IMG/VR virus record: IMGVR_UViG_3300028398_000004
Location: 1 to 59,488 of that record
Reading direction: 5' to 3' (one strand)
Length of the DNA stretch: 59,488 nucleotides
DNA from: a virus
Shown: piece after piece, positions 1-59,488 of the stretch
How positions within the stretch are numbered: the first letter of the stretch is position 1
Layout: every line of letters starts with the position of its first letter
Notes under the pieces: model-generated
Database searches by the model: none
Told to the model about the DNA's origin: nothing
The model's input: only the letters and a program-made list of their open reading frames with translations
Position numbers and translations under genes: made by a program

Positions 1-127
1 ATAGGATATAAAGATAAAAAATCATCATCGTTTGGCCATCGACCATAATCAAATATTTTTGCAATTTTAATTTGAAGCTCTTGTTTTTTATCTTTTTGAT
101 ATTTAAGCTCTATTATTAATTCATTCA
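1..127. repeat. Terminal duplication copy 1 (identical to 59362..59488); most likely a circular-assembly overlap
   Basis: First 127 nt (ataggatataaag...ttaattcattca) recur exactly as the last 127 nt. The identity stops exactly at both window edges. Confidence 0.95.
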
Positions 128-128
128 T
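1..128 (-). CDS. 5' part of a 76-aa hypothetical ORF spanning the circular junction (continues 59361 down to 59259)
   Basis: ATG at 128..126 lies directly after the stop of ORF 131..409. Reading through position 1 into 59361 stays open: MNELIIELKYQKDKKQELQIKIAKIFDYGRWPNDDDFLSLYPI... Confidence 0.55.
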   Translation of the reverse strand, partial: MNELIIELKYQKDKKQELQIKIAKIFDYGRWPNDDDFLSLYP

Positions 129-130
129 AA

Positions 131-409
131 TTAACTTTTTACTTGAAGCTGTTTTTTAATCATTTCAATCTGATCAGGAGTTAATTTTTTTAATGCCGTC
201 ATAGCTGCTTTTGATGGATCTTTAGGTTTACGTTTCCTCGTAGTATTACCTTTAGCTATATTTCGTTTAGCTGATTTAGTAAGCGAACCAATTCTTGCAG
301 CATTTAATGCAGAGCTTCGTAAAGTCCTTACATGCTCGATTAATTCCAAGCGCTTTGGATAAGGCATTTGAAGAAAATCTTCACAATAAATTCTATCCAT
401 TAAAGCCAT
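131..409 (-). CDS. hypothetical protein, basic C-terminus (92 aa)
   Basis: Track ORF. GGAG upstream of the ATG. Tightly packed with its neighbours. Confidence 0.65.
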   Translation of the reverse strand: MALMDRIYCEDFLQMPYPKRLELIEHVRTLRSSALNAARIGSLTKSAKRNIAKGNTTRKRKPKDPSKAAMTALKKLTPDQIEMIKKQLQVKS

Positions 410-410
410 T

Positions 411-614
411 TTAATCTCCAGTTTTTGGTAATATCAATGGATTATTATTATACAAATAATCAATTATTTCATTCATCTTATCTTCTTCGATAAGTTTTTT
501 CAATGATGCAAATAATTGCCGTAACAATAATGTTTGTTGCCCATGATGTAAATGTTGCTTTACATGATTATATGTTTTAGCATCTATTCGTGCTGTTAAT
601 TTAGTTTCAGTCAT
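411..614 (-). CDS. hypothetical protein (67 aa)
   Basis: Track ORF. ATGA start/stop overlap with the ligase gene. Confidence 0.65.
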   Translation of the reverse strand: MTETKLTARIDAKTYNHVKQHLHHGQQTLLLRQLFASLKKLIEEDKMNEIIDYLYNNNPLILPKTGD

Positions 615-2365
615 TTCTTTTCTCCTAATATATGTAATAATTGTTCTTCAGTTATTTGTGGTATATCATATCTTTCAGCTTTCTGTATTTTAGTTTTGCC
701 TGGATTTTCACCAACAATCAAATAGTTAGTTGCTCTTGTAACTCCAGCTGAAAATTCATATCCTTGTTGAGCTAACCATTCAATCATTTCATTTCGTGAT
801 TGTGATAATACTCCAGTAATGCAGTAAATTGCTTTAGCTGGATTAGGAAGTTTTGCGAAATGAAAATTTTTCATTTCTTTTGATGCTTTTTCAAATTCAA
901 ATACACCAATAGAAAAATTCTTTTTAGCATTTTTATGTACATGCATTGTCAAAATGCCAGTTTTCAAATATTGACATAATCGTAATGCAGTTTTATATGC
1001 AACCGAATGTAAACCTAGCCCAGCAATAAAATGAGCCATATTCTTTTCACCATTTACTGCTTGAATTTGCTCTATAATATTTGATAAAGTAGCTGGACCA
1101 ATAACAGAAATGACTTCATCTAAAATATCATAAGATAAACAATCAAGCAAGGCCCAAGGCTTTTCTATCAATATATCATAGCATTTTTTATTACGTAGTA
1201 ATTTTTCAATGATTTTTTCTCCAATTCCATTAACTTTAATTCCTTTTCCAGAATAAAAATAAGCAATAGAAACTATTTTTTTAGCAATACAATTATCACC
1301 GTTACAAATTAAATGTACTCCATTTACATGAAGCAATTCTCCACAAGTAGGACAAACTGCCGGGAGTTTAAATTCATTTTTATTTTTTTCAACTGATATA
1401 ATTTTTGGTATAATTTCACCAGCTTTTCCTACAGTAATAAATGATCCTATTTGAATATTTTTAACTGCTAACCATTTTGCATTATTACCTGTTACTCGTG
1501 AGTTAGTTGTTCCACATAGTTCAATAGGCTCATATATCACGGTAGGAATAACTCTGCCAAGTCTACTTACATTCCATTCAATATTAACTACTTTAGTTTC
1601 TTTTACTTGAATTGGAGGTTTCCATGCAATAGACCAGGCATTAGTTACGCCATTATTACCAGCAACTAAACGTAACTTTTCATCAGCGACCTTAATCATT
1701 AAACCATCAATAGGATAAATTACTGACCATTTATTATAAATAGTAAGTAATAATTCATTTAATGATTCAATATCACCATCATAAAAATAATCATGACTAA
1801 GATTACCAAAATTATGTGGAATAGCTGTCATTGTCGTTGCAGGTGCATCATATTTTCTTGAAAGCCATCCAGCTACAACATTACGAGGATTTTTACCATA
1901 ATTAGGATTCCAATCTTCCCAAGGCAAAAGTATTTCAACCGCCTGAAAATTACGAAGATGAAAAGGAAATTTAATATATTTCATCATATGAGTAATATCT
2001 TTACCACATCTACCATCACCTTCAAGAGTAATGCTAATTCCATCTTTTTCATGCGTTATAACAGCAGCACAGCCATCATATTTAGGCTCAATAACAAGAG
2101 GTTTACTTCCAAATCTTGTAAGAAATGGCTTCAAATCTTCCATATTGAAAGCTTTATTTGTACCATAAATAGGACGTTTATGCTTAACAAGTCCTGTTAA
2201 TGCACCTCGATCTTGAGCAGTATGATAAAGTAATTCATTATCAGGGTCAATAGCATAAAGCTGTTGCCATAAAACATCATATTCTGCATCAGTCATATAA
2301 GGAATGCCAGATGCATAAGCTATATTAGCTTGCTTTATTTCTTGCTCAAGTTCTTGTTTAGTCAT
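611..2365 (-). CDS. ligA: NAD-dependent DNA ligase (LigA-type)
   Basis: 584 aa. KxDG adenylation motif (EPKYDGCAA). Ia-like N-terminus YASGIPYMTDAEYD. Four-Cys finger CPTCG..CNGDNC. BRCT-like C-terminus YCITGVL..YLIVGENPGKTK. Confidence 0.9.
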   Translation of the reverse strand: MTKQELEQEIKQANIAYASGIPYMTDAEYDVLWQQLYAIDPDNELLYHTAQDRGALTGLVKHKRPIYGTNKAFNMEDLKPFLTRFGSKPLVIEPKYDGCAAVITHEKDGISITLEGDGRCGKDITHMMKYIKFPFHLRNFQAVEILLPWEDWNPNYGKNPRNVVAGWLSRKYDAPATTMTAIPHNFGNLSHDYFYDGDIESLNELLLTIYNKWSVIYPIDGLMIKVADEKLRLVAGNNGVTNAWSIAWKPPIQVKETKVVNIEWNVSRLGRVIPTVIYEPIELCGTTNSRVTGNNAKWLAVKNIQIGSFITVGKAGEIIPKIISVEKNKNEFKLPAVCPTCGELLHVNGVHLICNGDNCIAKKIVSIAYFYSGKGIKVNGIGEKIIEKLLRNKKCYDILIEKPWALLDCLSYDILDEVISVIGPATLSNIIEQIQAVNGEKNMAHFIAGLGLHSVAYKTALRLCQYLKTGILTMHVHKNAKKNFSIGVFEFEKASKEMKNFHFAKLPNPAKAIYCITGVLSQSRNEMIEWLAQQGYEFSAGVTRATNYLIVGENPGKTKIQKAERYDIPQITEEQLLHILGEKK

Positions 2366-2378
2366 TATAAAATCCTTT

Positions 2379-2591
2379 TTACAATGTTGGTTTCCAATCA
2401 GTAATAATTTCTTTCAGTGTTGCTTCACATTTAAGTAATTTCATTTTTTCTTTAAATGTAATTTCCTTACTTTGTCGAGTTATATTAATATTTGCTAAAG
2501 CACATTTAATTATTCGTTTATTCCAATTTCGTTCTACAGCTTTTTGCTGTGCTTTAGTCATTAAACGTTTAACTTTCTTTTTTCTTTTCAT
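2379..2591 (-). CDS. hypothetical basic protein (70 aa)
   Basis: Track ORF. Ends in ..ITDWKPTL, which echoes the DWKPTL motif of ORF 6732..7097. Confidence 0.55.
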   Translation of the reverse strand: MKRKKKVKRLMTKAQQKAVERNWNKRIIKCALANINITRQSKEITFKEKMKLLKCEATLKEIITDWKPTL

Positions 2592-2908
2592 TTATTATTC
2601 TCCTCGATAAAAACTGCTTCAAGCAAATGAAGATAATTAATTGCATCACCAATTTTTTCATTAATTAGTTCTTCATCAGGATAAACACCATCAACTGTAG
2701 CTTCTACCATATCAATGATAGAAACGAGATGTTTTGCAAACATTCCCCATAATGCTTGAGCTTGAGTTTCTTGCTTTATATCAGCTGCACGTTTAAAATT
2801 ATGTAAACGATCATTATTTCGTGCATATTCTTTCGCTTTTATGATTAATGTTTCTTTTGTTTGTGATTGTCTTGCACGAACAATTTTATTAAAAGTAGAA
2901 TGATTCAT
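2588..2908 (-). CDS. all-alpha MazG/DUF1599-like nucleotide pyrophosphohydrolase-fold protein (tentative)
   Basis: 106 aa. The helix EKIGDAINYLHLLEA resembles the MazG-type metal-binding helix. GGAG lies 7 nt upstream of ATG 2908. Confidence 0.4.
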   Translation of the reverse strand: MNHSTFNKIVRARQSQTKETLIIKAKEYARNNDRLHNFKRAADIKQETQAQALWGMFAKHLVSIIDMVEATVDGVYPDEELINEKIGDAINYLHLLEAVFIEENNK

Positions 2909-2924
2909 ATTTACTCCATTTTTT

Positions 2925-2942
2925 AAAAAACGAGCCGCCTCG
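2925..2942 (-). terminator. weak intrinsic-terminator-like hairpin (minus strand)
   Basis: Plus strand reads A6 (2925-2930), then CGAG-CCGC-CTCG (2931-2942). On the minus strand this is a short GC stem followed by U6. Confidence 0.35.
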
Positions 2943-3311
2943 GTTAGGTGTTGGGCAGGGAAAGTCTTTAAATTGCTTTGCCCGCCAAATATTATTTGCG
3001 ATGGCTATACGATGCCAACCGCTAAAATTACCTAATCGAAATTATGTATTTTCAAAAGGCGACTCTTATTACAAGAATTATACAAGTCAAGCTGATTTTA
3101 TGTTAGCGGCCAGCAAAGTTATTGCTCCGATCAATAACTAACCGCTTCGACGAAGCCATAATCATCTTGACAAATGACATCCGACAGTTCCGGTTTATCA
3201 TGGCTACACTGATTATCTCTAAATTCGGAGGAGATATACACTACAGGTATTATCAGCAGCCATAAAATTATATAATTAAAAGTCCACAAAGTTTTAACCC
3301 TTTATTAATTT
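2943..3311 (-). ncRNA. candidate structured non-coding RNA or cis element (ORF-free island)
   Basis: About 370 nt between two minus-strand genes with no ORF over 46 codons in any frame. G+C is about 40% by hand count, against about one third elsewhere. Bounded by the 17-nt palindrome (3312-3328) and the terminator-like hairpin (2925-2942). Contains four mutually complementary ATGGCT/AGCCAT boxes. Confidence 0.3.
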
Positions 3312-3328
3312 TGTTCAAAAATGAACAT
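3312..3328. promoter_or_regulatory. 17-nt palindrome copy (minus strand reads ATGTTCATTTTTGAACA)
   Basis: tgttcaaaaatgaacat, starting 19 nt downstream of the stop of ORF 3348..3770. Confidence 0.6.
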
Positions 3329-3347
3329 TAAGTTTTAATTGCTAAAC

Positions 3348-3770
3348 TTAAACCACCCGAAGAATTTCATTACGGGGTTGGCCTATGCGAATAGGATTAC
3401 CATCGTCATCGGTATCCATCCCATCATTATAGCCAAGATCAGCTGTAAACTCAAGTCCAACAAGATCACTGTCCTCTGTCTCTTCCTCCGGATCAAGTCC
3501 CAAAGCAGTTAAGAAATCTTTAACCATACGCCACATGGTATTTGATTTTTCTTCATCATCAGACTGGAAGTCTTTATAATTACCATACCAAAGCGTATGA
3601 AAAACAGTAGCGGCATTGTCTTCGCCATCAATCTCACATACTAGCATGCAGCCATAACGACCTGTATTATTTGATTTTGTTTCCTTAACTTTCGTAATCC
3701 TAAGATCATACTCACCAGCTTCAACAGGTTTCTGATCAGGGATGTCACTTAAACTTGGAATAATAGCCAT
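3348..3770 (-). CDS. DUF669-like putative ssDNA-binding protein
   Basis: Track ORF trimmed to Met11 (ATG 3770), which has GGAG 7 nt upstream. MAIIPSLSD..PVEAGEYDLRI and an acidic tail. Sits directly after a Sak4-type ATPase, as in known phage recombination modules. Confidence 0.5.
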   Translation of the reverse strand: MAIIPSLSDIPDQKPVEAGEYDLRITKVKETKSNNTGRYGCMLVCEIDGEDNAATVFHTLWYGNYKDFQSDDEEKSNTMWRMVKDFLTALGLDPEEETEDSDLVGLEFTADLGYNDGMDTDDDGNPIRIGQPRNEILRVV

Positions 3771-3836
3771 AATAAATCTCCTTATTAAATAGATTAACAA
3801 AAGTAAGCTACCATTAGCTTACTATAAACAACTTTA

Positions 3837-4625
3837 TTATTTTGTAATAGGAATAATTGTCTTACCTGCAAGATATGCACTTACAAGCTGATCCATTGTA
3901 ATGCCTGATACTTTCGGCATATCAAATACTCGAGACTTAGCTTCAAAGGCAAGTTTTTCAGTAAAAAATATTGTTCGTTTCTGCCCTTGTGTAGTAAGTA
4001 AGTATGCCTCATCAAAATCACAAGCAAGAAGCTGTCTGAATTGGCCGTTTACTGCAGGATACCTGGCAACTACTTCCTGCTCACTATTCATAAGTGTGTG
4101 CAAATGTACCGTTACAGCAACTGCACAAGGTAGCTCCTGTAAAGCAGAAACCAAGGTAGACATCCAATTTAATAGTTGTCCCCAATGTGCAGGCGCCATA
4201 CCTTTTTTCATATCAATTTTTTTACCTATACCTGCAGGAACAACATTTGCTTTTTTACATATTTCAGCGATTGCTTTTTGATTAGCATTTGTTAAACTGT
4301 CAAGTACAAGCATACCTGATGTTTCAGTAAGATAATCAAACAGACCTGATTTCTCATCTTCTTGAAATTGTTTCCAAAAATCAGAAAACATTACTTTACT
4401 TGGAGAAAAGTTATCTATTGTAACATCATCACGATTCTTTGCAAGTTTTTCAATTGTTTTCTCACCACCACGATCAAACATATAATAATGCACCGGCCCT
4501 TTCGTATATGTTGCAGTGAAATGCGTTTTGCCTGAGCCGCTGTTACCAGTCAACAGAAATTTCAAATTAAATTTTCTTTTCTTTTGCTTTAGCGGTGTTT
4601 TGTGAAATGTTTTTGTATTAGTCAT
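3837..4625 (-). CDS. Sak4-like / AAA_24-type recombination ATPase
   Basis: 262 aa. Walker A is GNSGSGKTHF. Size and position fit, between a nuclease and an SSB-like gene. Confidence 0.6.
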   Translation of the reverse strand: MTNTKTFHKTPLKQKKRKFNLKFLLTGNSGSGKTHFTATYTKGPVHYYMFDRGGEKTIEKLAKNRDDVTIDNFSPSKVMFSDFWKQFQEDEKSGLFDYLTETSGMLVLDSLTNANQKAIAEICKKANVVPAGIGKKIDMKKGMAPAHWGQLLNWMSTLVSALQELPCAVAVTVHLHTLMNSEQEVVARYPAVNGQFRQLLACDFDEAYLLTTQGQKRTIFFTEKLAFEAKSRVFDMPKVSGITMDQLVSAYLAGKTIIPITK

Positions 4626-4627
4626 TT

Positions 4628-5302
4628 TTATCTCCCTGCAGATAGTTTGTTAACAACTTCAAGCGATGGGTTATAACGTCCAAGAATATAATCAGGTCGT
4701 CGTTGATTTGGCTGAATACAAACAGCAATTATTCTCCAGCCATTATTAAGTTTTTGTTGCAAAATATCAGTACAAACATCTTCTTTTAAGCAAAGATCAT
4801 TATAAGTAGTAATTAATCCACCACCTACATGAACATTTGTTTTTTGATTGAACGTATTATCACGAATCTTATTAACAACGCTTTCAAGCTGATTTGCTTT
4901 TTCTTCAAGTTTATGTAAAAGTAACGCAAAACCTTCTACAGATTCATTCTTTTCTATTACTGTTTCTTTAATGAAAAATTTATATTTACATTTAAGTGCA
5001 AAATCAAATAAATTAACAAGATGATTATCTTTTTTAATCATTACATAATTATCAGCATTTTCCACTCGAGAATAAAGATAATAATCTACAATAGGATTAT
5101 TTTCTTTTATTGCTTCATCATCTTTATAATAGTTATCATTATATTTTTTGCATTCATCATAATAATAATCAAAAGAATTCATGACACTTATTGTATTATC
5201 ACGAATACCAATTCGTTGATTTTCTTCATAAGGTAAGCCAATATTAATTGCTTCTTCTTTTGGTAATATTAAATCTGATTCAAATTCAATTAATGCAATC
5301 AT
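4628..5302 (-). CDS. hypothetical protein (224 aa), recombination-module neighbour
   Basis: Track ORF. GGAG lies 8 nt upstream. A 20-bp perfect palindrome abuts its RBS. Confidence 0.7.
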   Translation of the reverse strand: MIALIEFESDLILPKEEAINIGLPYEENQRIGIRDNTISVMNSFDYYYDECKKYNDNYYKDDEAIKENNPIVDYYLYSRVENADNYVMIKKDNHLVNLFDFALKCKYKFFIKETVIEKNESVEGFALLLHKLEEKANQLESVVNKIRDNTFNQKTNVHVGGGLITTYNDLCLKEDVCTDILQQKLNNGWRIIAVCIQPNQRRPDYILGRYNPSLEVVNKLSAGR

Positions 5303-5314
5303 TTTTTATTCTCC

Positions 5315-5334
5315 ATAGTAAAAATTTTTACTAT
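5315..5334. promoter_or_regulatory. perfect 20-bp palindrome ATAGTAAAAATTTTTACTAT next to the RBS of ORF 4628..5302
   Basis: Read directly from the sequence. Left half atagtaaaaa, right half tttttactat. Confidence 0.5.
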
Positions 5335-5468
5335 TTAATTTTAAAATATTTATTTTGTCCTGCTAAAGGAAGTATAAGATAATTATCTTGTTCAATTTTA
5401 ACTACTAATCTATCAGTAGCTAAAGGACCAAATACACGCCCAGTTTTTGGATTAATTATTTTTCCCAT
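5331..5468 (-). CDS. small hypothetical ORF (45 aa, below track cutoff)
   Basis: MGKIINPKTGRVFGPLATDRLVVKIEQDNYLILPLAGQNKYFKIK. No clear SD. Overlaps the upstream small ORF by 17 nt. Confidence 0.4.
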   Translation of the reverse strand: MGKIINPKTGRVFGPLATDRLVVKIEQDNYLILPLAGQNKYFKIK

Positions 5469-5592
5469 AATATTTAATCACTTTATCTTTTTCTGGTATT
5501 TCAAATGCTTTAAATATATGAACAATTTCACCATTACAAATTTTTTCTTTGAGTTGAATATTTATTATATCACCAATTTTAAATTTACTCAT
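5452..5592 (-). CDS. small hypothetical ORF (46 aa, below track cutoff)
   Basis: AAGGAG lies 8 nt upstream of ATG 5592. MSKFKIGDIINIQLKEKICNGEIVHIFKAFEIPEKDKVIKYYGKNN. Confidence 0.5.
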   Translation of the reverse strand: MSKFKIGDIINIQLKEKICNGEIVHIFKAFEIPEKDKVIKYYGKNN

Positions 5593-5615
5593 TTTATTTG
5601 CTCCTTAATAAAATA

Positions 5616-6596
5616 TTAATTAGATTTTGATAAACGAGTTTTTATATTCTCTTCATGCTTATCAGGATTCCATTCTTCGCGTTTATATCCTTGAGGTGTT
5701 TTTTCAAGCCAAGCGAGAGGGTTATTGCGAAGCTTACAAAGATTGTAATAAGGGCATTGAGTAAAAAATGCAGTACAGGCGCTTCCTGGACATCTACGAA
5801 AAGAACGAATAATATCTGTTCGTTTTTCGCATCGTTGTTTATCTTCTTCAAGCCAATAAAGATTAGTTAAAATATCATCAATGTATTGCGTTAAATTAAC
5901 TAAGAAATGGTCTATTGAAGCACTTCGCTTATTGACTGTGATTGGATGGAAATCAATTTTATTCTTCTGGCATAAAGCAATTCGATAAGTAATTGATGGA
6001 ATCTTATCATAGAAAATCCTGCCTGCTGTTAAATATCCATCAGTTTGAAAAGATTGCTCGAATGTTTGTGGTGAAGTTTTATAGATACAATTAGCAGTCT
6101 TATGATCAATTATTTCTATTCCGCCATTTTCACTTGACAGAATTAAATCAATTCGACCAATGTAATTTGGATAATTATCACTATAACTACTAAGATCAAT
6201 TACAAAAGGTGCTTCAACTGCAATAACTTTACGTCCATTTACAGTATCAGTTTCAAGATGACGCTCCCAATATGCTTGATACATATTAGCAGCATGTCCA
6301 GGCGACTTAGGAAAAATCATATCTTCATCTTTCCAATGTGTGGCACCCTCAAGCTGCCAAAGAGCATTAAATGCTTTTACTGAAATAATAGTCAAGTCCA
6401 TTGCAGATAAACTATTTGAATCAATTTTCAATTGTTTATATGCTTGCTCTAGGCCATAATGCCAACAAGACCCAAAGACTAAATGAATACTCTTGCCAGC
6501 ACCACGAAGATGCATTATATACTGAAACAAGAATTTTCTAGGACACTCCATATAAGTGCTAAGAGAACTGTAATCTATTTCTTCTTGATAATTCAT
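5616..6596 (-). CDS. PD-(D/E)XK exonuclease, Cas4/RecB-like, with a Cys cluster
   Basis: 326 aa. GRIDLIL..IEIIDHKT (D..D-x-K core). One N-terminal Cys (YMECPRKF) plus a C-terminal CPGSACTAFFTQCPYYNLC, suggesting an Fe-S cluster. Confidence 0.75.
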   Translation of the reverse strand: MNYQEEIDYSSLSTYMECPRKFLFQYIMHLRGAGKSIHLVFGSCWHYGLEQAYKQLKIDSNSLSAMDLTIISVKAFNALWQLEGATHWKDEDMIFPKSPGHAANMYQAYWERHLETDTVNGRKVIAVEAPFVIDLSSYSDNYPNYIGRIDLILSSENGGIEIIDHKTANCIYKTSPQTFEQSFQTDGYLTAGRIFYDKIPSITYRIALCQKNKIDFHPITVNKRSASIDHFLVNLTQYIDDILTNLYWLEEDKQRCEKRTDIIRSFRRCPGSACTAFFTQCPYYNLCKLRNNPLAWLEKTPQGYKREEWNPDKHEENIKTRLSKSN

Positions 6597-6630
6597 AAAA
6601 AATCCTTTTATGTATGAAAAGTTAATATTA

Positions 6631-6700
6631 AAAACTCAAGAGAAGCAATAATACCAAGGAAAAATGATATAATAAGTTTAATCAGCCTCTCTTGAGTTTT
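6631..6700 (-). terminator. long-stem terminator-like hairpin downstream of ORF 6732..7097
   Basis: 13-bp perfect arms, aaaactcaagaga (6631-6643) and tctcttgagtttt (6688-6700). On the minus strand the GC-containing core is followed by a U run. Confidence 0.5.
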
Positions 6701-6731
6701 GTTAATTTAGCAAAAAATCAGTTTGTTTAAC

Positions 6732-7097
6732 TTACTCACCATTATTGAAATTGGCAAGTACTGCCTCACGAACTTCAGGCGGCAGGGCACCAAGAGCTTC
6801 AAGGGCTTTTTCTTCAGCGGTCTTAGTAACTCGCAAAGTCGGTTTCCAATCGCTGAAATCCTCGGCAATGATTGATTCATCAGAGTTAACAAACTCATCA
6901 TTATCATCAACTTCTTCAAGTTTCCGGCGAATGATTGCACGAAATGAAACTTTCAATTGGTTTTTAACCATTTGAAGAACCAGATCTTCGCCGAGGGTTT
7001 CAACCATTTCAGCTACATCAGTAATGCCAAGTACATTCGGCTCATCAACGATAATCTCACGTCCTTTTTGCTTTGATACTACCTTAATCTTTGCCAT
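6732..7097 (-). CDS. stand-alone early protein, paralog of ORF 14062..14442 (function unknown)
   Basis: 121 aa. Shares ..FRAIIRRKL.. and ..AEDFSDWKPT..T.EEKA.. with the other copy. Has its own consensus promoter and terminator. Confidence 0.75.
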   Translation of the reverse strand: MAKIKVVSKQKGREIIVDEPNVLGITDVAEMVETLGEDLVLQMVKNQLKVSFRAIIRRKLEEVDDNDEFVNSDESIIAEDFSDWKPTLRVTKTAEEKALEALGALPPEVREAVLANFNNGE

Positions 7098-7206
7098 TTT
7101 AAAACTCCTTATATAAGGTTTTTATGAAAAATCTCAACAGAACCATTCCATTGAGAAAATGTAAACTTAGCTTTAACGGCTTAGTTTGCCGCCTTTCATA
7201 ACCGTT

Positions 7207-7236
7207 AATATACCATACCCCGGCTATTGCTGTCAA
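7207..7236 (-). promoter_or_regulatory. sigma70-type promoter with extended -10
   Basis: Minus strand reads TTGACA (7236-7231), an 18-nt spacer ending in TGG, then TATATT (7212-7207). This gives a leader of about 100 nt to ATG 7097. Confidence 0.7.
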
Positions 7237-7287
7237 GCGGTTTTTTTCGTTGTATTTTCGGGCACTTAGCACACTATTGAATATTAC

Positions 7288-7614
7288 TTATGTATGAATA
7301 GTGCCTATAACTTTACAAAATGCTGAGTCAATCTTTGTTGCATGAGCAAGATTATTTTGTAAAATTTTTCTAAAACCACATTCATTTATGTCCCATATAA
7401 CTTGATATATTTTATCTTGATTTGTATCTATGATAAGATCATTTTCATAAATGGGAATTTTCTGCATATCAATTTTATTTGTGTATAACTCGATTGCGTT
7501 TATGTCAAATGGCGCGTTCATCAAGATAACACTTTCACCTCCACTAAAAAACACTAAGTTATTATCAGAAAACCAATATTTTTCTCCATCCCAAGCACGA
7601 CATTTTAAGATCAT
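7288..7614 (-). CDS. YopX-like protein
   Basis: 108 aa. LKCRAWDGEKYWF...IPIYENDLI...YQVIWD fits the YopX pattern as I remember it. Confidence 0.5.
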   Translation of the reverse strand: MILKCRAWDGEKYWFSDNNLVFFSGGESVILMNAPFDINAIELYTNKIDMQKIPIYENDLIIDTNQDKIYQVIWDINECGFRKILQNNLAHATKIDSAFCKVIGTIHT

Positions 7615-7680
7615 TTTATGCTCCTTTTATTATGTATAACTATCCAATTATCAAGCCTCCCTATTGGTCGGCATCGCTTT

Positions 7681-9165
7681 TTAGAATGCTTCATTAACTT
7701 CTTGCTGAATAAGATATTTATCTTTATTTATTCGTTTAGCTAATGAAAATGCATTTGTCTGAACTGCAGCACATTTACTAACATCCAGGCAATGTAAAGC
7801 TCGACTGGTGGCTACATAGAGAATATTCGTTTCTTCTTGTGAAGGCACATACTCTTCAGTTGGTACTTTAAAATCATTTGCTAGGCGTACAGTTGACCAT
7901 TCAAGACCTTTACTTTTATGTGCAGTAGTTATTATTATATTTGCTTCTTCAGGTACTTGTGTAGTATTATTTAAAATCTCTAACAATCTTTGCTTACCAT
8001 AAGATTCAAGTAATTTGATAACTGGTTTTAGATCTCCGCCCATCGGTGAATCAGCATATTCTTTTAAATCAATATAGTTTTTAAAAAGGAAAAGATCAGG
8101 GTGATTTGATTGTCCTTGTTCTTTAAGTTGACTGATTGAGTTTATCAAATAACTTAATGCTTGAGTGCCTCCAAGAATATGTACTGATTTTGATTGTTTA
8201 AGCATGTTAATTGTTTCAGTAATAACACCTTTGTTTGTACGGCAAATAATACAATCAGGATTAGCAAGTGGACTATAAGATAATCTTGATTCAACTTGAG
8301 AATTTCCTTTGAATGGAATGTAATTAAAATTAAATGGATAATATGCTTGGATGATTTTATTTGCCATCTCAGCTATAGCATCACCAAAGCGAAAGCTCTG
8401 AGTGATATAAAGTTTTTGTAAAGATTCTTCTTGAAGTGCATTAACTGCACCACGCCAAGAATAAATTTGCTGAAATTGATCACCGACAAATATTTTTTGG
8501 CATGATTGCGATTTGATGATATTTGCAATGACTGGATTACTATCTTGATATTCATCAAAGAAAATGTAATCTTTTTTAATAATTGGATTAGTGAGTGCCC
8601 AGAGTTTCAAGTAAACATCATGGGTGATGCTGATATCGTTACGTGGATCTGACATTAAAGTAAAAATCTTGCTTGATTGCTCAAGTAAGTCTTCACGCAT
8701 TTCCTCGTATTTACTATCATCAACTACTTGAAGTTTTGGAATGTGCGTAAAATTAAATTTTCGGTCTGCACTATAACAGTATTTTCGTATGGTATTAAGA
8801 ATTAGATAACCTTTATTAGCTGGGCTATTATAGAGTTCCCAGGCACCGATGTCTTGTGTATCTGCAAGATGCTTGCCTGTAAGCTTACGAAGACGCTTTC
8901 GATATTTATATCCGATAGCTCCATAAGCAAGCGCATGTCCAGTTTTACAGATAACTGATCGTTGAAATTTTTGTGATGCCTCGATTGCAAGTAACTTGTT
9001 AAAGCTGATGCTCAGGCCATAACCTTTCATCTTACGCGCGAGGGCTAATAGAAGAAAAGTTTTACCTGATCCAGGTGGTGCTTGAATTGCATAATCATTA
9101 CCTGATAAGATTGTTTTTATATGGCTTGACTGCTCGTTTGTGAGAGTTTTTCCTTTATATTTCAT
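7681..9165 (-). CDS. SF1 DNA helicase (UvrD/PcrA-like)
   Basis: 494 aa. Walker A APPGSGKTF. DEYQD. Motif III GDQFQQIYSWRGA. TAHKSKGLEW. Confidence 0.9.
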   Translation of the reverse strand: MKYKGKTLTNEQSSHIKTILSGNDYAIQAPPGSGKTFLLLALARKMKGYGLSISFNKLLAIEASQKFQRSVICKTGHALAYGAIGYKYRKRLRKLTGKHLADTQDIGAWELYNSPANKGYLILNTIRKYCYSADRKFNFTHIPKLQVVDDSKYEEMREDLLEQSSKIFTLMSDPRNDISITHDVYLKLWALTNPIIKKDYIFFDEYQDSNPVIANIIKSQSCQKIFVGDQFQQIYSWRGAVNALQEESLQKLYITQSFRFGDAIAEMANKIIQAYYPFNFNYIPFKGNSQVESRLSYSPLANPDCIICRTNKGVITETINMLKQSKSVHILGGTQALSYLINSISQLKEQGQSNHPDLFLFKNYIDLKEYADSPMGGDLKPVIKLLESYGKQRLLEILNNTTQVPEEANIIITTAHKSKGLEWSTVRLANDFKVPTEEYVPSQEETNILYVATSRALHCLDVSKCAAVQTNAFSLAKRINKDKYLIQQEVNEAF

Positions 9166-9196
9166 TGATTTGCTCCAATGATTGTGATAATTAAAA

Positions 9197-9421
9197 TTAT
9201 TTAAATATTAGGCTGATGGTTAGTTCTTTCCGTTGAGATGCGCAAATTTTACAGGCGCTAATGAGAACATTATTATGCTTATAAGTTCTGTTTGTAAGCT
9301 GGTGACAGAACATGCATGGTGTGCGGATAGGCTCAAGTTCAGTGATTAGAATTGGTTTCTTTTCTTGGAAGATTTCTTCTGATTTGTAATGAGCTGCATT
9401 ACTTTTCTTGAATTGACTCAT
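9197..9421 (-). CDS. zinc-ribbon-like small protein (74 aa)
   Basis: Contains the Cys pairs CMFC and CKIC. Confidence 0.6.
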   Translation of the reverse strand: MSQFKKSNAAHYKSEEIFQEKKPILITELEPIRTPCMFCHQLTNRTYKHNNVLISACKICASQRKELTISLIFK

Positions 9422-9463
9422 TTGATTGCTCCAATAATTATAATTGATATTGAATGCTGAAAG

Positions 9464-9495
9464 TTTCAGGCGGGCCTATCGGCCCTTAACTGAAA
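9464..9495. other. GC-rich compound hairpin in an intergenic spacer
   Basis: Outer stem TTTCAG/CTGAAA, inner stem GGGCC-tatc-GGCCC. No clear U run on the transcribed strand. Confidence 0.4.
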
Positions 9496-9516
9496 GATTG
9501 TTTTTATGAAGTTATC

Positions 9517-9849
9517 TTAACCACCTAAACGCTTGTATTCTTGCCAAGCAATTTGAGCGATTTCGCCTGCATTTACTTTAGGTGATTTATTATAAAACCA
9601 ATTGTTATATAGAGAATTATTACCATCACAAGACTTATTTGCCTTAGCTAATGGACAGTTTTTTGATATGCAAACATAATTATCACCATGACGATAAAAT
9701 AATGTGCACCAATAACATGAATTATTTTGATATTCATAATAAAGTTCATCATATAATGGATAATCTTCTTTAGATTTGAATGGATTTTGCTCTAACCAAG
9801 CCCATAATGTATAAGTTTTTAATGCAGCACTACGTTTGCTTACTGTCAT
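9517..9849 (-). CDS. Cys-rich hypothetical protein (110 aa)
   Basis: Contains CYWC, CISKNC and a further Cys. AAGGAG-type RBS. Confidence 0.65.
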   Translation of the reverse strand: MTVSKRSAALKTYTLWAWLEQNPFKSKEDYPLYDELYYEYQNNSCYWCTLFYRHGDNYVCISKNCPLAKANKSCDGNNSLYNNWFYNKSPKVNAGEIAQIAWQEYKRLGG

Positions 9850-9882
9850 AATTTAATCTCCTTTAATTAAATTATTTTTTGT

Positions 9883-10071
9883 CTATGGCATGAGTTCCAT
9901 AAGATAATCTGGTTCAAGTCCAAAAACTCTTCACAGATATTAAATGCAGCCTCTTGATCGTTTTCTTCAAGATATATTAAAAGTTGCTCTTTTTGCTTCA
10001 TTGATGGCATCTTCTGCTTCTTCCGATGTAAGATCGTCTCGATCAATGAGAATTTGCTTGAGTGATTTCAT
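9883..10071 (-). pseudogene. small acidic gene (..FGLEPDYLMELMP family) broken by two compensating frameshifts
   Basis: Frame 0 reads MKSLKQILIDRDDLTSEEAEDAINEAK, then hits 3 stops. The +1 frame reads EQLLIYLEENDQEAAFNICEEF. Frame 0 then resumes FGLEPDYLMELMP and stops. The frame changes sit at homopolymer runs 9990-9994 and 9922-9926. Confidence 0.55.
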
Positions 10072-10244
10072 TTTGTATGGATCCTTTTTTGAATTGGTTC
10101 ATTAAGAAAATTATTATCAAAGCTAATGCAGATTGGGTGCATAAAATAGACTCGTTTGTTATATTTTATGCATGTGCCTTTAATTTTATTTGTTGGATTG
10201 ATTTTCCAATGCTTGCATTGATTGCATTGTACATCAGTGAGCAT
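10068..10244 (-). CDS. zinc-ribbon-like small protein (58 aa, below track cutoff)
   Basis: AGAGG RBS. MLTDVQCNQCKHWKINPTNKIKGTCIKYNKRVYFMHPIC... ATGA overlap with the next gene. Confidence 0.6.
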   Translation of the reverse strand: MLTDVQCNQCKHWKINPTNKIKGTCIKYNKRVYFMHPICISFDNNFLNEPIQKRIHTK

Positions 10245-10248
10245 ATTA

Positions 10249-10494
10249 TTACCTCTTATAATTAATTGACTGACAAAAGCCTTTTGAATAGGTTATGATA
10301 TTTACTTCAGGGGGGATGTTGATTATATAAGATTTATCTACACAATTAACTTGATGGAGATTTTGAGATGAAATATTGAATTTAATTGGATCATATGTTT
10401 TATGTTGAATGGTTTTATAACTGTTAAAGCTTATAAGAAAAGCTATTATAGTTATTCCGAAAATAGTTAATAAAATTGTATTTTCTGTGTTCAT
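10249..10494 (-). CDS. small membrane protein (81 aa)
   Basis: N-terminal hydrophobic helix ILLTIFGITIIAFLISF. Confidence 0.6.
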   Translation of the reverse strand: MNTENTILLTIFGITIIAFLISFNSYKTIQHKTYDPIKFNISSQNLHQVNCVDKSYIINIPPEVNIITYSKGFCQSINYKR

Positions 10495-10506
10495 GATGTC
10501 TCCTTT

Positions 10507-10737
10507 TTAAATGAATTGTTCAGCTTTAAATTGATTTATATATTCTTGAACTTGTTGAACGGTGATTAGATTGCCAAAAGGATCTATGATGTCTTCATGA
10601 CAACAAATTGAGGCAGTAATGTAGTCATGATGATTTGTAGTTATGCCCCAGGCTTCAGTGAAACCGTATCCCTCGTCAAGAATAATTGGCTCGCATTGTT
10701 TGTTGCAATACGTGCAAATTGCAATTAGTTCAGGCAT
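10507..10737 (-). CDS. Cys-rich small protein (76 aa)
   Basis: Contains CTYCNKQC and CCHED. Confidence 0.6.
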   Translation of the reverse strand: MPELIAICTYCNKQCEPIILDEGYGFTEAWGITTNHHDYITASICCHEDIIDPFGNLITVQQVQEYINQFKAEQFI

Positions 10738-10780
10738 AATTTGCTCTTTTAATGAATTTTTGTGGTGTTATTAACACATC

Positions 10781-10815
10781 AAAGGATATTATAAGATGAT
10801 TTTATAATATCCTTT
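10781..10815. other. 14-bp perfect inverted repeat (AAAGGATATTATAA / TTATAATATCCTTT), 7-nt loop
   Basis: Read directly from the sequence. Lies in the spacer between ORFs 10829..11239 and 10507..10737. Confidence 0.5.
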
Positions 10816-10828
10816 AATGTTGTTAATA

Positions 10829-11239
10829 TCAATCTTCAATTGGTTCAAGCCATTCAGGTTCCCATACATAGGGATTATTTTCAGGTAATTCTTTATCACA
10901 ATAATAAAACATTGAAGGATCAAAGGTAAACTTTATTTCATGAGAAAAAGATCCATCAGGCATTAAGCGATAATTATCTTTAGCTAATGCCTTGAGAATT
11001 TTTTGTATGGATTTTACTTTTTGCTTTTTCATGACTGGTGTTGCATACATGTATGCATTATTAGCAGATATGTATGGTGTAATGATCGTATTATCATAGG
11101 CACAGATATATTCTTGTGTAGTATAATGTTTTTGCGGATTATTTGATACTTTACAAAGGATATGTTGTCCTACTCGAAGGGCATCGGCGATAATTACATT
11201 ACATTTAGCATAGTCTATATTTTTAATAATTGGTTTCAT
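10829..11239 (-). CDS. hypothetical protein (136 aa)
   Basis: Track ORF in the tightly packed early operon. Confidence 0.65.
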   Translation of the reverse strand: MKPIIKNIDYAKCNVIIADALRVGQHILCKVSNNPQKHYTTQEYICAYDNTIITPYISANNAYMYATPVMKKQKVKSIQKILKALAKDNYRLMPDGSFSHEIKFTFDPSMFYYCDKELPENNPYVWEPEWLEPIED

Positions 11240-11273
11240 TTGATTACTCCTTTTGTTGATTTAAGGCGAAGCA

Positions 11274-11687
11274 TCAGTGAATGTTTATGATGTCTTTGAG
11301 CAATAGATCAAAAGATGTTGCTTTTCGTGGAGAGGCTTGCTTGATAGCTTTTTCATTGGCTTTTAGAGTTGCCTCTTGTTTTGACTTTGTAAAGCCATCT
11401 GATGTGTTGTAGTTATTTGCGATGACTTGGATTTCATCAGTATCTATGATTAACTTATCTGCATCAAGATAATTTACTTTGAAGGTAAATTTAAGTTTGC
11501 CGATGATGCGTTTGCCAATATCAATGCCATAGACTGAAAGTTCATTTTTCATTGCTTGCATGTCTTTTTGAATAAAATCTTCAACGGAGGCATGGATGGT
11601 TATTAGGCATTCTGCTTTTGAGAGTAGTCCATCACAATATTGTTGATATGTGGTAGCGTTTTGTTCCATTAGTTTTTTCATGCTCAT
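11274..11687 (-). CDS. hypothetical protein (137 aa)
   Basis: AAGGAG lies 6 nt upstream of the ATG. Confidence 0.65.
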   Translation of the reverse strand: MSMKKLMEQNATTYQQYCDGLLSKAECLITIHASVEDFIQKDMQAMKNELSVYGIDIGKRIIGKLKFTFKVNYLDADKLIIDTDEIQVIANNYNTSDGFTKSKQEATLKANEKAIKQASPRKATSFDLLLKDIINIH

Positions 11688-11721
11688 TGTTTGCTCCTTT
11701 TAGTTGTATTGCTTAATAGTT

Positions 11722-11738
11722 ATGTTCATTTTTGAACA
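11722..11738. promoter_or_regulatory. 17-nt palindrome copy ATGTTCATTTTTGAACA
   Basis: Exact 17-mer, 14 nt downstream of the stop of ORF 11752..12246. Confidence 0.6.
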
Positions 11739-11751
11739 ACAAGTTTTATTT

Positions 11752-12246
11752 TTATAACTGGGCAATTTTCTCTCTAAGCGCAGCTTGTTGTTTAGGTGAA
11801 AGTTGTGCAAGGAGTCGTTGGACTTCTGATAAAGATTTTTTGTGCCTGGTTTTCGGAACGCCTTTTGGTTTCAAAGTTCGCTCGTTTTTGTGGATAAAAA
11901 AGTCAAGTAGGGCAGCTTGTTTGTCCAGGTGCTCATATTTTTGTTTAAGATTTTGATGGCTTACTTGAGCTTGACGAAGTTCGGTGAGGGCTTTATTATA
12001 GGTTAGACGCGCCCTGGAGTATTGTTCTGAGGCTGCCTGAATGTTATTTATGTAATTGTCTTTTTCTGCTTGCATTTCTTGTTGGATGCAAGCAAGGCAA
12101 GTGTGCGGATATGAGATAATGCAGAGATTTTCACGATGCATTGCGGCAATGATTTTATGTTTTTTTGTAGATGAATATGGTTTGTTACAGATGATACAAG
12201 TGTGTTTGGCTTGTTCAGTGGTTTGTTCAGTTGTTTGAGTTGTCAT
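11752..12246 (-). CDS. zinc-finger plus coiled-coil hypothetical protein (164 aa)
   Basis: TTEQTTEQ repeat, CIICNK..CLAC pairs, long helical C-terminus. Confidence 0.65.
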   Translation of the reverse strand: MTTQTTEQTTEQAKHTCIICNKPYSSTKKHKIIAAMHRENLCIISYPHTCLACIQQEMQAEKDNYINNIQAASEQYSRARLTYNKALTELRQAQVSHQNLKQKYEHLDKQAALLDFFIHKNERTLKPKGVPKTRHKKSLSEVQRLLAQLSPKQQAALREKIAQL

Positions 12247-12316
12247 TTGTATGGCTCATTTTGAGGAAATGAGCTGAAAATTTTTTTCGGCTCTTTATTG
12301 AGTTTGTTTTGATAGT

Positions 12317-12817
12317 TTATTCTTCTCCTGATTTATCGCCTGATGTCCATTCTGGTGGCGGACTGAAGTTGGAAACTGTGTTAATTGTGCTATCGGTTGA
12401 ATGGTCTGATGATTCAGTTGAGATTGTATTTGGTGGAATGGCTAAATCAGTTTTTATTGCTTCTGCTTTTATGATTGCTTCACCTTGTTCATCCATTAGA
12501 CGTTGCCGAGGAGTTCGATTATCGGTTTGAGACGTTAATTTTTCATTTGAGGCAGTTGAGCCGAGTTGAGGCAAACTTTGTAGATGGGATTGTTTACGAA
12601 AGTTTCTGATATGTACAATCTCTTTTAACAATTCTTCAGGAACTGTTAGAGGATGATTGTTTTGAAGCTCTGATTTGGCAATGTAGTCATATAGGATTGT
12701 TTTGAGGATGGTGGCTGTTGAGTTGCATTGCCATGATGGTTCGATGGTGCGAATGGCTCGTAATGCACGAGCTAAATGATAGTTTGATAAGCGAAGACTG
12801 ACGGTTGGATTTGACAT
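12317..12817 (-). CDS. hypothetical early protein (166 aa), possible ribbon-helix-helix-like N-terminus
   Basis: The N-terminus TVSLRLSNYHLARALRAI is RHH-like, but this is a weak argument. Confidence 0.55.
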   Translation of the reverse strand: MSNPTVSLRLSNYHLARALRAIRTIEPSWQCNSTATILKTILYDYIAKSELQNNHPLTVPEELLKEIVHIRNFRKQSHLQSLPQLGSTASNEKLTSQTDNRTPRQRLMDEQGEAIIKAEAIKTDLAIPPNTISTESSDHSTDSTINTVSNFSPPPEWTSGDKSGEE

Positions 12818-12879
12818 TTGGTTCCTCCTGTTTTGAAGTTTGTTTGCTTGTTAATATTTAGTTTAAAAATTGTATGTTA

Positions 12880-12918
12880 AATGTAGTGCAGTTAATAAAT
12901 AATTAACTGCACTACATT
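12880..12918. other. 17-bp perfect inverted repeat with a 5-nt loop
   Basis: aatgtagtgcagttaat / aaata / attaactgcactacatt. Lies between the first and second genes of the leftward early operon. Confidence 0.6.
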
Positions 12919-12927
12919 CAATGATGG

Positions 12928-13206
12928 TTATTTAAAATATTCGATAAGTTGTTCTTGCTCTTTGGGAGTACATTTACTGATAAGGGTGATTAAATGGGCA
13001 ACGATTGCGTCTGAAGTTGGTTTATCGCCTGTACGCATTGTATAGTCTTCGAGCAGGTCTTGAAGACTCATGGAAATTTTTAGCAATGAGTCAATGTGAT
13101 ACTCATTGTGATGTGAGTATCGAAACATAATTAAATTGTTTGATTTGGCAATGATTTGGATAATGGGAAGAGCTGAGTTTATGTGGTTGGTTGTTGTTTT
13201 GGGCAT
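12928..13206 (-). CDS. first leftward early gene, hypothetical (92 aa)
   Basis: AGGAG RBS. Borders the control region. Confidence 0.65.
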   Translation of the reverse strand: MPKTTTNHINSALPIIQIIAKSNNLIMFRYSHHNEYHIDSLLKISMSLQDLLEDYTMRTGDKPTSDAIVAHLITLISKCTPKEQEQLIEYFK

Positions 13207-13298
13207 GACTTGTGGCTCCTGTTTTGAGGTTTGTTTTGTTGTGCGTTAGTATTGTGTAAGCAAAAGGCGTGCCATGTTGGAAAAATATTTTCCGTTGT

Positions 13299-13824
13299 GT
13301 AAACAGGTTAACATAGGTGGTCGGGGATTGCAAGGTTTATTTTGTGTTCGTGCTGGCGTTGTTGTGTTTGTTTACAGGGCGGTCGGGTAAGGTGTTGATA
13401 TTGTTGATAAAATTGTGGTGTGTTGTCGTTGTTTACTTGTAGTACAGAAGTTTACGCCCCTGTCTTTAGGGAGGGGGGGGTTGTTTCTTAAATAAGAAAA
13501 AATATTATTTAGTACCTTTCCCTACTTACCGGAAGGGGGGGACGTAAACTTTTGTCTTACAAGCTGGCAATGTAAACATACAATCATTTCAGGTACTTAC
13601 ATGCTTACTTGTTTACTGCATACTTGCCATCATTGCTATATTTGTCTACATGCAAACATAAACGTCCATTTTGGCCCTTTTTAGCGTGTTTTATGTTGAC
13701 CTATGCCATTGTACCTATAACAATCATAACACATTAAAAACATCGGTTTTGAGCTTCCTGGAGCATGTTTTGTTTGTGTGTGTGCTGGGTGGGTTCCGGC
13801 CAGGAGCATGGTTTACTTGTAAAC
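13299..13824. repeat. cluster of nine GTTTAC/GTAAAC motifs (mostly TGTTTAC)
   Basis: Copies start at 13299, 13370, 13431, 13450, 13544, 13572, 13611, 13811 and 13819. The last two form GTTTACttGTAAAC. The 11-mer GTTTACTTGTA occurs twice. Confidence 0.7.
13436..13563. repeat. 21-nt imperfect inverted repeat enclosing two same-strand poly-G tracts
   Basis: Arms 13436-13456 and 13543-13563 match 18 of 21. GGGAG8 lies at 13469-13480 and G7 at 13535-13541. Confidence 0.65.
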
Positions 13825-13939
13825 AGGCAAAATACCCATGAACCTGAATTAAATAACCTTTTTAAACTTTAAAATGCTTTGTTAGGTGAAAAGTTGAGAT
13901 AGTTTGCCAGGGCAGGCATCGTAAAAGGCCTGAAACGTA

Positions 13940-13955
13940 CGTTCATGCGTGAACA
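13940..13955. promoter_or_regulatory. variant palindrome CGTTCA-tgcg-TGAACA
   Basis: Same GTTCA-N4-TGAAC core as the 17-mer family. Confidence 0.45.
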
Positions 13956-14002
13956 GGATCGGGAAAGCTACAAAACAGTTATTTTATTTACGTAGTTAAG
14001 GC

Positions 14003-14033
14003 ATAAAAAGGCGGATAGTAAAAATTATCCGCC
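14003..14033 (-). terminator. intrinsic terminator of ORF 14062..14442
   Basis: Stem GGCGGATA (14010-14017) pairs with TATCCGCC (14026-14033) around an 8-nt loop. A5 on the plus strand gives a U run on the minus strand. Confidence 0.7.
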
Positions 14034-14061
14034 CCCTTGAAATGGTTTATATGATGGTTAT

Positions 14062-14442
14062 TTAACTGAGCAAATCAAGTATTTGCTCTTTCGTGTAACC
14101 AGCAGATAAAAGTTTCTGCAGGTTATTCTTTGCCTTCTCTTCTTTAGTTTGCCTACGTTTTACCGTAGGTATCCAAGAAGTGAAATCCTCTGCAAGAATA
14201 TCATCTTGCAGATACTTAAAATTCCCCTTTTCATAGGGTTTTTTTACGCTTAACTTTGCACTTAACTTGTTCCGCACATATGCACGGAACTTTATAACTG
14301 CCTGATCCAGGGCAAGTTTCAAGATAATTTCATCCGAAATGAATCCTTGAAGTTCTTTCAGACTTTTGACTTTCAAACAATTTGGAATCTCTGTTTCAAT
14401 GGTTCTTCCACTCTTGTTGTCCTTAGTAATTATTGTTTTCAT
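14062..14442 (-). CDS. stand-alone early protein, paralog of ORF 6732..7097 (function unknown)
   Basis: Track ORF trimmed to Met33 (ATG 14442, GGAG 8 nt upstream). The longer form would overlap its own promoter. Motifs FRAYVRNKL and AEDFTSWIPT..TKEEKA. Confidence 0.75.
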   Translation of the reverse strand: MKTIITKDNKSGRTIETEIPNCLKVKSLKELQGFISDEIILKLALDQAVIKFRAYVRNKLSAKLSVKKPYEKGNFKYLQDDILAEDFTSWIPTVKRRQTKEEKAKNNLQKLLSAGYTKEQILDLLS

Positions 14443-14509
14443 GATATTCTCTCCTTTGAAAAGGTTTTGGTGGTTGCCGGGAAAACTTTTTCCTTGGCTG
14501 TTACGTAAA

Positions 14510-14538
14510 ACTATAAGAGATCGGTTCAGCATTGTCAA
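14510..14538 (-). promoter_or_regulatory. near-consensus sigma70-type promoter
   Basis: Minus strand reads TTGACA (14538-14533), a 17-nt spacer, then TATAGT (14515-14510). Confidence 0.75.
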
Positions 14539-14587
14539 ATTATTTTTTTATTTTTCTTTGATTAGTAGTAAAAACATATAGTTGTAA

Positions 14588-14665
14588 GATAGTTTTTTGA
14601 ATGAAATAGTTTTTAAATAAGATAGTTTTAACGGTTTGTCGGTTTGCCTGGGATGATAGTTTGCC
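14588..14665. repeat. iteron class A: (G/A)ATAGTTT x4 with 16-17 nt phasing
   Basis: Copies start at 14588, 14605, 14621 and 14655. The 11-mer GATAGTTTGCC (14655) recurs at 13898. Confidence 0.6.
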
Positions 14666-14701
14666 TGGAATATAATGGGGAATTATTTTGTAGGAATAAT
14701 T

Positions 14702-14824
14702 ATTGTTGTTAGTTGGTAATTATAATGATTGTTATGTGAGAATAAATTTTATTTATGAATAAGAGTTACTGTTATAAGAGAGTGATTCTTATTGTTATGT
14801 GATAATGAGAGTTATTGTTATGTG
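14702..14824. repeat. iteron class B: ATTGTTATGTG x3 exact plus 2 variants
   Basis: Exact copies start at 14728, 14791 and 14814. Variants start at 14702 (ATTGTTGTTAG) and 14768 (ACTGTTATAAG). The last three are spaced 23 nt apart. Confidence 0.65.
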
Positions 14825-15052
14825 GGAACAATTATTAAGTGATAATGACTGATAGCCTGGACATGCCTCGCTTTTATATATAGCATAAGTGCTTTCTATA
14901 CTGATTTACGAAATTTTCACACATCATAGTCAAACTCAATATAATATTATTCAATAACTAACCTTAAAAATTTACGCCCAAGCAAAACTCAAAGCCGGCA
15001 TTTGCAACCTTGCTAAAGCAAACCAAAGCAAAAACCTCCATTCATTTTTTCC

Positions 15053-15081
15053 TTGACAACCCACACTATATATAGTATGCT
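15053..15081 (+). promoter_or_regulatory. sigma70-type promoter for the rightward (structural) arm
   Basis: TTGACA (15053-15058), a 17-nt spacer, then TATGCT (15076-15081). This gives a leader of about 130 nt to ATG 15214. Confidence 0.5.
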
Positions 15082-15213
15082 TCATATAAGGATTAAAGTT
15101 GTTAAATTCAATGTAAAGTATTGAAAAATTAACTTGATAAAATGCTCATTGGTTAAAGCAAACTAATGTTAAAACAAACCAATGCTTACATAACATAAAA
15201 ATAATAAAATAAA

Positions 15214-15954
15214 ATGCTCAAGACACTTCGCACTCAACATCGAACCATCATTCAGATGGCTTTCAACGGCTTTAAAAATAGTGAAATAGCCGAACGAATG
15301 TCTATGAGCCCAACAACAATCAGTACCATCATAAACTCTCCTCTCGGACAAGCATACCTTAACGGTCTTCACGATAAAGCACAAGAAGCAACTCTTGACG
15401 TGCGTAAGCAGCTCATCGACATGAATGCAAAAGCACTTGCAACTTTTGAACGTATTCTTCAGCCAACAACAAAAGCCCCTTACAACGTTCAATTCAATAC
15501 AGCAAAAGACATTCTCGATCGTAACGGCTACAAGCCAACTGATAAAATCAGTGTTGACATGACTCTTCAGTCAAAATCAGATGAGGAAATCGATGCTGAA
15601 ATTGCTGCACTTGCCGCAAGCATTTCGAGTGCCTCAGTAGCTAACGCTACTAAAACAGCTAAGCAAGCATCTGATGAATTAGATAAAGCTACTGAGTCAA
15701 TTCAAGAAACAAAAGAACTTCTTACCAAACAAATAAAAGAATCTTCAGCAAAAACATCTCCTCAACAATCAATTCATTCAACGACAACAAGCATTCCATC
15801 TGCTGAAGATTCTTTTACTTTTGCCGAAGCATCTAAATTACATGATTTTACAAACATAGATGATATTTTAATGGATTCTGATTCAGACAGAGCAAGTAAT
15901 TTCTCTGAGTCAACTGGACCTAAGATTCATCCTGATTATTTACCTCCAAAATAA
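15214..15954 (+). CDS. putative terminase small subunit (HTH N-terminus)
   Basis: 246 aa. HTH-like FKNSEIAERMSMSPTTISTII. Lies immediately upstream of terL. Acidic, low-complexity C-terminus. Confidence 0.5.
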   Translation: MLKTLRTQHRTIIQMAFNGFKNSEIAERMSMSPTTISTIINSPLGQAYLNGLHDKAQEATLDVRKQLIDMNAKALATFERILQPTTKAPYNVQFNTAKDILDRNGYKPTDKISVDMTLQSKSDEEIDAEIAALAASISSASVANATKTAKQASDELDKATESIQETKELLTKQIKESSAKTSPQQSIHSTTTSIPSAEDSFTFAEASKLHDFTNIDDILMDSDSDRASNFSESTGPKIHPDYLPPK

Positions 15955-15968
15955 ACTTACTCTTGCAA

Positions 15969-17474
15969 ATGCTCTTCACTGATTCTCATCATATAAATCT
16001 TTCACAAATAGACATTTCACAAATGTCTCGTGAACAGAAAGAGCATTACGTTAAACTTCTTCAAGAGCGTAACAAACGACTTAGTCAAAATAAAATAATT
16101 CAATATTATCCTGAGTCAGGCCCATTATCTCGCCATAATTATCCCAAGCACATGAGCTTTTTTGAGGCCGGGCCACGATACTCTGAACGATGCATGATGG
16201 CTGCAAACCGCATAGGCAAGTCAGAAGGAGTCGGCGCATATGAACTAACTCTACATCTTACTGGGCGTTATCCTGATTGGTGGAAAGGAATTCGCTTTAA
16301 TAGAGCAATATCAGCATGGGCAGCTGGAACAACCAGTACAACTGCTCGTGATATTGTCCAATTCAAGCTTATCGGATCTCCCGAAAATCGCGGCACAGGT
16401 ATGATTCCTGCAAAGCACATAATTAAAACAACTCCAAAAGCAGGTGGCGTACCAAATTCAGTTGATACAATTCTTGTTAAGCACATATCAGGCGGTATCA
16501 GCAGATGTAAAATAAAATCATATGCTGAAGGCAGAAAGTCTTTTGAAGGCACGGAACAAGATTTCATTTGGCTTGATGAAGAATGTCCGCTTAACATATA
16601 TACTGAGTGCGTAACTCGAACAATGACTACAAATGGTAAGATCATTTTAACTTTCACACCACTTGAAGGTCTTACTGAAACAGTCTTACAGTTTATGCCT
16701 GATGGTGAACTTAAACAAGTTCAAGATGGTAATAGATTCCTTGTGCAGGCAACTTGGGATGATGCACCACATCTTACCAAAGAGCAAAAAGATAAACTTT
16801 GGGCAGCATTGCCGCCACACCAACGAGAAGCTCGTTCAAAAGGTATTCCACAACTTGGGTCAGGTGCAATTTATCCAATTCAAGAAAATAATATAGTTGT
16901 AGAGGATTTTGCCATCCCTAATTATTGGCTCCGTTGCTATGCGCTTGATGTAGGTTGGAAAAAGACTGCTTGCCTGTGGGGAGCTACAGATCCCACCAGT
17001 AAAATAACATACTTATATTCTGAATATTATCAAGGTCAAGCTGAACCAATCATCCATGCAGAAGGAATAAAAGCTCGAGGCGTTTGGATTCCAGGCGTCA
17101 TTGATTCTGCAGCTCATGGACGATCTCAAGAAGATGGTAAGCAACTTTTTCAAATCTATCAAGATCTTGGCCTTGACATCGAAAACGCAAATAAATCAGT
17201 TGAAGCAGGAATATATAAAGTTTGGCAAATGCTTTCAACAAATCGCCTGAAAGTATTTAAATCTCTTGTTAATTGGCTTACTGAATTTAGACTTTATCGC
17301 CGAGATGACAAAGGGCATATTGTTAAAAAACAAGATCATCTTATGGATGATACTCGTTATTTAGTAATGTCTGGACTTAATCGAGCAATTGCTAAGCCTT
17401 TTTGGGAATTTGAAGCCTATGAAGAAAGCGATTATTATAACGAAAACGAAACAAACACTATTACCGGATATTAA
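15969..17474 (+). CDS. terL: terminase large subunit
   Basis: P-loop AANRIGKSEG. Walker B FIWLDEE. C-terminal nuclease-like DHLMDDTRY. The track start 15963 is TTG, and the first ATG is 15969. Confidence 0.9.
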   Translation: MLFTDSHHINLSQIDISQMSREQKEHYVKLLQERNKRLSQNKIIQYYPESGPLSRHNYPKHMSFFEAGPRYSERCMMAANRIGKSEGVGAYELTLHLTGRYPDWWKGIRFNRAISAWAAGTTSTTARDIVQFKLIGSPENRGTGMIPAKHIIKTTPKAGGVPNSVDTILVKHISGGISRCKIKSYAEGRKSFEGTEQDFIWLDEECPLNIYTECVTRTMTTNGKIILTFTPLEGLTETVLQFMPDGELKQVQDGNRFLVQATWDDAPHLTKEQKDKLWAALPPHQREARSKGIPQLGSGAIYPIQENNIVVEDFAIPNYWLRCYALDVGWKKTACLWGATDPTSKITYLYSEYYQGQAEPIIHAEGIKARGVWIPGVIDSAAHGRSQEDGKQLFQIYQDLGLDIENANKSVEAGIYKVWQMLSTNRLKVFKSLVNWLTEFRLYRRDDKGHIVKKQDHLMDDTRYLVMSGLNRAIAKPFWEFEAYEESDYYNENETNTITGY

Positions 17475-17480
17475 ACTCGA

Positions 17481-17496
17481 CGTTCATTGATGAACA
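17481..17496. promoter_or_regulatory. variant palindrome CGTTCA-ttga-TGAACA
   Basis: Starts 7 nt after the terL stop. Confidence 0.45.
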
Positions 17497-17629
17497 CTAA
17501 TTTCAGGTGAAACAACTAAACTATTGAGGATTTCATCCCACTGATTGGCCGACTTTTGTGCCTGGAGCTTGCGACAGACACGGAGGCCCAGAAACGAATA
17601 AAATATAATTAATTTAATTTTATAAGATT

Positions 17630-19825
17630 ATGCCACAGAACCAAGGAACAGGATTAGAATTTCCAATTGAAGACATTATTGGGCAAGATGCAGCCAATGG
17701 AGTAGTGCCAGCTGAGCAATCAGCAACTGCTCCAGTTCAAGCGGATCAAATATCTAATCAGGAAATCTCTAATATTCCGTCATCTAAAGTGCCTGTATGG
17801 GCCGATGAACAACCTGTGCAAGATATTATTAATCAGCAGCATACAGATCCTGATCTGATTCCTCATATTGAAAAAGAAGTTCTTCGTGCTGAAGCAGTAG
17901 TTCTTATAACTAATCTTGCTGAAAAACAATCAGATGAAACAATTGCAGATATTACAACAAAAGTTTTTGAAGGTTATAAGATTGATTTAGCAAGTCGAGC
18001 AGACTGGGAAAAACTTAACAAGCAAATTATTGATTTAGCCAAACTTCTTGTAAAGAAAAAGACATATCATGGAGAAGTTGTAGCTAATGTAAAATATCCT
18101 ATAATTGCAAATTCATGCATTCAATTTGCTGCAAGAGCATATCCTGAAATTGTTAAAGGTAATGATGTTGTTAAAGGTAAAGTAATTGGAGAAGATCCTC
18201 AAGGTACTAAGTTTGAACGTGCTCGTCGAGTAAGTGAATTTATGTCTTTTCAACTCCTGAATGAGATTGAAGATTGGGAAGAAGGTGTGGATCAGCTTTT
18301 GATAACTTTGCCTGCAATTGGTTGTGTTTTTAAAAAGACTTATTTTAATTCACTGACGCGACAAAATATAAGTGAAACAGTTTTTGCTGATGATTTAGTT
18401 GTCAATTATTTTACTGAATCACTTGAGCGTGCTCCACGAATTACTCATAAGATATACTTATATCATAATGAAATTGTTGAGCGAATAAATTCAGGAATAT
18501 TTAGTAAGTTTGATGTAGATGAGCTTGGTAAAGCAACATCTGATAAAACATCTGATACTGATGATGAAACACCACATTTGTTTTTAGAACAGCATCGATG
18601 GTATGATCTTGATGGCGACGGTTATCAAGAACCATATATTGTAACTGTACATGAACAGACACAGAAACTTGTTAGGATTGCTCCTCGATTTGCTTCTGAT
18701 GGAATTATTCGTAAGGATGGGAATGAAAATGGGCCAATAATTAAGATTGTGCCTGAGCAGTATTTTACGCGGTATCTTTTTATGCCGAGTATTGATGGTG
18801 GCTTTTATGGAATGGGCTTTGGTTCATTGCTTATGAGTGGAAATGCAGCTATTAATACATTGATAAATCAGTTGATTGATGCAGGGTCGTTATCAAATAG
18901 ACAGCATGGATTTCTTGGTCGTGGATTACGACTTGGTAGAGGTAAGTCAATTACACTAAAGTCTGGTGAGTGGAAGCCAGTTAATGCTACAGGTGATGAT
19001 CTTCGTAAAAATGTTTTTCCAATGCCTATTCGTGAGCCATCGAGCACATTATTTCAATTGCTTGGATTATTGATTGAAAGTGGTAAAGAACTTGCTGGAA
19101 TGACTGAAATTCTCTCAGGAAATTCTCCTGGAGCAAATGTTCCAGCAGAAAGTGTTTTAGCATTAATTGAACAAGGATTACAAGTTTATTCTGCAGTACA
19201 TAAGCGCATACATCGGGCACAGTATAAAGAATTTGTCAAGCTTCGTCGCTTAAATGCATTGTATCTTGATCAAATGACATATAGTACAGTACTTGATGAA
19301 AAAGCTATTGTTCAAGCTGATTTTTTCAATGCTGACTTTGATATTGTTCCTGTATCAGATCCGAACAATACGACTATGATGCAGCGAATGCTCAAAGCAA
19401 AGGCAATGCTTGAACTTCGTGGACAAGGATTAAATGATATGGAGATTATCCGTCGATATTTGATTGCGATGGATATTAGTGATATTGATGCTTTGATTCC
19501 ACAGGAACCTCAACAAGATCCAGCAGAACAACTTACCATGCAAAAGATGCAGGCAGAGATTGAAGAACTTGCAGCTAGAATTGATGAAATAAAATCAAAG
19601 ACTGCCCTGAATTATGCAAAAGTACAGTCTGAAGGTTATCATCAAAGTAAAACTGTAGCAGGCATAGAAAATGATGATAAAAAGATTGACTTAGAAACAG
19701 CTCAAGTTGCGAATCAAATTCAACTTGGACGATCACAGCAATCGATAGGAAAAGCGCCTGATGGTATAACAGATTATACAGCCAAACGTGAATATGGTTT
19801 AGAAACAAATAATAAGGAGCAATGA
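17630..19825 (+). CDS. portal protein
   Basis: 731 aa. Follows terL directly. The call rests on size and position, with no diagnostic motif claimed. Confidence 0.7.
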   Translation: MPQNQGTGLEFPIEDIIGQDAANGVVPAEQSATAPVQADQISNQEISNIPSSKVPVWADEQPVQDIINQQHTDPDLIPHIEKEVLRAEAVVLITNLAEKQSDETIADITTKVFEGYKIDLASRADWEKLNKQIIDLAKLLVKKKTYHGEVVANVKYPIIANSCIQFAARAYPEIVKGNDVVKGKVIGEDPQGTKFERARRVSEFMSFQLLNEIEDWEEGVDQLLITLPAIGCVFKKTYFNSLTRQNISETVFADDLVVNYFTESLERAPRITHKIYLYHNEIVERINSGIFSKFDVDELGKATSDKTSDTDDETPHLFLEQHRWYDLDGDGYQEPYIVTVHEQTQKLVRIAPRFASDGIIRKDGNENGPIIKIVPEQYFTRYLFMPSIDGGFYGMGFGSLLMSGNAAINTLINQLIDAGSLSNRQHGFLGRGLRLGRGKSITLKSGEWKPVNATGDDLRKNVFPMPIREPSSTLFQLLGLLIESGKELAGMTEILSGNSPGANVPAESVLALIEQGLQVYSAVHKRIHRAQYKEFVKLRRLNALYLDQMTYSTVLDEKAIVQADFFNADFDIVPVSDPNNTTMMQRMLKAKAMLELRGQGLNDMEIIRRYLIAMDISDIDALIPQEPQQDPAEQLTMQKMQAEIEELAARIDEIKSKTALNYAKVQSEGYHQSKTVAGIENDDKKIDLETAQVANQIQLGRSQQSIGKAPDGITDYTAKREYGLETNNKEQ

Positions 19826-19827
19826 AA

Positions 19828-20316
19828 ATGATTAAATATATATGTGTAAAAGAAGTATCTGCTAAACCTATGACTCGACAAGAATATAATGATTATCGAG
19901 GCTGGAAGCTTCCTTCAGATGAGAATGGGGATGATTGGGGTTATTTGAAGGATGATGGTCAAGGACATATTCAATGGGATCCTATAGAGATATTTAATAA
20001 ATATCATCAAGTTATTGATGGAATGACTTTTGGTCATGCGATTGAAGCAGCTAAACTAGGTAAGAAAATTGCTCGTAAAGGATGGAATGGCAAAAATATG
20101 TTTATTGTTTATATGGAGCCACTAAGCTTACCTCCATATAATACAAGTGGAACGCAGCGTAAAGTAAATGATCGAACGGCTAAATTTATTGGTAAAGATA
20201 AGCCACTGAATTGTCAGCCATATTTTGCAATGTATAATGCACAAGAAGAGTGGATTCTAGGATGGTCAGCAACACAAAGTGATATGCTGGCAAGAGATTG
20301 GATGATTGTAGAATAA
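19828..20316 (+). CDS. DUF2829 (Tad2-family) protein with an extra N-terminal domain
   Basis: The C-terminal half reads MTFGHAIEAAKLGKKIARKGWNGKNMFIV...GWSATQSDMLARDWMIV, which fits the DUF2829 signature. The second ATG (19828) has AAGGAG 8 nt upstream. The track start 19822 is only 2 nt from the RBS. Confidence 0.8.
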   Translation: MIKYICVKEVSAKPMTRQEYNDYRGWKLPSDENGDDWGYLKDDGQGHIQWDPIEIFNKYHQVIDGMTFGHAIEAAKLGKKIARKGWNGKNMFIVYMEPLSLPPYNTSGTQRKVNDRTAKFIGKDKPLNCQPYFAMYNAQEEWILGWSATQSDMLARDWMIVE

Positions 20317-20337
20317 TAAATAATAAGGAGCAGTAAA

Positions 20338-20537
20338 ATGACAAATTGGCAGAAAAGAGTTATTAAAGAACAACGATAATTAGATAAAAAATTATACGTT
20401 TAACTGCAATGCTTGTGAATGAGCCTGGGACAATGATTATTGATGAAGAAGAATTTATGTTGCTTTCAAGGTAATTAAATATTATACTTGAATATAATAA
20501 AATTCTTAAGTTACGTATAGATAGATTTAATGATTAA
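20338..20537 (+). pseudogene. decayed small coiled-coil gene (in-frame TAA stops plus one frame change)
   Basis: AAGGAG then ATG 20338. MTNWQKRVIKEQR-TAA(20377)-LDKKLY. Frame change at 20398-20403. LTAMLVNEPGTMIIDEEEFMLLSR-TAA(20472)-LNIILEYNKILKLRIDRFND-TAA(20535). Confidence 0.55.
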
Positions 20538-20552
20538 TAAGGAGCAATGAAC

Positions 20553-20807
20553 ATGATTACGCCGGAGCAGTTTGCAGAGTGGAAAGAGCATCCAGTAACT
20601 AAAGAGATATTTGCTTTGCTGAAAGAAACTAAGCAAGGATTGCTGTATAAGTTGGAAAATGGAAATACTTTAGCTCAACATGCTGATGTAACACATGGTA
20701 TGACGCATCGAGTTGTAGGGCATATTGAAGGAATTAATCAGTTACTTAATATTTCTTTTGCTGATGCTGATGCTGAGGAAGATGTAAGTGAGGTGACTGG
20801 GCATTAA
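20553..20807 (+). CDS. hypothetical protein (84 aa; 86 aa if ATG 20547 is used)
   Basis: Has the same junction sequence as the Tad2-like gene. The second ATG has optimal RBS spacing. Confidence 0.65.
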   Translation: MITPEQFAEWKEHPVTKEIFALLKETKQGLLYKLENGNTLAQHADVTHGMTHRVVGHIEGINQLLNISFADADAEEDVSEVTGH

Positions 20808-20810
20808 ATA

Positions 20811-20847
20811 TGAACTAAGGCAGCTCCGCTGCCGCCTGAAGAGTTCA
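20811..20847 (+). other. GC-rich hairpin after ORF 20553..20807
   Basis: Inner stem GGCAGC-tcc-GCTGCC (20819-20833), flanked by TGAACT and AGTTCA. No U run. Confidence 0.4.
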
Positions 20848-20894
20848 GCTAGATTATAACTGTTAAAGCTAACAACTATTTAAAGGAGTAAGAA

Positions 20895-21233
20895 ATGAGC
20901 TTAAATGAATTGACAAAAGATTTTAATCAATCAGGAATATTGCCAACTGGAGGTCATTTACTTGTAAAACCGAAAAAGGTTGAAGAGGTGACGGAAGGTG
21001 GAATCATATTACCTCAAGATATTAGAGATAAAGAACAACAAGCAGCAACTGAAGGCAAGTTAATTGCTATTGGCCCTGCTGCTTGGGCTGATCTTGATGA
21101 TGGTGAGGCATGGGCAAAAGTTGGTGATAAAATTAGTTATTCTCGTTATTCTGGTGTAATGATGAAAGGTCAGGATGACGAAGAATATGTATTGATTAAT
21201 GATGTTGATGTTCTTGCAGTTTTACTTTTTTAA
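20895..21233 (+). CDS. GroES-family co-chaperonin (Cpn10-like)
   Basis: 112 aa. LLVKPKKVEEVTEGGIILP..GKLIAIGP..AKVGDKISYSRYSG...EEYVLINDVDVLAVL aligns by eye along the whole length of bacterial GroES. Confidence 0.8.
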   Translation: MSLNELTKDFNQSGILPTGGHLLVKPKKVEEVTEGGIILPQDIRDKEQQAATEGKLIAIGPAAWADLDDGEAWAKVGDKISYSRYSGVMMKGQDDEEYVLINDVDVLAVLLF

Positions 21234-21246
21234 ATAGGAGTTAGTT

Positions 21247-22290
21247 ATGAGTGAAGAATTTGTAGAAGATATTATTTCTGGTCTTGGTGAAAAAACATCT
21301 GATGCAACCAATAATAAAGTTGCTGATTTAAATACAACTGATTCAAATAATGATAATCAAGGTAGTGATAATGCTATTTCTGATGATACTAGTGCTTTTG
21401 ATGATGAAACAAAAAGTTCCTCTACGGCAGTAAAAGATGATGCAGATAAGAGTTCTGTAGAGACTGATACTGATTCTGATGATACTGCTAATGCTCCGAG
21501 TGGTTCATCAGAAGTAGAGGAACTTGCTTCTCAGCTTGGATGGAATAAAAATCATAAGGGTCCTGATGCAGTTGATGCTGCTACATATATTTTGCGTGCA
21601 AAAGACATTCAAAAAACAATGCGCTCGCATAATAAGGATCTAAAGAAACAATTAAATACTTTGAATAGCTCTGTTGCAGCGTTGAAAGAACATAATGAGC
21701 GTGTATATCAAGCTGAAGTTCGTCGTTTACAGAGTGAGCTTGATAAGCTTGTAAAAGAAAAAAAGGATGCTATTGCTTTAGCTGATGTTGATAAAGTTGA
21801 AGAATTAGATCAACAGATTGATCAAGTTAAAGAAAGCATAAAAACACCTAAAACAGATGATGTTCCTACTGATAATCCTGTTTTTAATGAATGGGTAGCA
21901 AATAATCAATGGTATCTGACTGATGACGATATGGCACAGTATGCAGATGCTGTTGCTGAACAATATGTTGGTGCTCCACCAGAAAGAGTTTATGCAATAG
22001 TGCGACAAAAAGTAGCGGAAGTTTTTCCAGAGAAATTTTCACAGGAAAATGCAAGTAATAAAATTTCAGATAATAATCAAAATAATATCCAAGCTAAAAC
22101 GGATCAAAAAGAGAAGGTAGTTGGACCTAAGAGTCCAGTAGAAAAAGGAAGTCGTTCAGATACTGCGGGAAGTTTTACTAAAGCTGATTTAACACCAGCT
22201 CAGGTAAGTATTATGAACCAATTTGTTAAAAGTGGTATTATGACAGAAAAACAATATATCGCTGATATAGCGAAATTACAAGGAGTATAA
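21247..22290 (+). CDS. putative scaffolding protein
   Basis: 347 aa. Acidic, low-complexity N-terminus and long coiled-coil segments. Lies upstream of the capsid gene. Confidence 0.55.
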   Translation: MSEEFVEDIISGLGEKTSDATNNKVADLNTTDSNNDNQGSDNAISDDTSAFDDETKSSSTAVKDDADKSSVETDTDSDDTANAPSGSSEVEELASQLGWNKNHKGPDAVDAATYILRAKDIQKTMRSHNKDLKKQLNTLNSSVAALKEHNERVYQAEVRRLQSELDKLVKEKKDAIALADVDKVEELDQQIDQVKESIKTPKTDDVPTDNPVFNEWVANNQWYLTDDDMAQYADAVAEQYVGAPPERVYAIVRQKVAEVFPEKFSQENASNKISDNNQNNIQAKTDQKEKVVGPKSPVEKGSRSDTAGSFTKADLTPAQVSIMNQFVKSGIMTEKQYIADIAKLQGV

Positions 22291-22292
22291 TA

Positions 22293-22733
22293 ATGACTGA
22301 ATCAAAGGAAGTAACTGATAAAAATAAGGCTTTAAAAGAAGAATCTGCACCTAAGCGCGTGATGCAGTCTCGTAAACGAGTTCCACTTGGAGCAAGAAAT
22401 ATTTTGACTGCTGGGGCGCGGCCCGGTTATCGGCGACGTTTTGTTAATGATGTTGGAGATCGTGTAGCAATGTTTAAAGATGCTGGTTGGAAGCCAGTAT
22501 TGAAAGAATCTGTTGGTGATGATCGAGCAGGAAAAGCTACATCAATGGGAAGTAGTGTAAATCCATCAGTAGGTGGTGGACAGCGAGCAATTTTAATGGA
22601 GATTCCTGAAGAACTTTATCTTGAAGATGAGAAAGTAAAACAAGATAAAATTGATCAGGTTGAGAAAGAAATGCGAAGAACAGTTCCGGGAAAAGATGGA
22701 TTGAATGGTAAGGTAAGTATTTCACGAGCGTGA
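22293..22733 (+). CDS. head-module protein, function unknown (146 aa)
   Basis: Track ORF between the scaffold and capsid genes. Confidence 0.6.
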   Translation: MTESKEVTDKNKALKEESAPKRVMQSRKRVPLGARNILTAGARPGYRRRFVNDVGDRVAMFKDAGWKPVLKESVGDDRAGKATSMGSSVNPSVGGGQRAILMEIPEELYLEDEKVKQDKIDQVEKEMRRTVPGKDGLNGKVSISRA

Positions 22734-22780
22734 TATGAGTTAATTTGAACTGATTGTTAATTTTATATATGAGGTAAGTT

Positions 22781-23368
22781 ATGGCTAATGTTGATCGTCC
22801 GGCTGGTTTAAAGCCGGTTAAATATTTGAGTGGGGCACCTTGGAACGGTAAAGCAAATGTTTATTTTGTCCCTGATACTGATGCTACGGCATTGTTTAAA
22901 GGTGATCCTGTTAAAAGTGCTGGCGGAGCAGATCCGACTGGTAAATATCCAACTGTTGTACAGGCTGCTGCTGGTGAAGCTGTACGTGGAGTTGTGATCG
23001 GATTTGGTGAAGAACCATTTGTAATGGTGAATCCTACTAATTCTGATCGTACTCATCGTCCTGCAAATGCTGCTATGTATGTTATGGTAGTTGATGATCC
23101 AAATGTTATTTTTGAGGTGCAGGAAGATAGTGATGGTGGTGCATTAACGGCTGATGCAATTGGTTCTTCTGCTGATCTTGTGGTCGGTGCCGGCGATGTT
23201 AAAAGTGGTCGAAGTGGTGTTGAACTTGATTCAAGTTCTGCGGCTACTGTTGCAGCAACTTGTAAGATTCTTCGAGCTGTTAATCGTGAAGATAATGAAC
23301 TTGGAGATCATTGTAAGTTTGAGGTACTGATTGCTGAGCATGAAATGAAACTTGCAACTGGCGTGTAA
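22781..23368 (+). CDS. head-module protein, possible decoration protein (195 aa)
   Basis: Ala/Gly/Val-rich. Lies immediately upstream of the capsid gene. Function is not established. Confidence 0.55.
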   Translation: MANVDRPAGLKPVKYLSGAPWNGKANVYFVPDTDATALFKGDPVKSAGGADPTGKYPTVVQAAAGEAVRGVVIGFGEEPFVMVNPTNSDRTHRPANAAMYVMVVDDPNVIFEVQEDSDGGALTADAIGSSADLVVGAGDVKSGRSGVELDSSSAATVAATCKILRAVNREDNELGDHCKFEVLIAEHEMKLATGV

Positions 23369-23419
23369 GGTAAAGTTAAGTTAAATGCAATGATTGTTAT
23401 TGCTTAAGGAGATATAATA

Positions 23420-24340
23420 ATGGGCGTTATTACTACAAGTAATTTTGCAAAAGATTTGGTGCCGGGAGTAAAGACCTGGTTTGGGCAAAAATATAAAGAA
23501 TATCCGATTGAATATTTGGATATTTTTGAAAAAGGGACATCTCAGCGGGCATTTGAGGAAGAAGCTGGTGTTACTGGTTTTGGGTTGGCTGCAGTAAAGA
23601 CTGAAGGTGCTGGCATTGCTTATGATGAGCAAGAACAGGGTTTTGTTAATCGTTATACACATGTAACGTATGGCTTGGGATTTATTATCACGCGTGAGAT
23701 GTATGAAGATGGTATTGCTGTAACGGTTGCCTTGCGTCGGGCTAATGCACTTGCTTTTTCTATTCGACAGACAAAAGAAACGATTGGTGCAAATGTGCTG
23801 AATCGTGCTTTTAATTCTGCTTATACGATGGGGGCAAGTTCTGATGGTAAAGAGCTTTGTGCAACTGATCACCCTAATAAAAGTGGAGGTATTTGGAGTA
23901 ATGAGCTTCAGACACCGGCTGATTTGAGTGAAGCTGCACTTGAGCAAGCATGTATTGATATTGCTAAGTTTAAGACTGATCGTGGACTGACGATTGCAAT
24001 TATGCCGCAGCAGTTGATTATTCCGACTGAACTTGAGTTTGAAGCTTATCGAATTCTTGATTCAATTGGACGTCCGGGAACTGATTTTAATGATATTAAT
24101 GCTATTAAGGCAAGTAAGAAGTTTCCGAAAGGTACTGCCGTAAATCATTACTTGACTGATCCTGATGCTTGGTTCATTAAGACAAATTGCCCTGATGGGC
24201 TAAAGTATATGGAACGTCGGCCTGATGCATTTGGTACTGAGAATGATTTTGATACGGAGAATGCTAAATTTAAAGCTACTTTTCGTGGTAGTTTTGGTTG
24301 GTCTGATCCGAGAGGTATTTTTGGTTCTCCGGGAGCGTAA
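23420..24340 (+). CDS. major capsid protein (HK97-fold type, inferred)
   Basis: 306 aa. AAGGAG RBS. Follows the scaffold-like genes and is followed by the strongest terminator in the window. Confidence 0.7.
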   Translation: MGVITTSNFAKDLVPGVKTWFGQKYKEYPIEYLDIFEKGTSQRAFEEEAGVTGFGLAAVKTEGAGIAYDEQEQGFVNRYTHVTYGLGFIITREMYEDGIAVTVALRRANALAFSIRQTKETIGANVLNRAFNSAYTMGASSDGKELCATDHPNKSGGIWSNELQTPADLSEAALEQACIDIAKFKTDRGLTIAIMPQQLIIPTELEFEAYRILDSIGRPGTDFNDINAIKASKKFPKGTAVNHYLTDPDAWFIKTNCPDGLKYMERRPDAFGTENDFDTENAKFKATFRGSFGWSDPRGIFGSPGA

Positions 24341-24347
24341 TAACTTG

Positions 24348-24364
24348 ATGTTCATTTTTGAACA
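24348..24364. promoter_or_regulatory. 17-nt palindrome copy ATGTTCATTTTTGAACA
   Basis: Exact 17-mer, 8 nt after the capsid stop and upstream of the terminator. Confidence 0.6.
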
Positions 24365-24377
24365 GATAATTTATGGT

Positions 24378-24417
24378 ATGTGTCGAGCTTCTTGTAGGAT
24401 GATGAAGCTCGACACAT
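24378..24417 (+). terminator. strong hairpin terminator after the capsid gene
   Basis: 14-bp perfect stem, ATGTGTCGAGCTTC (24378-24391) with GAAGCTCGACACAT (24404-24417). T-rich tail TCTTG follows. Confidence 0.7.
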
Positions 24418-24444
24418 TCTTGATAAAAGTTTATTAGGTTTATT

Positions 24445-24690
24445 ATGGGTTATCGAGTAGGGGATTATAAAGTTATTTGTGATCGATGTGGATTTGAGAG
24501 ATATGCATCAGAGTGTCGAATGACTTGGGATAAGCTTTTTGTATGTGCAGATACTTGTTGGGAAGAAAAGCATCCTCAGTTTAGTGATCCTAAGCCTTTA
24601 GGGGAAAAACAAAAAGTGCCTGTTTATAGACCTGAGCCACCTGAAAATTTTATTGACCCAAGTAATCCTATTACTGGAGATGATTTATAA
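24445..24690 (+). CDS. zinc-ribbon virion-module protein (81 aa)
   Basis: Contains CDRCGF..C..C..CW..HPQ. Confidence 0.6.
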   Translation: MGYRVGDYKVICDRCGFERYASECRMTWDKLFVCADTCWEEKHPQFSDPKPLGEKQKVPVYRPEPPENFIDPSNPITGDDL

Positions 24691-25340
24691 TGGCAACGTT
24701 TGCGGAAATACAAGAACGAGTAAACGATCTTGTTCAAGATGATTTAGGTAATGATGACCTTATTCCAGCGTTAATTAATCAGGGAGTTTATGAAATTGCC
24801 GGTGGAATGCAGTCATTTTTAGCTGATGTAATTATTCCTCCTTTGCCTGAATTATTTAAGATTGATGTTGTGAGTACAGTTCCTGGGCAAGCATTTACTA
24901 ATATGCCAAATGATTTTCATAGGACATTACAATTTGCAGTTAATGAAAAAGGTACTGAAATTGATATAGCTGATTCTTTTATTGCTTTTTCTGAAATAGA
25001 TCCTTCAATGAGTAAAGTTGGAAGTATTATTGAAGTGATTGAGTATGGTAGAAAGTTATATTATTTAAATAGTCCTGTTGTAGCTGAAAATGTTATTGTG
25101 CATTATTATCGTAAGCCAGTTGTAATGGTTGCTGAGGGCGATATACCTGATGGAATTCCTGAACATTTACAAATGACTTTATTAGTTAATTTTGCTTGTT
25201 GGAAAGCATATGAATTTATTGAGGATGGTATTGAAGGTGATGCAGTGAACACACAAAAATATAAATCATTTTTCGCTGAAGCATTAAAAACGCTTGAAGT
25301 TACTATTCCTGATTATACTCGTGGATTAAAGTTACGTTAA
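24690..25340 (+). CDS. virion protein, possible head-tail adaptor (216 aa)
   Basis: Position only. TAATG overlap with the upstream ORF. Confidence 0.5.
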   Translation: MATFAEIQERVNDLVQDDLGNDDLIPALINQGVYEIAGGMQSFLADVIIPPLPELFKIDVVSTVPGQAFTNMPNDFHRTLQFAVNEKGTEIDIADSFIAFSEIDPSMSKVGSIIEVIEYGRKLYYLNSPVVAENVIVHYYRKPVVMVAEGDIPDGIPEHLQMTLLVNFACWKAYEFIEDGIEGDAVNTQKYKSFFAEALKTLEVTIPDYTRGLKLR

Positions 25341-25350
25341 AGGATAAGAT

Positions 25351-25731
25351 ATGTCGCGTGGAATAAAAGATTTTTATCGAGGAGATACAAGGACATACTC
25401 GATTGTTTCAAAAGCAAAAGATGGTAGTCCTTTATCACTTCATAATGCAAAACTTTTTATTACGTTTAAGAGTTCTCAATCATTGGCTGATGCTGATGCT
25501 GAATTACATAAAGTAATTAGTTTAACTGAAATTGATCCTAATAATCCTACTGGAGTAGCAACCATTAAATTAACTCATACAGATACAGAAATTACTCCTG
25601 GAACATATTGGTATGATTTTCAATTAGTATATGCTAACGGGGATGTTATTACTCTTATACCTAATCCTAAATGGGATAAAAAAGATAAGCAAGTTAAAGT
25701 TCATACTGACACTACAAGAGAGATTGCTTGA
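25351..25731 (+). CDS. small beta-rich virion protein (126 aa)
   Basis: YRGDTRTYSI..TGVATIKLTHTDTEITPGTYWYDFQL looks Ig/E-set-like. Confidence 0.5.
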   Translation: MSRGIKDFYRGDTRTYSIVSKAKDGSPLSLHNAKLFITFKSSQSLADADAELHKVISLTEIDPNNPTGVATIKLTHTDTEITPGTYWYDFQLVYANGDVITLIPNPKWDKKDKQVKVHTDTTREIA

Positions 25732-28202
25732 TGAGTTGTGATTGTATAAATGTACAAGTAATTGAAGAAGTAATTTCAGTTATTGTTACTGATGAACAAA
25801 TAGTTTCTGGTGAATTAACAGAAATTATTATTTGTGAATCACAATATTGTGGTGGTATTGAAGAGGCTCCTAAAGATGGTAATCAATATGCTCGGCAAGA
25901 TGGAGATTGGACTGAAGTAAGTATTCCTGTAGTGCCTGTAACTTCTGTATTTGGACGTACTGGAGATGTTGTTGCAGGTCAGAATGATTATACCTGGAAT
26001 CAAATAAATAAGACAGTTTCAAGTCTTGCTGATATTACTACTCGAAAGCATTCTGATCTTACCGAAATAGGCAATAATACCCACCCGCAGATTGATTCTC
26101 ATATTGCCAGGACTGATGTTCATTTTCTTGATGCCCCGGCAGATTCCAAACAATATGCAAGGCAAAATAATAACTGGGTTGAAGTTCAGGCTTCAGGTGG
26201 CGGATCACCATTTTTAAATTTTGAAAATATAACTTTTGCGGCATTACAAACAAAAATACAAAATGCAGAAATTGAGGTTGGCAAATATTACCGAATTACA
26301 GATTATTATTCGTTGAATAGTGCAGGTTTTGGAGAATATTATCAATCTCCTATAGAGCCAATAATTGTTCAAGGCTTGACCGCAAATCAAGTCTCGCTGC
26401 AATCGTATTCCGATACTCATAAAAATGATGTGATATTGTATGATATTACAGATAATCAAATAAACGATTCCGTTAATTTAGAATATGATACTGGAGATAA
26501 TAATGGAACTATAAATGTTTTATCAACGACGACTGATACGGTTGTTGTAGATCAAGAACCAATCCTGAATGATAATTTTTATTTTTATGCTGAAGATAAT
26601 GATGGTGGTGAAATAGAATATGAGTTTAATGGGTTGGGTAGTGATTTTACAGTAACTGACAATGGTAATAGCTCTTGGACTATTACTGATTTAACTGGAG
26701 ATATAAATTTTGCTCAACCTGATTACTCTTATATTGAAGGTGAGTGGGATTTGATTATAAATTTTCCAGGAAAAATTATTTATCGAGAAGACCCTCAGAA
26801 AAAGATAGTTTGTTATTTCGATTTCCGAAACCACAAATACTATCGTGCAAAAGCTGATTTAGGCAGTGTATCTACTTATGATTCAGGAACAACATATTCT
26901 GTACGCAAGATTGTTAAGTATAACGGCACCTTGTACGCAAGCAAGAATAATGACAATCACGGACATACGCCTACGGATCAAAACTTCTGGCACCGAATCT
27001 TAGGAAACGTTGCTGATTACTATCTATTTGCTGAAAATGGTTTTTACAATGCTGGAGGTAATATAAATATTTCTCAGCAGCAGAGCGACAGAGCTTTAGT
27101 TCCGGTCTTTGCGAAACAAAATGGGTCAACCTTTGTTTATGATGATTCAAGAGTAAAGAATACAAAACTGATTCGTCCGGACACAATATTTATTAACTTC
27201 AATGATGCTCCAGTAGTGGAAAATTGCGAGTTCAATACCGAAAAATTTACAGTTTATGCCTCAATAACATTTTCCAAGATAAGCAATGGTAGTAATTGCA
27301 CATTTACTGGACCAGCCTCTTATGTTGATTTTGGTTATATTTCTAGCTTATTTGTGGCCATGTATCTACAAAACTCATCCATAAATAATGCTTCAAGCAC
27401 AATGTTTGTCGGTTGTGCTTCAATGACTATTGATAAGATTTCCAATAGTTTATTGAAAGTTCAAAGGGTCGTTATCGGAAATAATAACCGGCAAATGGCT
27501 TTGTCCGGATCTGATATGACCTTTGGCAATAATAATTCTGATATTTCTATGAGAAATGGGAATTTCATTTCTTTTGGAAATTCCAATCAGCGGATTGAAT
27601 TTTATATGCATCCCCTTGCAAATGTAAAATTCGGGGATCAGAATAAATATTTGAAGTTCACGGGTAATAATGTATCTGCTGTAGAATTTAAAGATCGTTG
27701 TGGTAAGTACGGTCATTGGCATAATTTTACTTCCAATTTGATAGCATCTTATATCGGAACTTCCTGTTTTTGGAACGGGCAATCGACTGTTATACAGCTC
27801 ACAAATGTTACTTTGCAAGGCAATAACGAGAGAGTAAAAATCCCTCGTATATCTAATTCTGTTTTTGGATGGGGAGCCTCAGATATAACTTCATCGAGCG
27901 TGGACAATTGTGTATTTGGTGCGCGATGTTTTCATATAAACTTTAACAATACCAAGATGTATGGGTGTGTGTTTGATCCTGCTGTTCAAAACTTGAGTAT
28001 GGGTACAAGTGATCTTAATAAGAAGTTTACTCGGAATCAGGTGCATGCGAGTAATACTGATTATGGTTCAAGTGCAACTCATATTTTCAAAAATTATACG
28101 TGTGAGATTATTAACCTTGAAGCATCTGGAGTTAATTTACCAGTTAAATTGATGTATTACGATAATACAGGGGTTCAACAAATTGTTGATCCAGATACAT
28201 AA
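25728..28202 (+). CDS. tail fibre / receptor-binding protein
   Basis: 824 aa. The fibre-type motif is duplicated: APKDGNQYARQDGDWTEV and APADSKQYARQNNNWVEV. The C-terminal half is Asn-rich and repeat-like, suggesting a beta-helix. Confidence 0.65.
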   Translation: MMSCDCINVQVIEEVISVIVTDEQIVSGELTEIIICESQYCGGIEEAPKDGNQYARQDGDWTEVSIPVVPVTSVFGRTGDVVAGQNDYTWNQINKTVSSLADITTRKHSDLTEIGNNTHPQIDSHIARTDVHFLDAPADSKQYARQNNNWVEVQASGGGSPFLNFENITFAALQTKIQNAEIEVGKYYRITDYYSLNSAGFGEYYQSPIEPIIVQGLTANQVSLQSYSDTHKNDVILYDITDNQINDSVNLEYDTGDNNGTINVLSTTTDTVVVDQEPILNDNFYFYAEDNDGGEIEYEFNGLGSDFTVTDNGNSSWTITDLTGDINFAQPDYSYIEGEWDLIINFPGKIIYREDPQKKIVCYFDFRNHKYYRAKADLGSVSTYDSGTTYSVRKIVKYNGTLYASKNNDNHGHTPTDQNFWHRILGNVADYYLFAENGFYNAGGNINISQQQSDRALVPVFAKQNGSTFVYDDSRVKNTKLIRPDTIFINFNDAPVVENCEFNTEKFTVYASITFSKISNGSNCTFTGPASYVDFGYISSLFVAMYLQNSSINNASSTMFVGCASMTIDKISNSLLKVQRVVIGNNNRQMALSGSDMTFGNNNSDISMRNGNFISFGNSNQRIEFYMHPLANVKFGDQNKYLKFTGNNVSAVEFKDRCGKYGHWHNFTSNLIASYIGTSCFWNGQSTVIQLTNVTLQGNNERVKIPRISNSVFGWGASDITSSSVDNCVFGARCFHINFNNTKMYGCVFDPAVQNLSMGTSDLNKKFTRNQVHASNTDYGSSATHIFKNYTCEIINLEASGVNLPVKLMYYDNTGVQQIVDPDT

Positions 28203-28214
28203 AGTGGAGAGAAT

Positions 28215-28394
28215 ATGAGAATCAAAGAAGTAAAAGAAAAGTTTGAAGAAATCTATAATTACATTGAGGAGTACAAGCAAGTTCGTCCAATTATGGAGGC
28301 AACTATAGAACAATTGAAAGGTGATGCTGAAGCCCTTAAATTGCAGGTTGCGAATCTGGAATCTGCCATATCGGATTTACAAGGAGGCTCTTAA
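28215..28394 (+). CDS. coiled-coil small protein (59 aa, below track cutoff)
   Basis: GGAG RBS. MRIKEVKEKFEEIYNYIEEYKQVRPIMEATIEQLKGDAEALKLQVANLESAISDLQGGS. TAATG overlap with the lipoprotein gene. Confidence 0.6.
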   Translation: MRIKEVKEKFEEIYNYIEEYKQVRPIMEATIEQLKGDAEALKLQVANLESAISDLQGGS

Positions 28395-29248
28395 TGAAAT
28401 CAATTGCAATGGGAATTTGTTTGCTTTTATTAGCGGGATGTTCTGGGTTTGCTCCGGTGGCAACTAATGCTGTAAGTCAGATAGCAAAAAAGACAACAAC
28501 TACCTATGATGCTAAGGGTATACCCGTACAAACTGTGGAGGAAGATGAACCTGTCCTCGGGACACAACTTGCGTATCAACGCACTTTGCAGACAATAAGC
28601 AATGATCATCGGGACACGATGAAGTCTGTTGCGACCGGGCTCCAGAAAAGCATGACAAGTGTGAGTAAAGATAATTCTCTTGCACCTGGTACTAAAGCAA
28701 TCATGCTTTATCGTGGGTTTGAGTCTTTTGAAAGACTTGGCGAGGTTGCTAATGTAGATGCTCAGTCATTAGCAGCGGTGCAGCGGTCTCTATCTGGATT
28801 TGAAGTGCTTGGCAACGCTTTTGGGCAAGCAATCACTGGAGCGAAGTGGTATGGCATTGCTCGTATAGGTGGAAAAACATTTCGCCATATGGTTGATGGT
28901 TTCGGTGATCATACCAATGTGAGTGGGAATGAGAATGCTCTTAAAATTGATAAGCGTAGAGTGAGCAATAATATACACGCTAACACAACAGGTGCAAATT
29001 CTCCAAGTAATCCAGTGACTACCACTTCTACAGGCTGTGAGTCTGGAAATTGTAACAAAGATTCTGAAGAGAGTCCTGAAGGAAAGCCTCCGATTAATGG
29101 GCCGAATGAAGACAATACAGTCTGTATCAAAGGAGATACTTCTTTACCAATTCATCATGTAAATGATCATGGGGATGCTTTTATCGACGATACATGCTCG
29201 TGTTTATCATGGACAATGGATCATTGTGGCCCTGGTACGGGGAGGTAA
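28394..29248 (+). CDS. lipoprotein with a Cys-rich C-terminal region
   Basis: Signal peptide plus lipobox MKSIAMGICLLLLAGCSG. The C-terminus has 7 Cys (CESGNC..C..CSC..C). Confidence 0.8.
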   Translation: MKSIAMGICLLLLAGCSGFAPVATNAVSQIAKKTTTTYDAKGIPVQTVEEDEPVLGTQLAYQRTLQTISNDHRDTMKSVATGLQKSMTSVSKDNSLAPGTKAIMLYRGFESFERLGEVANVDAQSLAAVQRSLSGFEVLGNAFGQAITGAKWYGIARIGGKTFRHMVDGFGDHTNVSGNENALKIDKRRVSNNIHANTTGANSPSNPVTTTSTGCESGNCNKDSEESPEGKPPINGPNEDNTVCIKGDTSLPIHHVNDHGDAFIDDTCSCLSWTMDHCGPGTGR

Positions 29249-29254
29249 TTACTG

Positions 29255-29623
29255 ATGATAACGAGCAACACAGGAATATCTATATCATTAGTATTGATGG
29301 GATTTAATGCGATTGTTCTACCCATTGTATATTTTTGGGTTAAGCGTATGTCTACTCGTATTGATGAGTTAGATAGCCATAAAGTATCTGAGTCAGAATG
29401 CACTTTACATAGAACATCGATTGATAAAGATTTTGCCTCTATGGATAGACGTATTATGGATCATACAGACCGTAACTCTTCGGAACACCAGGCTTTGCAA
29501 AAAGCAATGGATCAGATGGCGCGAGAACTTGGGCAGGTGTCTAATAATTTAGAATTGACTGCTGGATCACTTGTGACAGTATCTGATTGTCTGGGTAAAA
29601 TTGCTAAAGGAAAAGAATGTTAA
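29255..29623 (+). CDS. single-pass membrane protein with a helical ectodomain (i-spanin-like or holin-like)
   Basis: TM segment ISISLVLMGFNAIVLPIVYFWV, followed by a charged helical region. Confidence 0.55.
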   Translation: MITSNTGISISLVLMGFNAIVLPIVYFWVKRMSTRIDELDSHKVSESECTLHRTSIDKDFASMDRRIMDHTDRNSSEHQALQKAMDQMARELGQVSNNLELTAGSLVTVSDCLGKIAKGKEC

Positions 29624-29642
29624 ACTTAAAGGAGGTGTTATT

Positions 29643-29963
29643 ATGGATGGTACAGAAATTACTCTCCCTGCTTTAAAAGAAGGTAAAGATTCAACTGAGT
29701 GGAGGCTAACAAAAGGACTTATGGTGGCTGGGGTAATTCTTGCGATTTCGTCTTCACTTGGAAAAGTTCCGTTTACACCGGACCAACTTTCAGCATATTT
29801 GGCGAATCTGCTGGCCGAGGCCACTAAATGGACAAAAGTATTTTTGCCTTATGCAACTGCTATTTATGGATGGTATTTGCATAAACGATCACAGCTCAAA
29901 TCAGAGCACCTCCAAATTCAAAAAGAGGTTGCTCTTAAATCACTTGAGGTGAAAAATGGATAA
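29643..29963 (+). CDS. two-TM small membrane protein (holin candidate)
   Basis: Track ORF (TTG start 29601) trimmed to ATG 29643, which has GGAGG 7 nt upstream. Hydrophobic segments GLMVAGVILAISSSLG and VFLPYATAIYGWYL. Confidence 0.55.
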   Translation: MDGTEITLPALKEGKDSTEWRLTKGLMVAGVILAISSSLGKVPFTPDQLSAYLANLLAEATKWTKVFLPYATAIYGWYLHKRSQLKSEHLQIQKEVALKSLEVKNG

Positions 29964-30366
29964 GTATCAAATTCGATGGATGGCAATTTTTTTCTGTTTG
30001 TTGTTTTGGGGGGTAGTTGCATTTGCGTTTATTGGTAATGCGTTTGCGGCTCAAGGAATGTTTCAATGGAGTCCTAATTCCGAACCTGATCTTGCAGGAT
30101 ACAAGATTTACTGTAAGACAGACACTGAAACAGATTATCCTGCCCAAGGTATTGATGTAGGACTGCCAGCCACCGGGGATGATGGGAAGGTGCATTCTGA
30201 GCTGATTACCGTGCCGGATACTTCAGCGTCTTGTGTCGCCACTGCGTACGATAACGATGGTAATGAATCAAATTTTTCTAATCCAGCTACTTTCAATTTA
30301 GCTCCGATGCCGCCCCAAGGGTTTGCTGTTGATGTGACTGTAAACGTTCATGTCAATACAAATTAA
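29956..30366 (+). CDS. secreted FN3-like domain protein
   Basis: Signal peptide ending NAFA-AQG. WSPNSEPDLAGYKIYCKT is a fibronectin-III-type start. Confidence 0.6.
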   Translation: MDKYQIRWMAIFFCLLFWGVVAFAFIGNAFAAQGMFQWSPNSEPDLAGYKIYCKTDTETDYPAQGIDVGLPATGDDGKVHSELITVPDTSASCVATAYDNDGNESNFSNPATFNLAPMPPQGFAVDVTVNVHVNTN

Positions 30367-30604
30367 ATATTCAATGATATTTATTGCCCCCGAGCCTAAA
30401 CATAAACGGGGGCAATACCGTAAATCTCAAGGTCAGTTAATTGAATTTACAGGAAATACAATAAAATCTTTAATTAATAAATTAAAATTTCACTTTGTTG
30501 ATGATGGATTGTACGATCGAACTTATAAAGTAGGTATAGATGGGCATGGGCATCCTTTTATATTTACATTTTCTGAATTAAAGAAGTTATCTGAAAAATT
30601 ATGA
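30350..30604 (+). CDS. hypothetical protein (84 aa; alternative start 30374)
   Basis: Track ORF. Overlaps the upstream gene by 17 nt. Confidence 0.5.
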   Translation: MSIQIKYSMIFIAPEPKHKRGQYRKSQGQLIEFTGNTIKSLINKLKFHFVDDGLYDRTYKVGIDGHGHPFIFTFSELKKLSEKL

Positions 30605-31149
30605 AATTATATATTGTACAGTATAGGGGCATTGGTATGGTGTCTCGAATATTGAAATGGAAAACTTGGTCAATATGGTCACATTCTGGAATGCTTTTTC
30701 ATTTTGATGCCTTAGGCAATGTGAATGGAAATGATTGGGTTTTAGCTGAAGCATGGGAAAAAGTAGGTGTGGATTTAGTAGAAGGTAAAACTATGCAAGA
30801 AGTTTTATCTAAGAATCATCATGTAGGAACTCCAGTGGATATATTTGAAACTCCATGTAGTTCAACTCAGGTTGCAGACATTTATGGGTTTGCAAAAGCT
30901 CATGAAGGTGAAAATTATGATTGGAAAGGTATTGTTGGGTTTATAGCAAGAAAACCCTTCGAAGAATCTGGGAAATGGTTTTGTTCTGAATATGCTCATG
31001 CAGCTTGCAAGCATGGTGAGTTGCTTTTACAAAGAGAAGCTTCTTATAAGGTTAATCCTAATCATATAGGGATAAGTCCAGTTATAGACCCCTATAGTCA
31101 TTTGATAACAGAAGATTATGATAGATTATGCTCACACAAAATATCGTGA
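30601..31149 (+). CDS. permuted papain-like (YaeF/YiiX, C92-type) amidase/peptidase candidate
   Basis: 182 aa. His comes before Cys: ..WSIWSHSGMLF.. then ..WFCSEYAHAAC... ATGA overlap with the upstream ORF. Confidence 0.5.
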   Translation: MKLYIVQYRGIGMVSRILKWKTWSIWSHSGMLFHFDALGNVNGNDWVLAEAWEKVGVDLVEGKTMQEVLSKNHHVGTPVDIFETPCSSTQVADIYGFAKAHEGENYDWKGIVGFIARKPFEESGKWFCSEYAHAACKHGELLLQREASYKVNPNHIGISPVIDPYSHLITEDYDRLCSHKIS

Positions 31150-31447
31150 TTACAAGGCCAAAATAAAAGTAAGAAGAAGTAAGTATTGGCCTGCATTGCG
31201 TAAATGGTATAAGGCTAAACATTCTGAGTGCGAGGCTTGTGGTAGAAAGAATAAATGGGTTATTTTTGTACATCATATTTATCCTTTTCATTTATTTCCT
31301 GCTAAAGAGTTAGAAGTTTCTAACTTAATATCTTTATGTTTTTGGTGTCATTTTACTTTAGGTCATTTGAGAGTTTGGAAAAGTTATAATTTATCAGTAT
31401 GCAAGGATGCTAAAAAACTTTTAGTTAAAATTAAAAATAGACCATGA
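31118..31447 (+). CDS. HNH endonuclease
   Basis: CEACG..VHHIYP..SNLISLCFWCHFTLGH. Confidence 0.75.
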   Translation: MIDYAHTKYRDYKAKIKVRRSKYWPALRKWYKAKHSECEACGRKNKWVIFVHHIYPFHLFPAKELEVSNLISLCFWCHFTLGHLRVWKSYNLSVCKDAKKLLVKIKNRP

Positions 31448-31662
31448 AAGCACAAAAAGGAATGTTTAAAGTTATTCGTAATATGCAATTATGTCATGGT
31501 TTTGATGCTTGTAAATCAAAAGTATGTTTAAAATATTTACCTGGGTTAAAACAAGGCAATGTATGAATTGCTGCGTGGGCATTAAAATATAATGAAAAAG
31601 TAATTACTAATGCAATAGATAAATGCCCAGAAAATGCTATTCAATTAGAGGAAATTAAATGA
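31444..31662 (+). pseudogene. small Cys-containing ORF interrupted by one in-frame TGA (readthrough candidate or pseudogene)
   Basis: MKAQKGMFKVIRNMQLCHGFDACKSKVCLKYLPGLKQGNV-TGA(31564)-IAAWALKYNEKVITNAIDKCPENAIQLEEIK. Both ends are ATGA-coupled to neighbours. The second half has no start codon of its own. Confidence 0.45.
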
Positions 31663-32240
31663 GTGTTGAATCTGCTGTTGAACATTTAATGTCAATTGAA
31701 GGTAATGGGTATAGTTTTGATCGAATGGATCATGGTGGGCATACTTATTGTGGGGTATCACAGATGGCCCATCCTAATTGGATTGGATGGAAAATTTTAG
31801 CAGAATATGCTCCTGATTATAAAGACTTACCAGTCAAAATACTAAAAGTTCATGTAATTTCTCTATACAAAGAACACTATTGGGATAGAATACAAGGAGA
31901 TGAATTAGAGATATATTCTGAAAAAATTGCTTTTGAGGTATTTGAACAAGCTGGTAATCTTGGGGTACGAAAAGCAATTAAACACTTGCAACGATCTTTA
32001 AATGTATTAAATTTGCATGGTAATATTTATTCTGATTTATTTATTGATGGGCTAATAGGTCCAAGAACGCGTGAAGCATATAAAAGATACTTTGCTTATT
32101 CTACACCAGATCATATAACAAAAGAAAAGATGTTATTAGGCGCATTAAACACCTTGCAAGGTATGTACTATTTTAAAATAATTGAAAAACATCCAGATCA
32201 ATCTCGATTTCGTGGTTGGTTTACAAGAGTTGCTTGTTAA
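31659..32240 (+). CDS. endolysin, GH108-type muramidase with a PG_binding_3-like C-terminus
   Basis: LMSIEGNGYSFDRMDHGGHTYCGVS matches the GH108 EGGY..D..D.GG.T..G signature. Confidence 0.8.
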   Translation: MSVESAVEHLMSIEGNGYSFDRMDHGGHTYCGVSQMAHPNWIGWKILAEYAPDYKDLPVKILKVHVISLYKEHYWDRIQGDELEIYSEKIAFEVFEQAGNLGVRKAIKHLQRSLNVLNLHGNIYSDLFIDGLIGPRTREAYKRYFAYSTPDHITKEKMLLGALNTLQGMYYFKIIEKHPDQSRFRGWFTRVAC

Positions 32241-32242
32241 AA

Positions 32243-33181
32243 ATGAAACGATTAACTGTATATTCAGGTGCGATTGGTATTAATAATAAAGTTGCGCCAC
32301 ATAGACTTAAATATAGTATTGAAAATGGAGTATCTGCATTAGAACAAGCTGATAATATAATAATTGATCGAACAGGTGAAATTGTTGCTCGGCGAGGATT
32401 TGTTCGTAAAGCAGAAGGTAAGTTTCATTCATTATTTCCTGGAAAAGACTGGGGATTAGTTGCAAAAGATCGTAATGATGATACTGCAATATATAGAGTT
32501 ACTATTTCTAATACTGGTGTTGTTTCTATTGATGGTATAAGAGATACTTTAACAAAAGGAAAAAGAATTGACTTTTGTCAAGTAATGAATGCTATTTTTT
32601 ATACGAATGGTGATCAAAATGGAATGATTACTTCTGATGCTGTATCTGTTCCATGGAAAGAAAGTCAATGGCCGAATGATCAATCAAAAGCAGTTTGGGC
32701 AATTCCACCTCCTGCTGATCATTTATGTTATAATGCAGGAAGAATTTATTTTTCATTAGATGATGTTCTTCATTATACTGAGTTTGGTCATTTAGGGTTA
32801 TATGATGTAGCTATTGATGGAGAACATTTTCCTGATAGAATTATTTTAATGGTACCTGCACTTGACGGATTATATGTATCAACAGAAAAAGCAATTTATT
32901 TCTTAAGTGGTTTAGATCCACATGATTGGCATAATAAAAAAGTTTTTGATTATCCGGCCATGGAATGGGGTAAATATTATGGAGTTGTTGATCCATCTTT
33001 TATGGGATTTGAAACAAATGTACCTTCTTCATTAATAGCAACAAAAAATGGTCCAGTTTTATGTTTACCTTCTGGACAAGCAGTAAATTTAATTGATAAA
33101 AATGTAATTTTGCCAGAATGTACTGGTGATGGTGCTATATCACTTTTTGATGAAACATTAATTATTCAGACAGGAGAATAA
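32243..33181 (+). CDS. virion/tail protein, function unknown (312 aa)
   Basis: Track ORF trimmed to ATG 32243, just after the endolysin stop. Confidence 0.6.
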   Translation: MKRLTVYSGAIGINNKVAPHRLKYSIENGVSALEQADNIIIDRTGEIVARRGFVRKAEGKFHSLFPGKDWGLVAKDRNDDTAIYRVTISNTGVVSIDGIRDTLTKGKRIDFCQVMNAIFYTNGDQNGMITSDAVSVPWKESQWPNDQSKAVWAIPPPADHLCYNAGRIYFSLDDVLHYTEFGHLGLYDVAIDGEHFPDRIILMVPALDGLYVSTEKAIYFLSGLDPHDWHNKKVFDYPAMEWGKYYGVVDPSFMGFETNVPSSLIATKNGPVLCLPSGQAVNLIDKNVILPECTGDGAISLFDETLIIQTGE

Positions 33182-33182
33182 A

Positions 33183-33920
33183 ATGGCTTGGAAACTCTCA
33201 CCCGGATTTGTTAAAGCAATTCAAAATCGTCGCATTATTAGTAAGACACGAGTTAATACTAATACGCTTACATTTACTAATGATAAAATTCAAGATTCTG
33301 GTAATGGTTTAGGAGATTTTAAGGTAGGAGATTTTATACATGTAATTGCTCCTACTAATGCTGGAACAAATGATAATATTATTGCTCGTTGTATTGCTGC
33401 CACAGCTGCTGAATTAACTTTTGCATCAAATACTTTTACTGCACTTGCATCAGGTACTCAATACTTGATTCAAAGTTTTTCTTCTGGTTCTATTGCAGAA
33501 TTAATGAAAAATTCTCGTCTTGATTTATTTAATGGTACAAGACCAACTAATCCTGAAGATACTGAAAATGGAACTCTTCTTGTTTCTATAACATTAAATG
33601 CTGGTGCATTTGTTTCAGGTGATGCAACTAATGGAATAAATCTTGATACAATTGTAGCAAATGCTTTAAAACGTGCAATTGATCCTGCAACAGGAAATAC
33701 AGAAATTTGGCAAGGAATTGGAATTGCTAATGGTACTGCACAATGGGGTAGATGGTATGCAAATGATGCAGTTACAGGAGCTTCAACTGATGCAGTTCGA
33801 ATGGATGGCAATGTTGGTACGACTGTAGGAGCTGATATTGTTATGGCTAATGGTCGTGATGTTGTCTCAGGGGCTCCTGCAACAGTCACGGATGTTAGTG
33901 TTACTGTGCAGGGAGTTTAA
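33183..33920 (+). CDS. virion protein, function unknown (245 aa)
   Basis: Track ORF. Ala/Gly/Thr-rich. Confidence 0.6.
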   Translation: MAWKLSPGFVKAIQNRRIISKTRVNTNTLTFTNDKIQDSGNGLGDFKVGDFIHVIAPTNAGTNDNIIARCIAATAAELTFASNTFTALASGTQYLIQSFSSGSIAELMKNSRLDLFNGTRPTNPEDTENGTLLVSITLNAGAFVSGDATNGINLDTIVANALKRAIDPATGNTEIWQGIGIANGTAQWGRWYANDAVTGASTDAVRMDGNVGTTVGADIVMANGRDVVSGAPATVTDVSVTVQGV

Positions 33921-33925
33921 ATCTC

Positions 33926-34516
33926 GTGGGAGTTTCCATACTTGCAAAAGGAGCTAATCCTGAATATTCTGTTGATGCTAATATTTGTATTACTAATGTA
34001 ATTACATTAGAAAGTACTTTTACTTCAATTAGTGTAAATACTAATATTGGTATTAGATCACAATTTTATGTTGATCCGAATTTACCATTAAATCCCATTG
34101 ATATATCAGCAATAATAGGGATTAGCAATTTTAATGAGATTGTTTTAGATTATGTTAAAATTAATAATCTTATTGGAATTGGAAACTCTATTGAATTATA
34201 TAGAGATCAAGTTTTAGAAACATTTTCTATTTTTGGAATTAGTTCATTAATTGAAATGACCAATGCATCTGCAATTAATGAATTGAATGCTGGTTTAGGA
34301 GTTAAAACATTCGTTAATATTGTAGATGATCTTAATGAACAAATAAATTTATCCATAGGACTTAAAACTACTATTGAAATGAAAAAAGATATTCAATTAG
34401 TTATTATTCCAATGATTGGAATTTCTGGCACAATAACTATTCTTGGTAATTCTTCAGATAATATATTATCTGATATGTGTAAGATACCTGATTTTAATAA
34501 ATTAAGGTGGTGTTAA
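33926..34516 (+). CDS. repeat protein (about seven 22-aa units with an xIGIx core), GTG start
   Basis: NIGIRSQ, IIGISNF, LIGIGNS, IFGISSL, NAGLGVK, SIGLKTT, MIGISGT. There is no in-frame ATG near the 5' end. Confidence 0.55.
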   Translation: MGVSILAKGANPEYSVDANICITNVITLESTFTSISVNTNIGIRSQFYVDPNLPLNPIDISAIIGISNFNEIVLDYVKINNLIGIGNSIELYRDQVLETFSIFGISSLIEMTNASAINELNAGLGVKTFVNIVDDLNEQINLSIGLKTTIEMKKDIQLVIIPMIGISGTITILGNSSDNILSDMCKIPDFNKLRWC

Positions 34517-34995
34517 TGGAGGCTATTGCTGTACAATCTGCTATAGGAAATTCTGGAGAAAAACCAGTAACTAAGTTTACTGATTTTACTTTTAATTCTT
34601 TAGGAATGATAAATAATTTTCCTGTAGGAGTAAATTCAACTGGATTATTTCTACTTAATATTGGAGATAAAGATAATAATATTTCTTTTAAAAGTACATT
34701 TGTATTAGCAACAACTGATTTTAATCTTAATGAATTTAAGCGATTACGTTATATTTATATTGGTGTAAATACTAATGATTCTTTTATTATTTCTATTGCT
34801 GTAGATGATAGTGATTGGATTGATTATTTATGTGAAATAACAAAAGAAGGTTTACAAAAAATTAGAATTCCTATTAGTAGAAAAACTCAAGGTAGATATT
34901 GGAAAATAAAAGTTACCTCTGATTATTGGTTTAGGATTGATTATATTGAGATATTGCCTATAGTTAGATCTACTGGTATTGGAGGAGGACATTAA
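34516..34995 (+). CDS. virion protein, function unknown (159 aa)
   Basis: Track ORF (GTG start 34507) trimmed to ATG 34516. AAGGTGG RBS and TAATG overlap. Confidence 0.6.
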   Translation: MEAIAVQSAIGNSGEKPVTKFTDFTFNSLGMINNFPVGVNSTGLFLLNIGDKDNNISFKSTFVLATTDFNLNEFKRLRYIYIGVNTNDSFIISIAVDDSDWIDYLCEITKEGLQKIRIPISRKTQGRYWKIKVTSDYWFRIDYIEILPIVRSTGIGGGH

Positions 34996-34998
34996 ATA

Positions 34999-36330
34999 AT
35001 GGGTGCTTTTGTAGAACATGTAAATGTACCATCAATTGGTCAGGTAGCAGGCAATTATCAAGAAATAGTTGAATCATTTGATTATGCTCGTAATTATGCT
35101 GATACAATGCGAGATACTCTTAATGAACAAATTGAAAATTTAAGTCAAGCAATTGATCCTTATCAAGTAAATTTTGATTCAATAACTTCAACTATTGATA
35201 ATATTCCAACACCTGGATTTCCTACTACACCAGATATTAATATTAATCTAAATGAAAATTGGCCCGATAATAATATTCCTGAACCAAATCTTGTTGACAT
35301 TAATGCAGATTTTGCATTTATTGATCCTGTAGTACCAGATGATTTAGATGCAAGTTTTGATTTTACTCCTGGCATATATTCATCTTGTATATGGGATCAA
35401 TTTTGTGAAAAAATTCGTGATGGATTATTGAACGGAGGTACTGGACTTACTACAATTGTCTATAATGCTATCATTGCACGAAATGCAGAAGCACGTAGAA
35501 ATGTAGAAGATCAAGCAAGACGAAGAGCTGTAAATGCAGTTGGTGCTCGTGGATTCGATTTGCCAGGTGGAATGGCTGCTGCTGTATTATTAGAAATAGA
35601 GCGTGAAATTATTATAAAAGATTTTGATGCAATAAATTCAACAACAATTAAAGATTTTGAAGTTGCAGATGCTAATGAAAAGTTTATTAAAGATTTAGCT
35701 CTTAAAGCAGAACAAATGTTACGTGAAGAATTTAATAAATCTGAAGATAGACTTTTAAATATTGCTCAAGTTGGTAAAGAAATTGCAATTAAAGTCTATG
35801 AACAGAATGTAAAAATTTATCTTAGTAAGTGGGAAGGAATTAAAGCAAAAATTGAAGCTGCAGCAAAACAAATTGATGCTTTGATTGCTAAAAATGATGG
35901 TGAGATAAAAACTTTTCTTGGGCGTGCAGATGTTTTAAAAGCTCAAATTACAGCTATTGCAGAAGAAAATAAAGCTAAAACAGACGTAGCACAAGCAAAA
36001 GCAAGTATTTATGAGTCTGAGGTACGTGCTATTGCTTCAGAATTTCAAGTATTAGTTGAAAAAGTAAAAGCTCAGACAAGTAAATGGATTGCTGAAACTG
36101 ATTCAGTTGTTAATAAGGAAAAGATTAAATTAGCTGCTTTTCAATCAGCTAATGACCTTGCAGCTAAAGTTTCAGAATCTATTGCAAATATTGCATCACA
36201 GTCTGTTGCGTCTGCATTAGGAGCAATTAATACAGGTATGAGTTTTGGTTATAGTGGTCATATGTCTATCACTAATAATAAATCATTAAGTAATCAATTA
36301 TCAGAATCACATAGCTATAAGGAATCATAA
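34999..36330 (+). CDS. coiled-coil virion protein (443 aa), possible internal/ejection protein
   Basis: Long Ala/Lys/Glu heptad-like C-terminal half. Confidence 0.55.
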   Translation: MGAFVEHVNVPSIGQVAGNYQEIVESFDYARNYADTMRDTLNEQIENLSQAIDPYQVNFDSITSTIDNIPTPGFPTTPDININLNENWPDNNIPEPNLVDINADFAFIDPVVPDDLDASFDFTPGIYSSCIWDQFCEKIRDGLLNGGTGLTTIVYNAIIARNAEARRNVEDQARRRAVNAVGARGFDLPGGMAAAVLLEIEREIIIKDFDAINSTTIKDFEVADANEKFIKDLALKAEQMLREEFNKSEDRLLNIAQVGKEIAIKVYEQNVKIYLSKWEGIKAKIEAAAKQIDALIAKNDGEIKTFLGRADVLKAQITAIAEENKAKTDVAQAKASIYESEVRAIASEFQVLVEKVKAQTSKWIAETDSVVNKEKIKLAAFQSANDLAAKVSESIANIASQSVASALGAINTGMSFGYSGHMSITNNKSLSNQLSESHSYKES

Positions 36331-36332
36331 TT

Positions 36333-36821
36333 ATGCTTATTTTATTTGTTGCAAGTAATGCAGGTTCAGGCACTGATACTGCACCGGAATTACCTGATTT
36401 ACATATTCAAGATTCTCAATCTGGAGATCATATTCCTGTTGGTGGAATTCAGGGATGGGATAATGATTATCTTCAAGCACAAACTGTATGTAAAGCTCCA
36501 ATGGTTTTTCAGGCTGAAGAGATAGGAAAAAATGCTGGAGATGATTCTTCAATGTATTGGTGTAGAAGACTTTCAAATGGGTTAGTAAAAGTTAATTTTA
36601 CTGATTCAGGTGCTAATGCTGTTATTTATCCGCTATATGAAGATAAAAATGGAGTAAAATCTATTGGTTCTGCTATAACGGTTAATGCTAAATCAAGGCA
36701 AGATGGTGCATTATATATGGCTGAAATGTTAGTTTTTGATTTATTAGGAGCTAATAAATTTGGTATTTATATTGAATCTATATCAGTAGGTACTATTAAT
36801 GTAATGCTTGCTGGAGTATAA
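36333..36821 (+). CDS. virion protein, function unknown (162 aa)
   Basis: Track ORF. Confidence 0.6.
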   Translation: MLILFVASNAGSGTDTAPELPDLHIQDSQSGDHIPVGGIQGWDNDYLQAQTVCKAPMVFQAEEIGKNAGDDSSMYWCRRLSNGLVKVNFTDSGANAVIYPLYEDKNGVKSIGSAITVNAKSRQDGALYMAEMLVFDLLGANKFGIYIESISVGTINVMLAGV

Positions 36822-36833
36822 TAGTATTTTATT

Positions 36834-37529
36834 ATGAAATTTAAGTATTGGCATAATAATAAAATAATTGATTGTAAATTAATAACTAATCCAGAAGAAG
36901 CAAAAGGATTTATTCCTTATGCTAATCAATTATTTGATAAAATGCAAAATGCAAGAGTTAATCCGCAAAAACTTTTTCAATTAAAACAAATATTTTATCC
37001 TGAACCTGGAGTACAGATAATTTGTCAAAAAATTAGAAAAGAAAATAAAATTACTATTGATGTTTCAGATGAATACATTCAACGTAAAAAGATAAAAAAA
37101 TCAAAGTGTTTTTGTGATTGTGGTGCTGCTGTTGGCTGGATAAATCAAAGCCCTGGAAGTACCGTTACTATTGATGGAAATGGCAAAGTAAATCAAGAAG
37201 ATGATCTTGATTGGATTCCTCAAACAAGCACAAAATATGAAATTGGAGCTTGTCAAGAAACTAAGATAGATATTTTTGAGCCTGTGCTTTTAAAAAACGA
37301 GCAAATGGTCCCGACTGATTTTTACAGGCATTTTCGTAGCCTAAATCAAACTCTTGACACACTGTTAATTGTTCAAGACAAAGACATTACAATTATAAAG
37401 CCAGATGGAACAACAGAGCAAAAGCATATATCTATTAAAGAGGTAACACCCTGTGCTTGGGATGTTTTCAGGATAACAAGTATTGAACCGATAGATATAG
37501 ATGTAGAAGAAACCGAAACAATAACATAA
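36834..37529 (+). CDS. virion protein, function unknown (231 aa)
   Basis: Track ORF. Confidence 0.6.
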   Translation: MKFKYWHNNKIIDCKLITNPEEAKGFIPYANQLFDKMQNARVNPQKLFQLKQIFYPEPGVQIICQKIRKENKITIDVSDEYIQRKKIKKSKCFCDCGAAVGWINQSPGSTVTIDGNGKVNQEDDLDWIPQTSTKYEIGACQETKIDIFEPVLLKNEQMVPTDFYRHFRSLNQTLDTLLIVQDKDITIIKPDGTTEQKHISIKEVTPCAWDVFRITSIEPIDIDVEETETIT

Positions 37530-37542
37530 TGAGGTAATGAAA

Positions 37543-38211
37543 ATGGGTGAAAAAGGAATAGTAGTAGCTGATGCAGCAAGTGGTGAAAGTGTTGCAACAA
37601 GAGATGCAATTAAAGTTGATGATGCATCTAATGCTAGAGTAATTCAACTTATGGATACTGCAAGTAGGCCTGTTGCATATACAAGTGATACTGCAAATGC
37701 TGTACGTACTGGAGTATATGGAACTGACTCATATGATTTAGAGCCACTTTCATCTACATTGGACAATAGTAAAATTGATGTATCTGATTGTTCTCATGTT
37801 GTTATATGGGGAACTGTTGCTGTCGGATCAGGAGGTACACAAAGTCCATCAATTGTTGTAACGCCTATTATAGTTTATGATGATGCTGGCACAACCAAGG
37901 CAGCTACTCCATTAACTCCGATACGAATTCGATTATGTACACCTTTAAATGAACATATTGCTCAAGCAGATATTTATACATCAACAATTGCTTCTGGATC
38001 GAATAATCATAAGAATTTTATTCCAGTAATATTTCCTACATTTGGTGCTAAAATGATGACATTTCATATTGCTAATTGGCATAATGATGGAAATAAATGG
38101 GGACTTAATCTTTTTGCTGCGCCAACAAGTATGGGTGAATCTGATTATGATATTTATTCTGCTAAATATAATGATAAAATTGGTGTAGTCGTATTTCCAT
38201 CTAATAATTAG
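37543..38211 (+). CDS. virion protein, function unknown (222 aa)
   Basis: The second ATG has GAGG 8 nt upstream. The track start is 37537. Confidence 0.6.
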   Translation: MGEKGIVVADAASGESVATRDAIKVDDASNARVIQLMDTASRPVAYTSDTANAVRTGVYGTDSYDLEPLSSTLDNSKIDVSDCSHVVIWGTVAVGSGGTQSPSIVVTPIIVYDDAGTTKAATPLTPIRIRLCTPLNEHIAQADIYTSTIASGSNNHKNFIPVIFPTFGAKMMTFHIANWHNDGNKWGLNLFAAPTSMGESDYDIYSAKYNDKIGVVVFPSNN

Positions 38212-38228
38212 GCATAAATTTATAATTT

Positions 38229-40400
38229 ATGTCAACTAATCATCTTCCTCCTGTATTATGGGAGAAAACAAAATGGCCAGAGGAAGAACTCCCTCAACAA
38301 GAGTGGTGGGATGTTCTTCCTCACAAGTTTTCGCGTTTTTGTATTCTCAAGGCGAGGATAATTGAAATATCATTATTATCAGAAGTAAATCAATCATTAT
38401 TTGCTCAGGGTCTTATTGAAGATTTATATCAAATTATATTTGAAGATTCTCATGTAATAGTTGAATTTTTACCTAGATCTGATTTACCAATAGAATTACA
38501 TGGTGAAGTTCAGGTAGATTTATGTGTTTATGATTGTGGAATGTTTAATACTGCCCATAGAGTATATCAAAAAAATGGTAATGAATATGTTTTAGATGAA
38601 AATGGTAATCCTGTTCTTGATGAAAATGAACCATTAATAGAAGGCTTTTATAATAATCCATGGATGGCTTTTTGTGTAGATGATATAGTTTTAATTGGAT
38701 ATGATCCAATAAAAATAAAAAATAAAAAATCTATTTCATTAAATAAACGTTTGATTCTTATAGGGCACTCTAATTATGATGGTGTAGATGGTACAGATAA
38801 TTCTAATTTAATAATACCAGTTACATCAGGTGTTAGTGATTATGTTTTATTAGATAATAAAGTTATTTTTAATAATAATAATTATATTTATTTATTAGAC
38901 AATAATGAAAAGAATTATATAAATAAAAATGATTTAATATCTATTAAAAATTTTTTTGGATTATCAATCCTTCCGTTTTTTACTTACTATAGTATAAATT
39001 GGAATACTTGTAATATTTTTACTTATACAATAAATTTTTATTATAGACATAATGCTCCTTGTTATTATCTTATTAAGTGTATTCAATATAAAGCATTACG
39101 TAATGTTATACTTAATAAAAATGGAAATACTACATTAAATAGATCAATTTTATATACTAATTTACTTGGCGAATATGATAGTAATGTTAGATTTAATAAT
39201 GTTCAATATTTAGATGATAATAATAATAATATAATTCTTATTTATAATACTGATGCTGGTGTTCATTACTCTGATGTAAGTAATTTTGAATTAATTCGAC
39301 TTTTTATTACTCCTGTATTTGATGCAAATAATAATTTAATTGATTTAGTAGTACATAAAACAGCAAATGAAGGTGTTAGTTTATCATCGTGTCATTATTG
39401 GTTAGAATCTCAAGGAGATCCAGAAAATATAAATGAATATAGTGTGGCTATAAATACCAGGCAAGCTCATGTACAATTTATAAACGTCGATGAAGCAAAA
39501 TGGGAAGTTGAAGTAAATAGCCATGTAGAATATAAAAGTAATGTTTGGTATATAAGTAATGGATGCTCAGGAGGAGATGCGCATAATGATTGGTTAGGGC
39601 ATAGATATAATTCATATAATATATCTATGATAACTAGATTAACAGTGGGTAATAATGAATTAATATTCAATACTAATTATACTAGCAATGCTCATAATCA
39701 TATTTATTATGATTGTCCAGTTGATAAAATAGATTTTTTTGAATTTATAACGCAACCTTCATCGACTGGAGTGACTATATTATTTTTTAATGCTTTATAT
39801 GGAATATGTATTTATGCTGTTTCTTCTGTACAAGTACATATTAATTCATATAATTTTGGAGAAACACCTGTTAGTACTTTTTCTGTTTGTAGAGATACTT
39901 ATTTACAGACAAGAAAACATAATTATTTAATAGAGAGTAAATGTGTTCAAAATGTAAATGGAGGCGCAATAGATATTGCGCTATTTAATCAAATACTTTT
40001 AGATAATTTTGGTACATATAATGAGCCATCTGGTATTGTACCTTTTGCACCAGATCATTTTAATTATGAAACAGGATACACATTTGGAACAAATTTAGAT
40101 GTATCTTATTTTGAAAAAACTAATAATTGTTGTTCTTTAGGTTATCCTTTTAATTATTGGGGATCGTCAGATTTAAAAATGATTTGTATTAAATTTCCAT
40201 TATTGACTGATAATTTACTAACACATAGCACAGATTCGCATGTTTATTTAAATAAATATTCTCCTTATCATTGTTATTTTGAACAAAGTAATAATTTTCA
40301 ACAACTACTAATTGTAAATGACTTTCTTATTACTGATAACTTTGATCCAAACAATTTTGGTGTAAATAATTGCGGTTATATGCCGATTCCACAAGATTAA
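38229..40400 (+). CDS. large virion protein with an extremely AT/Asn-rich central segment (723 aa)
   Basis: Track ORF. Residues about 160-345 are dominated by N, I, Y and K. Confidence 0.6.
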   Translation: MSTNHLPPVLWEKTKWPEEELPQQEWWDVLPHKFSRFCILKARIIEISLLSEVNQSLFAQGLIEDLYQIIFEDSHVIVEFLPRSDLPIELHGEVQVDLCVYDCGMFNTAHRVYQKNGNEYVLDENGNPVLDENEPLIEGFYNNPWMAFCVDDIVLIGYDPIKIKNKKSISLNKRLILIGHSNYDGVDGTDNSNLIIPVTSGVSDYVLLDNKVIFNNNNYIYLLDNNEKNYINKNDLISIKNFFGLSILPFFTYYSINWNTCNIFTYTINFYYRHNAPCYYLIKCIQYKALRNVILNKNGNTTLNRSILYTNLLGEYDSNVRFNNVQYLDDNNNNIILIYNTDAGVHYSDVSNFELIRLFITPVFDANNNLIDLVVHKTANEGVSLSSCHYWLESQGDPENINEYSVAINTRQAHVQFINVDEAKWEVEVNSHVEYKSNVWYISNGCSGGDAHNDWLGHRYNSYNISMITRLTVGNNELIFNTNYTSNAHNHIYYDCPVDKIDFFEFITQPSSTGVTILFFNALYGICIYAVSSVQVHINSYNFGETPVSTFSVCRDTYLQTRKHNYLIESKCVQNVNGGAIDIALFNQILLDNFGTYNEPSGIVPFAPDHFNYETGYTFGTNLDVSYFEKTNNCCSLGYPFNYWGSSDLKMICIKFPLLTDNLLTHSTDSHVYLNKYSPYHCYFEQSNNFQQLLIVNDFLITDNFDPNNFGVNNCGYMPIPQD

Positions 40401-40424
40401 ATTAATATTATAGAGGTTATAATT

Positions 40425-41447
40425 ATGATGCCTGTTAAATTAACAGAAGAACAAAAAAGAAATCCTACGGGATTGAATAAACTTGTTGCAGCTTTTCAAA
40501 ATAATCAACGAGCATTACCTGCTATTACATCATCAATAACTAATTTACGTGGTTATCGTCCAGGTAATCGAGCACTTAATTTTACACAAACTAATAATAA
40601 TAATCAAACTAATAGTAGTAATGTTCAAAGTCAAACAGGACGAAAATTAGCTTTTAATGATAATGGTCATCCAATGACAAATAATGCCTGGTTGAAAACT
40701 AGTTCAGGTGATACTTATATGATTGGACCTGATTCTAAAATGCGTAAGTTTAATGCTGATGGAACTGAAGATACAAATTTTCAAGAAAGAAAATTATCAA
40801 GTCTTGAAAAAAATTTAGGTACTTATAATCGTGCAATGCAGCAGACAAACAGAAATACAAGTCCATATGAAATTACTAATTCAAGTTGGACGCCTGAGCA
40901 AACAGCGCGATTTATGAAAACTCCTGTTCATGGTGGAGCGCAAAGAGTAGTAGCTCCACAAACAAGTTTTTTAGCTTCATTTCAAGCAAAACAAATGACT
41001 AATAATCAAACAGCAGTTGAAGAACCTAAAATGCCAAGATTTACTGCTCCAGGATTTACGGGAAAAGCACGACTTGCAAGGATACATTCGCAACAACAAG
41101 AATGGTTAAAAGCACAACGAGATCAAAAGTATGGACTTGCTAAAATAGGTATGCAAACAAATGCATTAGAACGAAATAATATCAGAAATAATGAAACAAG
41201 ACAAGAACAAAATAGTTTGCAGTCATTAATTAACCAAAATAAAGCAACTCAAAATAACGCAAAAAAACAAAAAAATACACTACAAGGTAAGTGGAAACAT
41301 ATTACATATACTGATCCAATTACTCAAGAAACTACTGCTAAATTATATAATGAAATAACTGGAGAGTTAAAAGATATAACTTCATCTCCATCTTCTAATG
41401 ATTCTATCGGTGATTTTATACGTTCACTTAAATCAGAAGGAAAGTAA
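40425..41447 (+). CDS. Gln/Asn-rich virion protein (340 aa)
   Basis: AGAGG RBS. Low-complexity Q/N/T segments. Confidence 0.6.
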   Translation: MMPVKLTEEQKRNPTGLNKLVAAFQNNQRALPAITSSITNLRGYRPGNRALNFTQTNNNNQTNSSNVQSQTGRKLAFNDNGHPMTNNAWLKTSSGDTYMIGPDSKMRKFNADGTEDTNFQERKLSSLEKNLGTYNRAMQQTNRNTSPYEITNSSWTPEQTARFMKTPVHGGAQRVVAPQTSFLASFQAKQMTNNQTAVEEPKMPRFTAPGFTGKARLARIHSQQQEWLKAQRDQKYGLAKIGMQTNALERNNIRNNETRQEQNSLQSLINQNKATQNNAKKQKNTLQGKWKHITYTDPITQETTAKLYNEITGELKDITSSPSSNDSIGDFIRSLKSEGK

Positions 41448-41450
41448 AAA

Positions 41451-44400
41451 ATGATAGATAATCAAACTATATCTAATCAAGTTAAGCAATCTAAGCAATC
41501 ACAGAATAATTCTGCTCCTGATTGGACATCTATTGAACAACATCCTGATTTTCAAACACTTGATTTTGCGACTCAAAAGAAAGCACGAAATAAATATTTT
41601 GATTCTTTCATTGCTCCGAGAGATGATTTTAAATCATTAGATTCTGATACTCAAGCATTAGCAAGAACTAAGTGGAATGATTGGACTCCTCCTGCAACAA
41701 AAGATCAGAATAGTGGATTAGCTGGGGATCTTGTTACTTCAGTTGAGAAAGGTGTGCTTGATTTACCAGGAATGGTTACAGGATTAGCTGATATTGTTCC
41801 TGCACTAATAACTGGTTCACGACCTTTTGATAAAATTACTGATACGATTGGTGAAGCAACTGGATTTCAACCAAGTAAATGGTCTAAGGAGCTTAATAAA
41901 GATTATTCACAGAAACATAAGCAGCAGCAATATAAAATTAATCAAGCATGGCAAGATAAAAATAAAACTGGTTGGGATGTTGCAGCAGAATATGCTAAAA
42001 ATCCTGGGTATGTTTTAAATCAAATTGCTGAATCATTACCAAGTATGGCTGTAGGTGGATTTGCTGGACGTGGAGCTATGCTTGCTGGAAAAGCAATTCC
42101 TGCATTAGAAGGAGTTGCAACTAAAATAGCTCCTGAAGCAATTGGATATTTAGAAAGAAAATTTGGTAAGGAAGCTGCTGCAGCTATTGCAGGTGGACTT
42201 GGTGAAGGATTAGTTCAGACTGGTCAATTAATGGATCAAGCCACTGGACAAGATCAACGAAAGAATGCAGTTGCTGCTCTTATATCTGGAGCTGCTGACG
42301 CACTTATTGCTGGTGGTGCTGGTAAAATAGCACAATCAATAGGTCTTGAAACAGCTGATACCTTGATGGCAAAAGGTTTACAAAGTAATCTGAAAAAAGA
42401 ACTTTCTTTAGGTAAAAGAGTTATTGGACGCACAGGGAAAATAACTGCTGGTGCTGCATCTGAAGGAGTTTTACAAGAGTTTCCTCAAAGTGCGCAAGAA
42501 CAAATTTGGCAAAACTATGCTGATGGAAAACCTTTGTTTGAAGGCGTCTCAAGAGCATCTATCGAAGGTGCTTTAGCAGGAATGTTTATAGGAGCTGGTG
42601 CAAATGCAATTAGCAATACATCTACAACGCCTGATACGAATACTTATGAAGGACAACTACAAAACCATGTAGATAATATTAAATCAAATGGAATTGATAA
42701 AATTCCTACCTCAATTGAAGCACTCACACAGAAGATAAATCAGAATAATCAAATGATGCAAGATCAAGAAACTCTTGATGCACTTGCAACAGAATCTGGC
42801 TATAAACCAGAAGAACTTCAATCATATCTTAAAGCTGAAAATAAATTTAATCAAGATTTAATAACGAAACTTCAGGAAGAGTTAGATAAGTCATCTGAAG
42901 AACAAGTATCTAAAAATACCACAGTTCAGCAAGCTTCAATTGATGAAGTTATAAATCAGCAACAAATAACTAATGCAGTACAACAAGCAAATCAAGAACA
43001 GCAAAAACAAGATCTAGATAATCGTATTAAGGCATTACGAAAAGCATATCTTAAAATGCCTGCATCTAATGAAAAAGAATCACTTGGAAATACAATTCTT
43101 AATCTTGTTAATGCACGAAAAGCATTAGATGAACAAACGATTCAAGAAGATCAATCATTTAAAACTACATTTCAACCAAGTAATGAACAAACTTCTTATA
43201 CTGATATATTAAAACAAAATAAAAATCCACAAGAACTAGCTCGTTCATTAAACTTATTAAATGAAGCTCCTGATGATCAAACAACTAACGAAGAAAAACA
43301 AGCCTTTTATGAGAAGTTGTTTAGTGCAATTCCTATTAATAAGGATGCAGCTGAGTCTGCAACAGTTATGCAGGAAAATCTTCCTCCAGAAATTTTAACT
43401 CAAAAAGGAACACCATACAAAAATCGTACAATATTAGAGAAACGTATATCATTGCTTGATAATGCAAATGATTATATAATTGTAGATACTCCTGAAGGAT
43501 TTATTGGAATTAAAAAGACATCAGTTACTGAAGACTCACTTGCGAATGATTCGCAAAGTTCGTTCAAAAATGAACAACAAATTCCAACAGCTTCGCAAGT
43601 TAATGAGCCTGTTCAAGTTATGTCTCCTATGGAGTTACAAGATAAACTTAATGCTAATCAACAACAACTTAATACTATTGTAGAGCAGCTTAAAACAACT
43701 ACTGATCCAGTTGAACAGCGAGCTTTACAAGAAGAAGGTGCATTACTGTATGAACAAAATACAGCGTTACAGACACAATTTGATAAACAAAATCAATCTA
43801 TTCAAAAACAACTGAATCAACCTATAACACTTGCAGAAGCAACTGCTGAGACAGCAAATATCGAACCGCAGTTTCAGACAACTGAGCAATTAAAAACTGC
43901 TCAGTTTAATTTTGTTAAAGATAATCATGGTAATGATCTTATAGGTTATCATGGAACAGCATCAGAACCCTTTGCTTCTTTTGATAATTCAAAAACACAA
44001 TCTTTTGAACATGGTTGGTCAGGTGATGGACATTATTTTACATTAAATAAAGATTATGCAAAAGGATATGCTGATATAGCAAATAATATTACTGGTAAAC
44101 CTGGTCGTATTATTGAGGCAAGATTTACTTTTAAAAATCCTTTATATAAAAATTCTCTTGAATATAAACAAATACTTAAAAATGCTATTGGGAAAATAAG
44201 TATTCTAACTAAAGAAGATGGTGTCAAAGCTACTAATGCCTTTAAACTTGCTGGTTATGATGCAGTTATTGATGGTCCTTCTCTAGATAAAGCATTTGAA
44301 ATTAATGTTTTTGATTCAAAAGATATTCATTATGCTCCTGGACAAAATCAATTCCAAACAACTGAACAGTCAAAAGTTAATCAAATTAATTTAGATAATA

Positions 44401-47400
44401 TTGAAAAAATATTTCCTGGGCAAGAAATTATTCAAGATACTAATAGAACGATTAACGTTCGATTTAAGAATGGTAAAGGATTAACAATTAAAAGCATTCA
44501 AGATGTTGGAGATGGCTTTATTCAGTTAGCTATTGAAACTGGACAAATGTCAAAGAATGGTAAAATTCTTGGTATTACTCAAGGAAATAATATATTATTA
44601 AATGAAAACTTTGCAGATGATAGAACATTATGGCATGAAAATAAACATGTTCTTGATAATCTTGGAATTATTACAAAAGAAGATAATGCAGCATTAAATA
44701 AAGAATTTAATAAACTTCGTCGTGTTGGTAAGCTTGAATTTGCTCTTAGTACTCATGAAGATCCTATCAAGCGAATGGAAGAAAATCGGGCTAATATGTT
44801 TGCTCAAATTATGGCAAACCGAGAAGCATATCGAAACACTATATTTGGTAAAGTAATTCAGCGTGTGATGGACTTCTTTCAACGATTACTTGCATTTGGA
44901 AAACAAACTATTGCAGGATTAGCTCGTGAAGTTGAGACAGGAAAAATCTATGAGCGTAAAGTTAATGGACAAACTGTTCAAACTACTGTACCACAATCGG
45001 AAGTAATGGCTGAAAAGTGGTATTCAGCTGTAGAGAATGCAGTGAAAGGTTTTCAGCAAAAACAAGCTTTGCCTGAGCAATGGAAAGGAATGATTAAAAA
45101 TATTCCTGGAGTTAAACAAACAGAACTTGATTGGATTGGTCTAGATGATTGGCTTGATAAACAAAAAGGTAAAGTTACTAAAGATGCTTTATTGAAGTTT
45201 ATTCAAGATAATAATGTTCAACTTGAAGAAGTTGTTAAGGAACAAAATTTTCTTACTGAGAAGGAATTAGATAATCTTTATATTGAATTAGTGCATAAAA
45301 ATGGTTATGATAATTCACAAGATATGCCAGAAGAAATAAAACAAAAAGTTACTAAAGAATATAATATTTTATTAGATCAATATGGAAGAAATCGTACACG
45401 TTTTAATGATGCTGATTATGTATTACCTAATGGAAAAAATTATAAAGAACTTTTAATTACATTAGAAAATAATTCAAATAGTAATTATCAATCTGATCAT
45501 TTTGACGAACCCAATATTTTAGCTCATGTAAGATTTAATGAACGTACTGATGCTGATGGAAATAAAGTTTTATTTATTGAAGAAATTCAAAGTGATTGGC
45601 ATCAAGAAGGACGTAAACTAGGTTATCAAAAATATCCTACTTTTAATGTAATTAAAAAATATGCTAAACAACGAGGCATTAGAATTGATACTCCGCCTTA
45701 TAAAGATTTATCTGCAAAAGTATTAAGACAATTACGTCAAGCTGCTGATAAAGAAGGAGAAAGTGCTTTATTAGAAGATGTATTAGATCAACATACTAAA
45801 GAAATAGATTCTTTAGAATATGGAGAGAAAGTTCCTAATGCACCAATGAAAAAAACTTGGCCATTACTTGCAATGAAGCGAATGGTTCGATATGCAGCAG
45901 AGAATGGTTTTGATAAAATTGCATGGACAACTGGAAAACAACAAGGAGCTCGTTATGGAAGTCCAGGTTTTAAATGGCTAAAACACCCTGATGGGTCTAT
46001 TGAAGTAGCTGCTAATCCTCAAATTAATGATCTTAATGCAGATGCTTGGAATAATTATAGTTTTATTGAAACAACTATAAAAACAATACAAAATAAACAA
46101 GAACTTTATGATTATATTGAAAAAACACTTGATGCTCAGATAGGAGAATATAGTCCAGAAAATTGGAAAAAATATATAACTGAGCAAACTAACAAATTAT
46201 GGAAACAAATACATGATTCTTTTGAGGGAATTTATTATCCTCGTTTAGAAGGTATGAAAGGATTTTATAATAAGGCCTTACCTCAAATACTTAATAAAGA
46301 GTTTAATAAAGGTAAATGGGGAAAAGCAAAAGTTGAGATTATTGATTTACCTGATATTGGTCAGCAATTAGCTTTACCAATTACTAAACGAATGAAAAAG
46401 AAAGCTCTTCGTGAAGGCATGCCACAATTTAAAGCACGAGAACTTTCAGTACCTGAACAAGCTCTTGGAGGATTATTAAATAAAAAGACTGATACAAATA
46501 CTCCTGAATTTAAGAAATGGTTTAATGGTTCAATAGCAGTTAAGCCTGATGGTTCTCCGATTGAATTTTATCATGGGACGAATGAAGTATTTGATACATT
46601 TGATCCAAATAAAGAATCAAAAACAACTCATACTACATCTACATTAGGACATTTTTTTACTACTGATAAGAAAACTGCTTCTGCATATGGACAGCATGTG
46701 TTACCAGTTTATTTACATATTCAGAATCCATATAAAATGTCTTTTCAAGAAGCAACTTCCTTGAAAACTCTTGAAGAATCAAAACAACGTCAACAAGAAC
46801 TTATTAATGAAGGATATGATTCTATAATAATGGAAACAGGAACAAATCCTTATGTTATTGTTTTTGATTCAAGCCAAGTAAAATCAGTTTATAATCAAGG
46901 CAATTGGAAAGCTGCTGATAATATTTATTTTGAAACTAGAGAACAAACAGAACCTAAGCAAAAGATTTCTGATGCGGAATATAACGAGCTTTTTAAACAG
47001 AAAGCAAATCTTATTCAAAAGTTTATTCAAACAGCAAAAATTCATGCACGCGATTTAAAGCATTTAACTGATCGTTTGACTGGCTCGATTTCAACTCGTT
47101 TAGCAAATGCTAATCCAATGTTACGTGATAAAGTTCGACGATTAGATTTTGATACATCGCAAAGAATTATTAAAATATTGCATACGGCTAAACCATTGCT
47201 TGATAGTCTTAGTAAAATGTTTCCAGAAGATAAACATGCTTGGAACATTGCAAGAATACAAGGTGATACAGCTAAAATAAATCAAATTGCTGAGCGATAT
47301 GGCTTACAGGAACATCAAGAAAAACTTAGGGAAGAGTTGAATCAAATTCGTCAAGATGCTCGAGATGTTGGTTATGATGTTGGTTTCATTGATGAGTATT

Positions 47401-49322
47401 GGCCACGAATAATCAAAGATACCGAAGGTTTCTTGAAAGCAACTCAAGAAATATCTCAACACCCTGAATTTACTGATGCACTAAAAGAAAAAGCTAAACA
47501 AATGGGAATTTCATTTGAACAGCTTAATAGTGAGTTCCCTGAAATTCGTGCTGATGTTATTAGTAATATGATTTTAGGTAAGCATCCTGGAATTGGTGGT
47601 CCTGGAAATATTAAAAGTCGTGTATATGATACTGTACCAAAAGAACTTTTACCATATTATATGAATTCTGATGCAGCGCTGATGCGATATATTTATTCAA
47701 TGTCAAAAAAGATTGAAGCTCGAAAATTCTTTGGAAAGATTCCACAAAAAGTTCAGTTACATAAACTTGCAATAGCTAAAGCAAAAGCAGAGTTATTACA
47801 AATAGGTAATCTCAAAGGGCAAGAGAAACGTAAAAATGAACTTAATGATCTAATTAAACTTCACGAAGAAAAATTAAATCAATATAAAGAACAACGAGAT
47901 TATACTGAAAATATTGGTGCTTATGTTGATGAATTAATGCTTACAGGTAAATTACATAAGAAAGATGAACATATTGTTCGTCAAATACTTAATGCAAGAT
48001 TTAATGAGCATGGAACAACAGGTATTGTAAATGCTTATAAAAATATGGCCTATATTGATGTTATGGGTAGTGTTACATCTGCAATGACACAAATAGCCGA
48101 TACTGTTTGGGCAGCTTATGTAGGTAAGGTATGGACACCTAAAGGATTCTTACGTACTGCTCAAAATATTGCTCGTGCAATTATAGGTAAATCTAAAATG
48201 ACTAAAGAAGAATTAGGCATTGAAAGAATTGCACAAGAATTTGCAGATGGTACAACTTTAGGCAAAGCGGTAAGTAAAGTATTTTGGGCAGTTGGATTAA
48301 CTAAACTTGATTCTATTGGAAAAGAAGCATTATTAAATAATGTTTTAATGAACTATCAAGATCAAGTTAAAACCCAATCAGGAATAGAAGCTCTTAAAAA
48401 GAAAATTCGTCCTACTTTTGGTCGTGAAACTGATCAAGTAATTAAAGATTTAATCTCAGGAGAACATTCTGATAATGTTAAAATGTTAGTTTATTCACGA
48501 GTATTAGATTTTCAACCAGTTGCCTTATCTGAAATGCCAGAGTTTTACCTGAATGGAGGCAATCGACGAGTATTTTATATGTTGAAAACATTTACTTTAA
48601 AGCAAATGGATGTATTTCGTAATGAAGTATTTCATGAACTTGCAAGTAAAGATCCTAAACGAGTTGCACAAGGTATAAAAAATATGGTTGCCTTAACCTC
48701 ATTACTTGTATTAGCTAATGCAGGAGTTGATGAATTAAAAGATTATGTACTTGGAAAAGAAACAAGATTCAAAGATAATGTTATTGAGAATTTTATGTCT
48801 TTAGGTGGAGCATCACGTTATATGCGGATGCAAGTAACAAGGAAAGGAATTTTCTCTGCTGGTATGCAACAAATATTACCACCATTTAAATTCTTTGATG
48901 CAGTTGGATCAGACATCCATGAGAAGATTGTCACAGGTGATATTGCTAAAGGTTTAAGATCAGTTGATTCAATACCTTTATTTGGTAAGCTTTGGTATTG
49001 GCATTATGGTCGTGGATCACAATTAAAAAGAACATTGAATGAACAGGATTTTTCTAAAGTAGGGAAAAAAGTTAGAAAATTTCAAAAGCAGCTTGATAAA
49101 GCAATAAATAAAAGATTATTCTTACAAACACATCCAACTGAATTTAAACAAATGATGCTTTATAAGAATATAAGTAAGTCATTAAATAAAAATAAAAAAA
49201 TGATTAACTCATTAAAGAAACTAAAGCAAACTCCGTTGATATTGAAACGTATCGGGCAATTAGAAAAACAACAAAAGTTAATCTATGCCCGATACTTTGA
49301 AATGGCTAAAAAGATTCAATAA
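41451..49322 (+). CDS. giant polyvalent-type virion protein (2623 aa)
   Basis: Uninterrupted ORF, last gene of the structural arm. Gly/Ala-rich hydrophobic N-terminal region. Two ART-like modules, an HExxH module and a long helical C-terminal region. Confidence 0.85.
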   Translation: MIDNQTISNQVKQSKQSQNNSAPDWTSIEQHPDFQTLDFATQKKARNKYFDSFIAPRDDFKSLDSDTQALARTKWNDWTPPATKDQNSGLAGDLVTSVEKGVLDLPGMVTGLADIVPALITGSRPFDKITDTIGEATGFQPSKWSKELNKDYSQKHKQQQYKINQAWQDKNKTGWDVAAEYAKNPGYVLNQIAESLPSMAVGGFAGRGAMLAGKAIPALEGVATKIAPEAIGYLERKFGKEAAAAIAGGLGEGLVQTGQLMDQATGQDQRKNAVAALISGAADALIAGGAGKIAQSIGLETADTLMAKGLQSNLKKELSLGKRVIGRTGKITAGAASEGVLQEFPQSAQEQIWQNYADGKPLFEGVSRASIEGALAGMFIGAGANAISNTSTTPDTNTYEGQLQNHVDNIKSNGIDKIPTSIEALTQKINQNNQMMQDQETLDALATESGYKPEELQSYLKAENKFNQDLITKLQEELDKSSEEQVSKNTTVQQASIDEVINQQQITNAVQQANQEQQKQDLDNRIKALRKAYLKMPASNEKESLGNTILNLVNARKALDEQTIQEDQSFKTTFQPSNEQTSYTDILKQNKNPQELARSLNLLNEAPDDQTTNEEKQAFYEKLFSAIPINKDAAESATVMQENLPPEILTQKGTPYKNRTILEKRISLLDNANDYIIVDTPEGFIGIKKTSVTEDSLANDSQSSFKNEQQIPTASQVNEPVQVMSPMELQDKLNANQQQLNTIVEQLKTTTDPVEQRALQEEGALLYEQNTALQTQFDKQNQSIQKQLNQPITLAEATAETANIEPQFQTTEQLKTAQFNFVKDNHGNDLIGYHGTASEPFASFDNSKTQSFEHGWSGDGHYFTLNKDYAKGYADIANNITGKPGRIIEARFTFKNPLYKNSLEYKQILKNAIGKISILTKEDGVKATNAFKLAGYDAVIDGPSLDKAFEINVFDSKDIHYAPGQNQFQTTEQSKVNQINLDNIEKIFPGQEIIQDTNRTINVRFKNGKGLTIKSIQDVGDGFIQLAIETGQMSKNGKILGITQGNNILLNENFADDRTLWHENKHVLDNLGIITKEDNAALNKEFNKLRRVGKLEFALSTHEDPIKRMEENRANMFAQIMANREAYRNTIFGKVIQRVMDFFQRLLAFGKQTIAGLAREVETGKIYERKVNGQTVQTTVPQSEVMAEKWYSAVENAVKGFQQKQALPEQWKGMIKNIPGVKQTELDWIGLDDWLDKQKGKVTKDALLKFIQDNNVQLEEVVKEQNFLTEKELDNLYIELVHKNGYDNSQDMPEEIKQKVTKEYNILLDQYGRNRTRFNDADYVLPNGKNYKELLITLENNSNSNYQSDHFDEPNILAHVRFNERTDADGNKVLFIEEIQSDWHQEGRKLGYQKYPTFNVIKKYAKQRGIRIDTPPYKDLSAKVLRQLRQAADKEGESALLEDVLDQHTKEIDSLEYGEKVPNAPMKKTWPLLAMKRMVRYAAENGFDKIAWTTGKQQGARYGSPGFKWLKHPDGSIEVAANPQINDLNADAWNNYSFIETTIKTIQNKQELYDYIEKTLDAQIGEYSPENWKKYITEQTNKLWKQIHDSFEGIYYPRLEGMKGFYNKALPQILNKEFNKGKWGKAKVEIIDLPDIGQQLALPITKRMKKKALREGMPQFKARELSVPEQALGGLLNKKTDTNTPEFKKWFNGSIAVKPDGSPIEFYHGTNEVFDTFDPNKESKTTHTTSTLGHFFTTDKKTASAYGQHVLPVYLHIQNPYKMSFQEATSLKTLEESKQRQQELINEGYDSIIMETGTNPYVIVFDSSQVKSVYNQGNWKAADNIYFETREQTEPKQKISDAEYNELFKQKANLIQKFIQTAKIHARDLKHLTDRLTGSISTRLANANPMLRDKVRRLDFDTSQRIIKILHTAKPLLDSLSKMFPEDKHAWNIARIQGDTAKINQIAERYGLQEHQEKLREELNQIRQDARDVGYDVGFIDEYWPRIIKDTEGFLKATQEISQHPEFTDALKEKAKQMGISFEQLNSEFPEIRADVISNMILGKHPGIGGPGNIKSRVYDTVPKELLPYYMNSDAALMRYIYSMSKKIEARKFFGKIPQKVQLHKLAIAKAKAELLQIGNLKGQEKRKNELNDLIKLHEEKLNQYKEQRDYTENIGAYVDELMLTGKLHKKDEHIVRQILNARFNEHGTTGIVNAYKNMAYIDVMGSVTSAMTQIADTVWAAYVGKVWTPKGFLRTAQNIARAIIGKSKMTKEELGIERIAQEFADGTTLGKAVSKVFWAVGLTKLDSIGKEALLNNVLMNYQDQVKTQSGIEALKKKIRPTFGRETDQVIKDLISGEHSDNVKMLVYSRVLDFQPVALSEMPEFYLNGGNRRVFYMLKTFTLKQMDVFRNEVFHELASKDPKRVAQGIKNMVALTSLLVLANAGVDELKDYVLGKETRFKDNVIENFMSLGGASRYMRMQVTRKGIFSAGMQQILPPFKFFDAVGSDIHEKIVTGDIAKGLRSVDSIPLFGKLWYWHYGRGSQLKRTLNEQDFSKVGKKVRKFQKQLDKAINKRLFLQTHPTEFKQMMLYKNISKSLNKNKKMINSLKKLKQTPLILKRIGQLEKQQKLIYARYFEMAKKIQ
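43900..44340 (+). other. ART-like module 1 inside the giant protein
   Basis: ..LIGYHGTASEPFASFD..SGDGHYFTLNKDYAKGYA..IIEARFTFKNPLY..AGYDAVID..AFEINVFDSKDI. His codon at 43950. Confidence 0.5.
44634..44648 (+). other. HExxH (HENKH) zinc-metallopeptidase-like motif inside the giant protein
   Basis: The codons cat gaa aat aaa cat were read in frame. Context is RTLWHENKHVLDNLG. Confidence 0.45.
46505..46890 (+). other. ART-like module 2 inside the giant protein
   Basis: EFKKWFNGSIAVKPDGSPIEFYHGTNEVFDTFD..TLGHFFTTDKKTASAYG..VLPVYLHIQNPY..EGYDSIIMETGTNPYVIVFDSSQV. His codon at 46572. Confidence 0.55.
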
Positions 49323-49333
49323 TTAAAACAATC

Positions 49334-49358
49334 AAAAATATAATAATCTTATATTTTT
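49334..49358. terminator. AT-only 10-bp hairpin at the convergence point of the two arms (possible bidirectional terminator)
   Basis: AAAAATATAA-taatc-TTATATTTTT, between stop 49322 (plus strand) and stop 49369 (minus strand). Confidence 0.4.
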
Positions 49359-49368
49359 ACTTGTTTTA

Positions 49369-49974
49369 TTATAAATCACCAAAAACATTTGGAGCATACA
49401 TTAATAATGTATCATGAATCTCATGAGCTATTGGCCTAATTTGTGGATGGGCGACTTTTGCTCCTCGTAAAGAGATAAAATGCCGCCACTCACGAAAATT
49501 AGCTTTCATTATAATTTCTGTTTTCAAACAATTAGGTAATACTGATCGAGCAATCTGAGGGGTACAATTAGAATCAAGTAGGTTAAAATAACTTTGTTCT
49601 GCTACCAAACAAGCTTCTCTCCAAATGATTTTTTGTTCTGCATTTAAATTTGGAGGCATAATAAATGTACATTCATTATTGAATTTAGCAGAAGAATAAT
49701 TGCAATACCTGGTAGATTCTTGAGCATAACTTGCAAGTCGATGTCGCACAATTTCATGAGAAATTCCACGATCAGTAACAACACGAAATGATGCTTCAGC
49801 ATGCTCAATCATTGCATGATGCCCTAAATTAACTAATCTTCTAATAAATTTACCTGCTGATTCAGATGTTATTTTATCTTCACTTTTATAACAAGTTCTG
49901 CCAGCTCTTTCAATTTGTATTTCTGGATCTTTAGTAATCCATAATAATTGTACTGATGGTTTAACAATTTTCAT
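49369..49974 (-). CDS. thyX: flavin-dependent thymidylate synthase
   Basis: 201 aa. ThyX signature RHRLASYAQESTRY (RHR..S..ES.R). Confidence 0.9.
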   Translation of the reverse strand: MKIVKPSVQLLWITKDPEIQIERAGRTCYKSEDKITSESAGKFIRRLVNLGHHAMIEHAEASFRVVTDRGISHEIVRHRLASYAQESTRYCNYSSAKFNNECTFIMPPNLNAEQKIIWREACLVAEQSYFNLLDSNCTPQIARSVLPNCLKTEIIMKANFREWRHFISLRGAKVAHPQIRPIAHEIHDTLLMYAPNVFGDL

Positions 49975-50170
49975 TTTGTTGCTCCTTTATTAAGGTTTTT
50001 AATTGATATAACTTATTAATATTATGATCTAATTTTTGTATATCATAAGTAATTTGAGTTAAGCATTCATTATATAATTGCTTATGTAAAAATTCACGCA
50101 ATAAATTAAAATCAATTTTAGGAATAAATTCATCGAAATATTCTTTAGGAGTAAGTTTATCATGAGGCAT
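49961..50170 (-). CDS. hypothetical protein (69 aa)
   Basis: Track ORF trimmed to the Met at 50170, which has GGAG 7 nt upstream. Confidence 0.55.
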   Translation of the reverse strand: MPHDKLTPKEYFDEFIPKIDFNLLREFLHKQLYNECLTQITYDIQKLDHNINKLYQLKTLIKEQQNENC

Positions 50171-50501
50171 TCTTATTCTCCTTTTTAAATAAATATCTGA
50201 TTTTAACTGGAATACCTGATGCTTTTGCTTTATCAATACCATATTGCATACCTTTTGATATACCAAAATCAGCATATACTACTGTAGCTTCTGCAACTGA
50301 TCGCCATGCAAGTCCTGCATCAATTCCCATTTGACGTTCTTCAGAAATATTATCATCTAATATATTTGGTTGAGTATATAAAAGATGACTTGCAATAGGA
50401 GCTTCTCCATGAAGTAAACTATCACGAACGCATTTTCTTGCATATTGAATGTTTCGTGGAATAAATCCAGCGTAAGGACTTTCAAGAATAACTCTTTTCA
50501 T
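50160..50501 (-). CDS. nucleoside 2-deoxyribosyltransferase-fold-like protein (DUF4406-like, tentative)
   Basis: 113 aa. ILESPYAG..GEAPIASHLLYTQ..ERQMGIDAGLAW..VVYADFGISKGMQYGI. The assignment is from memory of the ESP(Y/F)AG phage family. Confidence 0.4.
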   Translation of the reverse strand: MKRVILESPYAGFIPRNIQYARKCVRDSLLHGEAPIASHLLYTQPNILDDNISEERQMGIDAGLAWRSVAEATVVYADFGISKGMQYGIDKAKASGIPVKIRYLFKKENKNAS

Positions 50502-51487
50502 TTGTTTGCTCCTTTAGTAATTTTAATCGGACAAGGTTTTTCGAGATTCTGTTTGGCTAATTCTAAACAATATTGATTATATTGTGCCATAACAACAGGA
50601 AAATCTTGTAACCAAGCTAGAAAATATTTAGTATCTCGATGAGCGCAATGTCCATGATGACACTTAAAACCTAATCGACCATAAGAATTTATTATTAAAA
50701 AAGTTCCTGTATCTTCTTGACTTGTATGATTATATTGCCAAGGACAGCTAATCATATATTTACTTTGCTCAAGTTGTTCTTTGCACGTTATAATTGTCCA
50801 TATAGGATGATTTGTATGATCTGTTATAAAAGATATTTCTTTATTTTGTATATGCAATTTAATTTTAGCTAATGATATTTCAAATGATTTTGCAAATAAA
50901 TCAATATTAATTTTTGTTTCTGGTTGCCATAAAATCATTCGGCATTTAAAAATTTCTCCATTATTAAGAGCAACTTTCTTTGCTTTTGTATTGTATCCTT
51001 CAGGTAATCTTACATATCGAGTAACTCCAAGCATTCCACTATCAATTCCATCAGGACATATTTTAGCTACTATACCTTGCAGTAGTGATTCAACTTTTTG
51101 ACGATTATAGCAAGGCTCATCAAGAATATATCCCCACTGTTGACTTCCAGGCGAAGTTTCTAAAATCCAACTTGGTGCAGGCTTATCAAATAAAAGACTT
51201 GGATTTATTTTTTCTCCTACATCATCAATAACTATACAATAAGTAGCTTTAAATAATTCTTTTCGTCGGCGAGCTTGACCATCACTTGTAGGCTCAAACA
51301 AACTAATTGTAAAGTATTGATTTGCATATTTATGAAGAGTATAATTAATGTAATGATTACCTAACCAAGCTTTTCTACTTATATCAGTAAATTCGCACCC
51401 AGGATCATGAAAAAAATCAGTGACATGTGCCCAGATAAAATCACTTCCAAAGATAGCTTGTAAAAACTCTTGATTAGATATATTCAT
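50498..51487 (-). CDS. AEP-type DNA primase/primase-polymerase candidate with a C-terminal zinc motif
   Basis: 329 aa. Acidic motif YCIVIDDVG. ILETSPGSQQWGY (RepB-prime-like SPG..Q.W). C-terminal CPW..H...FKCHHGHCAH. Confidence 0.5.
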   Translation of the reverse strand: MNISNQEFLQAIFGSDFIWAHVTDFFHDPGCEFTDISRKAWLGNHYINYTLHKYANQYFTISLFEPTSDGQARRRKELFKATYCIVIDDVGEKINPSLLFDKPAPSWILETSPGSQQWGYILDEPCYNRQKVESLLQGIVAKICPDGIDSGMLGVTRYVRLPEGYNTKAKKVALNNGEIFKCRMILWQPETKINIDLFAKSFEISLAKIKLHIQNKEISFITDHTNHPIWTIITCKEQLEQSKYMISCPWQYNHTSQEDTGTFLIINSYGRLGFKCHHGHCAHRDTKYFLAWLQDFPVVMAQYNQYCLELAKQNLEKPCPIKITKGANK

Positions 51488-51505
51488 TACATTAACTAAA
51501 AAGTT

Positions 51506-51522
51506 ATGTTCAAAAATGAACG
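51506..51522. promoter_or_regulatory. 17-nt palindrome copy, one mismatch (minus strand CGTTCATTTTTGAACAT)
   Basis: atgttcaaaaatgaacg, 15 nt downstream of the stop of ORF 51537..51716. Confidence 0.55.
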
Positions 51523-51536
51523 TTCAGTTATAAGGC

Positions 51537-51716
51537 TTAAACTTCAAGTAATTCCACGAGTTGTTCAAGTTCTTTTGCACAAGTTAAAATACCTTGATTA
51601 ATTCCATCAAGTTTAACATTATGTAACTTAGCTTCTTCTGAACCATTACGCTTATCATCAAGAGCTACTATTTTACGCCATTTTTCAGTTAATGCTAAAA
51701 GCATTTCTTTTTTCAT
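51537..51716 (-). CDS. small helical protein (59 aa, below track cutoff)
   Basis: AAGGAG RBS. MKKEMLLALTEKWRKIVALDDKRNGSEEAKLHNVKLDGINQGILTCAKELEQLVELLEV. Confidence 0.6.
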   Translation of the reverse strand: MKKEMLLALTEKWRKIVALDDKRNGSEEAKLHNVKLDGINQGILTCAKELEQLVELLEV

Positions 51717-51741
51717 TATAAAATCTCCTTAAATAATTAAA

Positions 51742-52350
51742 TTAAAAATCAATTATTTCTCGCATAACTAATTCAAAAAAACAATTTTTTGTTGCTGTGA
51801 TATCAGCAAAAGCATCATGTGCTCCATCAAAACCTTTAGCAAAGAGTTTTTCATGCAATTCAATAAGTTTAGGCCATTTAAGGCGTCCATTTTTATTTTT
51901 TGCCTGAACATACTTTTTAACTTTTGGATCTTTCATAGTACAAAAACTTGGAATATCAAGATAAAAAGCTGATCGAGCTTCATCTGAAAGGTTATCTATA
52001 TTACGTTCAAGCATTTGATATACAAATTGCCAATCAAAATCAAAATTATGACATACAATAAGATCAGCTTCACGTAATAAAAGACCAAATTCTTCTGCTG
52101 CCTCATGTTCAGGAACTCCTTTTTCTTCTGTTTGCTCGACTGATATACCATGAATTTTCTCTGCATGATAATTTATTTCACGACCATTTGCTTGAATAAT
52201 AGTATTCATTTTAGCAATATCTTCTTTTTGTGTGGCAAGAATTGCTCCAATTTGCACTGTCCAAGATTGTTCAGGATCATTAGCGCTTAAATCTTTTTTA
52301 ATAAATCCTGATGTTTCAGTGTCGAAGAATAATACTTTTGTGTCATCCAT
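51742..52350 (-). CDS. DEDDh 3'-5' exonuclease (DnaQ/epsilon-like)
   Basis: Exo I FFDTETSG. Exo II HNFDFD. Exo III HDAFADI. Confidence 0.85.
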   Translation of the reverse strand: MDDTKVLFFDTETSGFIKKDLSANDPEQSWTVQIGAILATQKEDIAKMNTIIQANGREINYHAEKIHGISVEQTEEKGVPEHEAAEEFGLLLREADLIVCHNFDFDWQFVYQMLERNIDNLSDEARSAFYLDIPSFCTMKDPKVKKYVQAKNKNGRLKWPKLIELHEKLFAKGFDGAHDAFADITATKNCFFELVMREIIDF

Positions 52351-52374
52351 TGTTTTTGTGCTCCTTTGATTAAA

Positions 52375-52656
52375 TTATTGGATTACTTCTGATAAAAACA
52401 TTTCACTTGAATTATTATGATATTTAATATTATTATATAAAATAAATAAATCTTTTAAAATCTTATATATTAATAATTTATTTTCACAAGATATTAATAA
52501 AGGTTCTTCAAGAGTAAACATAGTACAATGAGGAATATTATCTTTTTCAAATATTATTTGAAGAATTAAATCCTCTTGATTTGTCAAAAACATAATTGAT
52601 GATTTAAAAGGAATTTGTTTTTGAATGTCTTTAATTAATTCTCTAACATATTTCAT
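52375..52656 (-). CDS. hypothetical protein (93 aa)
   Basis: Track ORF, tightly packed with its neighbours. Confidence 0.55.
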   Translation of the reverse strand: MKYVRELIKDIQKQIPFKSSIMFLTNQEDLILQIIFEKDNIPHCTMFTLEEPLLISCENKLLIYKILKDLFILYNNIKYHNNSSEMFLSEVIQ

Positions 52657-52658
52657 AA

Positions 52659-53924
52659 TTATTTTTTAACTCTTTTAATTAAATTACGATCCATTAATCT
52701 AAACACTGTTTTATTTAAATATTCTGGATCAATTACAGGTGTTTTTGACATAAGACTTGAATACCTAACTGTAGTAGCAGATGCTTCTACTTTTAATACT
52801 CCTGATTGTTCAGCCATTTCCAAATAACCTCGTAATTGTTGAATATTTTCTACGTCAAGATGAAAGTTCCTAACAAGTTCTGTCCAACCAAACGATTCTT
52901 TTTCTTCAATAAAGGAAAGTATTTTTGCATATACATCAGCTTGACTACTTAAACCAAGACCATAAAAAGCATTAGGCATTGCTTCTTCGGTGATTTGTAA
53001 TATTGCTAATGCCTTTTTAAAATGCTCAGCAGTAATAATTAAATCATTTGATTCAGCCGCCGAAACTAACATACAAACTTTATTTAAATGTAATGGACGA
53101 CGATGATTATATCCTGCAAATTTATCATTTGGGATACCTGTTTCATCATAATCTTGTTCATACCAACGAACATAAGCTTTGAGAAATTCATCTGATAAAG
53201 TAAATTGTCCAGCAAGATTAGCTATTTCTTGTAAATCTTCTCCAAGTTTTTTTTGAATATCTTGTTCTTCCTCTGTAAGATATTGAAGTGCTTTTCTATG
53301 TTTTGGTCCTTGACCAACTACAAAAATAATTCGTGATATTAATCCACCACCTACTGCATCTTGAGTAAGTTTAGATTGCAAAAGACTTGGAGTAATTGCC
53401 CCAATAATTGTCATCCAGCAGTTTGATAAATCTTCATCTTTCCTTGATAAAGTTTTATATTTCCATATATCAGCACAATCAAAAAGATCAGTCAGTGATG
53501 GAAGAAGCATTTGATCTCTATCAGAAAGAAATACTTGAAATTCTTCTGCCCATATAGATATGCTTTTATGTTTCTTTGTCATTCCATTAGAGTCAACAAA
53601 ACTATCTTCACTTTCCATAAGCTCTTTATAAAGTGCTTGCGTACTTCCAAGTGAATCAGCACCTAAAGTAACATCAATTTTTTGTATAAGAGCTTTAGCT
53701 GGTCGCATAGCTGTCCCTTTTCTACCTCCAGGTGGACCAACTAATGCAACAAATAAATTAGGATATACACAACCTCGTAATGGACCCCAATCACAATAAC
53801 ATTTACGTCGTAATGCAGTACTTATCGCTGTTAATCCACACCATAAATGATAAAGATCAGGTGATTCACTACGTTGCGTGTACTTCATATAATTTTCAAG
53901 CCAATCATTAAGCTGTCGTGGCAT
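52659..53924 (-). CDS. P-loop ATPase, putative replicative/primase-associated helicase (DUF3987-like)
   Basis: 421 aa. Walker A VGPPGGRKGT. Walker B-like SIWAEEF. Lies between the primase and polymerase genes. Confidence 0.45.
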   Translation of the reverse strand: MPRQLNDWLENYMKYTQRSESPDLYHLWCGLTAISTALRRKCYCDWGPLRGCVYPNLFVALVGPPGGRKGTAMRPAKALIQKIDVTLGADSLGSTQALYKELMESEDSFVDSNGMTKKHKSISIWAEEFQVFLSDRDQMLLPSLTDLFDCADIWKYKTLSRKDEDLSNCWMTIIGAITPSLLQSKLTQDAVGGGLISRIIFVVGQGPKHRKALQYLTEEEQDIQKKLGEDLQEIANLAGQFTLSDEFLKAYVRWYEQDYDETGIPNDKFAGYNHRRPLHLNKVCMLVSAAESNDLIITAEHFKKALAILQITEEAMPNAFYGLGLSSQADVYAKILSFIEEKESFGWTELVRNFHLDVENIQQLRGYLEMAEQSGVLKVEASATTVRYSSLMSKTPVIDPEYLNKTVFRLMDRNLIKRVKK

Positions 53925-53941
53925 TATAAATATCCTAAAAA

Positions 53942-54529
53942 TTAATTTTTATTTTTAATATAATTGCCCCATTGATCTACAATAGCTTGAGCAATTCCAG
54001 GAAAAGTCATTGAACGTAATCTTGCACGATTCTTTGATATAGGCATATTATAAATTAAATCTTTTCGTTCTTTCACAATATTTGTTGGAATTAATCGAGG
54101 AAGGTTTTTTCGAGCAAATCCAGTTGTTTTATTAATCGGATGTCCAAATTGCCAAGGATGAATATATTGAACATTAGATAAATATTTAAAAATTACAGAA
54201 CTTGGATTTTCTAATGCTACATGTGGAGCAATTTCACAAGCCCTTTTCCATAATATTTTTGTCCATTCAATAGCGAGTTGACGTTGTTCATATTTAGGTT
54301 TACCCTTAGCATAATATCTATTACCTGATAAGCACATCGCTGTACATGGTGGATGAAGAATAATTAATGTCCATTGATCTTTTTGTAAAACATCAAAAAT
54401 ATTCATTTGATAATGATATTTAGAATCACCTTGAGTTGGACGTAAGTCACAGCTATAAGTATCAAAGCCAGCTTTACGAAAAGTCTGGCAAAGTATTTGC
54501 GATTCTTCGCAACCTATTAATATTTTCAT
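53942..54529 (-). CDS. minimal C5-cytosine-methyltransferase-like protein lacking a target-recognition domain
   Basis: 195 aa. PPC (LHPPCTAM), ENP (ALENPSS) and a C-terminal SKNRARLRSMTFPGIAQAI resemble Dcm motifs IV, VI and IX-X. Motif I is atypical (IGCEESQ). Confidence 0.45.
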   Translation of the reverse strand: MKILIGCEESQILCQTFRKAGFDTYSCDLRPTQGDSKYHYQMNIFDVLQKDQWTLIILHPPCTAMCLSGNRYYAKGKPKYEQRQLAIEWTKILWKRACEIAPHVALENPSSVIFKYLSNVQYIHPWQFGHPINKTTGFARKNLPRLIPTNIVKERKDLIYNMPISKNRARLRSMTFPGIAQAIVDQWGNYIKNKN

Positions 54530-57039
54530 TGTTGAAGTTTTTTAATAGCTTTTTCAAGAGTAGCTTGCTTGAAATCATCTACTTCAACAGTATTTCCAGC
54601 CCATTGAGTTCCTATCTTTGCATCAAGACCAATAGTAAAACTTTTTCCTTTATAGGTAAATGTATGTGTTAAATGATCTTTAATAATCATAAATATTTGT
54701 TCTAAATATGGTATTTTAGATTTATGAATTTGAATAACATCTGAATCATGTACTGTTGTCAACATACGAATATCAAAACCATCTTTACCTAATCGCGGAT
54801 CATTTGCTATTTTAATACTACCACGATTCAAAAGTTCCGCTACTGTAGATTGAGGCTTATAACTATAAGCATTTCTAAATAATGCAGCATTCATAGGACT
54901 TAAAAATCGTCTTGGTCTACCAAATAAATTATATAATACACGAGTTTCTTGTACCTCTTCTTCAATAGATTTATGCCATCGTTTAAGACCCGGAAATCTA
55001 TCAGTATATCGAGTAAGCAGTTGTTTACATTCTGATTGACTTTTGAATATTTCTTCTTTTGCTAAATTATCAGAGAAAGTCTGTGGCCCCATTGCATAGT
55101 TAGATGCATGAACAACTTTTTTGCCAAGTTGTCTCATCGTGACTGATCCTTTATTATTATGATGTTCTTCAATAACATCTTCAATAGGTACATTAAATAT
55201 TTTACTTGCGTTAAAACTATGCACATCAATTCCACTAAGGAAAGATTCAATCATATTAGTATCTTGAGAAAGATATGCAACTATATGAGCCTCAGCTTTA
55301 GCAAGATCAAATTCAACAAGATACCAATCAGGATCAGGAAGTAAAAAATGTTTGAAGATATAAGGTTGATTTTGAAGATTCATTCCAGTACCAAAATAAG
55401 TCTTTTCAGTAGAAATTCTACCTGATACTGTACCAGAGATTTTATGATGGCATCGAAGTTTATTATCTGAATCTACAGGAATAGTAAAATATGTTGAAAC
55501 TAATTTATGATATTTACGAAGTTTAATAATTAAGCGTGCTTCAGCAGATCCTTTACCACCTTTTTTAGCTATTCGATGTAAGGCAACAGCATCGCATGTA
55601 GCATTACCTGATTTACGATTTATGTATGGTTTAATCATACATACACCATAAAAATAAGCAATCATTTGTTTTGAAGAATTAATATTTATTTCTTTACCAA
55701 CTATTTTTTCTAATTCTGCCTGAAGAGATATAATTTTTTCTTCATACTCTGCTTTAATCTTTTTAATTCCTTCAACATCAGTTAATAATCCATTAAACTC
55801 CATTTCCATTAATGGTTTATGAAGATTCATGGTATAATCCATTGCATCAGTTGAATCAAAATCTTCTAATTCTTCAATAAGTTTTTCAGAAATTGGAAGT
55901 AAATATGCTGCATCCTTTGCGTTATATCGCCAATATTTGGACCAATCTTTTACTACCTGCAAATGAACATTTTTTCCTTCTTGTTTATAAGCAGGATAAT
56001 TTGTATATACTGATGTAAGATAATCAAGTCCTTTAGGTAATTCAGTATAACAAATATGCTGTGCAAGCATCGTATCAAAATAAAAATTATTTGTCTTAAT
56101 ATTCATTGTACGAAGAATATACATTAAGTCAAACATTCCATTTTGTAAAATCTTCTTTATATCAGCATCAATAAGTATTTCAGCAAGACCTGACCAAATT
56201 TTAACCTCTTCTTCAATAGACCAATAGTTGCCTTTATTATCCATCAAGGGAATAGACATACTTTTTATTTGATCTTCATCATAACAAGCTAAACTAAAAC
56301 AAGTACAAAATTCAGGTGTTGCTTCAATATCAAAACTTACATATTCTTTTGTTTTCAAAAGCTCGTAAAATTTTAAAACTTGTTCAAAAGAAGGCTTAAT
56401 TGTAATCTTTGTATTATCTTTAAGCAATTCAGGATCATCAATGACTTTAAGCATTTTAGTAAAATCTGCAATCATTGTATAGAAATGAATAGGCTTACCA
56501 GAGAAAGTTGTAAAAGAAGGATGATAAGATATACCTATAATTTTTCCAGGAAGATATTGTTTTACTTCTGGAATATTATCAGCAAAATAAAATGATCCAC
56601 GGTATGTTTGAATAGAATTAAATTTAGGATTATCAAAAACTAAACGCATTGCTGTTTCACCAAGAAGCATAATAAACTTTCCTTGAAAATTAGAAAGTTC
56701 ATCAAGCAAGCGTTCTCTCAATATATTCCAATCAGGATGTTTAAATCCTTTCTTATTCCATAAACGTTTAGTATTATTTTTTGGAATTGATGCTTTACAA
56801 GCATGAGTCATATAAATTTGATATCGTGCTAAACGAACTGCAGCACATATTCTATTAAGTTGTGTTCCAGCTGGATCACTAAAAGGAATTTGCTTAGCTA
56901 CATCAATGGCAGTTGGAAAATCACCTACCATTGCAACCATTGCTGTCTTGATATTTTCTGTTGGAGGACAATCAACTGCAAGTGCATCAAAAGAACTTTT
57001 TTGTACTTTTTTATTATTTTTAATTTTTGGAATAATCAT
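54526..57039 (-). CDS. polA: family-A DNA polymerase with 3'-5' exonuclease and an N-terminal family-4-UDG-like domain
   Basis: 837 aa. Exo motif SFDIEAT. Pol motif A FDLAKAEAH. Motif B RQLGKKVVHASNYAMG. Motif C TVHDS. N-terminal GDFPTAIDVAKQIPFSDPAGTQL and YHPSF. Confidence 0.9.
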   Translation of the reverse strand: MIIPKIKNNKKVQKSSFDALAVDCPPTENIKTAMVAMVGDFPTAIDVAKQIPFSDPAGTQLNRICAAVRLARYQIYMTHACKASIPKNNTKRLWNKKGFKHPDWNILRERLLDELSNFQGKFIMLLGETAMRLVFDNPKFNSIQTYRGSFYFADNIPEVKQYLPGKIIGISYHPSFTTFSGKPIHFYTMIADFTKMLKVIDDPELLKDNTKITIKPSFEQVLKFYELLKTKEYVSFDIEATPEFCTCFSLACYDEDQIKSMSIPLMDNKGNYWSIEEEVKIWSGLAEILIDADIKKILQNGMFDLMYILRTMNIKTNNFYFDTMLAQHICYTELPKGLDYLTSVYTNYPAYKQEGKNVHLQVVKDWSKYWRYNAKDAAYLLPISEKLIEELEDFDSTDAMDYTMNLHKPLMEMEFNGLLTDVEGIKKIKAEYEEKIISLQAELEKIVGKEININSSKQMIAYFYGVCMIKPYINRKSGNATCDAVALHRIAKKGGKGSAEARLIIKLRKYHKLVSTYFTIPVDSDNKLRCHHKISGTVSGRISTEKTYFGTGMNLQNQPYIFKHFLLPDPDWYLVEFDLAKAEAHIVAYLSQDTNMIESFLSGIDVHSFNASKIFNVPIEDVIEEHHNNKGSVTMRQLGKKVVHASNYAMGPQTFSDNLAKEEIFKSQSECKQLLTRYTDRFPGLKRWHKSIEEEVQETRVLYNLFGRPRRFLSPMNAALFRNAYSYKPQSTVAELLNRGSIKIANDPRLGKDGFDIRMLTTVHDSDVIQIHKSKIPYLEQIFMIIKDHLTHTFTYKGKSFTIGLDAKIGTQWAGNTVEVDDFKQATLEKAIKKLQQ
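56394..56991 (-). other. UDG-family-4-like N-terminal domain of the polymerase
   Basis: GDFP replaces the canonical GE(A/G)PG. The HPS motif is present (ISYHPSF). Confidence 0.55.
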
Positions 57040-57299
57040 TATAATATATCCTTTTTAAGTTGTCCAGCTTTAGGAGCTTTTATTTCACATTTACAATCTA
57101 AACAAATATATGATCGTACTCTGAGTACATCAGCGGAAAGTACATTCGTAGCAAAATTATAATAAGGTTCTGCTGAATAACCATTAGGCCATGTTTTTCG
57201 TGCAAGACCTATTTCAAGCGGCACAAGATTTTTATGTAAACAACATTTAATCTTTTTTGACTTCTGTTTAATTATACTTCCTGATTTATATGCACTCAT
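57039..57299 (-). CDS. zinc-ribbon small protein (86 aa)
   Basis: CC..(44 aa)..CLDCKC. Its stop overlaps the polymerase start by 1 nt. Confidence 0.6.
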   Translation of the reverse strand: MSAYKSGSIIKQKSKKIKCCLHKNLVPLEIGLARKTWPNGYSAEPYYNFATNVLSADVLRVRSYICLDCKCEIKAPKAGQLKKDIL

Positions 57300-57308
57300 T
57301 TCATGCTC

Positions 57309-57443
57309 CTAACAGTTAATAATTCCTTGCCTATTCCAAAACCTTTTCATAGCTAAAAGACGATAATATACATACCATGACCAATCAATATTACATCTAC
57401 TTTCTTTATGTAATTGATGATATCTTTTTGAAACAATTAACAT
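57309..57443 (-). CDS. small hypothetical ORF (44 aa, below track cutoff)
   Basis: AAGGA RBS. MLIVSKRYHQLHKESRCNIDWSWYVYYRLLAMKRFWNRQGIINC. Confidence 0.4.
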   Translation of the reverse strand: MLIVSKRYHQLHKESRCNIDWSWYVYYRLLAMKRFWNRQGIINC

Positions 57444-57493
57444 AAAATTATCCTTTTATGATATTAATTTTCACCTTGTCCGCATGGCACTCA

Positions 57494-57724
57494 TCATGCA
57501 GGCCGTTCTATGGCTTTGCTATCGGCCACCCATTGTTTGTAATGGAAATCTACCATTCCTTGGTCAAACTTAAATGATGTCATTGGTGTTCCACGAAGTT
57601 GCATAAGTTTGACCAAGATATGCTCGTTTGCAGTTTCGGCCTTACCGGTTCCGTTATCCATCACAGATCGGACAATATCAATAATTTCTTCATCCCTACT
57701 TCTATCAATGTAATTTATACTCAT
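57494..57724 (-). CDS. hypothetical protein (76 aa)
   Basis: Track ORF with a GGAG RBS. Confidence 0.6.
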   Translation of the reverse strand: MSINYIDRSRDEEIIDIVRSVMDNGTGKAETANEHILVKLMQLRGTPMTSFKFDQGMVDFHYKQWVADSKAIERPA

Positions 57725-57798
57725 TCATAATCTCCTATATTTGTTCTGCCATGTTTACCCTCTTTATCACGCTTGCCTCTGAACTTTATATTGTCCTT

Positions 57799-59220
57799 TT
57801 AAATTCCATCTACATCAGCTGATATTCCAAGAAAGTTTTCTAACCTGACATAAAATTCAGGAATATATTTTTGACTTTTATCACATCCAATAGGCATCAT
57901 ATTAGCTTTAGCCGCACTAATCAGACAATTCCCTGAACCTGCAAAAGGGCTTAAAAAAATTGTTCCAGGTTTACCAAGTGCTTTTATAAAATGATCATAA
58001 AGCTCTATTGGTTTTTCCCATTGATGAATACGATTAGCACTTGCAACTGTTTCAACACTAATTGCGGATAACATACTGGAAACATTAAATTGTGCTTCAC
58101 CTTTACGCATGACAAGATACATTTCCCAATTACTAATCATATTCTTTTTAGGAATATTTGTACTTCCACCTTTTTTAATCCATGCCCCAGGCTGCTGAAC
58201 AATAAATCCAATATCTTGAGCTATTTTAGTTATTTCAATAAAATGTTCTTTTCCTGTCCAACATAATAACCAGCTTCCATCAAGCATTTTCTGATAAATC
58301 AATGGAAGATAATTAAAATAAAATTCATAAAGTTCTTTTTCAGTCCAATCGGTAGCTTTACTTTTAATCTTTGATGTTTTTCCATATATCTTATTAAAAT
58401 TAATTGCATATGGAGGATCAAGTTCTACCATACCAACTGAATTATCAGGTACTTTATTAAGAAATGTTTTATAATTTTCAGCAACATAAATAACTTGAAT
58501 TTTACGTTGAGCTACTTTTTCTGTTTCTATGACAACTTTTTTTGCCTCATCTGCTTTTTCTTTAGTATATTCAACAGATTTAGCAACTACATCAGGCACA
58601 GTATTTTTTATAGGTATTTCAGTCACTCCAGCCTGAAGATCCATTAAACGTTTCTTTTCTTCATCACTAAAACTATCCATACGTTGAATTGCAGCCGCTT
58701 GATTACCAAGACGTTTATAAAGTTCTTTTGCACGGCTTTTCGTAGTTTGTTCTTTTAATTCAGGAAATACTTTTAATGCTTCTGCAAAAGCAAGATCTGT
58801 TGATAGGCCACCTAAACTACATTTCAAACGCTTAGCTGTTTCACGATAGCCCCAAGATTTTCCTTCTTGTTCAGCAGCACTTTTCCAAAAATTATGAAGC
58901 TTATACTTAAGTTCAATTTCTTCATGCCATTTAAATTCTTTTCGATCCATATTAGCAAGCAATTCAATCAATGTATGATCATCTTGGCTAATACCATCAA
59001 TCACTCGAACCTCAATTGTGTCTCTGCCAAGATGTTCAATAGCACGAATACGATGAAGTCCATCAATCAGTACATTATCTGAATTAACTAAAACTGGAGC
59101 TAATTGACCAACCATTGCAATAGAATCAGCTAATGATGATACATCACCTACATCCATTCTTGCACGATCTTTAATAATAATATCTTTAACAAGTTTTTCC
59201 TCTATCTGAAAAAATTTCAT
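57799..59220 (-). CDS. ParB-like N-terminal domain fused to an N6-adenine/N4-cytosine DNA methyltransferase
   Basis: 473 aa. ParB box LIDGLHRIRAIEHLG. Methyltransferase motif IV ELDPPYA comes before motif I SPFAGSGN (beta-class order). Confidence 0.85.
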   Translation of the reverse strand: MKFFQIEEKLVKDIIIKDRARMDVGDVSSLADSIAMVGQLAPVLVNSDNVLIDGLHRIRAIEHLGRDTIEVRVIDGISQDDHTLIELLANMDRKEFKWHEEIELKYKLHNFWKSAAEQEGKSWGYRETAKRLKCSLGGLSTDLAFAEALKVFPELKEQTTKSRAKELYKRLGNQAAAIQRMDSFSDEEKKRLMDLQAGVTEIPIKNTVPDVVAKSVEYTKEKADEAKKVVIETEKVAQRKIQVIYVAENYKTFLNKVPDNSVGMVELDPPYAINFNKIYGKTSKIKSKATDWTEKELYEFYFNYLPLIYQKMLDGSWLLCWTGKEHFIEITKIAQDIGFIVQQPGAWIKKGGSTNIPKKNMISNWEMYLVMRKGEAQFNVSSMLSAISVETVASANRIHQWEKPIELYDHFIKALGKPGTIFLSPFAGSGNCLISAAKANMMPIGCDKSQKYIPEFYVRLENFLGISADVDGI

Positions 59221-59258
59221 TTTTAAGTTCCTTTATATATTTATTGTTTAAAAAGTAA

Positions 59259-59488
59259 TTATTTATTTATTACTTTTAAATTATTAGCATTACTTTCAAT
59301 TGCTTTGATAACCTCTTCAAAACCATCAATTTTTGATTGTATTTTTATAAGATTAATAAGTATAGGATATAAAGATAAAAAATCATCATCGTTTGGCCAT
59401 CGACCATAATCAAATATTTTTGCAATTTTAATTTGAAGCTCTTGTTTTTTATCTTTTTGATATTTAAGCTCTATTATTAATTCATTCA
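59259..59488 (-). CDS. junction-spanning hypothetical protein (76 aa), start codon cut by 1 nt at the window edge
   Basis: Same ORF as 1..128. Full product: MNELIIELKYQKDKKQELQIKIAKIFDYGRWPNDDDFLSLYPILINLIKIQSKIDGFEEVIKAIESNANNLKVINK. TAA at 59259-59261. Confidence 0.55.
   Translation of the reverse strand, partial: NELIIELKYQKDKKQELQIKIAKIFDYGRWPNDDDFLSLYPILINLIKIQSKIDGFEEVIKAIESNANNLKVINK
59362..59488. repeat. Terminal duplication copy 2 (identical to 1..127)
   Basis: Base-by-base comparison with 1..127. Offset is 59361, so the unique genome length is 59,361 bp. Confidence 0.95.

Follow-up and report, generated by a model that had tools for sequence, protein, structure and literature searches.

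The RAT sites of BglG-LicT systems and the nut hairpins of lambda, of which an operon has one or two, are recognized by known proteins through a conserved loop or bulge. As small hairpins located just ahead of a terminator or overlapping its 5' arm they resemble the element described here, and the order cro-nutR-tR1 is matched by the succession of gene stop, hairpin, and terminator at its sites. T7 RNase III sites are likewise recurrent intercistronic hairpins, one of which lies near the capsid gene. The conserved inverted repeats (CIRs) of the Streptomyces phage phiC31 are reportedly highly conserved palindromic repressor operators in intergenic positions genome-wide, including upstream of the regulator gene, and conserved palindromic intergenic copies across the genome would thus be a shared property. 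Furthermore, the stoperators of Cluster A mycobacteriophages (L5 gp71-type repressors) were proposed to stop elongation in addition to initiation (PMC9283540). Stoperators, too, are many near-identical short sites on both genome arms, found intergenically between co-directional genes and in promoter regions. T4-like PeSL cassettes, finally, are repeated composite stem-loops between genes bordering variable regions (PMC4122927, PMC2839356), which is again similar to what we report.

The element analyzed here, GTTCA-N4-TGAAC (the core), recurs in a phage genome of 59,488 nt, the whole stretch of DNA analyzed, which we call the window. Its local form there is a 17-mer that belongs to a family-wide element, Y-GTTCA-(N4)-TGAAC-R. 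The core is a palindromic, terminator-fused boundary site in an uncharacterized phage family, situated at the transition from one transcription module to the following one, and it occurs in about 5-7 copies per ~60-kb genome of that family. As a regulatory signal that is conserved throughout a large family of uncultivated phages, it marks the boundaries of transcription units and can aid annotation. A symmetric, sequence-specific phage protein probably docks at the core and controls the run of transcription between modules. The reading that we favor, with a probability of roughly 0.45, is that the core serves a dimeric phage regulator as a stoperator-like operator present in multiple copies and fused to terminators.

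The phage genome and its core copies

The window carries a 127-bp terminal direct repeat and is therefore a complete phage genome of about 59.4 kb, assembled as a circle, which had no nucleotide match among GenBank phages. Its minus arm, running from 14540 to 1 and continuing from 59488 to 49369, is devoted to replication and recombination (NAD ligase, AAA_24, DUF669, PD-(D/E)XK nuclease, UvrD helicase, ThyX, RepB-type primase, exonuclease, DUF3987, PolA, and two methylases), and the plus arm encodes terS-like, terL, portal, capsid, and tail genes as well as a polyvalent protein with an ART domain. Pfam and PHROGs scans were run on the replication/early-arm ORFs and the larger structural ORFs. 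The scanned ORFs contained no phage RNA polymerase, sigma factor, or recognizable DNA- or RNA-binding regulator and gave no match to an HTH or RHH family, and the annotated ORFs of this scanned subset included neither an integrase nor a partition gene. The window furthermore had neither an Rfam match nor a tRNA gene. Sigma-70 promoter scans remained at chance level, and no promoter was attached to the window copies of the core; TGAAC as a sigma-70 -35 element was rejected on the same grounds and for want of a consistent -10 at 16-18 nt. N4-like hairpin promoters served by a phage RNA polymerase were also dismissed, the giant ORF encoding the polyvalent protein with its ART domain and no polymerase. 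A search for the host via prophage relatives returned only distant matches of ~50% identity in Alphaproteobacteria and a mis-binned MAG.

The core copies and two terminator-like features of the window are:

3312..3328, minus strand: core copy 1, ATGTTCATTTTTGAACA, 19 nt past the stop of the DUF669/SSB-like gene 3348..3800, with an AACT box 4 nt upstream on the sense strand
11722..11738, listed on the minus strand, the 17-mer letters being on the plus strand: core copy 2, 13 nt past the stop of ORF 11752..12246
13940..13955, minus strand: core copy 3, CGTTCATGCGTGAACA, without a flanking stem
14000..14033, minus strand: intrinsic terminator without a core, GGCGGATA...TATCCGCC and then TTTTTAT, past the first early gene 14062..14442
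17481..17496, plus strand: core copy 4, CGTTCATTGATGAACA, 7 nt past the terL stop and ahead of the portal gene
24348..24364, plus strand: core copy 5, the reported site, 7 nt past the capsid stop codon
24378..24417, plus strand: strong terminator-like hairpin with a 14-bp stem, 14 nt downstream of copy 5
43561..43577, listed on the plus strand, the 17-mer match being on the minus strand: core copy 6, exact core within ORF 41451..49322
51506..51523, minus strand: core copy 7, ACGTTCATTTTTGAACAT, 13 nt past the stop of ORF 51537..51716

An earlier note on this DNA had placed exact 17-mers at 24348-24364 and 11722-11738 on the plus strand and at 3312-3328 on the minus strand, all of which we recovered in those positions and orientations. 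Its one-mismatch copy is real as well, lying one base away from the 51506-51522 given there, at 51507-51523 on the minus strand. All six of its intergenic copies exist, and a seventh has to be added to its total, at 43561-43577 on the minus strand inside ORF 41451..49322, where two mismatches to the 17-mer both fall in the flank and the core is exact. The term exact palindrome, which it used, holds for a 6-4-6 inverted repeat and not for the full length, as the spacer is non-palindromic. By the ORF coordinates it was right that five copies begin 7-19 nt past stop codons, and the separate strong terminator that it saw after the capsid copy corresponds to the hairpin at 24378-24417 (-32.8 kcal/mol for the region, z = -5.4), analogous hairpins being present 3' of the core in relatives.

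Matches to GTTCA-N4-TGAAC start at 3313, 11724, 13941, 17482, 24350, 43562, and 51508, and a count against shuffled controls, which the same note had put forward, gave these 7 copies vs 0.09 expected from dinucleotide shuffles. Allowing one mismatch in the core added none in the window, where 2.25 were expected by chance, so that a site is either a perfect core or none at all. Intergenic DNA makes up 8.5% of the genome, yet it contains six of the seven copies (binomial P = 2.5e-6), and a TTTT/AAAA spacer is common to five of the seven. They sit on both genome arms and divide each into modules, following the direction of transcription. Thus, the core shows what a multi-copy operator would show, namely many near-identical intergenic copies on both arms and above chance. 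Partial outer arms, AACTTG...CAAGTT, surround some of them, and arrays of extra half-sites around cores were lacking except for the distal copy of the long form described below.

The individual copies differ in their surroundings. Copy 2 lies 34 nt ahead of the ATG of ORF 11274..11687, within a poorly conserved gene block, and copy 7 lies 19 nt ahead of the primase ATG; together with copy 1, these two border genes with few or no homologues among relatives. Copy 3 is situated just 3' of the terminator of the first early gene and heads both a non-coding iteron region and the operon containing ORF 12317..12817, and one relative (L216) shows the same order of terminator, core-like site, iteron region, and family gene. 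The core at the terL/portal junction, copy 4, was found only in the closest relatives (L081-L084). Copy 6 lies in the 2623-aa polyvalent-protein gene, where it encodes F-K-N-E-Q, and may be a coding coincidence; no relatives of this protein segment were found.

Considered as RNA, the window copies form stems of 5-6 bp with two G-C pairs and folding energies of -3.6 to -4.7 kcal/mol (-4.7 for copy 2), have non-significant z-scores, and are not followed by a U-tract. Because of these energies and z-scores, the window hairpins are too weak to act through structure alone. A stable G+C-rich stem followed by a U-run, as expected of an intrinsic terminator, is missing from the window copies and appears only in the extended and long forms of relatives. 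Terminator scans of the window made no call at core copies, the strict scan being too stringent to inform, and comparisons of sense and antisense folding energies were set aside as they track the G+T-rich composition of the strand. Within the window, only the capsid copy adjoins a terminator, the remaining copies having none, and the core-less intrinsic terminator at 14000..14033 demonstrates that termination in this genome is possible without a core. The earlier judgment that a plain terminator role is less likely therefore stands for the window, with its weak stems and missing U-tracts; the separateness from terminators on which it relied does not extend to relatives, where the core is often the terminator tip or overlaps it.

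Conservation, anatomy, and RNA structure in relatives

IMG/VR contains 444 relatives of the capsid protein, compared with none among GenBank phages, and a core lies at most 110 nt past the capsid stop in 72 of the 78 testable loci (63 with N4 and 9 with N5 spacing). Downstream of the DUF669/SSB-like gene it is present in 40/40 loci, down to 45% protein identity, at distances of 16 to 741 nt that vary because tRNA genes and small ORFs are inserted between the two, and upstream of the primase gene it is found within 70 nt in 4/5 relatives of 55-72% primase identity (L168, L169, L171, and L175). The motif is thus retained at the syntenic junctions of relatives, where the earlier note had recommended looking. 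Most close relatives have one further copy in the divergent spacer upstream of terS and another heading the minus-arm early operon. Relatives with a terL identity of 59% or less had no core copy and no substitute palindrome, and elsewhere in IMG/VR, outside the family, the extended pattern AACTTGNNGTTCANNNNTGAAC occurred only as coding coincidences in unrelated genes. Judged by this distribution, the core is specific to the phage family, and such confinement points to a phage-encoded partner rather than a host factor. LexA-like and parS-like host-factor sites were considered and discarded, their geometry being different and the motif being limited to the family.

Throughout these relatives the ten arm bases are invariant, while the spacer sequence is free, and the flanks show a symmetric preference for Y at -1 and at spacer position 1 and for R at spacer position 4 and at +14. 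Cores with an AACT box and exactly one arm mismatch numbered 4 in 2.87 Mb of relatives, which is the chance level, vs dozens of exact copies, and G.U-compatible arm variants were absent from the window and from relatives. One and the same 14-mer is used in both orientations to transcription, as TAAG after the capsid gene and as CTTA after DUF669. Positions -1 and +14 form Watson-Crick pairs 34 times vs 49 expected under independence, and C.A 29 times; they are not under selection as a base pair, and the data suit a half-site YGTTCA better than a sixth RNA pair. An absolute strand bias of the AACT box was dropped as a feature, the figures being 53 vs 18 once either outer arm was allowed, and promoter-proximal copies had no orientation bias of this box.

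Spacer length is fixed within each clade. About 30 contigs have essentially only N4 sites, while in four contigs of one sub-clade every site is N5 except for a single N6. Since the whole sub-clade changed to N5 at non-homologous positions and with differing spacer sequences, the concerted step from N4 to N5 implies a trans factor with fixed geometry. Conserved half-sites, a free spacer sequence, and a spacer length fixed per clade are what an operator would display. Furthermore, some copies lack a flanking stem, namely those in the divergent terS/early spacer and those 35-40 nt ahead of the Shine-Dalgarno (SD) sequence of the early operon, and these control-region copies have no hairpin extension.

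Elsewhere, the surroundings of many copies have clearly been selected as RNA structure. The flanks of post-capsid copies form extended covarying stems (-8.9 vs -6.7 kcal/mol with shuffled flanks, P = 2e-5), and folding is strong over the ~100 nt that begin at the core (-23.6 vs -15.4 when shuffled, P = 3e-16), mainly at stop-codon-proximal copies. Many relatives possess a full form, AACTNGNY-GTTCA-N4-TGAAC-RNCNAGTT with a T-rich tail, which amounts to a canonical terminator. After DUF669, at least 19 distinct relatives have a long form, in which the left arm plus spacer (GCTGTTCACTTA in one example) pairs with its perfect complement TAAGTGAACAGC located 22-26 nt downstream, enclosing an inner hairpin and followed by a U-run. 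In an alignment of these sequences, 96% of the 15-bp stem is paired, compensatory changes affect 8/15 pairs, and none of 500 shuffles did as well; one of its pairs is U.G in 15/19 sequences, which marks the sense-strand RNA. The proximal TGAAC is invariant though unpaired in this stem. Long forms can amount to interrupted helices of roughly 23 bp with an internal loop, and a similar arrangement is seen in L183, of the N5 clade. In many relatives, then, the core either caps a terminator or provides a second pairing partner for a terminator's 5' arm.

A putative DNA operator and its rivals

Half-sites that never vary, a spacer that is A/T-rich but otherwise free, symmetric flanks, and a geometry that changed in concert together make up the classical signature of a dimeric reader of double-stranded DNA, and the dimeric DNA-binding protein envisaged in the earlier note offers the best anatomical fit to the invariant arms, free spacer, Y/R flanks, and N4-to-N5 switch. 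A trans factor is needed, as structure alone cannot explain the invariance of the arms, the missing wobble variants, and the clade-wide change of spacer length. We infer that this factor binds DNA rather than RNA, and we gave the operator the highest weight because invariant arms with a free centre are typical of operators and atypical of RNA-hairpin readers, because stem-less copies lie in control regions, and because the closing position is unpaired. By analogy with stoperators, the factor may block elongation, which would be its natural action given that copies 2, 4, 5, and 7 lie between co-directional genes without room for a promoter.

In the proposed mechanism, a phage-encoded symmetric protein, dimeric or higher, would contact both half-sites of the double-stranded DNA but not the A/T-rich spacer between them and, once bound, would stop or slow host RNA polymerase between co-directional genes. 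Read-through between modules would then depend on the amount of the regulator, which at the head of the early operon would control its own expression. As the operator palindrome lies in transcribed DNA, its RNA copy would seed a hairpin, and in many relatives this hairpin would have grown into an intrinsic terminator or come to overlap with one, the two elements becoming a single boundary cassette.

A candidate for the trans factor, already named in the earlier note, is encoded on the early arm:

12317..12817, minus strand: candidate trans factor, a conserved early protein

This protein has the N-terminus MSNPTVSxRxSxYHLARxLRAIR, a low-complexity linker, and a conserved C-terminal peptide VTDFSPPxEW. 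Its N-terminal 70 residues are highly conserved, with the alternating residues T5, S7, R9, and S11 invariant and followed by two helices, the first at 12-25. Ribbon-helix-helix regulators consist of an N-terminal beta-strand and two helices and form an intertwined dimer, and the alternating pattern may resemble their DNA-reading strand. The AlphaFold model of the N-domain (pLDDT 76) shows a coil and then three helices, and searches of Pfam, PHROGs, and PDB profiles, as well as Foldseek on two AlphaFold models, gave no match. The family has 1-3 copies per genome, and its homologues occurred only at motif-bearing loci in 48/48 fetched loci, a count confounded by phylogeny. A core lies at most 1.5 kb upstream in 24/41 family genes and at most 100 nt upstream in 6/41, figures that shared ancestry inflates. 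A core heading the operon of a family member would suit autoregulation of the candidate, and ORF 12317..12817 or a paralogue may be the factor.

Several observations speak against the core as a DNA operator. The long-form overlap in at least 19 relatives is just what an RNA antiterminator/terminator switch would need, and a DNA-only model turns it into a by-product. Integrase and partition genes were not seen, which leaves no evident need for a silencing repressor of the lysogeny type. A roadblock directly ahead of a terminator would seem to contribute little, and no DNA-binding domain was found in the scanned phage proteins.

The strongest competitor, doubtful but to be taken seriously, would be an RNA switch, in which a phage RNA-binding protein recognizes and stabilizes the GUUCA-N4-UGAAC hairpin and thereby alters termination, the hairpin sharing the 5' arm of a terminator or preceding it in a RAT/BglG-type or nut-type manner, or, near a start codon, alters translation or mRNA stability. 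It is the sole model directly explaining why a terminator was repeatedly built on the left arm with the proximal right arm kept, as seen in the covarying 15-bp stem on left arm and spacer with its U-run and in the invariant yet unpaired TGAAC. The covarying extended stems of post-capsid copies, the strong structure of the ~100 nt from the core onward, the core directly ahead of a strong terminator in the window and in many relatives, and the location of copies 2 and 7 ahead of start codons fit it equally. However, readers of RNA hairpins such as boxB, MS2, and RAT usually need the opposite of a free loop on an invariant stem, and the conserved loop or bulge with a cognate RNA-binding protein that marks an antiterminator site is lacking, the loop sequence being free. 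Zero G.U-compatible arm variants, a closing position that is often C.A, a loop without strand-specific sequence in a duplex used in both orientations, and several stem-less copies in probable promoter regions argue against it as well; where the core is the terminator tip, sequestration of an arm is impossible, and the scanned ORFs held no RNA-binding protein. In a more specific version, a family-specific protein would clamp the 5-bp GUUCA/UGAAC hairpin, one small regulator gating read-through at every module boundary, which we regard as rather unlikely. If true, it would amount to a genome-wide RAT-like antitermination network with an unusual stem-reading protein and an N4-to-N5 co-evolution in one clade.

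Dispensing with a dedicated factor, the copies could be related intrinsic terminators or 3'-end stabilizing hairpins, spread by common descent or gene conversion. The canonical-terminator full form in many relatives agrees with this, and the TTTT/AAAA spacer shared by five window copies hints at homogenization within the genome. We consider it improbable nonetheless, since the arms are invariant at 45% DUF669 and 55% primase identity while flanks and lower stems change freely, one-mismatch and wobble variants are absent, RNA structure gives no reason for the clade-wide N4-to-N5 switch, the window copies lack U-tracts and have stems too weak for termination, and core-less terminators serve elsewhere in the genome. 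Lower still we rank a site for an endoribonuclease, of RNase III type or a hairpin-specific phage enzyme, cutting polycistronic RNA between modules, which is very unlikely to be the explanation. RNase III requires a double-stranded RNA helix of some two turns, in which an internal loop is common, and the 5-6 bp stems of the window fall far below this, which also removes the comparison with T7 RNase III sites drawn in the earlier note. Placement at junctions and the ~23-bp long forms, which resemble T7 R sites in outline, fit such a role, but the U-runs after long forms point to termination and not processing, and no phage nuclease with such a role was identified in the scanned ORFs. Only a slim chance, somewhat above that of a processing site, is left for the core as mainly a short homology patch for module swaps between co-infecting relatives. 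PeSLs are composite terminator/promoter motifs at plastic regions (PMC4122927), and this reading is favored by copies 1, 2, and 7 at genes with few or no homologues, by the tRNA genes and small ORFs inserted between DUF669 and core in relatives, and by a phage-encoded recombination set (AAA_24, DUF669, and the PD-(D/E)XK nuclease). Yet homologous recombination needs more than 10 invariant bases interrupted by a variable spacer, palindromy, exact arm conservation, and the spacer-length switch are left unexplained, and no conserved promoter follows the window copies.

For experiments, the 16-bp site provides a handle, since nature has already switched its specificity between N4 and N5 and the early proteins to be considered are few. 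If the factor binds DNA, boundary control of the stoperator kind would be extended to phages that are apparently lytic, by way of a palindrome fused to terminators; if it binds RNA, a new kind of hairpin-gated antitermination would emerge.

Comparison with known systems

T7 RNase III sites are helices of ~20 bp or longer with an internal loop, as opposed to the 5-6 bp of the window copies. PeSLs are longer homology patches made up of a terminator and an early sigma-70 promoter, whereas the core has no attached promoter in the window and only 10 invariant bases. With regard to RAT and nut, the core differs by its free loop, its invariant stem, its use in both orientations, and the fact that no antiterminator protein was found. 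Stoperators are asymmetric 13-bp sites bound by a monomer, present in more than 20 copies per genome and in one orientation only, and belong to temperate phages; the core, in contrast, is a palindrome implying a symmetric oligomer, has ~7 copies, is often fused to a terminator, and comes without visible lysogeny genes. The phiC31 CIRs serve a temperate-phage repressor whose protein is known, and sequence, host, and phage family are unrelated to ours. The core comes closest to L5-type stoperators and phiC31 CIRs in its working principle, to RAT and nut in its RNA architecture, and to the T4 PeSLs in its placement.

Genome ends and gene content

An exact direct terminal repeat of 127 bp (1-127 = 59362-59488) shows that the window is a complete genome, assembled as a circle of about 59.36 kb, and that the minus-strand arm, which carries the replication and recombination genes, runs unbroken across the window ends. 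Several further genes and domains are encoded in the window:

19822-20316: Tad2-like domain (Thoeris anti-defence), just after the portal gene, an order shared by the related locus L216
41451-49322: polyvalent protein of 2623 aa with an ART-PolyVal ADP-ribosyltransferase domain; no relatives in IMG/VR for residues around 550-850
53942..54529 and 57799..59220: two DNA methyltransferases
54526-57039: family A DNA polymerase with a uracil-DNA-glycosylase-superfamily domain at its N-terminus

The protein family of ORF 12317..12817 (minus strand), the candidate trans factor for the palindromic core GTTCA-N4-TGAAC, ends in a conserved peptide, (I/V)-(S/T)-x-V-(T/S)-D-F-S-P-P-x-(E/D)-W (window 12317-12370), preceded by a low-complexity linker. 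The peptide points to a motif at which a host protein docks.

Core surroundings and arm-like sequences

In different relatives (loci L177, L179, L210), the stretch from the DUF669 stop codon to the core has gained tRNA-like sequences and small ORFs, so new cargo builds up upstream of this boundary element. In several relatives a second conserved inverted repeat is found downstream of the long-form terminator, which is built on the left arm of the core; it is probably a promoter/operator of the next unit. Many relatives also carry a short conserved ORF between the core upstream of terS and terS itself, and the window holds no obvious counterpart of it.

L194:10800-10880, also L200, L201, L206: second inverted repeat, TATTTATCTTTACTAAG, ~25 nt, then TTTAGCAAAGATAAATA containing TAAAAT
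L118:7850-7910, homologous positions in L025, L034, L094, L102: 17-codon ORF with a strong SD (MFAGIMEKAGKLSPYAF)

Within terS of many relatives (L041:2883, L044:2925, L090:9711, and others) lies GTTCAC-N-GATGAAC, which encodes F-T-D-E with a synonymously varying spacer and is absent from terS of the window; it may have arisen by coding coincidence, or it may be an intragenic copy with a function, such as a pac-related one. Everted arms (TGAACT...AGTTCA) at window 20811-20848, directly 3' of gene 20547..20807, form a stem enclosing an inner GGCAGC/GCTGCC hairpin, and may have arisen by chance or be a diverged relative of the core element.

Non-coding repeat regions

The divergent control region at window 14585-14850 contains two more repeat families, to which other regulators or terminase may bind:

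TAAGATAGTTTT / GATAGTTTGCC: 4-5 copies, plus one at 13898
ATTGTTATGTGA: 3 copies

A long non-coding stretch at 13250-13830 holds nine GTTTAC/GTAAAC repeats and, at about 13455-13550, an inverted repeat of a G-run and a C-run. In L216 the homologous gene is likewise preceded by such a region, which there contains a poly-C/poly-T/poly-G hairpin. By its appearance, the stretch in the window looks like an iteron-type replication origin.

Follow-up and report, generated by a model that had tools for sequence, protein, structure and literature searches.

Polyvalent proteins of phages and conjugative elements were described as a class by Iyer, Burroughs, Anand, de Souza, and Aravind in 2017 (PMC5512222) and are predicted to be packaged in the virion and injected (PMC5512222; PMC9503650). 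ADP-ribosyltransferases (ARTs) and metallopeptidases (MPTases) are the commonest domains of these proteins, and one or more ARTs together with metallopeptidases form the commonest theme of the published class, examples of which include the vRNAP-ART protein of Roseovarius Plymouth podovirus 1 and, from a prophage of P. aeruginosa, a protein in which the ART is present 12 times (PMC5512222). The logic that we propose below, in which a virion-carried ART enters together with the DNA and modifies proteins of the host, is that of T4 Alt (PMC5512222, PMC9503650), a head-packaged enzyme of the R-S-E clade whose activity and injection have both been shown experimentally, whereas the ARTs described here are predicted and belong to the H-Y-D class. 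A giant last gene of a podovirus structural arm, like the one that we describe, is found in the Pseudomonas phage H66 and likewise in F116 and LKA5 (Hollowayvirus); gp60 of H66 and its orthologues are annotated 'PLxRFG domain-containing protein' and are 3787 aa in length.

The window analyzed here, a 59,488-nucleotide stretch of viral DNA representing a closed 59-kb genome, carries a giant gene on the + strand (41451..49322, stop codon included). It is a single ORF of 2623 aa with an ATG start, and the 7.9-kb frame contains no internal stop, as the sequence-only reading of this DNA had claimed; a database protein (P0001) is identical to its product. That reading also took the gene to be the last of the virion arm, and it does close a + strand arm begun by the terminase (15963-17474, +) and continuing with the portal (17630-19825, +), the capsid (23420-24340, +), an SU10-type adaptor (24690-25340, +), and the fibre (25728-28202, +). 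The replication arm comes after the giant gene on the - strand, convergent with it, and in the 46-bp gap between the giant gene and the convergent gene no terminator-like or promoter-like site was found. The relative P0003 has the same synteny, with its giant gene likewise at the end of the virion arm. A DNA-level search of a phage collection with the giant gene returned no match, and an NCBIfam search with the 2623-aa protein matched no family.

The order along the protein is an N-terminal domain, a Q/N-rich linker, a first ART (ART1), a module bearing an HExxH motif, a further module (module B), a second ART (ART2), and a C-terminal domain. We found 266 homologues at E ≤ 1e-3, and among the matches listed the lengths range from 1764 to 4577 aa and the domains include LPD1/3/5/38/39, InPase, PBECR1, MuF-C, ddrB-ParB, and ART-PolyVal. 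Across the relatives the N domain is invariably N-terminal and the C domain invariably C-terminal, and the cargo between them differs. The proposal that this is a polyvalent protein agrees with its large size, with the disparate domains joined in one polypeptide (two ARTs, the HExxH module, module B, and two end domains), with its position beside late virion genes, and with a homology network of more than 100 proteins that share LPD and effector domains (LPD, InPase, PBECR, and ART). Like the proteins described by Iyer et al., it is giant, is encoded among the late virion genes, and has more than one ART-PolyVal copy and an HExxH module, but unlike their examples it has no RNA polymerase, no methylase-helicase dyad, and no ArdC-N domain. 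The further suggestion that such an architecture would be unusual did not survive, because ARTs with metallopeptidases are the commonest theme of the class (PMC5512222) and several relatives also combine an ART with the HExxH module. The protein is a fairly ordinary member of the known polyvalent class, and it adds architectural detail but no new principle. We consider it likely that the product is a phage polyvalent protein, expressed late and probably packaged in the virion, in which a fixed scaffold carries swappable effector modules.

Both ART-like modules predicted from the sequence were matched by the ART-PolyVal profile PF18760 above its curated gathering threshold of 31.2 bits, which is far beyond chance. 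ART1 (43914..44366, +; aa ~822-972) is a divergent copy that matches over aa 824-965 with 48.8 bits (E 1.6e-12), and ART2 (46488..46940, +; aa 1680-1830) is a canonical copy that matches over aa 1700-1816 with 83.7 bits (E 2.7e-23). The motifs by which the modules had been recognized all lie where that reading had placed them, with GYHGT at aa 832-836 (nt 43944-43958), GDGHYFT at aa 858-864, KNPLY at aa 895-899, and AFEINVFD at aa 948-955 in the first, and FKKWFNG at aa 1687-1693, FYHGT at aa 1706-1710, LGHFFT at aa 1732-1737, IQNPY at aa 1757-1761, and PYVIVFD at aa 1800-1806 in the second. The FKxWF...YHGT opening, which had been named as typical of ART-PolyVal, proved to be a family signature: its first Phe, Trp, and second Phe are found in 84/87, 86/87, and 80/87 relatives, and the His of YHGT, which forms the catalytic-His column of strand 1, is found in 96/107 (H834 and H1708 here).

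The catalytic triad of ART-PolyVal is H-Y-D, within a clade characterized by H-Y-[EDQ] (PMC5512222). ART1 keeps H834, Y862, and D937 but has neither the FKxWF opening nor the QIKS tail; ART2 has the FKKWF opening, H1708, and D1790, and its strand-2 aromatic is F1735. The GYD aspartate, which was placed in strand 5 by elimination and without a structure, is the one Asp that hardly varies within the family (100/107 relatives; D937 and D1790 here). The strand-2 column holds Tyr in 47, Phe in 32, and His in 6 of 105 relatives, and a second aromatic in the A..Y motif is kept in both copies (Y873 and Y1746).

The R-S-E class of T4 Alt and VIP2-type enzymes was considered for these two domains and rejected, since the motifs YHGT, G-x-Y/F-F-T, and GYD are those of the H-Y-D class; a Pfam search gave no ADPrib_exo_Tox or Alt-like match. 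When the ART profile was compared with the PDB, the best matches were the catalytic domains of exotoxin A and cholix toxin, which like that of diphtheria toxin are H-Y-E ARTs, at a sub-threshold E of 0.07-0.2. The alignment pairs YHGT and G-x-Y/F...A..YA of the family with 'VGYHGT' and 'GFYIAGDPALAYGYA' of the toxins, placing YHGT against the catalytic-His motif and G-x-Y/F against the Tyr strand, and the aligned toxin stretches presumably include H440, Y470, and Y481 of exotoxin A. In contrast to the toxins, the third catalytic residue here is the Asp of GYD instead of a Glu, and domains for receptor binding or translocation are absent from the window protein. The alignment fits the assignment to the H-Y-[EDQ] clade (PMC5512222).

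The sequence-only reading had further proposed that one copy may be active and the other degenerate, on the grounds that the first has a Glu (FEINVF; Glu950) where the second has Val. This argument fails because the column is not conserved, Glu being found in only 18/99 family domains. In its corrected form the idea would be that one or both ARTs have lost catalysis and have a binding or structural role instead, and we regard this as unlikely. It could draw on Phe-1735 of ART2, which stands where the H-Y-D triad has Tyr, and on the low score of ART1 (only 48.8 bits) together with its missing FKxWF and QIKS flanks. However, the His and the GYD Asp are kept in both copies, as are the second aromatics, and the Glu/Val difference falls in a non-conserved column. 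At the triad the sole difference between the copies is Tyr versus Phe at the strand-2 aromatic position, where Phe, being present in 32/105 relatives, is a common and normal state of the family. Both ART domains appear intact. In our literature search we found no paper characterizing any ART-PolyVal member biochemically, so the ART activity and targets discussed below are extrapolated.

The HENKH motif that had been read as part of a metallopeptidase-like module lies at aa 1062-1066 (nt 44634-44648) within an uncharacterised family with a gluzincin-like motif (44436..45002, +; aa 996-1184). A word-index search with this segment alone recovered one relative only, and an exhaustive profile search was needed to recover 224. 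In an alignment of 148 of these relatives, conservation is 99-100% at the H-E-x-x-H positions and at a Glu located 45 residues further on; in the window protein they are H1062, E1063, H1066, and E1111 (nt 44781-44783; 99%). By our estimate from residue frequencies, about 7% of proteins this long would contain a single HExxH by chance alone; the invariance across 148 homologues shows that the motif here is not of that kind. An AF2 model of the module (pLDDT 76) has a 4-stranded sheet followed by helices, with the HExxH in helix 62-76 and the Glu in a separate helix, 110-127 (pLDDT above 90; model numbering), and this predicted sheet-then-helices topology is compatible with a gluzincin. The same arrangement, with an HExxH helix after a beta-sheet and a Glu on the following helix, is found in zincin-like MPTases (MPTase-PolyVal, and regions of P1 DdrB and N4 vRNAP), and as in polyvalent MPTases the module is interspersed between other domains. 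The acidic residue three positions past the HExxH (D1069 here) is as described for one phage-type MPTase clade, although the positions conserved in the 148-sequence alignment do not include the His that this clade has at the end of strand 2.

The conserved HExxH...Glu and the gluzincin-compatible topology give the metallopeptidase proposal partial support. The checks against peptidase profiles and zincin folds gave no significant match, which leaves the zincin part unproven by the refuting condition that the sequence-only reading had itself set. Pfam had no match to the HExxH segment, and among 34 diverse members of the family 0/34 had a significant peptidase match, with two marginal hits to Tox-MPTase2 (E 0.03). 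A PDB profile search with the module was without match, and Foldseek searches with the AF2 model found no zincin either in the PDB, where Lsm proteins were best (E 0.12), or in BFVD, where uncharacterised proteins were best (E 0.06). In lacking a Pfam peptidase profile or fold match the module differs from members of MPTase-PolyVal; the Foldseek result is weak negative evidence, because the N-terminal sheet of the model is of low confidence. A weak pairwise match between the HExxH...E stretch and aa 1913-1956 of H66 gp60 (E 0.26) was dropped as uninformative, because Pfam shows a methyltransferase adjoining that region and no peptidase.

The module is followed in many relatives by module B (45009..46445, +; aa 1187-1665), an uncharacterised domain that contains the block FIEEIQSDWHQEG, which had been quoted from the sequence and lies at aa 1375-1387. 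In relatives, module B usually comes directly after the HExxH module: among 71 IMG/VR relatives, the segment within 40 aa after the HExxH module is module B in 20, the C domain in 17, and an ART in 5. The invariant polar residues of module B include H1350, N1355, H1359, R1361, R1365, E1377, E1378, Q1380, S1381, D1382, and Q1385, and its AF2 model has a pLDDT of 74. Module B had no Pfam match and no PDB profile match. We considered a GNAT acetyltransferase because GNATs ranked first in Foldseek and one GNAT family neighbours ART in polyvalent proteins (PMC5512222), and set the idea aside, as those matches had E values of 0.05-0.6 with TM below 0.3 and hhalign against SSAT1 and RimI gave a probability below 1%. 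Module B might be LPD28, a domain that associates with an MPTase (PMC5512222); it gave no match to the Pfam LPD models.

The frequent pairing bears on a rival view of the HExxH module, in which it is not a peptidase but a metal-dependent hydrolase of another kind, or else a helical adaptor stabilised by metal and acting as a unit with module B. At least 20 relatives have the HExxH module and module B as a tight dyad, which would fit this, as would the Pfam results for the 34 members, with nothing beyond the two marginal Tox-MPTase2 hits, and the lack of any zincin by Foldseek in the PDB or BFVD. However, an HExxH followed by a Glu ~45 residues on, at the next long helix and after a beta-sheet, is the defining gluzincin arrangement; Iyer et al. 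distinguished, among polyvalent proteins, 12 divergent clades of MPTase, many of them unrelated to known clades; and in 17 cases the HExxH module has no module B after it and borders the C domain directly. We judge the non-peptidase alternative to be somewhat improbable and favor a putative metallopeptidase, an identity suggested by the invariant residues and the modeled topology.

The two end domains make up about 45% of the protein. The N-terminal conserved domain (41628..42740, +; aa ~60-430, ~370 aa) aligns with more than 100 homologues and matches phrog_30335 (E 4e-24), and Pfam and NCBIfam searches with it were without match. The region had been described as Gly/Ala-rich and hydrophobic; Gly and Ala together account for 42% of residues across aa 201-300, and hydropathy shows three moderately hydrophobic segments. 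It is followed by the linker (42741..43895, +; aa ~431-815), which is poorly conserved and to which few homologues align. The description of this linker as Q/N-rich is accurate for most of its length: when aa 401-800 are divided into four blocks of 100 aa, three contain 22-28% Gln plus Asn and the other (aa 601-700) contains 13%. The C-terminal conserved domain (46953..49319, +; aa 1835-2623, ~790 aa) is 53% identical to those of P0003-P0005 and contains a single hydrophobic segment (aa 2408-2426). At least 139 IMG/VR contigs code for this domain; it had no match in a cultured-phage tblastn search or in Pfam or PDB profile searches. As with the HExxH module and module B, neither end domain is represented in Pfam or related to a solved structure. 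The N domain probably handles virion incorporation or delivery, and the C domain is predicted to be, probably, a structural or delivery scaffold.

These properties could also be explained by a structural internal-core or ejection protein, similar to the large internal proteins of other podoviruses, whose essential role, for example forming or gating a DNA-delivery conduit, resides in the N and C domains and whose cargo consists of dispensable passengers. The N and C domains are indeed the conserved parts, with Gly/Ala-rich hydrophobic segments in the former and a hydrophobic segment in the latter; many relatives have little recognised cargo (C alone or MPT-C), P0005 has no cargo module at all, and the gene ends the structural arm both here and in P0003. 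However, the cargo modules keep enzyme-like invariant residues, which argues for selection on their activity, and our searches turned up no solved ejection or core protein that resembles the window protein. A structural role would moreover be compatible with the effector reading, and as a replacement for it we hold it to be possible but the less probable view.

For the N domain there is a described counterpart in H66 gp60, with which it shares 32% identity over about 300 aa (aa 31-307 of gp60; pairwise E 1e-21). The likeness ends there, as the C-terminal domains of the two proteins are unrelated, the window protein has no PLxRFG motif, and the gp60 cargo consists of a methyltransferase, LPD23, and LPD3 without an ART. 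The printed annotation of gp60 is truncated and reads 'verified by mass spectrometry as part ...', and that of the neighbouring gp54 reads '... as part of the virion'. From gene position and this analogy with gp60 we infer that the window protein is packaged and injected. Were it instead unpackaged, its site of action would be the cytoplasm at a late stage of infection, in the manner of T4 ModA and ModB, which act once expressed from the phage genome. Set against this are the co-linearity of the gene with the virion genes, of which it is the last here and in P0003, and the mass spectrometry note on its N-domain homologue, and we consider such a mode of action very unlikely.

We favor a model in which the polyvalent protein would be made alongside the structural proteins and would be built into the capsid or core by means of the two conserved end domains. 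At infection it would exit the podovirus-type particle either together with the DNA or before it. Both H-Y-D-class ARTs would then draw on the NAD+ of the host for the ADP-ribosylation of its macromolecules, probably proteins, and the modification may favor takeover or blunt defence. The HExxH module, situated directly upstream of another module, would probably be an autoprocessing peptidase that releases or activates the modules downstream of it.

A broader reading, which we offer tentatively and think doubtful as it stands, is that the N and C domains form a dedicated delivery scaffold with combinatorially shuffled cargo, and that the HExxH module and module B are an undescribed enzyme dyad. 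The users of such a scaffold may be podovirus-like phages of ~55-68 kb that are uncultured and make up a large clade, and the dyad may couple an autoprocessing metalloprotease to a new effector enzyme, in which case the invariant His, Arg, Glu, and Asp residues of module B may form its active site.

Of all phage proteins, the polyvalent ones are predicted to act earliest in the infected cell, and the protein described here is a compact and complete example, with two apparently intact ARTs, an HExxH...E module that is strongly conserved, and three large regions that are likewise conserved but are not covered by any database family. It may serve as a test case for which host factors are modified by head-delivered H-Y-D ARTs, for whether an HExxH module brings about self-cleavage of a polyprotein, and for the roles of the end domains in packaging and ejection.

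The last gene of the virion arm, on the plus strand at 41451–49322, is one uninterrupted ORF of 2623 amino acids, as the sequence-only reading had described it; the motifs quoted there were all in place, and the composition bears out a Gly/Ala-rich N-terminal region and a Q/N-rich linker. As listed, the arm starts with the terminase (15963–17474) and continues on the plus strand with the portal (17630–19825), a capsid protein matching Pfam Phage_capsid_4 (23420–24340), an SU10-type adaptor (24690–25340; PF24175, E 1e-16) and a fibre (25728–28202). The adaptor, the capsid family and the nearest cultured relatives of the portal (Alcaligenes phage QDWS535, Roseobacter CRP-901/902, Pelagibacter HTVC023P and HTVC027P) lend support to a predicted podovirus-type particle. 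Convergent on the giant ORF is a minus-strand replication arm encoding thymidylate synthase, primases, an exonuclease, DNA polymerase A and methyltransferases. Between the giant ORF and the thymidylate synthase gene lies a gap of only 46 bp (49323–49368), in which no terminator-like hairpin was detected. Since bases 1–127 of the window recur exactly as 59362–59488, an overlap typical of a circularly closed assembly or of short terminal redundancy, the window is probably a complete phage genome of ~59.4 kb; its G+C content is 33%, and it holds no tRNA genes. Two minus-strand ORFs at 49961–50275 and 50160–50501 (104 and 113 amino acids) overlap by 116 bases; of their two starts, no more than one is likely to be correctly assigned. 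Also on the minus strand, 57799–59220 encodes an N-terminal ParB-like nuclease/partition domain fused to a C-terminal DNA methyltransferase, and a second methyltransferase lies at 53942–54529.

Two ART-like modules had been proposed in the giant protein, and the Pfam family ART-PolyVal (PF18760, cut-off 31.2 bits) indeed matches it twice, at residues 824–965 (ART1; 48.8 bits, E 1.6e-12) and 1700–1816 (ART2; 83.7 bits, E 2.7e-23). Identity between the two copies is only 26%. An alignment of 107–119 ART domains taken from relatives gave the family signature F..WF..S, YHGT, G-x-(Y/F)-F-T, A..Y, NP, GYDG and F-x-P-x-QIKS. ART1, with neither the FKxWF opening nor the QIKS tail, is the more divergent copy. 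The ART-PolyVal active site consists of a His on strand 1, a Tyr on strand 2 and an Asp on strand 5 (Iyer et al. 2017, PMC5512222). Both copies keep the His (H834 and H1708; His in 96/107 at this column) and the sole near-invariant Asp, that of GYD (D937 and D1790; 100/107). The aromatic residue on strand 2 is Tyr in ART1 and Phe in ART2, the latter a normal variant given that 32 of 105 family members carry Phe there. The suggestion that one copy is active and the other degenerate therefore has no basis, because the FEINVF Glu on which it relied as a catalytic residue falls in a non-conserved column (Glu in 18/99). A rival explanation, that the ARTs are catalytically dead, would have to be set against the His and Asp retained in both. 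The best PDB matches of the ART profile were the catalytic domains of exotoxin A and cholix toxin, with YHGT aligned to their GYHGT and G-x-Y...A..YA aligned to GFYIAGDPALAYGYA; this alignment fits the H-Y-[EDQ] clade but, at E 0.07–0.2, is not significant evidence. The phage DNA ligase (611–2365, minus strand; phrog_3869, E 2e-97) is NAD-dependent, so a second NAD+-consuming activity is encoded besides the two predicted ART domains.

Almost no relatives of the HExxH module were found by a word-index search, and an exhaustive profile search of 1.84 billion representatives returned 224 at E ≤ 0.001; the majority of the 150 matches listed exceed 1000 amino acids, the longest reaching 5613. Over 148 aligned relatives, 25–60% identical to the window, conservation is 99% at H1062, 100% at E1063 and H1066, 99% at E1111 and 98% at A1114, and most have an acidic residue at position 1069 (Glu in 66%, Asp in the window). 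An AF2 model built from 34 sequences (mean pLDDT 76, above 90 in the helical core) places a four-stranded sheet before the HExxH helix and further helices after it, one bearing E1111, the arrangement described for zincin-like MPTases (Iyer et al. 2017, PMC5512222). None of the 34 members matched a Pfam peptidase family, two reaching only Tox-MPTase2 at E 0.03; a PDB profile search gave nothing relevant, and Foldseek against PDB and BFVD gave no zincin. The HExxH motif of the metallopeptidase-like module originally proposed stands, with E1111 conserved besides, and these searches gave no match to a peptidase or zincin. The rival view of a non-peptidase draws on those negative searches; the conservation and the model point to a genuine module under strong constraint, whose metal-site signature is gluzincin-like and which would be zincin-like in action but fits no defined peptidase family.

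The block containing FIEEIQSDWHQEG belongs to module B, ~480 residues (1187–1665) with many invariant polar positions, which in relatives usually begins a few residues after the HExxH module. It has no Pfam or PDB match. Its AF2 model has a pLDDT of 74; assignment as a GNAT was rejected, the Foldseek matches being weak (E ≥ 0.05, TM < 0.3) and hhalign giving no support. Homologues of a portion of it occur within 'lysin'-annotated genes of two cyanophages (Nostoc phage Nsp-JY18, record PP438410.1, and Microcystis phage Mel-JY33, record PP438424.1), where the label probably derives from another domain of these large proteins. Module B is also present in Dolichospermum phage Dfl-JY45 and Pelagibacter phage HTVC028P.

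In close relatives the two end domains, N and C, are retained and the middle varies. Always N-terminal, the N domain (residues ~60–430) is shared more widely than any other part. It has 32% identity to the beginning of gp60 of Pseudomonas phage H66 (3787 amino acids), which carries the GenBank note 'verified by mass spectrometry as part ...'. The C domain (the last ~790 residues), always C-terminal, is encoded on at least 139 IMG/VR contigs, the longer ones 55–68 kb; searches of cultured phages, Pfam and PDB gave no match to it. Between them, P0002 carries ART-MPT-ART without module B, P0003 module B only, P0004 the HExxH module only, P0005 none of these, and P0006 and P0007 InPase, LPD and ART domains. 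Among 71 IMG/VR loci, in which only ~2000 residues upstream of the C domain were visible, the HExxH module occurs in 43, module B in 28, an ART in 13, two ARTs in 2 and ART, HExxH and B together in 4; within 40 residues after the HExxH module came module B at 20 loci, the C domain at 17 and an ART at 5. With cargo so variable, the giant protein is a cargo-rich member of a combinatorial family, and its architecture is not singular. P0003 is encoded in a related phage genome of the same synteny (GCA_016276955.3, contig JAEHJW030014757.1, 66950 bp); contig numbering in that assembly exceeds 14,000, and the phage or its bacterial host was probably co-sequenced with a larger organism. A set of metagenomic proteins of ~2000 residues (P0096–P0118) aligns to residues ~1874–2500, with ~25% identity to the C domain, and carries sigma-70 region 4 domains (PF04545, PF08281) and PcfJ (PF14284). 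This combination suggests that the same scaffold may take a transcription factor as cargo.

The best-supported reading is that of a virion-associated polyvalent effector, in keeping with the domain identities, conserved residues, architecture and synteny observed. The protein would be made late, packaged via its conserved end domains and ejected at infection, after which the two H-Y-D ARTs would use NAD+ to modify host macromolecules. Processing of the polyprotein would probably fall to the HExxH module. The gene position, the note on H66 gp60 and the model of Iyer et al. are the grounds on which packaging, injection, proteolysis and targets are inferred. One rival is a mainly structural ejection protein with the ART, HExxH and B modules as passengers, against which stand the enzyme-like invariant residues of these modules; another is a late cytoplasmic enzyme, against which stand the gene position and the H66 gp60 note.

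As a polyvalent protein, the giant protein adds to a class already described. Its two ART-like modules and metallopeptidase-like module had been called a potentially unusual payload, yet the 2017 account of polyvalent proteins (PMC5512222) gave as their commonest theme giant phage proteins that join HExxH metallopeptidases to ART-PolyVal domains in one to many copies. What appears undescribed in the libraries searched is the specific HExxH family, module B, their tight dyad and the N...C scaffold; these are leads rather than findings, and the scaffold is common to many uncultured ~60-kb phages.
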